A DNA stretch of 60,000 nt from Mobula hypostoma (taxonomy: Eukaryota), in contig NC_086107.1 of NCBI RefSeq assembly GCF_963921235.1, positions 96,536,001 through 96,596,000 on the forward strand. The letters run 5' to 3'. Below, in pieces: positions 1 through 60,000 of this stretch. Both the position numbers and the translations under genes were made by a program. The notes under the pieces are model-generated. The model saw nothing but the letters and a program-made list of their open reading frames with translations, ran no database searches and had not been told where the DNA came from. Position 1 is the stretch's first letter, and each line of letters opens with the position of its first letter.

Positions 1-890
1 CGGCACCAGGGAGACAACACTCATTGTTACTGAAGCACCCATCTTCCCCTCTTACAGTTAGGTCCCTATCACAGGAGACTCACTTACGAGAATTCTTTAC
101 GTTTAGTGTTTTTTTAAATTTGCAGTCTGTCTTCTTTTTCCACATTCTTTCAGTCTTTCTTTTTATGTATACATTTTCATAAATTTTATTGTATTTCTTT
201 TCTCCCCAGTAAATGCCAGCAAGACAAATCTCGAAGTAAATTTGAACTAGAGGTCCTCCAATTCTTTTGCCTCCCCCTCCTTCAACTGTGGTGCCACAAA
301 CTGGGCAGTTGGTGCTTTCCTCTGAGAGGCCATACCTGCCTGCACTACTGCTCTACCTGGTCACCTGCCCCTGTCCCACCTGTGCAGTCATTGCTCATGT
401 TATTGGTATGCCCAGTTCACTAAACGTGTGTCTTCGGCTTGAATGGGATTAGTGCAGCTCGGCACCTTGGTTGGTATGAATCACTTGGGCTGAAGGGCCC
501 ATTTCTGTGCAGTATCTCTCCACACTAGGCCCATCCACAGCTCCAGCTGTAGAAGATGGTCAGTCAGGAACACAAGAGATTCTACAGTTGCTGGAAATCC
601 AGAAAGGGGAAGAGAAACAATGGTCAGCCTGGAGTTGCACTTGACACACTCGCTGCACAGGGTCTCTCACATTGCCCATAGACTGCTGGAGCAGCATTCC
701 ATGTGGTGGGTTCTGCTACCATTTCTTTGCACTTGGCATTACTGTCCTCCCATTTTCAGCTCCTAGTTGCACTAAAAACCCTCTATTACACTAACCTTCC
801 ATTACACTTTCAGGGTCTTTAATTTACACTAGCTACTGTAAGTTAAAGTCCCTGAAGGTGGAAAATACCCACTCCTTGCTACTCACCGTA

Positions 891-1025
891 AGTCCTGATG
901 AAGGGTCTCAGCACAAAACATTGACTGTTTATTCCCTTCCATAGATGCTGCCTGATGTGAGGTTTCTCCAGCATTTTGTGTGTACTGTTTGAGATTGCCA
1001 GTATCTGCAGAATCACTTAAGTTTA
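891..1025 (+). mobile_element. Penelope-like pseudo-LTR fragment with a degenerate hammerhead core
   Basis: agtcctgatgaagggtctcagcacaaaacattgactg followed by the shared atagatgctgcctg...ccagcattttgtgtg tail. Confidence 0.75.
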
Positions 1026-1652
1026 TGATTTAATATTCCAACACCTCTTTTACTTATTGAAACAGCCCTGGTGCAGACAGCTGGATTTAAATTTCAAGTA
1101 AAAGGTCATAATTTTCAGCACAGAGGGAAGACCTGCTCAAAGTGTCACTTACTTGAAACTGCAAACTTCAGCGAAAACACTGCCTGCAAATCACCCCTGG
1201 ATAGGTAAAGGCGAGACCATTTGGGATATTTAAAATGATAGGTAAATGTTTGAAAGATCAGAGAAACAAGGGCTGCTGAAAACTGTAAATGAAGCTTGGG
1301 GCAGACTAGTTGCGATCATATTGGATGGCAAGGCTGGTTTGATGGGCCAAGTGATTTACTCCTATTTTGTTATGTGAGTGGTTAATGCCAGAGGTGATGA
1401 CGGGTTGAGGAAGCGTAGAAAGGATATGTGCACCCCCAAGGTACAGGTGTGAGTTGTTGTAGTAAGATCAAAGGTGTAAATTGGTCGGATAATTCACATC
1501 AGATGTAAACAGGATGTAGCAAGGAGTGGGTATTTTCCACCTTCAGGATGTACCTGCTCCATGTAACCCACAGTGAAAACCTTTTCCTCTTCTTACATTA
1601 AGAGATCAACTCGTTTCCCAAAGGTACTGCATGCTCACATTGCACAAGTGTT

Positions 1653-1699
1653 TTTATTTGCTTATGAAAGCATTTATTAACAAGTAGTAAAGCTTTATT
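1653..1699 (-). terminator. Distal polyadenylation signal cluster (three AATAAA)
   Basis: tttatt on + at 1653-1658, 1673-1678 and 1694-1699. Confidence 0.55.
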
Positions 1700-4600
1700 G
1701 AAGCATACATACATACAGAATTATACACAATGAGTAAACACATTCATTTTTATAAATCTAGCAGGTCACTCAATTCTCCAGTTAATACAAAAGTACAGAT
1801 TAAATAAAGAGCAATGCATTGTTATTTTCCCTCAGATCTTATTACATTAGTCACCTTCCTTTAACTTAAGCATATTGCTTTAAAGCTGTCACACTTGGTT
1901 TTGCGGCATCTCAGATTCAGATGGGTATATGCTCCATGGTCTTTCCTTTCAAATTTATTTTGATTAATACTTGTTCAGTTTACTGCATCAATACATGGTC
2001 AAAAGCAAAGATCAAATAAAAAAAACTAGCCAACTTAAGATAAAAATCAGCATTAAGAAAATAATCAAAGAACTTCCTACCAATTCAACAATTCACAGAA
2101 ATTCTGTATTTCAAGTAACACAAGGAAATTGGAGAATACCCAAGTATTCCAGAAATTTTTGCTGTTATTAACTACAATTGAAAGTTCTAGATTGTTTTTC
2201 CTTTCCTACAATATAATTCACTATTTTACATTATATTTTACACACCATTTTAACATTTCTAAACAATTACTTTCAAATGGAAGGACATGCTAACAATTGG
2301 CACACATTTAAGATGGTTTACTATAACCTTATCCGTGTACCTGAACTGATAAATATTGCATATACAGTTGCAATTTGGGAGAAACTGATTAGTGGAAGCA
2401 AATAAATTGTAGGAAGTCTGAAAAGCTGCTGGAATTTCCCCTACTTCAAGGCAGGTTGTTTTGCTTGAATATATCAGGATTGCAGATAATTTTTAAACAA
2501 TTCCCCCAGAAAGTCCCATTTACACAATTGTTGGTCTCAGAGTGACTCTGGTTGCAGTAATTTTTGCACCGATGGCTTTGTGTTCTAAGGAGTTGGATTT
2601 TCCTTCATCCTCGAGTTTCTGGTTGACAACAATGATATCCGTATGGTGATGGGAACCAGATTAACTCTGAAACCAGTGTAAAACAGGATGCAAGGTGCAG
2701 CAGCCTCAATGTGCATTGTGCAAATTTCCTGATACATTGTTACTTGCAAAATATGCAAGGAAAGTTAGTGAACTCTTCCTTTTCAAGAAACTATATATAA
2801 AGAAAGATCTTTTAAAACTAACAATTCTTTTAGTGGTTTTGGAATCTATATGAAGATCCATAAATCTACAGTATGAATTAATAGCTGTGCTAAATGCCTA
2901 CTTTATCCTGCAATCACCCAACTGCAACAGTTGTAAACCCAATACACAGCAGAATTATTTCCCAAAGTCTAGAGAAAAAGTGTGAATCTTCATTCATCGG
3001 CCTATTCAACTAGTTATGACCACTTGCCAATGAAAGTTTACAAGAGGACTCCTTCTGACCATGGAGGTGCTTTAAATAGCTCTCCAGTTAAGAGTGCTTA
3101 AATTACTGGTGTGGTCTGTACCATTATCAATGAAAGAAGCTACTGAACTGCTTTTAGATGGAAGACTACTAATGGTTTTAACTAAGAACTTGCCAATACA
3201 CCACGATGCCACATCATTGCTAAAAAAGGACCTATTAATTTTGTTTTAAAAACCTATTAAATTCTGTTCCTTTCAGCTCTTTGCCAAAGACGAGCACTGT
3301 AACTATCAACATTACAACACTCAGCTATGATTTAACTGTATATTCAATGCTTTGCAACTATAAAGTTCAGCAGTAATCAAACTGAAGTTCTCAATCAACC
3401 TCATTTGCTTATTAATTCAGTCGCTTTTGTATTCTCAAAATCATAATAAAATCAGAATGCACACAATGGGTCAAACACATTGTCTTTCCTTGCTGTGGCA
3501 GCGTTTCAACCACACTTCCTTCTGTCTCTTTGTATATTATTTTATCATCATCAGTAAAAGATATAAATATCAAATTTTAATTGAAAGAGTTGAGATGTTT
3601 AGTAATTTTCTTTCAGTGTATATATTAAAAAAATCAGATGTAGGAACATGCTACTGTGAAGGGACAATGCTTCTAAGAAGTCAGGCACCACTTGTAGCTA
3701 AGTAGAGAAAAAATAAAAGCCATACCAGTGCCTCTTGCTTTACCCCCACCATCATGACATGCATGGTTAATGGTACAAAAGTCTACAGCAGTGTAGCAAT
3801 GATTAATTTTCTTTATCATTTTGCTTTGGAAAAATATTAACAGAGTTCAGTCTTCATCCTCCATCTATTTTGCAGGCTACCTCCCTCGTGTTCCTTCATT
3901 CTCCCACACACACAACAGCAAGCCAAGGCGGCAATGGTTACTGAGCTACTCATAGAGTGGAGTTACACTGTTGACAGGGAAATGAGAGAGTAGTCCAAAC
4001 TGATCAAACCTCTGGGGTAACCATATCAATTGCTCAGGATTTGTCTTTAGGTGACTAGATGAACAGGTGTTTATCATTTTGGTCAGAGATCTAGACAATG
4101 TACTATTACCAGACCTGCAATATGACCATGTGTGAAACACCTTACTGGGCTTTCATCATTATTTCAAAGAGATTAGTTACTAAAGTTTTCTAATATTTCC
4201 ACCAAAGTATCCTCCTTTGAGAGGATAATCACCAAAGCTGAAACAGATGAAATACACTCCAGTTTACCTACTTTATAATTAATTAAAAAGAAAACTCAAT
4301 TATCCCATCAACACACACAAAGTACTGGAGGAAATCAGCAGGCCTAAATATCTCTTCACCAGAGTTAGTTGGTAAACTTTTGATCTATTCAAAGAAATTT
4401 ACCAGAATGCTTCATATTATGCCTGTGCCCTGGTTACCTTTATCTGTAACTGTTAAGCTCTAGCCGTTCCCTCAAAATGACCAAATACTATATCTATCTA
4501 CTAACAAGTTACAGAATCCTTCTGGAAGTAACTAACACAGTACATCATTCTTAAAAATTAAACAAGCAGTGTCATGGAAGGACAAAAGGTTTCATAAATA

Positions 4601-5090
4601 AAGTCAAGACCCTGCTAAGCAATGATGGATCTTGTGCACATTGGTTCCAGCAATGAAGGAAACTGAACATCAGCAGTGGAATTATGGATTGTGTCTTTCC
4701 AATCCCGTGTGTGTCTAAGTGCACCCTTTAGGCCCATTCAACAAACTGTATAAAATATGATTGGTCATCAGTTATGGTGGGGACAATGCAAAGTGATGAA
4801 CAGGATTCAAATTCCTGAAACTTACATTCCTTATCTATAGTAACACAAACTGTCACGTGGGTACTAAAATGTAAAATTTAGAATCAAGATACAGCAAATG
4901 TTGAAGTTTAGAAACAAGTCAATCTGATTTTATGCTCCTCTATAAGAAATTACAATAAAACTTTCATGAAGTAGGTCAGACAAATATTACAGAATAACTT
5001 CTCCAATCCCCTCCTACCAAGCTGTAAAAATATTTCTTGGTAATATTCCAAATAATGTTGATATTATCTAATTTCAAAAACATGAAGTAT

Positions 5091-5096
5091 TTTATT
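5091..5096 (-). terminator. Proximal polyadenylation signal (AATAAA)
   Basis: tttatt on + at 5091-5096, with U-rich sequence just downstream in the sense direction. Confidence 0.4.
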
Positions 5097-5876
5097 TGTT
5101 ACTGAGAAATTTAAACAAATGGCCTTGGTACATCAAACATCAAAATCCCAAAGCCTATTGTGTGATGACCGGCTAATGAGTATAGCTGTGTTATTAATCT
5201 ATTTTCACAGGCATTACTTAAAATAGCATTGTCGGTTTGTAGGAAAACATTGTTTCTGTTGGTACTATACAAAATAATTTCAATAATTTTATACCTTTCT
5301 GGCATATTTTGAATATTATCATATTTACAAGCAATATTTTTGTTTTCATTAACACTGCCTTCACAGTCTAAATAGTTACAACACCAAGGGCAATACTCCA
5401 AAACTGGGATTTGTCATATTAGTCTAATGTTTTCATCCCCAGGTTTGTCCAGAATTCCTAATGGAATAGATCCTGTAGAGTTTAGGCAGACATAGCTCAA
5501 GTGGAATCACCAGAGTAGTTTGGTCAATTTTTTTCCCCAACACCTGCATTCTATGGCGACAATATATGGAGGTCAGAGGTTAGGAGGCAGACTTAATTCT
5601 GAAAGGCAAGGGAAGTCAAAGAGAGACAACTAGGAAAGAGATAGTGTACAATGGTGTAATGCAATGGCCACCTCACCTACTTCAATGCACAGGCCATCTG
5701 TGCAAGGACACCACCATAAGATGCCTGCAGTCCAAGACTCACTTCCTTAGCTGGAGGACACAAGGTGGAAAGAGATGGACTGGGTCAAGTCTAATAAAAA
5801 TACAGCATCTAACAACACACTTTTTAAAAAGTAAATAATTCACAAATAGTTGGAAGAATAAGAACTTCAAACAGGT

Positions 5877-5924
5877 TCAGTTGTTCTTCTTTTCATCTGC
5901 TGGGGTATATGGTGGGGGCTGATC
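5877..5924 (-). CDS. WBP2NL: WBP2NL-like terminal coding exon 8 (DQPPPYTPADEKKNN*)
   Basis: Acceptor tctcttacag; PPPY motif; TGA stop at 5879-5877. Confidence 0.92.
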   Translation of the reverse strand, partial: DQPPPYTPADEKKNN

Positions 5925-6597
5925 CTGTAAGAGACAGACCTATTTTACTGCTGGACATGAACAATGAGATAGTCATAAAATATGTTTTTGCATGAATGAG
6001 GTACATATTTTTACATCTTAAAAGAACCAACAGGAGTTCACATAAACAATCCAATTGCTAACAGGCATCTATTTAAACACACATGTTCTTGGACAAATAT
6101 GCATTTTAGGATCAGATGCTATGACCTAGAAATGGGAGGATCTGCAGTGTACTCTAGAAGCAGTTTGGTGTTAAGAAGTCCATATACAAATATGTAACTT
6201 TTCATCAAGCCAGCTGCAAACTGCCAGGAATAGCAGTGTTCGGATTAATCAATATTGTAAAGCAAGACTCAGATTATACATTGGAGCTTCATTTGCAGAT
6301 ACAATGGATCTTCTACCTACCACGATGGAAAGAAAGTGCTGCTGAATTTCTGGCGGTACTCTCAATCTATATCTCTGTGACATGAGCACTTGAAAGCATT
6401 GCCGAAACTTTACATTTGCCACACTAAATCTTGCCAAGACCAATGGATTTGTGTAAATAAGAACAACTTTCATAATGTAACTGTGGATTACTTATTACCA
6501 GGCAAAGATTTTTTTAGTGCTCAACTTGGGGAAAACTTTGATGGATATGAAAACCTGAAGTTATAATTCTTCAAAAATGAAGACGAAAAACTCTTAC

Positions 6598-6674
6598 CAT
6601 TGGCATGTACACACTGTGAGGGTTGCATGGGTTATAGTAAGCGCTAGAAGCTGCTTCTGCTGCTTTAGCTCCAC
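6598..6674 (-). CDS. WBP2NL: WBP2NL-like coding exon 7 ([26 protein letters not shown])
   Basis: Acceptor ttcatcttttag, donor ATG|gtaaga; 77 nt; matches the conserved AKAAEAAxSAYYNPxNPHxVYMP motif. Confidence 0.93.
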
Positions 6675-6916
6675 CTAAAAGATGAAAAGTTTTAATGTAA
6701 CTTAATGCAATATATTTCTTCATACTCTTCCACAGACTAATTGAACCCCTTCATCTTTCCCCACTCAAGGAAACACTAAATATTCTGCCAGCAAATACAA
6801 AACCCTTTCAACTTCAACTTAACAGAAGAATTTTAAAAGGTTTAAAAGATTAGGCTCTCCCAGATTTCCATTTCACACTGCCAGACCCTACAAAGGATTG
6901 AAAGGACTGCTCAGAG

Positions 6917-6995
6917 CAAGGGTTCTCAACCAGGGATCCACACACCTCTTGATTAACGGTAAGACTCCATGGCACAAAAAAAGTTGGAAATTGCT
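6917..6995. mobile_element. Short hAT-Charlie-type MITE
   Basis: caagggttctcaacc...gttggaaattgctg; homologous to the copy at 59310-59390. Confidence 0.5.
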
Positions 6996-7029
6996 GGTCT
7001 GGAGAAACATTGTTTCATTTGGTGGTATT

Positions 7030-7146
7030 CAGTTACAAGAAAAAGTTTGTGAACCCTTTGCAATGACCCAGTTTTCTGCATTTATAACTCATAAAATTGC
7101 AGAAAACTAAATAATTGCAAAGGATTCACAAACTTTCTTGCAACTG
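7030..7146. mobile_element. Tc1/mariner-derived palindromic MITE
   Basis: Long TIRs cagttacaagaaaaagtttgtgaaccctttgcaat / attgcaaaggattcacaaactttcttgcaactg, followed by TA. Confidence 0.75.
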
Positions 7147-7246
7147 TACATTATAGAGTCGAATGACAATAAACTTGAACTTGAAATGATATGTACTATC
7201 AAAGTGAATTAATAAAGTTATTTGGATCTTTTTAAAGCATACATAC

Positions 7247-7345
7247 CAGGCAATCCATGGTCAGCTACATTGGCTGATGGAGGTCCAGGATAAGGAGGTG
7301 GGGGAGGCATGCACATATCCATGGCAGGAGCAGATGGATGGACAC
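7247..7345 (-). CDS. WBP2NL: WBP2NL-like coding exon 6 (GVHPSAPAMDMCMPPPPPYPGPPSANVADHGLP), PPxY motif
   Basis: Acceptor aatttcag, donor G|gtatgt; 99 nt, phase 1-1; PPPPYPGP WW-binding motif. Confidence 0.9.
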
Positions 7346-7479
7346 CTGAAATTACACATTTACACGTGCATTAAAATAAATCTAATTTATTTCTTCTTAC
7401 GGCAGTATAATCCCAGCATTGGCGAAATAATTGTTTTCAACAGACTACGCAGGTATAAATGCAAAACTCATACTGTCAT

Positions 7480-8760
7480 AGAAATGTAGTGCACAGAAAT
7501 ACCCTTTTCAGCCCAACTTGTCCTGCCAATCATGATGCCTATCTGCACTAATTGCATTTGCCCACATTAGGGTGTAGCCCTCTACAGTTCCCATCTAAGA
7601 TTCTATTTGCAGATACCACTAAATGCATTACAAGGGTATGGATCTTAATCAGCCGAATAAGTGGGCCAAGGAATGGCAAATGGGAGTTTCATGTGGATAA
7701 GGGCAAGATGTGACATTTTGAAAAGTCAAATACAGTTATAACTTTCACAATGAATGGCAGGGCCCTGGATTCCTAGAAATCATTGTAGAACAGAGGGACT
7801 TTGGATCTCTGCACTTCTTGTTGCTTTGGTAAATCAGCCAGCATAATCAAAGGCCCCACCTAACCCAGACATTCTCTCTTCACCCATCTTCCACTGGGCA
7901 AAAGAAGTGCAGTTAGAAATTGGCAGTATGACACTGTGGGCATTGCTGAGTATAAAGAAGATCACAGCTGGGAGCCAAACATACAAACATACACATTGTA
8001 TGAAAAGGACAGGCAGGGAGACAGCGAGCATGTTGTGGCTTTTTTGGTAAAAAAAATGAAATCAAATCCTTAGGAAGAGGTGACACAGGACCAGAAGATG
8101 CAAAATCCTTCTGGGTAGAGTTGAGAAACTGCAAGGGTAAGAAGACCCCAATAGGCCTCTCTTAATATCAGCCAAGATATGGGCTACAAATTACAATAGG
8201 AGATAGAAAAGCATGTAAAATAGGCAATGTTACAATGATCATGGGGGATGTCAATATGGAAGTAGATTGGTGCTGGATTTCAAAAGCAAGAATTTGTGGA
8301 ATGCTATGAGATGGCTTTTTAGAATACTTGTGGTTGAGCCGATTAGGGAAAGGCAATTCTGGATTGGGTGTTGTGTGATGAATCAGATTTAATTAGGAAG
8401 CTTAACATATAGGAACCCTTAAGAAGCAGTGATCATAACATCATAGAATTCATCCTGTAGTTTGAGAGGGAGAAGCTAAAATCGAATGTATTAGTAGCAT
8501 AATAAAGTAAAGAAAACTACAGAGGCAGGAGAGAGAAGTTGGCCAAAGATGATTGGAAGGGGACACGAGCAGGGATAACAGTAGAACAGCAATGGCTGAA
8601 ATTTCTGGAAGTAATCTGAAAGTCCCAGGATCATTCTAAAGCAAGGCAACCGTGAATATCAAGAGAAGTCAAAGACAGCATAAAAGCAAAATAGGGGGCA
8701 TACAATATAGCAAAAATTTGTGGGAAGTTAGAGGGTTGGAAATTTAAAAAACCAACAGCC
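7480..8760. mobile_element. Degenerate CR1 LINE fragments, mixed orientation
   Basis: CR1 3' tail on - (~7480-7600), RT fragment on + (~7620-7800), endonuclease/linker fragment on + (~7980-8760) homologous to 25200-26460. Confidence 0.7.
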
Positions 8761-10277
8761 ATTTCCCTTTATGACAGGGATGAGTTCTTAGAAAGTATTT
8801 TGTTTGCTAAATTTCATAATTTCTTAAGACTGCATTATGGACATTTTAGTCAAGTTTATTCCCGTGTGTGGCAAGTGCTGTGCTATTTACTATAATGAAT
8901 AAATCAAAAGCCATACACTAAAGGGTGAACGCTCTTAAGCAGGAATGTGGGAGTGTAACAGATTTACTCAGGGAAATGCACAAAAGGAAATATGGAGCTT
9001 GTTTTGGGGGCACCTGCTTGGGGCTCTGGATAGGTTTGATCACTGAGGCAGGAAAAGGATGGTAGGGTGAAGAGTCAATGGCCTTTTTGCAGAAGTTGAT
9101 AAACTTGCCTCTCTATTAACAACATAAAATGCTGTAAAGTGTTAAGAAGAAAACAAAAAACCGAGAGCAACTCACAAGGAATATTAAAATAGGTGACAAA
9201 GTTTGGCGAGGAGATTAAAGACCCTTATAGAGGAGAAGATGGATTTATGGATGAAGTCCCACAATTTTGTGTGTGGGCTGAGAAAGACACAGTCTGCAAG
9301 GATGAAATGGTGAAAAACAGAGTACCAGACACTGACATTACAGGAGTATAAAGGTCTTGGAAGGTTCTGGAGCTACAGCAGAGTACAATAATAGTCTGCG
9401 AGGTGACAGGAGGGCTCTGATATGAAAAGTATGCTAATTTTAAAATAAGAGCAATTAGATGTTCTATGCATTTTCTGAGATCAGTTACACAGCAGCCTTG
9501 CACGTTTAAAGCAATTGTTCAACCAGTTCTTTTAACTAACATGCATCTTATGAAACAAGGGTAAAAAAATAAGTGACACGTTTCAGTGGAGAAAGCCAAA
9601 AACTTATAGAAGCTGTATTTAACCCTTAAATACAAAACTGATATTTGAAGACATTGCAGAAAGACTTTCAAACACTCCCCATCAACAGGGAAGGTTGGTG
9701 GATAAGTTGACTCTAACCTCTATGAACACAGCTATTTAATCACAGCAGATTAGCAGGCATCAGGTTATCCCCAGATTACACCAAGGAACTCCTTTCCTCA
9801 GACTGTACTCATCATTTGAAATTAACCCAGAGTGCAGTAACCAGGCAACCAAGACAACCATGACATTTCAGTTTTTAAGCCTGATTTCCAAAGTAATATT
9901 CTGGATAGAATTTGGGAGCAACTTGAGATATGTGGAGAGTGGAACATTGTTGGGATGGTCAGGTGACTTTGAACCTACAGTTCCAAAACTCTCCAACAAT
10001 ATTAGCTTCTCTCAGCTCACTTCTGGTCTCTTCAAATTCAAGAGACTTTTCATATTTAGCCAGTTACACCCTTATTGTTGTATTACATAACTATTAGAGT
10101 TGTAGATGGCAAATCAGATGCACCTTCATCTTTTATCTTCTAGCAATTCTTATACTTCTTTAGCTTTTATTAAGAGGAAAGAACACGTTCATTAATACTT
10201 CTGCTACTACTACTGCAGAATCAGCTGACTGGCCTTTAGCACTGCCATTGTCTTATCAGTAAGCTTTTTATCTTTAC

Positions 10278-10529
10278 CTGACTGTGGTGCAGGCATTCCA
10301 TAAAGATATCCCATTGATGTTGGTGGTGGTCCATAACCTCCATTCAAAGGAGGAGGCTGATATGGATATGGACCGTTCCCTGCATATGGTCCATTTGCTG
10401 CATAGGGTCCATTCGCTGCGTACGGTCCATTTGCTGCGTACGGTCCATTTGCTGGCACAAATCCAAAATTCATAACCCCCATTGGTTCATATCCAAAAGC
10501 ATTGTTCTGTGCAGGAGTACCCCTAGAAG
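10278..10529 (-). CDS. WBP2NL: WBP2NL-like coding exon 5 (ASRGTPAQNNAFGY...(ANGPYA)n...PYQPPP...MPAPQS)
   Basis: Acceptor ttgttctgttag, donor G|gtaaag; 252 nt, phase 1-1; ASRG junction motif; Pro/Gly/Tyr-rich. Confidence 0.9.
10363..10452 (-). repeat. Coding 18-bp tandem repeat x5, encoding (A/G)NGPY(A/P)
   Basis: Units at 10363, 10381, 10399, 10417 and 10435; the last two are identical (tgcgtacggtccatttgc). Confidence 0.95.
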
Positions 10530-10751
10530 CTAACAGAACAAAGTCAATTACATTTTGCAGACAACACAGGTTATTGCAATAAAGAATTAAGTCATGGTTC
10601 ATTGCAACCAGTGCACCCTGGAAAATTAGAGTATGACTGATTTTAACAAGTGAACGGTATATTATAGCATTACTGCATCCATGTGCAACATTGCTCTTCA
10701 AGCTGAGAGGTGCCTACAAAAGACATCGTTAAAAAAATCTATACAAAACTC

Positions 10752-11543
10752 AAGTTTGAAATACTTCCTTCCAGTATTTCCCAAGACTTGGACATGTCCA
10801 AAACGTATGAATTAGTGAAGCTTCTCCGTTATTACATTTATCACAAAAGGGAGATATATCCGAATAAAAATGAGATAGCTTATCCTTGGTCATGTGGGCC
10901 CTATGGACCACTTTAAATTGTAAGAGAGATTGTAACTGTCTCTGCACTTTTCAAAGTAAATTTTAAGCCTAACCCTTTGACTGCTTTACTCATATTATTC
11001 TGATATTATTCTGGAGACATCTGATTTGCACATTTTGGCTTTTATTTGTCTTATAGCCAGGAGGATGCTCTTGATTAAATGGACAGATGTTGTTCCGTCT
11101 ACTCACGCTCAGTGGTTACGTGATGTTATGTCATGTTGAAATTTAGAAAAGATCCATTGTTCAATTTCTGAATCCAGCCAAGACTTTCACACATTGTGGG
11201 GACCATTTTTGAACTATTTTCAAAATCTTTGATTTGTTGTTAAAGTACAAATGTTGGTTTATAACATATTTCACTATATAAGGTTTTTTTTCCTTCTTTC
11301 TTTCTTTACCAAGCAGCTTCGATCTTGGTAGTGGGTTTAGATTTTTTTTCTGTATATAATAATAAAATTATCATATTTCAATATTATGATTTAATTTAAT
11401 TTACATGAATATAATGAGGTTGCAAGTGTGATTCAAATATGTATTGGTATTTTATCTTTTTTTGACTTATAATACAATGTTTGTACATACTTCTTGTACT
11501 CTATCTTTTATGCAGAAATTAATAATAAAAATATTGGAAAAAA
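10752..11543 (+). mobile_element. L1 LINE 3' end with a 5' inversion (twin priming)
   Basis: 10752-~10935 encodes the ORF2 Cys-rich region on - (QFKVVHRAH..CDKC..HTFWTCP..YW); ~10935-11230 continues ORF2 on + (IARRMLLIKW...QWLRDVMS); 3'UTR ends with AATAAA and an A tail; flanking aaaactc repeat. Confidence 0.8.
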
Positions 11544-11713
11544 CTCGAATTATAATTTTTGTACTTAGAGTATATAAATAAAAACGTAGAATTGACACTA
11601 TTCTATGTTGATTGTACAGGCCATATAATCAAATTATAGTTCACCTGCTAGAAGTACAGATGATTGTTCTATTAGTTCAGCCAATCCTCTTTAACCATTA
11701 CATGAAATGATTT

Positions 11714-14090
11714 ATCATAGAAAAGTACAGTACAGAACCAGGTCCTTCAGCCCATCTAGTCAGTGCCAAACTATTTAAGCTACCTATTCCCATTAACCTG
11801 CACCGGGACCATAGCCCTCCATACCCCTACCATCCATTCACATTTCTCTTAAAAGTTGAAATAAGCTTGCATGCACCACTTGTGCTGGCAGCTCATTCCA
11901 CACTCTCACCACGCTCAAAGTGAAGAAGTTTCCCCTCATGTTCCCCCTTAAACTTTTCATCTTTCACCCTTAACCAATGACCTCTGGTTTTAGTCTCATC
12001 CAACCTCACTGGAAAAAGCCTGCTTGCTTGCGTTTACCCTATCTATACCTCTATCAAATCTCCTCCCAATCTTCTCTGTTCCAAGGAATAAAGTCAGAAT
12101 CAGAATCAGGTTTATTATCACCGGCATGTGACGTTAAATTTGTTAAGTTAGTAGCAGCAGTTCAATGCAATACATAATCTAGCAGAGAGAGAAAATAATA
12201 AAAAAAACATAATAATAAACAAACAAGTAAATCAATTACGTATATTGAATAGATTTTTTAAAATGTGCAAAAACAGAAATACTGTATATTAAAAAAAGTG
12301 AGGTCGTGACCAAAGCTTCAATGTCAATTTAGGAATCAGATGGCAGAGGGGAAGAAGCTGTTCCTGAATCGCTGAGTGTGTGCCTTCAGGCCTCTGTATC
12401 TCCTACCTGTGAGAAAAGGGCATGCCCTGGGTGCTGGAGGTCCCTAATAATAGACGCTGCCTTTCTGAGACACCATTCCTTAAAGATGTCCTGGGTATTG
12501 GTAGGCTGGATGGAGCTGACTAGATTTACAACCTTCTGCAGCCTCTTTCAGTCCTGTGCAGTAGCCCCTCCATACCAAGCAGTGATGCAGCCTGTCAGAA
12601 TGCTCTCCATGGTACATTTACAGAAGTCTTTGAGTGTATTTGTTGATATCTCTTCAAACTCCTAATGAAGTATAGCCACTGTCTTGCCTTCTTTATGACT
12701 TCATTGATATGTTGGGACCAGGTTAGATCCTCAGAGATCTTGACACCAAGGAACTTGAAGCTGCTCACTCTCTCCACTTCTGATCCCTCTATGAGGATTG
12801 GTACTTGCTCCTTCGTCTTACCCTTCCTGAAGTCCACAATCAGTCTTGACCTATTCATTCTTTCTTTATAACTCAGGTCCTCCAGACCCAGCAACATCTT
12901 CGTAAATTTTCTCTTTCAAAATTATTTACGTATTTCCTGTAGGTAGGTGACCAAAACTGCACCCAATACTCTAAATTAGGTCTCACCAATGCCTTATACA
13001 ACTTCCATCCCATACTCAATACTTTCATTTATGAAGGCCAATGTGCCAAAAGCTTTCTTTATGAACCCATCTACCGGTGACACCATTTTTAATGAATTAT
13101 GGACCTGTATTCCCAGATCCCTTTGTTCTACCTCAGTGCTCTACCAGTCACAGTGTAAGACCTACCCTGGTTGGTCCTACTAAAGTGCAACACCTTGCAC
13201 TAGGCTGCATTAAGTTCCATCTGCCAATTTTCAGCCCATCTTTCCAGCGGATCCAGATCCTGCTGCAAGCCATGATAGCCTTCCTCGCTGCCCACTACAC
13301 CTCCAGTCTTGGTGTCATCTCCAAAGTTGCTGATCCAGTTAATCACATTATCATTCAGATCATTGATATAAATGACAAACAATGGACCCAGCAACAATCT
13401 CTGTGGCACTCTAGTCACAGGCCTCCAAACAGAGAGGCAATCATCTACTACCACTCTCTGGCTTCTCCCACAAAGCCAACGTCTAATCCAATTTACTAAC
13501 TCATCCTGAATGCTGAGTGACTGAACCTTCTTGACCAAACTCCCATGCAGGAACTTATCAAATATTTTGCTAAAGTCCACATAGGCAACATCCAATGATT
13601 TACCTTCATCAACTTTCCTGGCAACTTCTTCGAGAAACTCTGAAACATTGGTTAGACATGACCTACCATGCACGAAACCATGCTGACTATCCCTAATCAG
13701 TCCACGTCTATCCAAGTACTTACATATCCAGTCTCTTAGAATATCTTCCAATAACCTTCCCACTACTGACTTCAGGCTTGCTGGCCTATGGCTTCCTGGT
13801 TTATTTTTAGAGCAGAACAACATTGGCTATCCTCTAATCCTCTGATACCTCTCCTGTCACTAAGGTTAATTTAAATACCTCTGCTGGGGCCCTGGCAATT
13901 TCTGTATTTGCCTCCTTCAGCGTTCGAGGGAACACCTCATTAGGCTCTGGGGATTTATCCACCCTAATTTGCCTCAGGACAGTAAACACCTCCTCCTCTG
14001 TAATCTGAATAGGGTCCCTGAACTTGATGCCACTTTGCCTCACTTCTATAGACGTATTCATCTTCTGAGTAAATACAGATGCAAAAAACT
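11714..14090 (-). mobile_element. CR1 LINE, 5'-truncated, ORF2 RT region
   Basis: ORF 13200-13823 (SQHGFVHGRSCLTN, DFSK.FDK, FGDDTK); CR1 tail near 11714; split by a Rex element. Confidence 0.9.
12092..12845 (-). mobile_element. Rex1/Babar LINE 3' fragment nested in CR1
   Basis: VERVSSFKFLGVKISEDLTW...KKARQWLYF; 3' (TCTGAT)n tail seen as agaatcagaatcag on +. Confidence 0.85.
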
Positions 14091-15744
14091 CTTGTCAAAT
14101 CTTAATTACTTATCTTATAATGACCACTCCCACTGTGACTATACCAAAACTCTAATAAGCTACTATCTACCCTTCTGGAAATACGGTGATGTTTGCAATT
14201 TCCATTCACTGGGAGTTCTGTACTAAAGACTCACCTGGTTCTGCTGGCAATGCTCCCTAAATATTTACCAGGCTGAGTGAAATGTTAATGTGCAATATCT
14301 TAAAAAAAAGGTGAATTATATGTACAAGGTTTAATAAAATAACACCCATCCAGAAAATCTGAACAACTGGCACCACCAAAGTTCCTAGAATGCTGGATTA
14401 ATGGAGTCTTACTGTACTGTTTTCTACCAGTGCACAGCAGGATCAGAATTATGGTTATATTTAACTGCTGGACATCTCAGAGTTGAAATGAGTGCCACAT
14501 GAAAATGCTGTACTTTCAGTTACACCGTACTGAACGACGGTTGATGATGATACTGGAGTTTCAATTTCAAGATGACCTAAAATCCTTTCTATTAGCAATG
14601 TCTATACATGCTGAAAAACAAATGTACTTTATTTATGGACTTTTTTCTCAGGTTCCATTCAAATCATTTAAAACCCACAGGACACATCATTTTGAAATGT
14701 GGAGGGTGCCAGTTCACAGACTTATGTTCATCCTTGGCTGGATGGAACAATGAAGTCCTGAGATACTTTAGCTCAGCAGGAAGTAAAAACTGTGTATTTT
14801 TAAATCTGTTGAAGCCCCATCAACTATCTATTAATAACAGGGGCTAAGGCTTTCATAGAAAACAAAACAGGTAACAAAACCTAAGCAGTAGAGCTTAAGT
14901 CACATACCTTGAGTTAGACAGGATACTGCAACCTCCAATTCTCTAGAAGTGTATTACAGCTATGAGTAAGAATCATAAGTATCTACCAGTGGTTAACAGT
15001 TTTTGCATTTATGTTTGTACCCTTTTTGACATCAAAGTGAAAAACTGCAATGCTTCAAGTTTTGTGGTTTATGTTGCTGTGCCAACAAAAAATTTAATGA
15101 ACCATCTGTAATAAATCTGCATCAATCTCGTGTATAAATTTTAAATGCTGTAATCATGAGCAACCTCCTGTGTGGATCATACTGAAAGCCTTTTGAAAAT
15201 CCAAATGCACCACGTCCTCAAAAAACTCCAGCAAACTCAAACACAATGTTGCTGTCATAATTCATACTAACTCTGTTTCAGCTATTTACTCTTTTCAAGT
15301 TCTTCTGTCACTATACCCTTTGTAATAAATTTCAGTAGTTTTCTATGTTCTTTCACATTCCGTTCTTGAACAAACTTAATGTCATGTGCGTCAGTGCCAA
15401 TAAATCTGATTCTAAGTTGTTTGATTACATTGCTGTCCTCCAGTCCACAGGTACAATTTAAGAACCTATATAGACGTTTGGAAAATGAATTACAGAATAT
15501 CCACCATCTCTTTCAAAACTCAAGACTTAATGGATGAGACAAATGATGTAGAAAGCTGAATACTACAAACACCTTCTGCTATTTATATGCGCACCTACCC
15601 GCCTGCACTAATGCAGAAAAAATACCTCTTCCTATTTTTCCATGCTTGCTATCTGGTCTCCCTATCCCAGTAAATCAATCTAATAAATCTTCCGTATATT
15701 AATCTAAAGCCAAATATTTCTCTTTACAGCTAAGGCAATTAGGA

Positions 15745-16482
15745 CAACACACATCAAAGTTGCTGGTGAACTCAGCAGGCCAGGCAGCATCTCTAGGAAG
15801 AGGTACAGTTGACGTTTCGGGCCGAGACCCTTCGTCAGGACTGTAGGACCATTACAGACAGTAAAGAAAGTGTCCCGAAGGTGTGGAAGGGTCTGGGATA
15901 GGGACACCAAATACCTCTTCATGGCGGAGAAGGTCGCCTTCAGAGCTTGACGGGAGAAGCGACGAGAGGCAGAGTCAATAAAATGTGAGTACCTGGGATC
16001 CTCAGAAGGTCCAAATTGAGAGGCGAAAACAAATCCTAAAGCCAACTGGAGTAAGTTGGCGGCGGAGACACGTTCCAAGAAAGGATATATGGCTGTGATA
16101 GCGAGTCTGAGTCAAAATGTGGTCAAAAAGTTGAAGGGCCAAAAAAACTACAGATGGGGAGCAGTGAGAGATGGTTTCACTGAGCTCCCATCGAAGAGAA
16201 GATTTAAACTTCTTCAGTGTAGGCATCACTGGAACAGGCTTCGCAGTAGTGAATTTAAAAACGCAAACACGAGGAATTCTGCAGATGCTGGAAATTCAAG
16301 CAACACACAAGTTGCTGGTGAACGCAGCAGGCCAGGCAGCATCTCCAGGAAGAGGTACAGTTGACGTCTCGGCCTGAAACATTGACTGTACCTCTTCCTA
16401 GAGATGCTGCCTGGCCTGCTGTGTTCACCAGCAACTTTGATGTGTGTTGTTTGAATTTCCAGCATCTGCAGAATTCCTTGTG
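15745..16482 (-). mobile_element. Rearranged Penelope-like element: inverted pLTR + pLTR + ORF N-terminus + pLTR
   Basis: 14-bp TSD taaggcaattagga (15731-15744 / 16483-16496); N-terminal ORF MPTLKK...HISFLGTCLRRQLTPVGF; three pLTR copies. Confidence 0.85.
15806..15843 (-). ncRNA. Minimal type I hammerhead ribozyme motif (PLE pLTR)
   Basis: CAGUC-CUGACGA-A-GGGUCUCGGCCC-GAAA-CG-UC^AACUG: intact core boxes, stem II and palindromic ACGU stem III. Confidence 0.7.
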
Positions 16483-16735
16483 TAAGGCAATTAGGAGGCT
16501 ACATTTAAAGAAAGCATAAAACAACCACACAAAAATTCTAAATATCAAAACTTATTACCAGAATAAATAAATATTACTTTCTCACAATGCCTATTCTCAT
16601 CAGAACAGGTGAAACAATTGCTCCTTAAAAAGATGCATCTTTAAAAAAATATCATTAAGTAGAATTCCAGTTAATTGGGACACATTAGGAATAGTACATT
16701 TTGGCCCAATTAATCGGCTGCCCCAATTTGCTGAA

Positions 16736-17018
16736 TGTGGCATGTGGCCAAGTGGTTAGGGCTTTGGACTAGCGACCTGAAGGTCGTGGGTTCGAGCCTC
16801 GGCCGTAGCAGCGTGTGAGTGTCCTTGAGCAGGGCACTTAACCACACAATGCTCCAGTCTACCCAGCTGAGAATGGGTACCGGCAAAAATGCTGGGGGTT
16901 GACGTCGCGATAGACTGGTGTCCTATCGGGGCAGGGGGAGTCTTGTACTCTCAGTCACTTCATGCCATGGAAACTGGCATAAGCACCAGCCACAAGGCTC
17001 ATGACAGACTTTAATCCG
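16736..17018 (+). mobile_element. tRNA-derived SINE
   Basis: A box tggccaagtgg, B box ggttcgagcc, core gtgtccttgagcagggcacttaacc; 10-bp TSD atttgctgaa (16726-16735 / 17019-17028). Confidence 0.85.
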
Positions 17019-17560
17019 ATTTGCTGAAGTTTCATGGAAATAGTTAAAAAGACAATATGACAAACTGCTGTTTAACTGAGTAACAAATTATGAACTTAAA
17101 TGAAATACAGAACAAATTGGAACACTACAAATACTACTACAGTACTATAAAACTGTGTATTTGCTCCTTAATTTTTATTGAAGGATATAGTTTACGCTGC
17201 CATTTTAATTTGATTGATTGTAAATGAACAAAATCAGCGCAGCCCTGGTGCAGATAATGGAATGCCTGCATGCAATTTTTACTGATTGCATCCTTGAAAT
17301 CATCATTTTCATTGTAACGTTCAAGATGATTGTCAATACCCTCAAGTTCTTTGTAGTTCCACTTGTTGAATAGTGAACTAGTTTCAATTTCACTCCTGGC
17401 TGTTTCTGGCATCTCCTTGCCTAAATGCTTGAAATCACACTGAGCAAAAGAATTCTGTAATGTCTTACTGCTTATTTCTCGCCAACTATCGGTGACTAAA
17501 ATTCACTGCTTTTTAAACACAATACACAAATCTGATGCTAGTTATAAACTGTGCAGCAAC

Positions 17561-18423
17561 TGTTACATGCCTCAAGGAGATCTATGATTTTTTTTATGAG
17601 AACGATGTTATGATCTTTTGGAGGTCACCTGATGTAATTTTCCAGCCATTGTGAGGTCATGTGGTGACATGTGCACCATGGGTATATAAGGGAAGACCCC
17701 AGATGACGCAGTTAGCTTTTAGTTTTTAGATTTCCAGCTAGAATGTACTGTGTCTCCGTTTCTGTTGCGTATTTGTTTTTATGATGCAGTTTCATATTTA
17801 AAACGGAGTGTTGCGTTCTGTTGCAAGGTACAATATTACTGGACTGGAAATTTTTGCTAGACGTGTTGATGTACCTTATTCCAGTAGTAGAAGGGAGAGT
17901 GAAGACTTTATTGAAGTACAAGACCCGCAGGAGTCGGCATCATTCGGCAGTTTAACAAAGGATCGACCTTATTGAGTCTTCGTTGAAGGAGTAGTGACCT
18001 GCATCGAAAATAACTCTTGCCAAAAGAGCAAGGAGTTCATGCAGGATTTGCTCTCTAGAAGAATTTAAGGTCAGTTGTTTTAAACTGTTTATTTCCGGCA
18101 TCGTGAATCCTGTGGACAGAACCAGGATGAAAGTTGCGTCTATGAAGAAATCCTACTCCAGAGAAGTCTCTCCCAATTGAATGTATAAATCTGTTGGACT
18201 TTCGATTTATCATTTTAAGAACTATATCTGACTTTACCGCTTTAAGAACAGTTTTCGCATTTAACGCTTTCAGAACCAGTGCCGATCTGTTGAATGGCTG
18301 CATAGCGGTTAACTTCCGGTTAAGGTTTTCATTTTTTTAATTGTTTATCTGTGTTTAATAAATGTTTGGTTGTTTTTATATAACCTGTCTTGATTGATAC
18401 TCATTGTTGCTGGTTACGTAACA
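17561..18423 (+). mobile_element. Solo LTR (Gypsy-like)
   Basis: TGTTAC...GTAACA termini, 4-bp TSD caac, TATATAA near 17683, AATAAA near 18357. Confidence 0.85.
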
Positions 18424-18835
18424 CAACAAACTTCTGCCCCAATTAAGCGGCATAGTGTCTAAAATCCCAGATATTTTCTCGAATAGTTTGTGTTCTTTAA
18501 AATAGATGCTGCCCCTATTAACTGATGACCCAATTAACTGGAATCCACTGTAATTATTATTGACACATTGACAAAGACTCTTTACAAATCTACATATATT
18601 TTAAATGATTTAAATGTTCTGTCTGATTTTTCGGCATTACTTTTTTGCCAAGGAGACTGATTTTTAGTTTGAAGAAGTCTTTATACTTGTTCTGCCTGTC
18701 TCCAATATGCAGAACTACTTCAATGGAATTGTTGAAACTGTGTCTAAAAATACCTCTGTTGAAGCTAATAATCTCCCTCAGAATTGCAAAGAGTTGCACA
18801 TGGACAGGATTTGGCGATACAGTTTTGAAGCTTAC

Positions 18836-18928
18836 CTTGTTGCGCCACTTTGAACATCAATTGACCAAAATCAATGGCTCCTCCACTGTTGAAAACCAAT
18901 TTAAATGAAGCCTGACCTTCCCAGCCAC
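18836..18928 (-). CDS. WBP2NL: WBP2NL-like coding exon 4 ([31 protein letters not shown])
   Basis: Acceptor ...ggcag, donor G|gtaagc; 93 nt, phase 1-1; GGWEG and GGAI.FGQ motifs. Confidence 0.93.
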
Positions 18929-20007
18929 CTGCCAGTCAATAGAGTTCAAATTACATATAATACAAACAAAAATTGTTAAAACAATTGATTTATTTTCTAA
19001 GACTTTGGACTTCAGTTCATCTACAAGAACTGCTCAATATATTCTAACCTACAATAAATCTTGTTTATGTATTCTCCCAATGCTTGCTAATTTACATTAA
19101 CTAAAGGTCTAGCAATGGCTTATTTAAAAAATTCTCATCTATTCTCTTATATCCTGTTTATTTTTCACCTAATCTAGGAAGACATTTCATGATAGCCATT
19201 TTCCAAGAATTCTGCTCTTGTGAATCCACAATGTCCTTTGTTGTACCTCGGTTGCCATGGCCCTGGCTACGGAATGCCTCACTGCATCTCAGTATTCTTC
19301 TTATTTTAGAACATATCTTGACCTTACCTAGCATATTAACTCCTTTGACAGTTGGGTAGCAAATTAAGATTTGATAGTTGCTCCAATGAATTGCTTTAGA
19401 ATGTTTAACTATATTAAATATATAAATTAAATATAATAAGCATTGTTTTGTTCATCTTAATTCTACACAATGAATTTACTTACAGAATGACCATTGACAG
19501 TTTCTAATTAGGTGTTTCTGTGTCCAAGGTATACCACTTTCTCCAAAGTCAGAATTCTTTAGCTTTTGGCAACAAACATATCTTTCCAACCACTATCAAC
19601 TGGATCAGACTGCAGGCAACAGGGCATTGCTTGAGTTTTAAATACTACATCCTATTATCGACAGTGCTGTGTTCCACTTCTACAACACTGTCCTCCACAT
19701 GGGGGCTACAGAGATCACACATTTGTTGACATAAAGTGAGTAATATTAACTGACACTCTTCCCTTCTCCCTCTAATGGGAATAATGAATTTTCTTCAACT
19801 CTTTGGATTTGCTAATAACCACAAGTTTACATGCTTCCTTCCCACCCCTCAAAGTTCCTGATAACATATTTATGTTTGAGATTATTTTTCATAATAAGTT
19901 CATTGTCAGTTAATCCAAACCATGACTAAACTACAGTTAAAAATTTTCATATTAAGCATTTTTTTTAAACTTTTGGTCTCATTATCCTCCTTCCTCAGTA
20001 AAATTGT

Positions 20008-22222
20008 AAGACCATAAGATCATAAGATAATGGGAGCAGAAGTAGGCCATTCCGCCCATCAAGACTGCTCCGCCATTCAATCATGGCTGATCCAATTCTT
20101 CCAGTCATCCCCACTCCCCCACCTTCTCCCCATACCCTTTGATGACCTGAACCTATCTATCTCTGCCTTAAATACACCCAATGACTTGGCCTCCACAGCC
20201 ACTCGTGGCAACAAATTCCACAGATTTACCACCCTCTGACTAAAGTAATTTCTCCGCATCTCTGTTCTAAATGGACGTCCTTCAATCCTGAAGTCATGCC
20301 CTCTTGTCTTAGACTCCCCTACCATGGGAAATAACTTTGCCTTATATAATCTGTTCAGGCCTTTTAACATTCGGAATGTTTCTATGAGATCCCCCCCTCA
20401 TACTCCTGAACTCCATGGAATACAGCCCAAGAGCTACCAGACGATCCTCATATGGTAACCCGTGCATTCCTGGAATCATTCTCATGAATCTTCTCTGAAC
20501 CCTCTCCAATGTCAGTACGTCCTTTCTAAAATAAGGAGCCCAGAACTGCACACAATACCCCAAGTGTGGTCTCACGAGTGCCTTATAGGGCGTCAATATC
20601 ACATCCCTGCTCTTATATTCTATACTTCTAGAAATGAATGCCAACATTGCATTCGCCTTCTTCACCACCGACTCAACGTGGAGGTTAACTTTTAGGGTAT
20701 CCTGCACAAGGACTCCCAAGTCCCTTTGCATCCCTGTGTTATGAATTCTCTCTCCATCTAAATAATAGTTTGCCCATTTATTTCTTCCACCAAAATGCAT
20801 GACCATACACTTTCCAACATTGTATTTCATTTGCCACTTCTTTGCCCATTCCCCTAAACCATCTAAGTCTCTCTGCAGGCTCTCTGTTTCCTCAACACTA
20901 CCCGCTCCTCCACCTATCTTTCTATCATTGGCAAATTTAGCCACAAATCCATTAATCCCATAGTCCAAATCGTTGACATACAATGTAAAAAGCAACAGTC
21001 CCAACACCGACCCCCGTGGAGCTCCACTGGTAACCCGCAGCCAGCCAGAATAGGATCCCTTTATTCCCACTCTCTGCTTTCTGCTGATCAACCAATGCTC
21101 CACCCAACTTCCCTGTAATTCCATGGGCTCTTATTTTGCTAAGCAGCTTCATGTGCGGCACCTTGTCAAAGCCGTTCTGAAGATCCAAGTACACCACATC
21201 CACTGAATCTCCTTTGTCTACCCTGCTTGTAATTTCCTCAAAAAATTGCAGTAGGTTAGTCAGGTAGGATTTTCCTTTCAGAAAACCATGCTGACTTTGG
21301 CCTATCTTGTCATGTGTCTCCAGGTACTCCATAATCTCATTCCTAACTATCAATTCCAACAACTTTTCAACCACTGACGTCAGGCTAACAGGTCTATAGT
21401 TTCCTTCCTGCTGCCTCTCACCCTTCTCAAATAGCGGACTAACATTTGCAATTTTTCAGTCCTCTGGTACAATGCCAGAATCTATCGACTCTTGAAGTCC
21501 GCAATCTCGCCAGCTACTTCCTTTAGAACCCAAAGGTGCCTTCCATCAGGTCCAGGAGATTTATCCACCCTCAGACCATTAAGCTTCCTGAATACCCTCT
21601 CAGTCGTAACTTTCACTGCACATACTTCACTTCCCTGACACTCTTGAATGTCCGGTATACTGCAGATGTCTTCCACTGTGAAGACTGATGCAAAATAAGC
21701 ATCCAGTTCCTCTGTCATCTCTGTGTCTCTCATTACAATACCTCCAGCGTCATTTTCTATTGGTCCTATATCTACCCTCAACTCTCTTTTACTTTATATA
21801 CTTAAAAAAGCTTTTAGTATCTTCTTTGATATTAGACGCCAGCTTTCTTTCATAATCCATCTTTTCCTTCCTAATGACCTTAGTTTCCTTTTGCAAGTTT
21901 TTAAAAGCTTCCTAATCCTCTATCTTGCCACTAGCTTTGGCTTCATTGTCTCTTTTGTTTTTACTTTAGCTCTGACTTCATTTGTCAGCCACAGTAGTGT
22001 CCTTCTTCCATTCAAAAACTTCCTCGTTAATTGGAATACATCTATCTTGCACTTCCCTCTTTTTTCGCAGAAACTCCAGCTATTTCTGCTCTGCTGTTCT
22101 TCCTGCTAGTGTCCCTTTCCAGTTAACCTTGGCCAGTTCCCCTCTTACGCCATTGTAATTTCCTTTATTCCACTGAAATACCGACACATTGGAATTTAGT
22201 TTCTCCTTCTCAAATTTCAAAA
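20008..22222 (-). mobile_element. CR1 LINE, 5'-truncated, relatively young
   Basis: ORF2 RT fragments (SQHGFLKGKS.LTNLL, G.P.GSVLG, KFAND.K, LERVQRRF); (cttatggt)n-type tail. Confidence 0.92.
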
Positions 22223-22273
22223 TAGTTGGAAACACAACTTGTTTCAGTTCTGAACTTTGATTATTTTACATAC

Positions 22274-22409
22274 CTCCAGGTTCAGCCCGAATGGTTCCCT
22301 TTATGTAATTAGCCGAGAAGACTGGTTGCTCAATAGAACATCCTTTTACAAGGTAGAAGGGCATCATGAATGACTGCATTGGATCCTTTCCTTTTGATAG
22401 AAAGATCAT
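22274..22409 (-). CDS. WBP2NL: WBP2NL-like coding exon 3 ([45 protein letters not shown])
   Basis: Acceptor ttgttgtttcag, donor G|gtatgt; 136 nt; in frame with exon 2; GRAM domain motif [21 protein letters not shown]. Confidence 0.93.
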
Positions 22410-22519
22410 CTGAAACAACAAGTGAAACTGGCTTGTATAATTACAGATTTGCTTTTAAGCCTTCAATTTTTCCCTCCAGCAAAATAACACAGCTATAGGA
22501 GGCAGCAGTCAAATGGAGA

Positions 22520-23320
22520 CTGGCCCAGTATAGAAACATCAATGCTCTTGAATAGAAAATCCTACGGAAAGTAATGGATACAGGTAAATCCGTCCCCACC
22601 ACTGAGCACATTGACAAGGAGCGCTGTCGCAGGAAACCAGCATCCATCATTAAGGTCCCCCACCAACCAGGCCATGCTCTGTTCTCGCTACTGCCATCAG
22701 GAAGGAGGTACAAGAATCTTAAGTCCTATATCATTAGGGTCAGGAACAGTTATTACCAGGCAGCATCAATAGAAAAGAGTACCAAAGGGTCTCAGCCCGA
22801 AACGCCATAAGAACATAAGAAATAGGAGCAGGAGCAGGCCTTTTGACCTGGCAATGGACTCATCTCCACCTACCTGTGCTTTCCCCATAACCCTTAATCC
22901 CCCTACTATGCAAGAATCTATCCAACCATTTCATAAATATATTTACTGAGGTAGCTTCCACTGTTTCATTGGGCAGAGAATTTCACAGGTTTACCACTCT
23001 CTGGCAAAAACAGTTCCTCCTCATCTCTGTCCTAAATCTACTCTTGAGGCTATGTCCCCTAGTTCTAGTCTCACCTACCAGTGGAAACAACTTTCTTGCC
23101 TCTATCTTATCTATCCCTGACATAATATTATATGTTTCGATAAGATCCCCTCTCATTCTTCTGAATTCCAGCAAGTGCAGTCCCAGGTGACTCAATCTCT
23201 CCTCATAGTCTAACATAGTTGAATGTACTCTTTTCCACAGATGCTGCCTGGCCTGCTGAGTTCCTCCAGCATTTTGTGTGTGCTGTTTGGATTTTCAGGA
23301 TCTGCAGATTTTCTCGTTTG
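22520..23320. mobile_element. Cluster of a Rex/Babar fragment (+), a CR1 3' end (-) and PLE pLTR pieces
   Basis: ASIIKVPHQPGHALFSLLPSGRRY; RRMRGDLIETY on -; pLTR tail at 23215-23320. Confidence 0.75.
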
Positions 23321-24098
23321 TGGGTGAGAATCCTCTCTACAGACCTGCCACACAGGCACAAAAGCCCTGGCAAATTCGTCCCCTTACATCCTGTTGTTTT
23401 TCCGACCACGGCAAAATCCATCCTAGCCACTCGCCAGGCCGACCCCGCAGCCCTGCAGAACCTGACATATTGAGTCCCTGACTCTCCTCTGGCATTCTAA
23501 CCCGTGACAAAGTCCAACCTGGATACCTGCCAGTCCAACCCTGCAGTCCCGCAGAACCCACATTACTCAGATTCATTTTCTTGTAGGCATTCACAGGAAC
23601 AAGGAATCAATAAAGAAGTATACACAAAGACTGACAAACAACCAATGTGTAAAAGAAGACAAACGGCGCAAATAGATGTTAGACAGACAGAGAGCTAGAT
23701 AGATACAACCAGATGGTATGTTGCCTGCAGGTGCCAGGGTCAGGGATGTCTTGGATCGAGTCTATGGCATTCTAAAAGGGGAGGGTCACCAGCCAGAAGC
23801 CTTGGTGCATATTGGCACCAATGACATAGGTGGGAAAGGTCCTGGAGAGAGAATTCAGAGAGCTAGGTATAAAGCTGAAATGCAGGGCCTCCAGGGTAGT
23901 AATCTCTGAATTGCTGCCTGTGCCACGCCCCAGTGAGGGTAAGAATAGGATGAGTTGGCATATGAATGTGTGGCTGAGGAACTGGTGCAGGAGTTCAGAT
24001 TCCTGGATCATTTTGAATTCTCCTGGGGAAGGTATGACTTGTACATAAGGGATGGGTTACGCCTGAGCCCGAGGGGGAACCAATATTCTTGCAGGCAG

Positions 24099-24872
24099 AC
24101 AACAGGAATTCTGCAGATGCTGGAAATTCAAGCAACACACATCAAAGTTGCTGGTGAACGCAGCAGGCCAAGCAGCATCTATAGGAAGAGGCGCAGTCGA
24201 CGTTTCAGGCTGAGACCCTTCGTCAGGACTAACTGAAGGAAGAGTGAGTAAGGGATTTGAAAGCTGGAGGGGGAGGGGGAGATGCAAAATGATAGGAGAA
24301 GACAGGAGGGGGAGGGATAGAGCCGAGAGCTGGACAGGTGATAGGCAAAAGGGGATACGAGAGGATCATGGGACAGGAGGTCCGGGAAGAAAGACGGGGG
24401 GGGGGGTGACCCAGAGGATGGGCAAGAGGTATATTCAGAGGGACAGAGGGAGAAAAAGGAGAGTGAGAGAAAGAATGTGTGCATAAAAATGAGTAACAGA
24501 TGGGGTACGAGGGGGAGGTGGGGCCTAGCGGAAGTTAGAGAAGTCAATGTTCATGCCATCAGGTTGGAGGCTACCCAGACGGAATATAAGGTGTTGTTCC
24601 TCCAACCTGAGTGTGGCTTCATCTTTACAGTAGAGGAGGCCGTGGATAGACATGTCAGAATGGGAATGGGATGTGGAATTAAAATGTGTGGCCACTGGGA
24701 GATCCTGCTTTCTCTGGCGGACAGAGCGTAGATGTTCAGCAAAGCGGTCTCCCAGTCTGCGTCGGGTCTCACCAATATATAAAAGGCCACATCGGGAGCA
24801 CCGGACGTCAACTGCGCCTCTTCCTATAGATGCTGCTTGGCCTGCTGCGTTCACCAGCAACTTTGATGTGTG
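24099..24872 (-). mobile_element. Penelope-like element 3' part (GIY-YIG endonuclease + pLTR) with an inverted 5' pLTR
   Basis: CSRCGLLYIGETRRRLGDRFAEHLRSV...HFNS..H...EEQHLIFRLGSLQPDGMN; perfect 14-bp TSD attcttgcaggcag (24085-24098 / 24873-24886). Confidence 0.92.
24195..24230 (-). ncRNA. Minimal type I hammerhead ribozyme motif (PLE pLTR)
   Basis: AGUC-CUGACGA-A-GGGUCUCAGCCU-GAAA-CG-UC^GACU; stem I AGUC/GACU fully paired. Confidence 0.7.
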
Positions 24873-25482
24873 ATTCTTGCAGGCAGGTTTGCTAGAGGTG
24901 TTCGGGAGGCCTTAAACTAAAGGCAAGGGAATAGGAACCAGAGTAAAAGGGCTAAGGATGGGGTAGTTGGTTTACACTCAGAGACTGTGTTTAGTGGGAC
25001 TGCTAGCAAGGAGAGGCTGATGATAGGGCAAAACTGTGGTTAACAAAATGATTTGCAATGTAAGAGGTGGACAAAATCAAGAAGGGTGAATACAGGACTG
25101 AAGGTGTTATATGTGAATGCGCACAGTATACAGAATAACGTAGCTGAACTTGTAGCACAGTTACAGATTTGCATGTATGATATTGTGGTGGGCTGAAAGA
25201 AGATTACAGCTGGGAGCTTAACATCCAAGGATGCACATTGTATCGAAAGGACAGGCAGGTAGGCAGACGGAGTGGGATGGCTCTGTTGGTGATAAATCAA
25301 ATCAAATCATTAGAAAGTGGTAATGTAGGATTGGAAGGTGTAGAATCACTGTGGGTAGAGCGAAGAAATTGCAAGGGTAAAAAGACCCTGATGGGACTTA
25401 TATACAGACCTCCAAACGGTGGCAAAGATGTGGTTTACAAATTATGTGAGATAGAAAATGCATGTCAAAAGGGCAATGTTAC

Positions 25483-26108
25483 TGTGGAAGAAAATTCTGA
25501 ATAAAGGGTTAAAAAACCCGAGTTGTTAATACCCTGCACTGTCCTTTAATTTAGCAATAAGCCTAGTGCGTAAAACAGCTGTGTAAACAAGATAGAGACA
25601 GTGAAGGTCATAAAGTCTACTGAGGAGCCTGTGGGCTGTCCAAGTTTCGGACAATTAAACAGTGTGGCTGATTTTCTTTTATTTATCTGGTACTAACATA
25701 AAAACCAAATACTTTTGTACTTTAATGACTTACTGGATCTAAAGATTTAATGAACTTTCTTAAAATCATAAATAAAGACTCACCATTTGGCAATAATCTA
25801 TCTTAGTTTCAAGGATGTTCTACAACCTGTCTCTGTGTGTTGTAGGCAGAAAAGAGAGTTGGCAGTCGTAGGAATTGATAAGATGCACAGGATTGACTTT
25901 TTAAAAAACTCTGATGTAATCGACTTTCTGTGTGCATGTATAAAAAAGGCTGTGACTATTACTTGGAAGACTTGACTATCGCACCATTAGCGAGTCACTC
26001 TTCCCTTATTCATGAATAAAGGTATTTTCTAGTCACTTTGAAGTCTGTGTCCAATTTATTAGTGACGAACTTTAATTGAAATTCCTTAGCAAATTAATTT
26101 CCCCAACA
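25483..26108 (+). mobile_element. Solo LTR with a 5-bp TSD
   Basis: TG...CA termini, TSD gttac (25478-25482 / 26109-26113), TATAAAA near 25939, AATAAA near 26015; interrupts CR1. Confidence 0.8.
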
Positions 26109-26842
26109 GTTACGACAGTCTTGGTAGATTGGGAAAATCTGGTTGGTGCTGAATCCCAAGAGATGCTCTAAAAAGCCACCTTGTCTACAAATGGCTTTTT
26201 ACAGCAGCTCATGGTTGAGCCCTGCAATTTGAGAAGGAGAAGCTAAAATCAAATGTATCAGTATTACTGTGAAGTAAAGGGAATTACAGAGGCATGAGAG
26301 ATGAGCTGACCAAATTGACTGGAAGGGAATACTAGCAGGGATGACACAACCGTGGCTGACAAGAGAAGTCAAAGCCAACATAAAAGCCAAAGAGGGGACA
26401 GATAATAGAGCAAAAATTAGTGGGAAGTTAGGGGATTGGGAAGCTTTTAAAAACCAAGAAAGCAACTAAAAAAAGTCATAAAGAAGGAAAAGATGGAATA
26501 AGAAGGTAAGCTAGTCAATAATATTAAAGAGGATATCAAAAGTTTCTTCCGATAGATAAAGTGTAAAGGAGAGGCAAGAGTAGATATTGGACCGCTGGAA
26601 AACGATAATGGAGCGGTAGTAATGGGGGAACCACGAAATGACAAAAGAACTGAATAAGTATTTTACATCTGCCTTCACTGTGGTAGGCACGAGCAGTATG
26701 CTGGAAGTTCAAGAGTGTCAGGGGACAGAAGTGAGTGAAGTTGCCATTACTAGGTGCTTGGGAAACTGAAAGGTCTGAAGGTACTTAAGTCACCTGGACA
26801 AGATGGTCTACAATCCAGAGTTCCAGAAGGTGTGGCTGAACA

Positions 26843-27082
26843 AATACTTTATAGTCGCCAAACAATTGATACTAGAACGTAAATCATCACAGCGATATTT
26901 GATTCTGCGCTTCCCGCTCCCTGGGTTACAAATCGATAGTAAATATTAAAAAATTAAATTATAAATCATAAATAGAAAACAGAAAAATGGAGAGTAAGGT
27001 AGTGCAAAAAAAACAGAGAGGCAGGTCCAGATATTTGGAGGGTACGGCCCAGATCTGGGTCAGGATCCGTTCAGCAGTCTTA
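26843..27082 (-). mobile_element. Short LINE 3' end (Rex/Babar-like) nested in CR1
   Basis: Interrupts CR1 at gtggctgaa|attgtggagg; tail resembles the Rex 3' ends elsewhere in the window. Confidence 0.5.
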
Positions 27083-28882
27083 TTGTGGAGGCATTGGTAA
27101 TGATCTTCCAAAAATCAATTGATTCTAGAAGGACTGGAAAATTATAAATGTCATTCCACCCTTCAAGAAGGGAGAGAGGCAGGAGAGAGGAAATTACAGG
27201 ACAGTTAGTCTGACCTCAGTGATTGGGAAGATGCTGGAGTCAATTATTAAGGATGTGGTTTCCGGGTACTTGGAGGCAAATGATAAAATAGGCCAAAGTC
27301 AACATGGTTTCCTTAAGGGAATATTTTGTCCAATAAATCTGTTGTAATTCTTTGAAGAAATAACAAGCAGGATAGACTCCCGAGAATCGGTGGATATTGT
27401 GTACTTGGATTTTCAGCAGGCCTTTGATAAAGTACCACACATGAGGCTGCGTAAGAAGACAAGAGCCCTCGGTATTACAGGAAAGATACTAATGGATAGA
27501 GCACTGGCAGATTAGCAGGAGGCGAAGAGTGGGAAGAAAGGGAGCCTTTTTTTGTTGGCTGCTGGTGACTAGTGGTGGTCCACAGGGGTCTGTGTTGGGA
27601 ACACTTCTTTTCACATTATACGTCATTGATTTGGACAACAGAATTGATGGCTTTGTGGCCAAGATTGTGGATGATGCAAAGATAGGTGGAAAGGCAGGTA
27701 ATTCTGAGGAAGTAGAGAAGGACTTAGACAGATTAGGAGAACGACATATAAGTGGCAGATGGAATACAGTGCTGGGAAGTGTATGGCATTGCAATTTAGT
27801 TGAAGACATAGTCATGCACTTTAATAGAAGATATAAAAGAGTATATTATTTTCTAAATGGAGAGAAAATTCAAAAATACGAGGTGCAAAGGGACGTGGGA
27901 GACCTCGTGCAGGATTCCCTAATGGTTAATTTGCAGGTTGAGTTAGTGGTGAGGAAGACAAATGTGATATTAGCATACATTTTGAGAAGACTAGGATGTA
28001 ATGTTGAGGCTTCATAAAGCACTGGTAAGGCCTCACTTGAGCATAGCGAGCAGTTTTAGGCCCCTTATCTAAGAAAGGAAGTGCTGACATTGGAGAGGGT
28101 TCAAAGGAGGTTCACAAAAATGATTCTGTACTCACTGGAAATCAGAAGAATGGGGGTTGATTTAATTGAAACCTATCAAATATTTAAAGGCCTTGATAGA
28201 GTGTGTTTCCTATGGTGGGGGAGTGTGACACAAGAGGACACAGCCTCAGAAGAGAGGGATGTCCATTTAGAACTGAGATGAGGAGGAATTTCTTTAGCCA
28301 GAGAATGATGAATCTGTGGAATTTGTTGCCACAGGTGGCTGTGGATGCTAATTCATTGGGTATATTTAAAGAAGAGGTTGAGAGTTTCTTGATTAGTCAG
28401 GGCATGAAGGGATATGAGGAGAAGCCAGGAAACTCAGGCTGAGAGGGAAATGGATCAGCCATGATGAAATACTGGAGCAGAGTGAATGAATCAAATGGCC
28501 CAATTCAGTTTCTATGTCTTATGGTCTTATAAATAGCATCGAGATCATAAGTTCTAGAGTCCTTGAAAGTGAGTCTGTAGGTTGTGGAATCAATTCATTG
28601 CTGAGGTGAGTAAAGTTATCCACGCTACTTCAGGAGCCTGATGTTTGAAGTTTAATGTTTTAAAAAAAACAAAGATTACAAATAACTTGTTCAGTATTGG
28701 TTCAGTAATGATAGCAAATTTGAGGTCTGATTTGTAGTTTTCGCAATTTTAAAGAGATCTGCTCTAAGTTATTGCCTGCTGGTTATGTCTAATTAAAACT
28801 GCAGCATGTCAGAGCTGATGTAAAACTCTAAAATGAGCACATCTGCAAATTATCTGTAGCTCAAGGAACACTAGCTCCCAGT

Positions 28883-30570
28883 TAATAATAATAAGTACTT
28901 TATTGATCCCAAGTGGCAAATAGTTCCATAACACCAAGAACATTTAAAAATGCACTTAGCAATAATAATATAATATTAATAACATACAGTATAATAATAT
29001 ACACAATAATTCAACAATGTGCAATAATAATGTACAAAATAATATAACAGAAACCATTGTACTATGATGTGTGTTCTCCTGTCGCACAGAGATGAACTGT
29101 TGTATATGCTTATTGCATTCGATAGGAAAGATTTTCTGTAACGATCCTTATGACAGTGGAGCTGAATGAGCCTGTTCGAAAGGGTGCTCCGCTACTTATT
29201 CAGTAGCTCATGGAGAGGATGTGCCAGATTGTCCATAATGGATAACAGTTTGTTTAGTGACCTTCTCTCCACCACTAATTCAAGGACAGATCCCGTCTTT
29301 TTGATGAGTTTATTTAGTCCTTTTGCATCACCAGCACAGATGCTGCTCCCCCAACATAAAGCTGCAAAGAAGACTGCACTCACTACAACAGACTGGTAAA
29401 AGATCTCCAACATCCTGTTGCACATATTGAAGGATCTCAGCTTCCTTAGAAAATAGACTCTACTCATTCCCTTCTTGGGAACAGCCTTGGTGTCAGCTTT
29501 CCAATCAAGCCTGTTGTCGAGGCGAACATAGTATTTGTACTCCTCCAACACTGCAACTTCTTCTCCCAGAATATATACAGGACTCATAATGGACAAAAGA
29601 AAATCTGCAGATGCTGGAAATCCAAGCAACACACACAAAATGCTGGAAGAACTCAGCAGACCAGACACCATCTATGGAAAAGAGTACAGCTGACGTTTCA
29701 GAACGAGATCCTTCAGCAGGATACCTACTGAAACATCAACTGTACTCTTTTCCATAGATGCTGCCTGACCTCCAACTTTTTGTGTCTATTGCTAGGACTC
29801 ATTACAGTCCTCTTCCTCTTAAAATCAATCACCATCTCCCTGGTTTGGCCACATTCAGGAACTGGTGATTCCTCCCGCACCACTCCACAGTCCTCTGTAC
29901 TCCCGACTCTTGCCCATCTCTGATACACCCAACTACCGTAGAGTCATCAGAGAACTTTGCAAGTGACCAGACTCAGATTTGTATTGAAAGTCTGAGGTGT
30001 ACATGTGAACAGAAACAGAGATAGGACAATCCCTAGGGGTGCTCCAGTGCCACTCACCACTATCTCAGACAGAGAACTACCCAGCTGTACAACCTGAGGA
30101 CTGTCTATCACGTAGTCAGTAACCCAGGAGATAGTGGATTTGTCTATGCCCATCCTTTGCAGCTTCTTGCTCAGACGAAGTGGCTGGATTGTATTGAAGT
30201 CACTAGAGTAATCAAAACGTGTGATTCTCACAATGCCACCAGCATCATCCAGGTGGGAGTGAGCTCTCTGCTACAGGTAGATGATGGCATCATCCACTCT
30301 CACATGAGGTTGGTAGGCAAACTGTAGAGGGTCCAATGAAGATCTCACTTGTGGTCCAAGGTAAGCCAAGAACCAGGCTCTTTAGCACTTTCATCACATG
30401 AGATGTGAGGGCAATTGGTCTGTAGTCATTAAGTTCAGATAGAGTCACCTTCTTGGGTACAGAAACCAAGCAGGAAGTCTTCCATAATGCTGGTATCTTT
30501 TCCTGACTTAAGACTCAAGATTATAAAAATACTGCAAAATACCAGACAGTTGGCTCACACAGGCCTTCAG
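28883..30570 (-). mobile_element. Rex1/Babar LINE, 5'-truncated RT region
   Basis: YFLRKLRSFN...FYQSVV.S; FNTIQP; GTGAP.G.VLS; (tta)n tail. Confidence 0.88.
29592..29792. mobile_element. Fold-back PLE pLTR pair nested in Rex
   Basis: Two inverted pLTR arms; flanking aggactcat duplication (29579-29587 / 29794-29802). Confidence 0.75.
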
Positions 30571-30704
30571 TTGATGAATTGGAGTCTGGTAAGACATTGC
30601 AAAGAACCAAGGACTGATAAAATCATTTGGATACTTTGTTCAACACACTCCTGAGATTAAATCTGCACATCAAGCCATTCAAAGGAGAAAGTGGTATACA
30701 ACCA

Positions 30705-32200
30705 GAATCATAGATTTGTACATTATGGTACTGGTCTCTCAGCTCAGTTCATCCATGTCATAGTGGATATCCTTCTACATTAACACATGAGATCTCTTTG
30801 TCTTGACTGCCTATTTTTCTCCATAGATGTTGTCCAACGTTGTACAATGCTCCAGGTTCTGACATTTACAATCTCTCAAGTCATCCTTTCTTATTAATAA
30901 TATTGGCCAGCACTTGGTCTATCAGCTCTATGCCTAACAATTCAAATGTTCATTTGGATAATACCTAAAAGCTGTTCATGATTTAGGTTCAATCACTCTC
31001 TCAGGCAGTGCTTTCCAGGTACTCACCAATATCTGGGTAGGAATCACTTCTCCCTTAACCTCAACCTATGGCTTTTTGATAGGGGGAAACGTTTCCTGCA
31101 GTCTATGCTTTGCACACCTCTTTTAACTTTGTATTCATGTTTCCTCTTAATCATCTCCAATACAGGAAGTAAAGATTGGGCTTTTCCAATCTCTCTTCAT
31201 CCCTGAACTGCTCCATCCCAGGCAACATCCTGATTAATCTCTTCTGAACCCTCTCCAGCATAATCATGTACTTTCTATACCTTGGTGACCAGACCTGTAC
31301 AGTGAACCGCAGCTCAGGTCTGACCGGGGTCCTATAAAGTTGGAGCATAACCTCACTGCCTCTGTACTCAACAGTCTTATCTAACGAAGGTAAATTTCCC
31401 ATTAGGATTCCTAGCCATATTGTCTATCTACGTAGTCACCTACTAGGATCCATGGATTTGAACTGCAAAGTACCTCTGTTCCTCAAGACTCTACCATCTG
31501 CAGTTTATGCCTTGGTCATTCTCCTTTTTAAGTTCTATATATTTTTATTCTCTAGACAGGCCTCCCACATCATTTATCCCCTGTAACTGGCATGTGTGTC
31601 TTTTTCCCTCTTATCTAACCCTAAAAATCCCTTGACATCTAGGGTTCCCTACACTTGTTAACCCTGGCATTTACCCTTACAGAACATGATGGCCATGACC
31701 TCTTGCAATTTCTCCTCCGAGTACATCCTGCCATACTGCTGTGGACTTTCCTACCAAATAGCTGCTCCCAACGTTTCTATGCCAGGTCTGCCCTCATATT
31801 AATGAATTTAGTTTCCCCCAGTTTAAGATATGAATTACTGGTCCATCCATAGATATTTAAAAATATACAAATTCATGGTCACTACCTCTAAAATAATCCC
31901 CCACTGACCTCTCCGAGCCTTTACCTCTGAGGTAATTCCAGTTAGTATTAGGGAAATTGAAATCCTCCAGTACAATAACACAATTTTCACTGTATTCAGA
32001 ATTCTGCCTACATATCTATTCCTCTATATCCTGTAAACTGTAAGGGGATCTGAAATTCATCCCTAGCATAACAACAACACCCTTTTTGTTTCTTTTTCTA
32101 CCCATAATGGACTCAGTTGAGGAGTTTCCAGGATCTCCTCCCTAAATCCTAAAGTAATGCCATATTTGACTAACTTTGCAATACCTATCTTCTCTTTTAC
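30705..32200 (-). mobile_element. Old CR1 LINE fragments
   Basis: VMLQLYRTPVRPEL...LERVQKRLIRMLPG; CR1-type tail. Confidence 0.7.
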
Positions 32201-32249
32201 TTACCCACCACTCCACCCCCCACCTTCTCGGCTGAATATTCTATACCCT

Positions 32250-32525
32250 GGGGTGGCAAGATAGCATGGTGGTTAGCACGACACTTTACAGTACAGGTGA
32301 CTTGGGTTCAATTCTTGCCAGTGCCTGTAAGGAGCCTGAACGTTCTCCCCATGACCACATGGGTTTCCTCTGGGTGCTCTGGTTTCCTCCCACTATCCAG
32401 AGATGTACCGGTTGGTAGGTTAATTGGGCATTGCAAACTGTCCCATGATTAGGCTAGGATTAAATCGGGGGATTGCTAGGCAACACAGCTCAAAGGGCCA
32501 GAAGGGCCTATTCCGTGCTGTTATA
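32250..32525 (+). mobile_element. HE1-like V-SINE
   Basis: tRNA-like head, V-domain gggtttcctctgggtgctctggtttcctccca, CR1-derived tail gggccagaagggcctattcc. Confidence 0.85.
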
Positions 32526-32730
32526 TTAAGTTTCTTTGGAACATCTCAAGATATCTTAGAAAAGGAAATGTGCGAGTTCTATTTATATTTCTTTACTCCT
32601 GGTAAACAATGAAGATACCAACTGCATCACTGTCATTTGAGAATTCTAATAAGTTACTCTTGTGAAATAAATTGTGGTCAGACCAACATCTTGAGCACAG
32701 GAATGGAATAATTCCGTTATAAGCACTTAC

Positions 32731-32839
32731 CCTGTATGGAGTCAAATACAGAGTTCCCTTCTTGGTCCCTTTAAAATAATCAGTCTTCACTGTCAAATCA
32801 CTGAATGAAAGCTCCACATCTTTGCACTCCTTTAAAAAG
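32731..32839 (-). CDS. WBP2NL: WBP2NL-like coding exon 2 (GRAM domain N-part: FLKECKDVELSFSDLTVKTDYFKGTKKGTLYLTPYR)
   Basis: Acceptor ttctttttcag and donor AGG|gtaagt; 109 nt; FKGTKKGTxYLTPYR is the WBP2-family signature; the KECKDVELSFSD residues favour WBP2NL over WBP2. Confidence 0.92.
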
Positions 32840-32967
32840 CTGAAAAAGAATTAAAAATTACTCAGAGGATTGAAGAAATAATATAATACCTTTTCCCTCA
32901 AATGTAATGAATTTATCTACCTGCACCGAACCTGACATGAAGCTTGCTAATAGAACTGAATTGAATT

Positions 32968-33563
32968 TAGGAGCCGAGAGGTAATGTTGCAGCTATACAG
33001 GACCCTGGTCAGACCCCACTTGGAGTACTGTGCTCAGTTCTGGTCGCCTCACTACAGGAAGGATGTGGAAACCATAGAAAGAGTGCAGAGGAGATTTACA
33101 AGGATGTAGCCTGGATTGGGGAGCAAGCCTTATGAGAGTAGGTTGAGTGAGCTGGGCCTTTTCTCCTTGGAGCGACGGAGGATGAGAGGTGACCTGAGAA
33201 GAGGTGTACAAGATGATGAGAGGCATTGATCGTGTGGATAGTCAGAAGCTTTTTCCTAGGGCTGAAATGGTTTCCACAAGAGGACACAGGTTTAAGGTGG
33301 TGGGGAATGGGTACAGGGGAATATCAGGGTTAAGTTTTTTGTTACGCAGAGTGGTGAGTGCGTGGAATGGGCTGCTGGGAACGGTGGTGGAGGCGGATAC
33401 GATAGGGTCTTTTAAGAGACTTTTGGATAGGTACATGGAGCTTAGAAAAATCGAGGGCTATGGGTAAGCCTAGTAATTTCTAAGGTAGGGACATGTTCGG
33501 CACAACTTTGTGGGCCAAAGGGCCTGTATTGTGCTGTAGGTTTTCTATGTTTCAATATTTCTA
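32968..33563 (+). mobile_element. CR1 LINE 3' end (young)
   Basis: [38 protein letters not shown]; tail tttctatgtttc. Confidence 0.9.
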
Positions 33564-34168
33564 ACTTGTGTGTCACACACCCTGAATAGTACATCTCACA
33601 GAACGGTGGCACCTACAGACAATCCCCAGGTCTCAACAGAGTTCTGTCTTGAGAACTGTTCACAAGTCAGAAATTAACAATAAAAGGTTTACAAATGGCT
33701 AAGACAGGAGAGTGAGAAGGTGTGGGATGAGTGGGTGCTAACTGGCCTTACTAACTCACCGAGTGAGTCCGCTCAGTCCCCAACTCTGCTTGGCTTGGCC
33801 TAGTCACACACCCTTATTGTTGCGACTTATTGGGGGGGGGGAATGTAGCGAGAGATGGTGTGTTTCAAAATGCTCTGTTTTGGGGCATCAGGCACAAGAT
33901 GCCGGCAGCCCCACAGCAGCTGGCAAATCCATCCCCGTCCGTCTGCCAAATATGTACGCACAGGTTATCCATATGTTGGTCTAGGGAAGACCCATATTTC
34001 AATGTGTGTTTACTCCAAGGGAGATATAGTTCTTCAACACATAATCATAAGCATTCAGTATTCCTTTCCTCAGTAGCACGATAGTTAATCTGCAGGGTGC
34101 TCTTTCAAGACAGTGTTTGATTATTAAGACTGTGTACTGCCCCTGTGACTGCTCCAGTGACGATAGAG

Positions 34169-35260
34169 CAGGAGTCCCCAACCTTTTTTGCACCGTGGAC
34201 CAGTTTAATATTGACAATATTCTTGCGGATTGGCCCATCCCGGGTGGGGGGGGGGGCGGGGTAGGATTGCCAACTTTCTCACTGTGTTTATCCCAAGAAA
34301 GACTACCATGACCATGAAGCCTTGCGCGGGCACCTGTGTGCGCATGCGATACATGCTGTGCGCATGCGTGTATGTGCTGATATTTTTCTACAAATCGGTT
34401 TTGGCGATTCTGTTCAGTGAAACTACACTGTACATACATTATTTCTATTTCATATAGGCTGTGTATTTATCATATCATTCCTGCTTTTACTACATGTTAG
34501 TGTTATTTTAGGTTTATGTGTTATTTGGTGTAACTTGGTAGATTATTTGTTGGGTCTGGAAACGCTCAAAAATTTTTCCCATATAAGTTAATGGGAATTG
34601 CTTCTTTGCTTCACGCCATTTCCGCATGAAAGGTTTCAAAGGAACGCTCTACCTTAGCGGGGAAAATACGGGACAAGGGTGGTCTGACTGGAATATAGGT
34701 GACTGGAATGACTGGAATATAGGTGATAAGTCACTTATAAGAGGCTAATACACTTAATTTTGTTTCTAAAAAGGTTTATCTAACGAATTTAATATTAAAC
34801 AGATAGCGCATATTTTCCTCGTACGAACATATAAAATCATTGCAACACACCAATATCGCTGAATCAGTGGGAGACAGCGATACTCGAAGGGGGTTCCTTA
34901 TGTCCAGTCTATTCTGCGATTTAGTTTTCGTTGCGTTCATTGCAGAAAACCCTGCTTCACAGAGATACGTTGGAAATGGAGGCAACGTTTTCAGTGCTTC
35001 CGCGGCTATCTCAGGATATTTAGCCTTGACTTTGATCCAGAATGCCGGCAGAGATGTTACATCAAACATACTTTTCAGCCCACCGTCATCTACAAGCTCG
35101 AGGAGTTGATCTTCCCGCGCTGACATGGATGACGCGTGCGTAATGACCTTGCATGTGTTCAAGTTCAACAGTGGGTGTGACAGGGAATGAGGAAAGGTGC
35201 AGCTGACTCATATCGCCAAATCATGTCGTTTCCTTGCAGCCCGGTGGTTGGGGACCACTG
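34169..35260 (-). mobile_element. hAT Charlie/Buster-type non-autonomous element with transposase C-terminus
   Basis: TIRs caggagtccccaacc / ggttggggaccactg; perfect 8-bp TSD cgatagag; FWIKVKAKYPEIA..ALKTL.PFPT.YLCEAGFS dimerisation-domain motif. Confidence 0.92.
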
Positions 35261-35599
35261 CGATAGAGGTAGGAGATGAAAGATTGTTCATTGAAATAAA
35301 AATCTAGCCTGGAAAGACTTAATTTTAAATTCAATAATTGTGGGCTGCTTTGTTTCCTGTTGATTCTTGGTCTGTGATGCGGCCTCAGTTATTCTCTCTC
35401 CATCAGTACTGCCTGACCTGCCACACATCTACACCTTTGCATTTTGCAGCTTTTACATTGCCTTGCATTTGCTCTCTCAGCAATTTGTAGCTCTCTGTCT
35501 CCCTCCTATCATTCTCTTTCCGTTGTTAATCTATCAACTGAATGACTTCATTAACAACTTATCCAGGGCCTATAACATAGGTATTCCCTCTGTCTACAG

Positions 35600-35800
35600 A
35601 ATCAGGAGGAACTCAGCAGACCAGGCAGCATCTGAGGAAAAGAGTACAGTCAACGTTTCGGGCCAAGACTCTTCAGCAGGACGGACTTGGCCCAATATAT
35701 CAACTGTACTCTTTTCAATAGATACTGCCTGGCCTGCTAAGTTCCTCCAGTATTTTGTGTGTGTTGCTTTGGATTTCCAGCATCTGTGGATTTTCTCTCA
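35600..35800. mobile_element. Fold-back PLE pLTR pair
   Basis: Inverted arms; variant core CUGCUGA...GAAACGUU on -. Confidence 0.7.
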
Positions 35801-36053
35801 TTTATTCCCTCATTCTTATTGGTTAAGGATTGCAAGGCGCAAAACATCCACAGAGGATTTATGTGAATAGCAGGCATTAATACTAATGAAAAACTGTTAA
35901 ATGTGAACTACAAGCAGAAATGAGTATTGAAATTTAAAGAATAGCTGTGTAAATAAACAGTATTGTCTACAGAGCAGTTACCAGCCCACAGCAGAGGGCT
36001 GATGCACAGCAGATGCAGCTTGTGAACTGACATGTTCATGCAATCTTTACCAC

Positions 36054-36910
36054 ATCCCCCACTCTCCGCATTCCGCAGGGATCACTCCCTCAGTGATTCC
36101 CTTGTCCATTCGTCCCTCCCCACTATCTCCCTCCTGGCACATATCCCTGCAAGTGACAGAAATGCTACACCTGCCCATTTATCTCCTCCCTTCCCCCCAT
36201 TCAGGGCCCCAAACAGTCTTACCAGGTGAGGCAACACTTCACCAAATCTGCTGGGGTTGTCTATTGTATCTAGAGTTCCTGATGCATCTTCCTCTACATT
36301 GGTGGGATCCAATGTAGACTGGGGGGGGGGGGGCCGCTTTGTTGAACACCTTCACTCTATCTGCCTAAAGCAGAATTTCTCATTGGCCAATTTCCTATCT
36401 CCATTCCCATTCCGACATATCAATCTATGGCCTGCTCTTCTGCCACAATGTGGTCACTTTCAGGGTGGAAGAGCAACACCTTATGTCTGGGTAGCCTCCA
36501 ACCTGATAGCATGAACATCGATTACTTCTTCAGGGTTTCTTTTTTCCCCTCCCCCTTACCTTCTTCTATTCCCCACTCTGGGCTCTTACCTTTTCTCCTC
36601 ACCTGTCTATCACCTCTCCTCCTTCCCATTCTCCCATGGTCCACTCTCCTGTCCTATCAGTTTCCTTCTTCTCCAGCCCTTTGTCTTTCCCACCCACCAG
36701 TTTTCACATTATCACCTTCTAGCCAGTCCTTCTTCCCCACCCTCATGTTTCTATTGTGACACCTTCCCCTTCCTTTCTAGTTCTGAAGAAGGGTATCGGC
36801 CCGAGAAGTCCCATTTATTAATTTCCACAGATGCTGCCTGACCTACTGACTTTGTCGCCATTTTGTGTGTTGCTCTGGATTTCCGTCATCTGCAAAATCT
36901 TTTGTATTTA
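36054..36910 (+). mobile_element. Degenerate Penelope-like element 3' part (GIY-YIG + pLTR)
   Basis: PPLSAFRRDHSL.DSLVHS; LGSLQPDSMNIDY; pLTR with ctgaagaagggtatcggcccga. Confidence 0.85.
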
Positions 36911-37729
36911 TGACCATGAGATGTTCTGATATGAACAGCCAAACATGAGACAAATCTTAAAGGAATTACATCAAAACAGGATCAAACATATGTAGCTAAA
37001 TTATTTATCACCATAGTGACAAAGATCAAGGAAGATTGCAGACCACATGCATTTTGTCACTTAGCACATGAAACACACTCATGGGACATTTGCTCCTTCT
37101 GTCATGAATTGGGATGTTTAGGTATCCAGAGAATCAGCCTTCATAATGCTAATTTTGGGAGTCAGGGATTTCCACAGTCAGAAGATTTTAGACCATCTAT
37201 GTGAGATTACTTTGTCCCAGAGAAGGTGTCTGAATATTCAGGGACATCCTGTCAGTTACAATGTGCTCCCATTGTAAATGTGTAATTCAATGCAACCATT
37301 TGTTAGGTTCAAAATGCTGAATGAAACAATGCCAACACTGCTACTAATTTGTATTCAATCACCTGATGTTATCTTTCTTCTTAAGAGTATAAAAATGCAA
37401 GGTACTTTGTGTTCAGAGAGATCTACCTTGTTTCTCCCAGGAGACAGTTTTCCTCCAGGTCTCCTCCAGAATGCCTGCTTGTCATTGTTGAAGAAAAACC
37501 TTTTACATCTATCAGCTTCAGGCTCCAGTGGCTTATTCAGTGTCACAGCACCCTCATCCTCTCTGCAACTTCTTTCTTTCCCAATTTTCACTAAAGGTCA
37601 AGCTCAAAATGCTATTGCTACTTTACTTCCCACTAATGTTGTCGGGCCTGCTGAGGGTTTCCAGAATTTTAGATTTTAGTTTCAGATTTTCCAATTCTCT
37701 AGTTTGCTTTGTGAACATTATTGGCTATT

Positions 37730-38395
37730 TTATTTAGAGATACAGCACAGTAGTAGGTCCTTCTGGCCCAAAGAACCTGCGCTGCCTAATTACACCCATG
37801 TGCCCAATTAACTTACTAACAAATATGACTTTGGAATGTAGGACGAATAACACTTTAAGACATTGCTCAGCCCGCACTTGAGTATTGGGTGCAGTTTTGG
37901 GCCCTTTCTCTAAGAAAGGATGTGCTGGCATTGGAGAGGTTCACAAGAATGATCCTGAGAATGAAAGGGTTAATGTATGAGGGGCATTTGACGGCTCTGG
38001 GCCTGTACTCATGAGGGGGTTCTCAATGAAACCTATTCAATATTGAAAAGCCCAGACAGAGTGGATATGTTGAGGGTGTTTCTTATAGTGGGGGCAAGAG
38101 TCAAGGACCAGAGGGTACAACCTCAGAATACAAGGATATCCCTTCAGAACAGAAATGAGGAAGAATTTGTTTAGCCAGAGGGTGGTGAATCTATGGAATT
38201 TACTGCTACAAGTGGCTGTGGAGACCAAGTCACTGGGTAGATTTAAAACAGAGGTTGACAGGTTCTTAATTAGTGAGGGTGTCAAGGTGATGGGGACAAG
38301 GCAGGTGAATGGGGTTAAGAAGGAAAATAAAATCCACCATGATCAAATGGTGGAACAGGCCTGAATGTCCAAATGCCTAATCCTGCTCTGTTTCT
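37730..38395. mobile_element. HE1-like SINE 3' part (-) followed by a CR1 3' end (+)
   Basis: MRKNLFSQRVVNLWNLL; SINE tail at 37730-37845. Confidence 0.75.
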
Positions 38396-38641
38396 AGAGT
38401 TTGTGGAAACCACATGAAACATCATTCAGCATTTGCCAGATTATACTCTACATAACAATTATCTAGTTAGGTTATCAACATATTTAATTGGTGATTTAAT
38501 TTAACATGATTGAAGTTGAGGAATTAATACATTATTTCAGCTTCTATAGTGAGTTAAATTTGAATACTGGAAAAACATTTTACCATAGGAACTACTACCA
38601 TTGCCTATTTACCATTTATGCCACAATTACAACAAGTTATA

Positions 38642-40213
38642 CAGTGCATTGAAAATGTATTCAGCCCCACAACTATTTGCACATTTTACTGTTTCATTTT
38701 CTAAATTTGAAACATATTGAAGTAATATTTTTGAACTAATCTACAAAACATTGTGCATCATACAAAATCAAAAGAAAAATTCTAAAACGTGTCAACAATT
38801 TACTAAAAATTAAAATCCAAAATTGTGAGACTGAAGAAATATTCATCCCCTTTGCAAATACGCTAACTTTCCTCAGGTGCAATATATACTGCATTACCTT
38901 ACCAACTCACCCCATTTGTTGATGTAGAAAATTGGAAGATCACCTGTTTTCAATGAATTTATAAGAATAAGTATCCCCTCTCTCTAAGGTCCAACAGTAT
39001 GGTAGATTTTCAACAGACCAAACCAAAATGAATACAAAAGAGCATTCAAGTCAGGGAAATGATAACAGTGAAGCCCAAATCTGGGGAAGGGTGCAAGACC
39101 ATCTTAAAGGCACTGAACAACCTTGCAGTTCAGAGCAGTCCATTGTGAAAAAGTGGAAAAAATATGTACTCACAGCCACACTGAATAGTTCAGGGCGCAC
39201 CCCCACCCCCCCAAAACTTAGAGAAGAATTGCACTTATAGGAGAGGCTACGCCCACAGTCACTCAGAGAGCTGCAGAAGTCAGAGGTTGCCACTGAAAAT
39301 GAAGTTCATAGTTCCACAATCTCTATGGCCTTGCACATAAAGGATATTTATGAAGAGTGGCGAGGAAGAAGCCCTGGCTAAATAAAAAGCATATCCTTGC
39401 CCGTAAAGATTTTGCAACGTGTCACTTTGAAGATACTGTAAAGATGTGGAAGAACGTCTTGTGATTAGATGTAACTAAAGTAGAACTTCTTGGCCTCAAC
39501 ACTAAGTGGTACATGTGGTGTAAATCTAATACTGCAGATTAGCCAGGTAACACCACCCCTATCATAAAGTATAGTGGAGGTAGTATCATGCTATGGGGAT
39601 GCTTTTCAATAGCAGAGACTGGAAATCTAGTCAGGATTGATAGGAAGATGAATGCTGCTAAATACAGAGATCCAGGATAAAAACCTGCTAGCCTCTGCCA
39701 GAAAGCTTAAACTGGGGAGCAAGTTTATCTTTCAGCAGGACAATGACCCAAAGCACATTACCAGAGTAACCATGTAATGGCTTCAAATGAAGAAAATCAA
39801 TATCCTTGAGAAGCCCAGTCAGAGTCCTGCCTTCCCACCCCAAATGAACATCTCTGGCAAGATTGCTGTTCACTGCCACTTCCCAAATAACCAAATTGCT
39901 TGAGCAATTTTGCAAAGAGTAATGCGTAAATCTTGCTCCATCACGTTGAGCAAAGCTAAAAGAGACTTATCCAAAAAGACTGGCTGTAATAGCTGTGAGA
40001 GGCGCTTCGCCTGAGTACTGAGCAAAAGGGGGATGAATTTTTGAACTGCTGACATTTCATGCTTTACAATTTTCCCTGCTTTTTGGGGCTTTACTGTGAA
40101 AAAGGAGCTTGTGATTTACAAATAAAGATTCTCAGTCAAATTGATCACAATGTAATACTCAATTATGTGAACAAGGGGTTGCGGGGGGGGGGTCTGAATA
40201 CTTTTACACACGG
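38642..40213 (+). mobile_element. Tc1 transposon (IR/DR type), transposase pseudogenised
   Basis: TA-flanked cagtgc..gtattcagcccc / gggtctgaatac TIRs, inner repeats near 38840 and 40030; MNTKEHS, GSIMLWGCFS and FQQDNDPKH motifs with stops and frameshifts. Confidence 0.88.
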
Positions 40214-40215
40214 TA

Positions 40216-40745
40216 TACCTAGTGGCCGCTTTATCAGCTACACTTGCTTGTCAATGCAAACACCTAATCAGCCAATCATGTGGTAGCAACTCAATGCATA
40301 AAAGCATGCAGACATGGACAAGAGGTTCAATTGCTGTTTAGGCCAAACATCAGAATGGGGAAGGTACAGAAAGCCCCACTCAGTAATTCAGGAACAATTT
40401 CCTTCTCTCAGATACCAGATTTCTGAATGGCCTGAAACGTCAACTGTACTCTTTTCCATAGATGTTTCCTAGCCTGCTGAGTTCCTCCAGCATTTCTGAA
40501 TGGCTTGAAAGGTCAACTGTACTCTTTTCCATAGATGCATCTTGGCCTGCTGAGTTCCTTCAGCATTTTGTGTGTGTTGCTTGGATTTCTAGCATCTGCA
40601 GATTTTCTCTTTTTTGTGATTGTCTTACCTGTTTATTCCTTCTGTTTTGGTATTTCATATTTTTGCACTGTACAGCTGCCACATGCAAAGTAACAAATTT
40701 CATGACCTATGAGCCAGTGATGACAAATCAATTTCTGATAACCTT
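40216..40745 (+). mobile_element. Tc1 MITE fragment + Rex 3' end + tandem PLE pLTR pieces
   Basis: Homology to 44840-45357, to the Rex tails and to the pLTR. Confidence 0.65.
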
Positions 40746-40809
40746 TCCAGTAAATCTGATTAGTATAAGCAAACTTATAAGTATAGACCCAGCTTTACAA
40801 ATGTAGACA

Positions 40810-41630
40810 CAATAGATTATCAGATGTGTGAGATATGCACATATGGGCTGAGAAATGGCAGATGGAGTTTAATTTGGACAAATGTGAGGTCCTGAACTTT
40901 GGGAAATGAAATGCAAGGGGACAGGACACTGTTAATGGCAGGACTGTTAACAGGATGAAGGATAGAAGAATTTTGGGATCCAAATCCCTATCTCCCTGAA
41001 AATAACCACACAAGCAGATGGAGTGTTTTTGTTTTTAATCTATTTTGATTGAGGCACTGAGTTCATGAGTCAGGACATTATGTTACTCCGGTTAGGCTGC
41101 ATCTAGAGTATTGCAATTGATTCTGGTCACCCCATTATAGAAATGATGTGGAGGCTTTGGAGAGGGATACCAGGATGCTGCCTGAATTAGAGGGTGTATG
41201 CTATAAGGTAAAGTTGGATAATCTGGGGTTGTTTTCTCTGAAGTGGTGATGGCTAATGGGATACCTAGAGGTAGTGCATAAAATGATGAATGGCATAGAG
41301 TAAATAGCCAAGATCTTTCCCCCAGGGTTGACATGTCTAATAGTAAAAGGCATTCATTTTTAGTGAGAGGGAGCAAGTTCAAACGAGATGTGCAGAGCAG
41401 GTCTCTTTTTAAACAAAGAATAGTAGGTGCCTGGAATATGCTGCCATGGGTGGTGGTGGAGGCAGATACAAAAGAGGCATTTAATAGGCTCTTAGATAGG
41501 TACAAGAAGATGCAGAGAATGCAGTGATATGGACTATGTGCAGGCAGACGAGATTAGCTTAATTAGGTGTCATTAGATTAATTTGGCACATTAATTAATT
41601 CAGGGCCTGTTCCTATGCTGTATTCTTGTA
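40810..41630 (+). mobile_element. CR1 LINE 3' fragment
   Basis: WAEKWQMEFN.DKCEV; FKQRIVGAWNMLP. Confidence 0.8.
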
Positions 41631-41799
41631 TCCATACAAGATCCCTCACAGTGAAGAGTCAGTCAACTTGTATAAAAGGTAATACACATTAATTAGATCT
41701 GAGAAGTTGTGATTTTTAAAATTAGTAAATACAACTAACCTCACACTCACAGATTAATTTTTTTCATTACTGGTAATTACAATTCATTAATAACTGATC

Positions 41800-42465
41800 A
41801 TAAATGAGTGAGCAATTTCAAGTTGGTGACTGCAAATATCTCTGAGGATCTAACTTGGTCCCAACATATCGATGCAGCTATAAAGAAGGCAAGACAGCAG
41901 CTATATTTCATAACACATTTGAGCAGATTTGGTTTGTCACCTAAAACACTCAAAAACTCTTCAGATGCACCATGGAGAGCATTCTGAGTGGTTGCATCAC
42001 AATCTGGTATGTGGAAAGGGACCACTGCACGAGATCAAGGTAAGTTACAGAAACCTGTAAAATTAGTCAGCTCCATCATGGGTACTAACCTCTGTGGTAT
42101 CCAAAACATCTTCAAGGAGCGATGCCTCAAGAAGGTGGGGTCCATCATAAGGACCCCCACCACTCAGAACATGCCCTCTTCTCACTGTTATCATCAGGAA
42201 GGAGGTACAGAAGCCTGAAGACACACACTCAGTGATTCAGGAACAGCTTCTTCCCCTCTGCCATCCGATTTCTAAATGGGCAGTGAACCCACTATTTGTT
42301 TTTATTTCTGTTTTCGCACTACTTATTTTAACTTAACTATTTCATATATGTATATACAACTATTGTAATTTAGTTTTTTTTCAGTATCATGTATTGCATT
42401 GTACTGCTGCTGCAATGTTAACAAATTTCACAACATATGCCAGCGATTCTAAACCTGATTCTGAT
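41800..42465 (+). mobile_element. Rex1/Babar LINE 3' fragment
   Basis: ISEDLTWSQHIDAAIKKARQQLYF; tail aaacctgattctgatt. Confidence 0.85.
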
Positions 42466-42699
42466 TAAACGTGAGAAATCGCCCAGGAAGCTGAAATATA
42501 TTATTTGCCAATTCTGCTTCTAACTGATGTAATACGATTGCACAATGACACACGAGGTAAACCAGACATTTATAATTAACACATATGCACATATTCATAG
42601 TTTAATATTTGATAAGGGAGAATATAAAGCTTTTACTGACATGATGTCATTGATAATTATTAAATGGAATAGAGATAATTTATCACCAAACTAAATATG

Positions 42700-43370
42700 G
42701 CTTCCTCACGGCTGTAGACGAGGCCATGGACAGACATGTCAAAATGGGAATGGAAAGTCAAATTGAAATGGGTGGTCACCAGGAGATCCTGCCTTTTGCT
42801 GGCAGATGGAGCAAAGATGCTCATGAAGTGGTTCCCAATCTACGTTGAGTTTCACAGACGTAGAGGCTGCACCGAGAGCATCACATACAACAGATGACCC
42901 CAACAGACTCCCAAGTGAAGTGTTGCCTCACCTGGAAGGACTATTTGAGGTCCTGAATGGTGATGAGGGAGGAGGTTTTGGGGCACTTGACATTCTTGCA
43001 GGGATCAGTGCCAGGAAGGAGATAAGTGAGGTGGATGAGTGGACAAGGGAATCAGAGAGAGCCATACCTCCACAAAGCAGAGAGTGCTTAGTGGTAGAAT
43101 CCTGTTGTAGATGGCTGACATTATGGAAAATGATGCTGTGGGGTGGTAGGCAAGAATAAGGGGAACTTTATCCCTGTTATTGCTGTAGGACAATGGGGTG
43201 TGGGCAGATGTGTGGGAAATGGTGAGGAAATACATGAGAGCAGCTTTGAAGGTGGTGGAAGGGAAATCCCGTTCTTTGAAAAAGGAGGACAACTCAGATG
43301 TTCCAGAATAGAAAATCTCATCCTGTGATCAGCTGACACAGAGACAGAGGAACTGAGAAAATTGAATAGC
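42700..43370 (-). mobile_element. Old Penelope-like fragment
   Basis: MSSFFKERDFPST...NRDKVPLILAYHP plus GIY-YIG-like sequence homologous to 24525-24805. Confidence 0.75.
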
Positions 43371-43424
43371 AATATTGGACTCACTCCCATGCGTTACAAG
43401 ACACAAAATTCATTGTTCAATGTA

Positions 43425-43872
43425 CATTGTTGGTTTCAGAACACCAACAAGTTCCAAGCAAACTTCAGCAACAAACTCTTTTGAAATTGATATGAAACAA
43501 GACTTCATCTAATTGGAATGCAGCCAAGAAAGTGAAGGGAACGTCAGCTTGAGAATATTCCACAGATAATGATTATAAATTTTAAGATTGTTGTGAGACA
43601 GAGAAAAATGGACAAGAAACTAGGGCTCAAAATGGCAGAAGCTAATTTCAGTGATGATAAGACAGGAGCTGGCGGAAGTGAATGAAGAGTAGTTAATTTC
43701 AGAGAGGGTTTACAATGAGGATGAAAAGTCCCAGAACCCCAATTAGGTGAAGTGATGCCCCTTATCTCAAATTTCAAAATTGTTCTGGATCAAATCTTGT
43801 TTCATATCAACTGGAAAAGAGTTTGTTGCTAAAATTTGCTTAGAACTTGTTGGGGTTCTGGGACCAACAAGT
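43425..43872. repeat. Two inverted copies of an unclassified ~140-bp palindromic element
   Basis: 43437-43509 vs 43788-43860 are reverse complements (about 9 mismatches in 73); internal 15-bp IR and terminal hairpin. Confidence 0.8.
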
Positions 43873-43899
43873 CCAAAGAACCAAGGGTATCAAGGGCTG

Positions 43900-46360
43900 G
43901 ATAAGGTAAATGAAAAGAAAGCATGAGGCATGTGCAAAGAACAGAAAACAAGGGAAGCCTATGGGATATAGAAAGTGCCGGAGCAACGAAGGAAGTGAAG
44001 TGGAGCATGAAATAGCACTGATAGAGAAGGCTATGGAAAGTCCCAAGATATTTCATGCACCTTCAGACCAAGAAAGTAACCATGGAAAAAGTAGGGCCTA
44101 TTCGGGATCAGAGGGACTACTTGTGCACGGAGCTAGAGGCTGCACACATCGTCTAAGTAGACACTACTCGTCTTTATTCACCGTGAAGGAAAATTTAGAG
44201 GGCCAGAGGTTGAATGGGGATGTTGAAATTCTAGACATGTTATTACTCAGAAGGAGGATGCATTATCTGTCACACCAGGGTTAAAGGGAAATTAATCCTC
44301 AGGTGCTGATGAAATGCGTTGCAGGATGCCATGGGAGGCACAGCTGGAGATTGTTGGGACTCTTGATGAAAATTATCATATCTTCTCTGGCCTCAGAAGA
44401 TGTGTTATATGACTGAAGTACAACTAAACTGTGACTGAATCTTTATTTGAGAAGGAAAACAGGGATGAGCCAGATAATTATAGGTTGAGTGGGGGGAGGG
44501 GGTCATCTAACAACACTGGCAAGTGCATTACTAATCAGGATTAATCTGCATTTGGAAGCAGGGATTAATCAAATAGACAGCTTGGCTTTAGTTGTGGGAG
44601 ATCCTGTCAGACCAAAGTGACTTAATTTTTGAGGAGGTGGCTAAATAAATTGATAATCGCAGTGCAGTTATTGTAGTCCACATAGATTTCAATTTGAAGA
44701 CCTAAGGATACTGGCTTGAATAGCAGGAGCCCAAAGGATCCAGGGTAACAGTGCAAATTGAATCCAAAGTTCACTTGGTGATAAGAAGCAGAGTGTGATG
44801 GTCAAGGGTTATTTTTGTTATGGAAAATAGTTGCTTATACATTCGGTGGTCACTTTATTAGGTACACTGCTACGCCTGCTAGTTAATGCACAAATCTAAT
44901 CAGCAAATCATGCAGAAGCAACTTAATAAATAAAAGTATGCAGACATGGTGAAGAGGTTCAACTGTTGTTCACATTAAACATCAGAATGGGGAAGAAATG
45001 TGACCTCAGTGATTTTGACTGTGGAATGACTGTTGGTGCCAGATGCAGTGGTTTGAGTATCTCAGAAACTACTGACTCCTGGGATTTTCACCACAACAGT
45101 CTCGAGTTTACAGAGAATAATGCAAAAAACAAAAGACAGTGGCAGTCTTGTGGACACAATCACTTTGTTAATGAGAGGTGAGGGGAGAATGGCCAGACTG
45201 GTTCAAGCTAAGAGGAAGATGACAGCAACTCAAATAAAAATGCATTACAACAGTGATGTGCAGATCATCTCTGAATGCACAAAACATTGAACCTTGAAAT
45301 GGATGGGCTACAGCAGCAGAAGACCATACCCAAACCTAATAAAATAGCCACTGAGTGCATAGCTCAATCACCTGATGTGAATATAGGAGGCATGAATAGT
45401 AAACTGGAGACCCAAGAGACTACATATGTGTCTCCAATACAGACCTGCTGGATGAACTCGGGGGTCCAGCACCATCTATGGGAGGGAAGGGACTGTCGAC
45501 ATCAGGTTGATACCTTGCTTCAGGACTCTGATTAGTAACTGTGTAGTAATGGTGAACATAAAAATTGCTGATGTTGATAGTAAAGAGTTTGACTACAAAA
45601 TATTAATGAGCTGGTGAGATGGACAAAGTAATGACAAATAGAATTTAATTCTGACAAAATGAGAGGTGATGTACTTTTAGAGAAGTAATTAGACTAGGAT
45701 ATACACCACAAATGGTAGGATCCAAGAAAGTCTTGACTACCAGAGGCACCTAGTGTACATGCCCAAGGATCCCCAAATGCAACAGCGGTTAAAATAGTTA
45801 AAGATGGCAAACAAGATACAAACTGAGGGACAGAGCACAAGAGAATAAAACATTAAGGAGGCCATGCTGGAGTAATCTGATGGCCACACAATAAAAAGGG
45901 TGCAGATGAGACTCACCAGGATACTGTTTGGAATGGAGTATTTTTGGGCTATGGAGAAAGACTTGATAAACTACATTTGTAGTTTATTCTCTTTGGAACA
46001 GAAAACCTGAGGGGGTGACGTGCTTTAGGCGTACAAAATTACATGGCGTACACAGGGCAGATATTGAGAAATATCTCTTTATGACAGAGGAGTCCTTAGG
46101 TTTCAGGTACAAGGTTAGGAAATTTAGAGAAGGATTGTGCAGAACGATTTTTTTAAACCAAAGAGCAGTTTAAATTTGGAACACAGTATCTGAGAGGATG
46201 GCGAGAGCAGGTAGTCTCACAACATGCAATAAATATTTGTTAAGCATTTGAAATGTCATGGCACAGAAGCTAGGGTCTGAGATCCGGAAATTGGGAATGA
46301 TACAGGTAGGAACTTGATGAACACAGTGGGCTGAAGGGTCTGTTTCTGTACTGTATGCAT
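43900..46360 (+). mobile_element. Old CR1 LINE split by a Tc1 MITE and a pLTR piece
   Basis: Degenerate RT motifs and CR1 tail gggctgaagggtctgtttctgtactgtat. Confidence 0.7.
44840..45357 (+). mobile_element. Non-autonomous Tc1 element
   Basis: TIRs cattcggtggtcactttattagg / cctaataaaatagccactgagtg; MGKKCDLSDFDCGMTVGAR..GLSISET transposase N-terminus. Confidence 0.85.
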
Positions 46361-47043
46361 TCAACTCTGCTTTGCTTATTTGGCTCTCCACAATTTGGAG
46401 AACAACTTCTTGCACAACCTTTTCCTTTCTTCCCAGTTCCTAATTGCTTCACTTCCAACACTGACAGAGTAGAGTGATGGCATCAAAGATAGCATTCAAG
46501 TTCCATCTCTAAAGAGTTGAATACAAATTCAAGAATGGCAAGCCTATAGAATACAGACAGCTATCCACCTGGAGGATATCTTTTAGAGGTATCATTAAAC
46601 TGAAAACTGCCTGATGCTATTCAAACAAAGGATGTGCCATTGGTATCCTGGCTATAACAAAATTGCCTGGTAATTTTATTTCACTGGTTTAAATCGGCAA
46701 GCTGCACTTCCTACTTATAGCACCTTTCATTGATTGTAAAGCACTTTGAGACATTCTGACACTGTAAAAGCTGTTCTAGAAACATTAGAAAACCTTTAAT
46801 CATATGGCTGAGTGGGAAATGCATATCGCTGTGTGTAATCACTGAGTAATGTAACTCCATGCCTCTGAGGCTGATTAATTCACTATGACATTTTTACATT
46901 TTGAGGTTAAGCATAACATTCTTTTTTTTCAAGATCCAAAATGTCAAGTCTTTCCAAGTCAGTGATATGTCTTTTAACTAGAGGAACAGATTTCAAGATA
47001 CCTGCAGAAATTAGTACTGACTTTCCAAACTACAAACTATCTG

Positions 47044-47114
47044 GCCTGCTGCGTTCACCAGCAACTTTGATGTGTGTTGCTTGAATTTCCAGCATCTGCA
47101 GAATTCCTGTTGTT
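47044..47114 (+). mobile_element. Minimal PLE pLTR tail insertion
   Basis: Near-identical to the pLTR at 24101-24170; flanking aactatctg duplication (47035-47043 / 47115-47123). Confidence 0.8.
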
Positions 47115-48273
47115 AACTATCTGATCTTTCCGGGTCAGTGATTAGGCTTCACTCAAAAATGTTTTCAAAGTACTAGCATAAAGGTTACCAGTAGTATTTG
47201 AATTTATGCCTTAACATAAACAGAATTTGTTTATGTAAACTATCTGATTGAATGACATTGTGCAAGACTGCATTAAATCTTGTAAATAGATTACTGTCAG
47301 TAGGAGCATAAATCCTTAAGTATGCATTCCAGCAAAGTCAGAGAAAATGAAGTGCTCTCTGATCGGCAACATTTTTTCCATGAAAACACAAAACACTGCA
47401 ACAAACAAGAGTAGGCTAGCAAAATGTGTGTAATTATGAAACTTACTATATTAAGCCAAAATGACTCAATGAACTAGGAATGAAAATGCCAAAGTTGATT
47501 TGAAGTATAGTCACTATGCAACATAAAGAAAAACCGCACTAAACTTGCACACAGCAAACCCATATGATATTGATCATCTGATTCTTTTTTCACGGTGATG
47601 GCTTAGATATTGAGTAATAACTTACATAGAATATGAGACTCATAAACCATAGTTTCTTCTGCCCACATTTTTATCCTTTTGTATCTTAACCCACTCTTCC
47701 TTGTGAATACGTCTTTCAAACACAGTGACTGCATCCGATTCTACCACCTCCTCTTATCAGCCAGTGATTTTGCGCAAATCACCCTGTGCAAAAAACTTCC
47801 CCCAATGGACTTTTGTTTTGATACCCCTTCAGAACAGTGCCACCTGATCTTTTGACATTAATATGAGAGAACAATCAGGGCCTTAAGTTAATGGATCATC
47901 TGAACACTCATTCAGTAATACCACAAAACAACAAACCTAGATTTCTGTATCCAAGGCATTGCACAAATCTTTAATCCTACAGCTGCTCATGTGCCTATCT
48001 ACGTGGCTCTTTAACACTGCCTTTCTATCTGCTTACATAACTTCCCCGGCACCGCTTTCAACACACCTACCAATCTATGCAAGAAACCTCACATTGCAAA
48101 TCTCCTTTAAACTTCCCTCCCTAACCTTAAATCAGGGTGAGCTGCCTCAATGACTACTACCAAATAGACTCACATCTACTGTGATGAAATGCTTTGACAG
48201 GTATGTCATGGCTAGAATTAATTCCTGCCTGAACAAAGACTTAGATCTGTGCAATATGCCTACTGCCACAGGC

Positions 48274-48755
48274 AGCTGCGTAACAGAGGACTCTCTGATC
48301 TACGGGCTGTTCCCGGGGACACACACGGAGACCAACATCCGGTGCTGCTGGCAGATCATCAACTCGGTGAAAGACGCTCTTTGGTCGGCCCGAAACTTGA
48401 TGATCTACCAGCACATGGAGATGTCCGTGGGAGAATGCTGCCGACTGGCACATTCTCGGCTGCAGGAGTACGTGCTGAGGGACGCACTGAAACTCGGTGC
48501 AGCCACCGCAAGGGCCCGGTGGGGAAGGACCACGGTATAGGTTTCTCCACCCGTGGGAGTGGGAGGGGTCGGAGGGCGGGGAGTATACCCCTCAACAATG
48601 ATATGCTAAGCTGAACTACTGGAGTGCCACGTGGGTGGCTATAAATACGGATATGTACTGAGTATAATGGAAACGTATGTAAAGGATGAAAAGTTATTGA
48701 ATGATTTATTGTATATATTTATTTTTGAATAAAGTATATTTTGAAATAAAAAAAA
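48274..48755 (+). mobile_element. Tx1/L1-clade LINE 3' end (young)
   Basis: Open C-terminus WQIINSVKDALWSARN...LQEYVLRD...ARARW*, AATAAA and poly(A), flanking acaggc duplication, CpGs retained. Confidence 0.8.
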
Positions 48756-49652
48756 ACAGGCTCACAGTGGACACAATCTCACTGGCTCTCCACTCGGCCT
48801 TACACCAGCTAAACATACATTAGGCTGTTGATTATCCACTGTGGCATTCAACACCATCCTCCCCACAACATTAACCAATAAATATCACAATCTTGGCTTC
48901 TGTACCTCCCCCTGGATTCTTAACTTTCTCATCCAGATACCAGAGTCAGTGTGGATCGGGAATCATATTTACTTACTGACAATCAAGATTATGTGCTAAG
49001 TCCACTGCTCTACTCATGACTGTGGGACTAGGCACAGCTCAAATATCATCTATGAATTTGCTGATGACGCCACTGTTGTTGGCAGGAACTCAGATATCGA
49101 TGAGGTGGTGTACAGGAGTGACATAGATTGGTTGGTTGAGTTGTGTTGCAAGACCAAGGAATTGATTATGGACTTCAGATAGGGGAAGTTGGAAGACACA
49201 TCTCAGTCCACATTGAGGAGTCAGCAGAGGAAATGTGAGTAACTCTAAGTTCCAGCTCATCAACATCTCAGAGGTCTATCCTGGGCCCAAAGTACTGATG
49301 CAATCATGAAAAAGGCATGCCAGTGGCTACACTTCATTATAGAAATTTAAGGAAATGTTGTATATAACCAAAGAGTCAAGCAAATGTCTACGAATGTACC
49401 TTGGAGAGCATTCTGACTGGTTGCATCACTGCCTGGTATGCAGGCTCCGATGCACAAGATCCAAAGGGGCTTTAGAGGATTATACACCCAGCCAGATCCA
49501 TCCTGGGCACAAGCCTCCCTCCTGCCCATCCCTATCAAGGGCATCTTCAAATGGCAGTGTCTCAAGAACGCAATGTCCATCATTAAGAACCCTCACCATC
49601 CGGGACATGGCCTCTTCTTATTACCACCATCAGGGAGGAAGGAGATATAGGA

Positions 49653-49805
49653 ACACTCACAACATGCTGGAGGAACTTAGCAGGTCAGGCAGCATCCGTG
49701 GAAACGTCGATTCATTGTTTCCACAGATGCTGCCTGACCTGCTGAGTTCCTCCAGCGTGTTGTGAGTGTTACTCTGACCCCAGCATCTGCAGAGTATTTT
49801 GTATT
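49653..49805. mobile_element. Fold-back PLE pLTR pair
   Basis: Inverted arms joined at gaaacgtcga; 14-bp TSD aaggag(a/g)tatagga. Confidence 0.78.
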
Positions 49806-49989
49806 AAGGAGGTATAGGAGCCTGAAGACCCACACTCAATACTTTAGGAATAGTTTCTTCCCATGTCATCAGATTTCTAAACGACCTCTGAACACTGTTC
49901 TTTTGCACTATTTATTAATTTGTTGTGACATATTATTTTTTAATGTACTGTAATGCTGGCACAGAACAACAAATTTCATGATGTATAGT

Positions 49990-50340
49990 AGTGATGTTGC
50001 TGGGACCTGAGGACCTTTGCTATAGACTAAGAGTGAACAGGTTAGGACTTCATTCCCTCCAGTGCAGGAGAATGAAGATATGCAAAATGATGAGGGGTAT
50101 AAATAGAGTAAATGCAAGCAGGCCTTTCCCACTGAGATTGGGTGAGAGTAGAACTAGAGGTCATGGGTTAAGGGTGAAAGGTGAAATGTTTAATGGGAAT
50201 ATGAGGAGCTTCTTCACAGAGGGTAGTGAGAGATTTTAGCAAGCTGCCAGCGGAGGTGGTGGATGCACTTAATGGAAGCTTAGGTAAGTACATGGACAGT
50301 AGGAGTATAGACGGCTATGATTCAGGTGCAGGCAGATCTA
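49990..50340 (+). mobile_element. CR1 3' fragment
   Basis: KMMRGINRVNASRPFPLRLGESRTRGH. Confidence 0.75.
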
Positions 50341-50449
50341 GAACTCTATAATAAACTTGATTCTGATTCTCAAATTTACTTCTTGCAGTATAAAGAACAA
50401 GCTTGCAGAGGTAGTGGTTGAGGATATTAATCCTGAATTCTGATTCTAG

Positions 50450-53400
50450 TATTTGACATTTCCACTCTGGGAATAGATTTTTGACTACCTATCTAAGCCT
50501 CTCATATTTTGTATAGTCAACTGGGTCACGTCCTATCCTCCGATATTCCAGAGAAAACAACCTAAGTTTGTCCAACCTCTCCTTAAAACTAATACTTTTT
50601 AAACCAGGCAACATCTTAGTGAACCTCTTCTGCATCCGCTTCAAAGCCCCCACGTCCTTCCTGTAATGTCACAGTTAGAATCATAGTCAATACTCCAAAT
50701 GCAGCCTAACCAAACTTTTAAGTAATTGAAACAAGGCTTCCTGGACTCTCCAGGAGGCGCTCATGGCGTGAGGTACATTTTGGCTTTGCTCCACTCCCTT
50801 TATTTCTTTTACCCGTAACCACCCTAATTTATTCTGTTTATACCTACACTAAAGGGTTTATACCAAAGTTATATTTTTGAACTTTGATTTTAACTCGCTG
50901 GAAATGCTTACCAGAGGACGAGAAGTTAAAAACGGGAAAGACTCCGATGGCAACAGAAGAAAACAAGATGGTGATCCTAAATCATCTAAATCCATTAACT
51001 TTTGAAACAATGTCGACGCTTCTAGAGGGAAAACTTAACCAAAGATTCTCCGTGTTTGAAGGAGTTTTAAAGACGGCTGAAGGTAGCATTAAATCATTTA
51101 GATGTGAAATTGAACAACAACAAGCAAGAATTTCAGAACTGGAAGCCGCTCAGCAGAGAGACCAAAGGATTGAAACCTTGGGAAAAAATCTATCTTCGAC
51201 ATCTCAACTGTTGGATCGTTATAAATCCAAGGTTATCGACCTCGAAAATTGATCCCGGGTACAGAATCTGCGGATAATCGTCCTTCCCGAAGACGTTGAG
51301 AAGGGTGATCCTACTGAATACTTTTCTCAATTTTTAATAGATGTGTTTGGTTCAGAAGTGCTGGATGCCCCTCCATTGTTCAATCCCGCGCACCATACTC
51401 TCCGGGCCAAACCTCCCAGAGAATCCAAACCAAGATCCGTGATAATTCGGTTCCATTATGCTCACATCAAGGGTCATCTGATACGAGCTGCCCAGCAGAA
51501 AGGTATGATCGAATTTTAAAGTTTCAAATTTTGCCTCGTCAAGGATTTCAGTCCTGAAGTTCTAAGGGAACGGATATCTTTTAAACCACAGATGTCCGAA
51601 TTTTATCGAAAGGGCCTTAAACCAGCTTTGCTGTTTCCAGCGCGTTTCAGAATCGTTCTTGCCGATAGCTCTTGTCGTCTGTTTAATTCTCCAAGCGAAG
51701 CTCAAAGACTTGACGATCAGCGTTCCTCTGCTACAGACTAATTAATGTACTGGTTTTTTTAAATCTTTGTTCTTATTTGCTTTTTTTTAAAAAAGCTAAT
51801 AACTAGTTTACAGATCTAGACTTTTATAATTTGAGGGCTTTCGCCTTTGGTTTGTAGTGCAGGTATTTTTCCTATTTCTAGATAAAAGTTTTCTTTTTCT
51901 TTTAGTGATTCTGTTTGTTTTACTTTTAATCTTTTTGCTTCTGAAAGTAATTAAGTAGTAGATTTGGTGTTTGATTTTTCTTTCTTTGAAACTTTATTGG
52001 GGAAGTATTTGGCTTTTTTAAAAACATCTTAAGATGGCGCCTCACTTTCTTCTTCCCCATGACCTTATTTTTTTTTGGTGCGTTATTTTCAATCATTTGT
52101 GTTTGAAAAGAACTAACAATATGAATTGGCACTTTTTTTTTTGAAATATTAGTAAGATGATGCTCTATGTTTGCAATTGTTGTAGTTTTTTTTACATTTA
52201 TGGTAATCTCTTTTTTACTTTTTTGACTATAGGTGTTTTTTTAAAAAAAAATTATCTTTTGGGTTGCCTTCTGGAGAGATGGGGTTAGATTTAGCATTAG
52301 ATTATTCCTTGGCTGTCCTTTGGCTTTTTTTCCTGGCTTTTGTGGGTGGGGGGGGAAGGGGGTACTTCTATTTTTATTTTTGGTTTAGATTTTTTGAAAT
52401 GGGTTGACTTGAAACTACTAAAATGTCCAAAATGTCGTAACTTCCGGTTCCTCATGGAACCTTTCTTCCTCTTCCAGGTTCATGAGTTTGCATTCTGGTT
52501 AACCCTTTATGTACCATATGCTCGATTCCAGTTCTATGGATAATATTATTCATTTTGCTTTTTGGAATACAAACGGTTTAAACCATCCGATTAAATGATA
52601 AAATTTTTTTTAAAGTATTCCATAGAACGAATGATCATATCATCTTTGCACAAGAAACTCACGTGAGGAAAGAGGATAATCAGCGTTTTTTTTAGGTTTT
52701 CACATGCAATACCATTCGAATTCTCAGGCCAAAGTGAAAGGTGTTTCTATTTTTATAGATTCTTCAATCTCATTTGTTCAATATGAAACAATTTCAGATC
52801 CGAATGGTAGATTTTTGTTAATTACTGGCTTGTTCTTTAACGAAAAAATTGATATGGTTAATGTTTGTGCTCCAAATATTGATTATCCTGAATTTTTAAG
52901 CATCTGTTTACATCCCTTCCTAATTTAAATGATCATATGTTGATAATGGGTAGAGATTTTAACTGTTGTTTAAATCCCTCAATGGATAGATCTATGTCTA
53001 ATCAGGCACTCCCGAACAAATCGGCTACTCTTATCAACTCTTTTATGGTTGATTCTGGAGTTTCAGAAATTTGGAGATTTTTACACCCCAAGGATAAAGA
53101 GTTTTCATTCTTTTCTCATGTATATCATAATTATTCTAGAATTGATTACTTCCTTATTGATTCTTGTTTAATTCCATTTGTTATTGACTGCAACTATGAT
53201 CCCTTTGCCATTTCCGATCATGCACCCTTGAAACTATCTATTAAGTTAATGGATACATATTCTAGTGCTAGACAAAGGCAGTTCAATTCCAATCTGCTTC
53301 AGGACTCGGACTTTGTTAATTTTATTAAGGAACAGATTGACTTTTTCTTTTCAACAAATTTTACAGAAGAAATTTCCAGCGGGGTATTATGGGACACTTT

Positions 53401-54490
53401 TAAAGCATATATCCGTGGGCAAATTATTTCATATTCTGCTGGACTGAAATAAGGCTTCCTGACTTTTATAACTAACATCCAATCAGTGAAAACAATTATG
53501 TTGAATGTCTTCTTTACAATTCTATTTACTTGTGATATCACTTTTGGGGAGTTATGGACCTGCAGCCCAAGATCCCTCTGAACATCAAGGGTCCTGCTAT
53601 TCAATGCACATTTTCCCTTTGCATTTGACCTCCCAAAGTACAATACCTCGCATCTGTTGAGATTGAATTCTATCTGCCACATCTCTGCCCTCAATTCTAA
53701 ATGGTCCTTTGACAACCTTCATTATCCACAACTCCACCAATCTTTGTGTCATCTGAAAACTTACTGATCTGCCCACCTGCGTTTTTTTTTTGTCCAAAAT
53801 ATCACAAACAAGGGTTCTAGCACAGATCCTTGCAGAATACTACCAGTCACAGACCTGCAGTCCAAATAATGCCCACGTACCGTTAATCTGCCTAACAGGG
53901 AATTGTGGCTAAAGAGGCTATCAGTATTTCTGTCAAGACTCTAGCAATCTCTTCTCTCATCTCCCTCAATAGCCTGGGATAGATCTTATTAGGCCCTGAG
54001 GACTTGTCCTTCTTAACGTTCAAGAGCCTCAATGCTGCCTGATTGATTCTTGTTATACATTAACATAGTACTATTCTGATTTCACTATCTTCAATGCCCA
54101 TCTCTGTGGTGAATACTAACGCAAAGTACTGGTTTAATACCTCACTTATTTCCACTGGTTTCCAGACATAAATTCCCTTTTTTATCCTTGAGTAGTACTA
54201 CCCTCTACCCAGTTACCCTTGTTTCTTATATGTATATATAAAATGCCTTGGGACTTTCTTTAACCCTACTCTCCAAAAAGACATTCCATGGTCCCTTTTA
54301 GCTCTCTTGATTTCTGTTTGTTTTCCCCGATTTTCACTTTCCTCAAAGGCCCTGTCGCATTTCAGCTTTCTAAACCTTCAATATGTTTGCTCTTCCTTTT
54401 TAAATTAACCTGCAATATCTCAAGACATTCAAGGTTCCTGAACTTTGCCACTCATTCTTTCTTCCTCACAGAAACCTGTTGGACTTGAAC
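50450..54490 (-). mobile_element. Old CR1 LINE split by an L1 insertion
   Basis: WQIEFN..RCEVLYFGRSN, VQRDLGLQVH; sequence is continuous across the L1 TSD. Confidence 0.75.
50744..53444 (+). mobile_element. L1 LINE 5' half (5'UTR, ORF1, long T-rich spacer, ORF2 endonuclease), 3'-truncated
   Basis: ORF1 DLEN*SRVQNLRIIVLPE...VIIRFH...DFSPEV...LLFPARF; ORF2 from ~52536 WNTNGLNHP, QETH, DFNC, SRIDYFL, SDHAP; 17-bp TSD tgaaa(c/t)aaggcttcctg. Confidence 0.9.
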
Positions 54491-54779
54491 CAACAAGCCC
54501 TTAAATAGCTCCCAGATTGTGAAAGGCTTTATAAAAATTAAACCAGATATCTAAATGCATGCTGTGTCATCTAAGAAATGGATATATTAATGGCACATAT
54601 TAGTCATCAAATAATACCATCTGTTTTCTGTTTGCCATGACAGAAACATGGCAGACACTGTGACCAAAATTGGGAACTAAATGTCTCAGGATATTTAAAA
54701 TTTAGAAAGAACAAGCAAAAATGAAATAATGGTAAGGGTGCTATTATTAACAAAGGCTGACATCAGTCTAGTAGTTGGA

Positions 54780-54960
54780 ACACATACAAAATGAAGGATA
54801 CATATACAAATACAGGATTCCTGAGTCCTGATGAAGGGTCTCAGCCCAAAGCATTGACTGTTTATCCCTCTCCACAGATGTTACCTGACCAGTTAAGTGC
54901 CTCCAGCATTTTGTGTGTGTTGTTCTGGATTTCTAGCATCTGCAGAATTGCTTGTGTTTA
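54780..54960 (+). mobile_element. PLE pLTR fragment
   Basis: agtcctgatgaagggtctcagcccaaagcattgactg plus the shared tail. Confidence 0.72.
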
Positions 54961-55589
54961 GTACAGTCGTTGGTTTGGTAGATCACAGGAAAGAATTAGA
55001 ATTAAAGGTTGGGTGCAGCCATGAAGCAGCAAAGAACCTCTTCATAGTGTTCAACATGAGAATAGGTTTAACCCGGCAAATGAAGGCATTGGCAAATTGC
55101 TTGGGCCTCTGTTTAAGGCCTCTCAGGTGATCCTGGTGTGGGATGGAGTTGGGTTCAGAAAACTGCAAGCTATTGAAGAGGTGGAAAGCATCAGAGGCCT
55201 TACAGATGGGAGTACAACCTGACTGGAGAGAACGGATGAAGTTAAGGTTGGAAAATACAAAATCTCTGAAGCAAGAAAAGGTTGAAACGATGCATTTGAG
55301 TGGACTATCCTGCTTGTGAATCTTGGGCAGAGTTGGGAGACCCTATGACAGGAACTGTGGAATGACACATTAGATTTTCTGGGAGACAATGACCCAAAGT
55401 GCAGTGATGGGGACAAGATGCAGAAGGAAAATACGAGTCAGTATCCAAAAGCTGGCATTTGGATTCTAAGATAAGAGGTCAGTTCATGCAAGCACTACAG
55501 CACTACCTTTGCTTACGAGTTTAAATGATGATTAGGTCAGAGGACAAATTCCACCCAATGCCCATTATCCAGAGAGAAGAGGTCCTATG

Positions 55590-58355
55590 CAGTGAGTACA
55601 GAGTTAGGAAAGAGCTGTTATCTCTGGATTACTCTCTGTGCCATGGGTTAGTGAAGGTAGGAATGGGGTGATAGCACAGATGAATGAGTGGTTGCAGAGA
55701 TGGTGCATGGAACAGGGTTTTAAGTTCTTGGAAAACTGGAAACTTTTACGGAGAAGGGGTAACCTGTACAGGAGGGACGGGTTGCACCTGAACTGGAGAG
55801 GAACCAATGTCCTTGCTGGGAGGTTTGCTGATGCTACTCTGGAAAGTTTAAACTAATTTTGCAGGGGCTGGGAACCAGAGTCCCAGATCAGTAAGGAAAG
55901 GATCAGACCAGCAGGTAGATGCCAGGGAAAAGTATAGAAAGGCAAAATCAAAATAACAGGTATGATGGATCAGATGGTTTGAAGTATATATATTTTAATG
56001 CTAGGAGTATTCTGGGTAAGGGTGATAAACTTAAGAGCATGGATCAGTATATGGAACTACTCAGGGAGACATAATGGAGGGGTGTTTAGGGTCAGACACT
56101 GAGTCTACTTGGGTAGAACTCAGGAATAGGAAGGGTGCAATCACACTGCTGGGATCGTATTATAGACCACCCCCCACCCCCCCCCCCCAAAGGGCATCAC
56201 GACGTTGAGGAACAGAAATGTGTAAAAATAATAGTGTTGTTGTCATTGGGGATTTCAGCTTCCTCAATATAAACTGGGACCTTTTTAGTGTAAGCAGTTT
56301 AGATGGAGGATGAATCTGTTAAATGTATCCAGAAAGGTTATTTAAATCAATATGTGGACGGTCCAACAAGAGGAGGGGCTATACTGGACCTGGTGTTGGG
56401 CAATGAGCCCGTCCAGGTGACTGACCTTTCAGTGGGCAAACAGTGAGGGAACACTGACCACAACTCCTTAACTTTCAGGATAGCTATAGATAAGAATAGA
56501 TATGGTCCTTCTGGGAGAGTTTTAAATTGGAGTAGGGTAAATTTTGAGGGCATTAGGCAAGAACTAAGAAACATTATTTGGGAAAACCTTTTTTCTGGTA
56601 AGTCCACATCAGACATGTGGAGGGTGTTTAGAGATGAATTGCACATAGTAAAGGCAATGTATGTTCTGTTAGAAGGAAGCACAGGGATGGAAACATAAGA
56701 GATCCTTGAATGTTCAGAGAGGTGATGAATTTAGTCAAGAAGGAAGAGGAAAAGTATGTAAATCTTTGGAAGTTGGGATCAAATGAAGCACATGAGTATA
56801 AAAAAGCCTGAAAAGAACCAGAGGGAATTAGGAAAGCTAGGAGGGGCCATGACAAGTAGGATTAAGGTGAATCCCAAGGCATTCTATACATGCATCTAGA
56901 GCAAGAGGATAACTAGGGAGAGGGTGGGACCAATCAAGGATAAAGGCGGGAACATTTGCTTGGATGCTGAGAATGTGAGTGAGGTACTTAATGAGTACTT
57001 TGCTTCAGTATTTACCAAGGAAAAGGATATGGAGGACTAGGGTGTCAGTGCTGAATGCATAAATACGTTAAAATCATTTAGAGATCAAGGAGGAGGAAGT
57101 GTTGACTCTCCTAAGGAGTACAAAGGTGGACAAGTCCCCAAGGCCTGATGGGATTTACCCCAGGTTATTAAAGAAGGCAAGAGACAAGATTGTTAGGGCC
57201 TTGACCAGTATCTTCATGCCATCTCTTGGCACAGGTTCCTGGGAACTATAGAATAGTGAGTCTCACATCAGTTGTAGGGAAATTTCTGGAGAAAATTCTT
57301 AGGGATAGGATATATGGACATTTGGAAACACATGGCCTAATTAAGGACAGCCCGCATAGCAGGTCCTGCCTTACCAACTTGATTTGAGTTTTTTGACAAG
57401 GTGACTAGAGAGATTGATGAGGCAGTGGATGTTGGCTACGTGGATTTTAGTAAGGTGTTTGATGAAAATATAGATGGGTGGGTTAGTAAATTTGCAGATG
57501 ATACCGAGATTGGTGGAGTTGTGGATAGTGTAGAAGATTGGTAAAGAATACAGCACAATATAAATCCGTTGCAGATATGGGCTGGGAGATGGCAGATGGA
57601 GTTTAACGCAGATAAATGTGAGGTGTTGCACCTTGGCAGGGCAAATGCAAGGAGACAGTACACTGAAGCACAAGATCTTAAACAGTGTTGTGAGCAAACA
57701 CAGTTCCTTGAAAGTGGCTACACAAGTCGATAAGGTGGTTAAGAAAGCTTATGGAATGCTGGCTTTTATTAGTCGAGGCAATGAATTTGATAATCAGGAG
57801 GTTATGTCACAACTTAATAAAACTCTGGTTAGGCCATATCTGGAGTATTGCATGCTGTTCTGGTTGCCCCACTACAGTAAGGATGTTGAGGCTTTAGAAA
57901 GGGTGCAGGGGTTTACCAGGAAGCTACCTGAGAGTGCATATGCTATCTTGAGGGGCTGGATAAACTTGGGTTGTTTTCTCTGGAGCGCCGGAAGCTGAGG
58001 GGAGATCTGATAGAGGTTTACAAGATTATGAGAGGCATAGATAGAGTGGACAGAGAGTTCTGTTTCCTAGCTTTGAAATGTCTAATACCGAGGGCATGCA
58101 TTGAAGGTGAGAGAGGATAGCTTCAAGTCAGATGTGAGGGGCAAGTTCTTTACTCAGAGAGTGTGGATGCCTGGTATGGTAGTAGAGGCAAATACAATAA
58201 AGGCTTTTAAGAGACGTTTGGATAGGCAACATAGATGTAAGGATGGTGGAGGGATATGGGCATGGTGTAGCTAAGTGTTTGGGCATTTTTGATTTGCACT
58301 TTAGCTGGGTCAGCACAACATTGTGGGCCAGTTCCTGTGCTGTACTGTTGTGTGT
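55590..58355 (+). mobile_element. CR1 LINE (ORF1 esterase end + degenerate ORF2)
   Basis: MNEWLQRWC..QGFKFL..W...YRRDGLHLNWRGTNVLAG; APE and RT motifs; CR1 tail. Confidence 0.88.
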
Positions 58356-58729
58356 TAACCCATATCACAATGAGATTTAATGACTTTACTACCAAATCTC
58401 CCTTAATCAACATTCTGAAGGAACCACCATAAATTCCTCCCAAAACCAGAGGAAATTATTTACTAAGCATATCATCAGTGTTAGAATACCCTCCTCATGC
58501 CTGTATTCTCAAGCAGCTCAATACTATCCAGAAGGAAGCAATTTGACCAATCCACTATGCTAAACATTCATACCCTCTACTATCACATTTTGGGAGCTTA
58601 CCTCATTAATAATAGTAGCCCAGCTACAACTACTGGAAGGACAATGTGTAGCAGGGAGATGGGCATGTTTAGCACCAGTCCAGTTATGTTTCAAAAATTA
58701 AAAAACTAAGTGTCGAACATTTGTAGTAA

Positions 58730-59520
58730 AAACAGAAAATGTCAGAAAAACTCAGGTGTAGAATAGTAGAAATGTTTCCAGTTCATAAGCCTTCATCAGA
58801 ACCGATACAAGTTTGTCTCTGCAATAGATAAATCCAGAGAGGACTGACGATTAGAACAAATTTTTCTGATCAGATGAAATAACAGGGATAGCTAAGATTA
58901 AGCTCCTTCGCCTGTGAGATGTGTTGCTAAAGTCACCTAGCCTGACTGTACAAAACAAACTGAAAAGGACACAGGCAAAACTACCCATTTCTCATGTAAA
59001 CTGAGAGAGCCAGTTGTCTGAAGTTAAAAAATTTGATAGTAAATCCCTAAGAATGCAATGTGCCTAGAGACACAACAAAATGTTTATTGAGCTTGTGTTG
59101 GTACTTACGGTAATTGTGCAGGAGGCCACAGACAGGAAGGTCAGAGTCAGTGAGATGGGGCAGGCAACGGAAGCTCAGATGGAGCACAGGTTCTCCTCAA
59201 ACAACCCGCTCTGTGTTCAGTTTCTCCAAATTAAAGGAGACCACTTTATGACTCTGCATGTATTAAACTATGCAGGGAGATGTGTAAATGAACCACTGCT
59301 TCACCCGGAGCAGGAGTTCCCAACCTGGGGTTCATGGATCCCTCAATTAACGGTAAAGCTCCATGGTATAAGAAAGGTTGGGAACCTCCAGCCTAGAGGG
59401 ACTATTTAGGTCCTTGGAATGAAGAAAAAACAGGTTTCTGTTGTTACACAGCAAAGTGCCATACAATACACAGTGGAAAGATGAGGATGAAGAGTGGATG
59501 AGGGCACTGTGGAGTAATTA
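58730..59520 (-). mobile_element. Old Penelope-like fragment with a nested hAT MITE (59310-59390)
   Basis: Degenerate pLTR (ctgatgaagg...gaaacatt on -) and GIY-YIG-like remnants; MITE TIRs caggagttcccaacc / ggttgggaacctcc. Confidence 0.55.
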
Positions 59521-60000
59521 ATTTAAATTTCAGAAAGAGGAGGGCAGCGGAATAGGTGTCTGGTAATGGAATTTTTGTTTTTACATGTTACTGATCCTTC
59601 ATTCCAGTTAAATGAAAGCCTGGAATTCGGGAGTTCATTGTCACAAATTCCAGGCGCAATGCTCTGGACTCATCAGCACGTCCACATCCAGTGAGCAAAT
59701 AAAACATTTTGAGCATCATGGAGTCGCAGAACAGTACAGCACAGAAACAGACCCTTCAGCCCATCTAGCCATTGCCGAACTACTTACAACACCTACTCCT
59801 ATTGACCTGCATGCTCAGGCCAAATTCTGGAATTCTGCTTCTACGTCTTTCCATTCCACTCTCCTTGATGATGTTTCTTAAATTTTATACCCAAGTTCAA
59901 GCTGCTGCTCTCAATTCCAGACAGCTTCAACAGCCAGGAGGAAAAAGAACCTGTAAAACTACCTTAGACTGTATCTTGTTTTTCTCTATCTCAACTTGCA

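Follow-up and report, generated by a model that had tools for sequence, protein, structure and literature searches.

Minimal hammerhead ribozymes (min-HHRs) in the pseudo-LTRs of Penelope-like elements (PLEs) were published in 2014 (Cervera and De la Pena, PMC4209133), and comparable systems have since been described in PAc, a Poseidon element of Anolis (Frangieh et al. 2024, PMC11167929), in the Neptune PLEs (Craig et al. 2021, PMC8557442) and in the non-LTR retrozymes (bioRxiv 10.64898/2026.07.22.740005). According to PMC8557442, Neptune and Nematis elements have a CX2-5CxxC linker whereas Penelope and Poseidon elements are without one; the PLEs reported from vertebrates are Neptune and Poseidon (bioRxiv 10.64898/2026.07.22.740005). 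An optional tail is described for PLEs (PMC3846280), as are two start sites of reverse transcription for PAc (PMC11167929).

Here we analyse a stretch of 60,000 nucleotides from the ray Mobula hypostoma, referred to throughout as the window, and we conclude, with a probability of about 0.88, that the hammerhead motif it contains is the min-HHR of an endonuclease-bearing PLE pseudo-LTR and that its dispersed copies are mostly inert. The original prediction implied novelty, yet in kind the motif is ordinary, its kind having been published in 2014, and the ray family adds a member to the known PLE min-HHRs. Like the motifs of PMC4209133, it has a U-rich 5' flank, a CUGANGA box followed by an extra base, a G10.1:C11.1 pair, a GAAA box, a palindromic 15.2/16.2 and a UC cut site, and it lies in the 3' pseudo-LTR of truncated PLEs, as dispersed single copies and as opposite-strand pairs. 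It agrees with the >80% consensus in supplementary Fig. S3 of that paper in every testable feature, and its CUGACGAA...C G U C layout recurs in the Acropora (Neptune), Nematostella 2 and Ixodes 1 rows; none of the 56 motifs in Fig. S3 is from a cartilaginous fish. Stem II is of 4 bp in the ray motif as opposed to 7-8 bp in Schistosoma, and, provided that the window is representative, two structured motifs in 60 kb suggest a density in the ray well in excess of the 4,000-9,000 per genome given for coelacanth and Xenopus (PMC4209133).

PAc likewise has a pseudo-LTR hammerhead, two internal starts giving rise to a 30-40-bp tail, extension from both strands and an uncleaved RNA as template (PMC11167929). 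As described there, however, it belongs to the Penelope/Poseidon clade and is without a linker, whereas the ray element, known from sequence alone, has one; PAc favours targets rich in AT and initiates within an AC-rich loop, whereas the ray ends follow a GU-rich stretch. With the Neptune PLEs of PMC8557442 the ray element shares a C-terminal GIY-YIG endonuclease with CCHH, the CX2-5CxxC linker, 5' truncation, the inverted 5' arm, the tail and a canonical hammerhead, although three ray target duplications give no sign of the bias towards microsatellite targets that has been suggested for Neptune. The non-LTR retrozymes also carry type I hammerheads from PLE pseudo-LTRs, and they occur in one chondrichthyan, but they consist of tandem units each with a complete hammerhead (bioRxiv 10.64898/2026.07.22.740005); the window has none of these, its sole tandem (40415-40568) being without a CUGANGA box. 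No description of this ray family was found in searches of the open literature; Repbase, Dfam, subscription journals and preprint supplements naming chondrichthyan families lie outside these and may hold one.

Hammerhead motifs and their carrier element

A descriptor scan of the window (CUGANGA, spacer, GAAA, NN-U-H) returned four core-box matches, two of which were structured, having a stem II of 4 bp, a palindromic 15.2/16.2 and a stem I of at least 3 of 4 bp. These are exactly 15806-15843(-) and 24195-24230(-); the coordinates and strand proposed for them in the original prediction are correct on direct reading, and the GUC triplets end at 15811 and 24199, as it noted. They had been put forward as the best copies, and both do keep all 11 core bases, but neither is perfect, for each has a damaged key pair: an A at 15810 makes the innermost stem I pair 2.1:1.1 a C.A in the 15843 copy, while a U at 24207 makes the conserved G10.1:C11.1 pair a G.U in the 24230 copy (it is G:C in the 15843 copy). 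Core position A6 of the 24230 copy is 24223, a position that does not figure among the 40 contig variant rows listed out of 298. The boxes in the sense string from which the motif was first read are real, but the string itself is a composite of several copies. Between A9 and 10.1 the extra base is A in all eight rows counted; 15.2/16.2 is CG in both best copies and in 7/16 rows, and column 11.1 (C in six rows, T in six, G in one) has the pattern of CpG decay.

It might be supposed that an ordinary repeat has come to resemble a hammerhead by chance. Eight matches to Rfam were obtained at E<=1, all of them weak and none to a hammerhead model, and a stable stem III was not found; this miss is to be expected since the motif is without a real stem III. 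Among ten decayed rows from the window, which make for a weak test, covariation was also lacking (pair-count score 0.079, equalled by 135/500 shuffles; paired cells 75.4%, equalled by 386/500), nor did RNAalifold recover the hammerhead helices from them. On the other hand, 200 dinucleotide shuffles yielded 0.785 core hits and just 0.005 structured hits per window, and the features that formed no part of the descriptor, namely the extra A, G10.1:C11.1, the CG palindrome, the U-rich 5' flank and the position within a PLE, fit the published consensus, so that we regard a chance likeness as improbable to the point of being negligible.

The original prediction, that the motif is a minimal hammerhead of type I and that its carrier is the pseudo-LTR of a PLE family present in very many copies, is borne out, as two copies lie directly behind endonuclease fragments and 95,000-235,000 contig pieces per run match the family. 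What had been taken for an independent 130-bp repeat is instead the 3' end of PLEs, either truncated on its 5' side or inverted. The insertion at 24099-24872 (Table 1) is flanked by a 14-bp target duplication (24085-24098 and 24873-24886, found by script) and combines the hallmarks of EN+ PLEs, a C-terminal GIY-YIG with CCHH, an inverted arm, a tail and a target duplication; its hammerhead is followed by 96 more bases up to the insertion end. Its endonuclease peptide matches Pfam GIY-YIG weakly, the E value of 0.0064 falling short of the curated cut-off. It shares 96% identity with a protein of Mobula hypostoma, 90% with one of Hypanus sabinus and 70% with one of Leucoraja, which suggests a myliobatiform ray as host. 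The inverted and direct arms are identical at 66/67 bases, and as their sole difference is the cut-site CpG, this points to decay after insertion.

The same order of parts recurs in the older element at 36047-36910, which has a C-X4-C-xx-C linker from 36136, a motif also matched in 15/31 homologs, and a stop in the spacer. The best relatives are proteins of rays that combine RT-thumb, linker and GIY-YIG; in the ray homologs P0001-P0004 the RT lies upstream of the endonuclease in one ORF, and it is cut off in the hammerhead-bearing copies. Neither a full-length element nor a 5' pseudo-LTR was found within the window, in which a broken relic running from RT thumb to endonuclease occupies 43394-42672(-). 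The CX4CxxC linker points to Neptune as the most likely clade of the carrier, bearing in mind that Nematis has this linker too; a first reading of the ray element as Poseidon was dropped because of the linker. A further broken PLE relic, with a weak match to the RT N-terminus, lies at 55109-55330(-), and no hammerhead was found beside it or beside 42672-43394. Several ray gene models were seen to end in exonised endonuclease pieces.

Table 1. Hammerhead motifs, PLE insertions and their parts in the window, ordered by position.
Feature	Position	Strand	Remarks
Decayed copy	891..1025	+	G12A, broken palindrome
Solo pseudo-LTR insertion	15746..15843	-	Starts at stem I 5' edge; tail absent; WBP2 intron, sense
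Minimal type I hammerhead, subfamily A	15806..15843	-	11/11 core bases; pair 2.1:1.1 = C.A; predicted cut 15811/15810
Subfamily-A head-to-head pair	16263..16483	.	Joined inside hammerhead; CUGANGA box in neither arm
Very short head-to-head pair	22756..22807	.	Plus arm ends at palindrome, beside another repeat
Subfamily-B end, truncated near palindrome	23218..23325	+	Profile hit
Whole 5'-truncated PLE insertion	24099..24872	-	Inverted arm, endonuclease end, UTR, hammerhead, tail
Optional 37-nt tail	24099..24135	-	On direct arm; inverted arm without it
Minimal hammerhead, subfamily A	24195..24230	-	11/11 core bases; stem I intact; pair 10.1:11.1 = G.U; predicted cut 24199/24198
3' UTR, 294 bases	24231..24524	-	80% C+T; subfamily-specific
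PLE GIY-YIG endonuclease, C-terminal 93 aa	24525..24806	-	Two Cys precede YIG, two His follow; open to stop
Inverted 5' pseudo-LTR arm	24805..24872	+	Begins at ACGT palindrome
Subfamily-B head-to-head pair	29600..29790	.	Minus arm (29721 down) covers both boxes, has A6C
Subfamily-B head-to-head pair	35606..35800	.	Minus arm (35682 down) covers both boxes, has A6C
Older 5'-truncated PLE	36047..36910	+	Linker, broken GIY-YIG, 81% pyrimidine UTR, decayed hammerhead 36779-36814, tail
Head-to-tail partial duplication, subfamily-B end	40415..40616	+	Period 73; CUGANGA box missing in both units
Heavily decayed copy	45446..45527	-	Profile hit
Young subfamily-A end without hammerhead	47044..47114	+	9-bp target duplication
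Short-arm head-to-head pair	49648..49795	.	Without CUGANGA box
Decayed copy	54824..54960	+	G12A, A15.1G; begins at stem I edge
Weak old relic, both core boxes	58735..58803	-	Missed by profile

An iterated nhmmer search, with a profile made from the window itself, found 23 hits at E<=0.5, including some that are opposite strands of one palindromic junction; together with two arms found by eye (22785+ and 58803-) they amount to about 16-18 separate insertions, which makes the original count of about 15 copies a fair one. All eight positions then listed as decayed copies are members of the family, the weakest being 58775 (core boxes only, alignment score 19). Nowhere in the window is self-BLAST depth greater than over the family intervals (up to 14, compared with <=4 for other repeats), and the density of the family here is approximately one pseudo-LTR end per 3.5 kb. 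By pairwise identity there are at least three sequence groups, subfamily A (80-99% internally), subfamily B (74-87%), which is the commonest in the window, and older copies. Five of the short insertions are head-to-head pairs (16263, 22756, 29600, 35606 and 49648), the first of which is the source of sub-threshold miRNA-like Rfam hits.

Public contigs from four runs were matched to 23750-24804 at 82% likeness. The three large runs, from three organisms, contained 235,395, 195,225 and 94,975 matching pieces, from which it can be said that the family exists in very many copies in several relatives. In run X1 the summed depth reached 7-11.5 million over 24110-24253 and 15,000-25,000 over 24002-24073, figures which are not copy numbers. 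A scan of metagenomes for the motif pattern gave 11 loci, in all of which the sequence between the anchors was unrelated; they were treated as chance.

Insertion ends and a proposed mechanism

When 22 arms were aligned to the 24230 unit, with local-alignment ends uncertain by a few bases, the 3' ends of 11/22 fell at +89 to +101 from the cut and those of 4/22 at +68 to +77, the other seven lying elsewhere. An automatic search for target duplications found convincing words at 2/13 insertions (24098 and 47040), and other words, not being adjacent to both ends, were left unused. The duplications accepted are the 14-bp and 9-bp ones found by script and one of 6 bp found by eye around 15746-15843 (15844-15849 and 15740-15745), and they fix 3' ends at 63, 65 and 100 bases past the cut, a difference of 35-37 bases. 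These two 3' ends match both the optional PLE tail of PMC3846280 and the start sites of PAc given in PMC11167929.

The 5' ends bear on the question of whether the hammerhead cut creates the RNA end that is copied, in which case truncations and junctions would mark the cleavage site. Three arms do start 3-5 bases upstream of the cut, and the inverted arms 16367 and 24805, which are independent, begin at the same ACGT, but none of the 22 arms begins at the cut itself. As the three near-cut arms contain bases upstream of the cut, which a cleaved RNA would lack, such an RNA is disfavoured as their template, and microhomology within a self-complementary motif explains both the near-cut starts and the inversion junctions. 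In PMC11167929, moreover, mutating the PAc ribozyme left insertion in vitro normal, and the cut was not the end point of any read. A cut-end template is thus highly unlikely. The two inverted arms that share the ACGT palindrome start were also seen to have 2-3 bases of microhomology to their partners. Fold-back of the cDNA at the motif was considered as a source of the inverted pairs and rejected because the right arms start variably (-22 to -8, or in the endonuclease) and not just after stem I.

A second possibility is that the 130-bp unit is a non-autonomous element in its own right, SINE-like or retrozyme-like, that starts at the hammerhead and is mobilised by the PLE protein. Starts at -31/-32, the 5' edge of stem I, are found in 4/22 arms and, by eye, in a fifth (29721); loose contig ends pile up at 24230, the outer end of stem I (586 in X1, where the consensus is mixed with an agreement of 0.41, and 454 in X5), and retrozymes derived from pseudo-LTRs have been reported, in one chondrichthyan among others (bioRxiv 10.64898/2026.07.22.740005). 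However, the remaining 5' ends are spread widely, between -136 and +29 from the cut, two copies run on into UTR and endonuclease, contigs cover the endonuclease end to a depth comparable in order of magnitude to that over the hammerhead, and there is no tandem array with a hammerhead in every unit, making such an element unlikely. The sequence upstream of 24230 is subfamily-specific. Loose ends also pile up at 24194, the other outer end of stem I (536, 428, 72 and 539); here the sequences differ in length over a short distance and are alike again beyond it, and the 3' flank is therefore conserved too. Apart from these arguments, a cluster of 5' ends 30-32 bases before the cut, at the stem I 5' edge, was noticed in 15843, 29721, 35682, 54824 and 58803.

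We therefore return to the reading of the copies as truncated ends of an endonuclease-bearing PLE. The position of the motif, the order of UTR and endonuclease, the truncation, the inverted arms, the two 3' ends, the duplications, the sequence groups and the CpG-biased decay are direct observations, around which a course of events may be pieced together. By analogy with PAc, the PLE protein would bind the RNA downstream of the motif and nick both target strands, and reverse transcription could then start at either of two internal sites, giving rise to ends with and without a tail and to head-to-head pairs. Copying usually stops early, and hence most copies comprise only the last 70-135 bases. 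The template is likely to be uncleaved RNA because the motif and 100 bases past the cut are copied in one piece. Judging from PMC4209133 and PMC11167929, the motif of a source element probably cuts slowly after GUC and needs help to do so, either from pairing of two ACGU palindromes in a dimer or from the element's protein; slow, assisted cutting is suggested since the motif by itself favours a rod that pairs its core to the GUC strand. After insertion, copies would become methylated and their CpGs at C11.1/G12, 15.2/16.2 and C17/1.1 would decay, leaving the dispersed copies mostly as inert passengers. At approximately one end per 3.5 kb, counting across a ray genome could settle whether 5' ends fall at the cut.

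Decay of the motifs and a possibly crippled core in subfamily B

The original prediction also held that the family scatters a large number of latent ribozymes through the genome, which is an overstatement, for of nine copies spanning both boxes seven have core changes and the two that keep all core bases are those with a damaged key pair. Furthermore, the head-to-head arms place their motifs on opposite strands, and the window has no intact head-to-tail pair, the 40415-40568 duplication being the only one of that arrangement. The key-pair lesions of both core-intact copies are of the CpG type. Across 16/18 aligned rows, the poorly aligned 45527 and 58803 having been dropped, letters at CpG positions were changed in 38/105 cases (36%) compared with 27/268 (10%) elsewhere; for column counts 58803 alone was dropped. 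The cut-site CG is kept in 2/17 rows counted, with CA in seven and TG in five, and CpG observed/expected for the window is 0.27. The three decaying CpGs cover G12/C11.1, the stem III palindrome (15.2/16.2) and C17/1.1. As these CpGs sit on important positions and methylation decay disarms the motif, the copies are unlikely to burden the host.

Cleavage as dimers, which the original prediction took as established, has indeed been reported, but in print it is weaker than that wording suggests: in PMC4209133 a single min-HHR motif did not cleave and dimer activity was low, and one of nine Xenopus dimers cleaved (bioRxiv 10.64898/2026.07.22.740005). The anole motif of PAc cleaved only when protein was added, and its ribozyme mutants still inserted (PMC11167929). 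Folded alone in ViennaRNA, which takes no account of tertiary or protein effects, both best copies adopt a rod with the core paired to the GUC strand, with -13.2 kcal/mol for the rod and -7.3 for the hammerhead form of the monomer, and -34.7 for the rod and -13.3 for the double hammerhead of the dimer.

It could be argued that the family has the same PLE origin and that many of its dispersed copies are nonetheless ribozymes, active or latent, by which host pre-mRNA is cut, for instance through the best two pairing in cis in the transcript of WBP2. This gene was matched to whale shark WBP2, and seven of its coding exons occupy the minus strand of the window between 32871 and 5880, its first ones not having been located; both best hammerheads are sense and intronic within it, lie 8.4 kb apart and have 11/11 core bases, and a run guessed to be RNA, which may be DNA, contains 11,753 matching pieces. 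Nevertheless, each best copy has its key-pair lesion, folding favours the inactive rod, two exons separate the copies, an intact head-to-tail pair is absent and published activity is low or protein-dependent. We consider working ribozymes very unlikely, and cis pairing in the WBP2 transcript, possible in principle, is without support here.

In subfamily B both copies that cover position 6, 29721(-) and 35682(-), have A6C, and they are separate insertions (n=2, noticed after looking). At the transversion rate of the group, two copies would share some motif transversion by chance in about 2% of cases. Peptide searches with the translated motif returned two proteins, both of subfamily A with A6, and were thus uninformative on subfamily B. 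A6C was not seen among the min-HHR variants consulted in PMC4209133, and a natural A6C hammerhead is reported to cleave at <0.1 per minute (PMC3088659). We tentatively raise the possibility, on balance a doubtful one, that subfamily B was amplified from a master whose hammerhead core was already crippled. If so, the shape of the motif was kept despite the crippled core, possibly as a boundary where copying stops. Should A6C prove to be the norm of the subfamily, a crippled-core element has spread widely, which bears on the need for a ribozyme, and if found genome-wide it would amount to genetic evidence, obtained in vivo, that PLEs can retrotranspose without cleavage or have it supplied in trans. 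The genome-wide counting proposed above for 5' ends could also show whether a damaged-core subfamily spread.

Other features of the window

The predicted proteins P0034 and P0035 hold the motif as an exon beginning just before stem I. A pyrimidine tract and AG upstream of the motif (24231-24260, -) may serve as a splice acceptor, which recalls the intron of D. virilis that ends at helix I (PMC4209133). In WBP2 itself, an 18-bp tandem repeat of 4.9 copies (10366-10454) lies in an exon and adds 24 residues of the ANGPYA type that are absent in whale shark. An AT-rich inverted repeat in a WBP2 intron (7030-7146) gives sub-threshold miRNA-like Rfam hits and is probably a MITE-like hairpin. Decayed LINE-type fragments of RT and AP-endonuclease were found at 20014-21463, 27130-28530 and 52892-53452.
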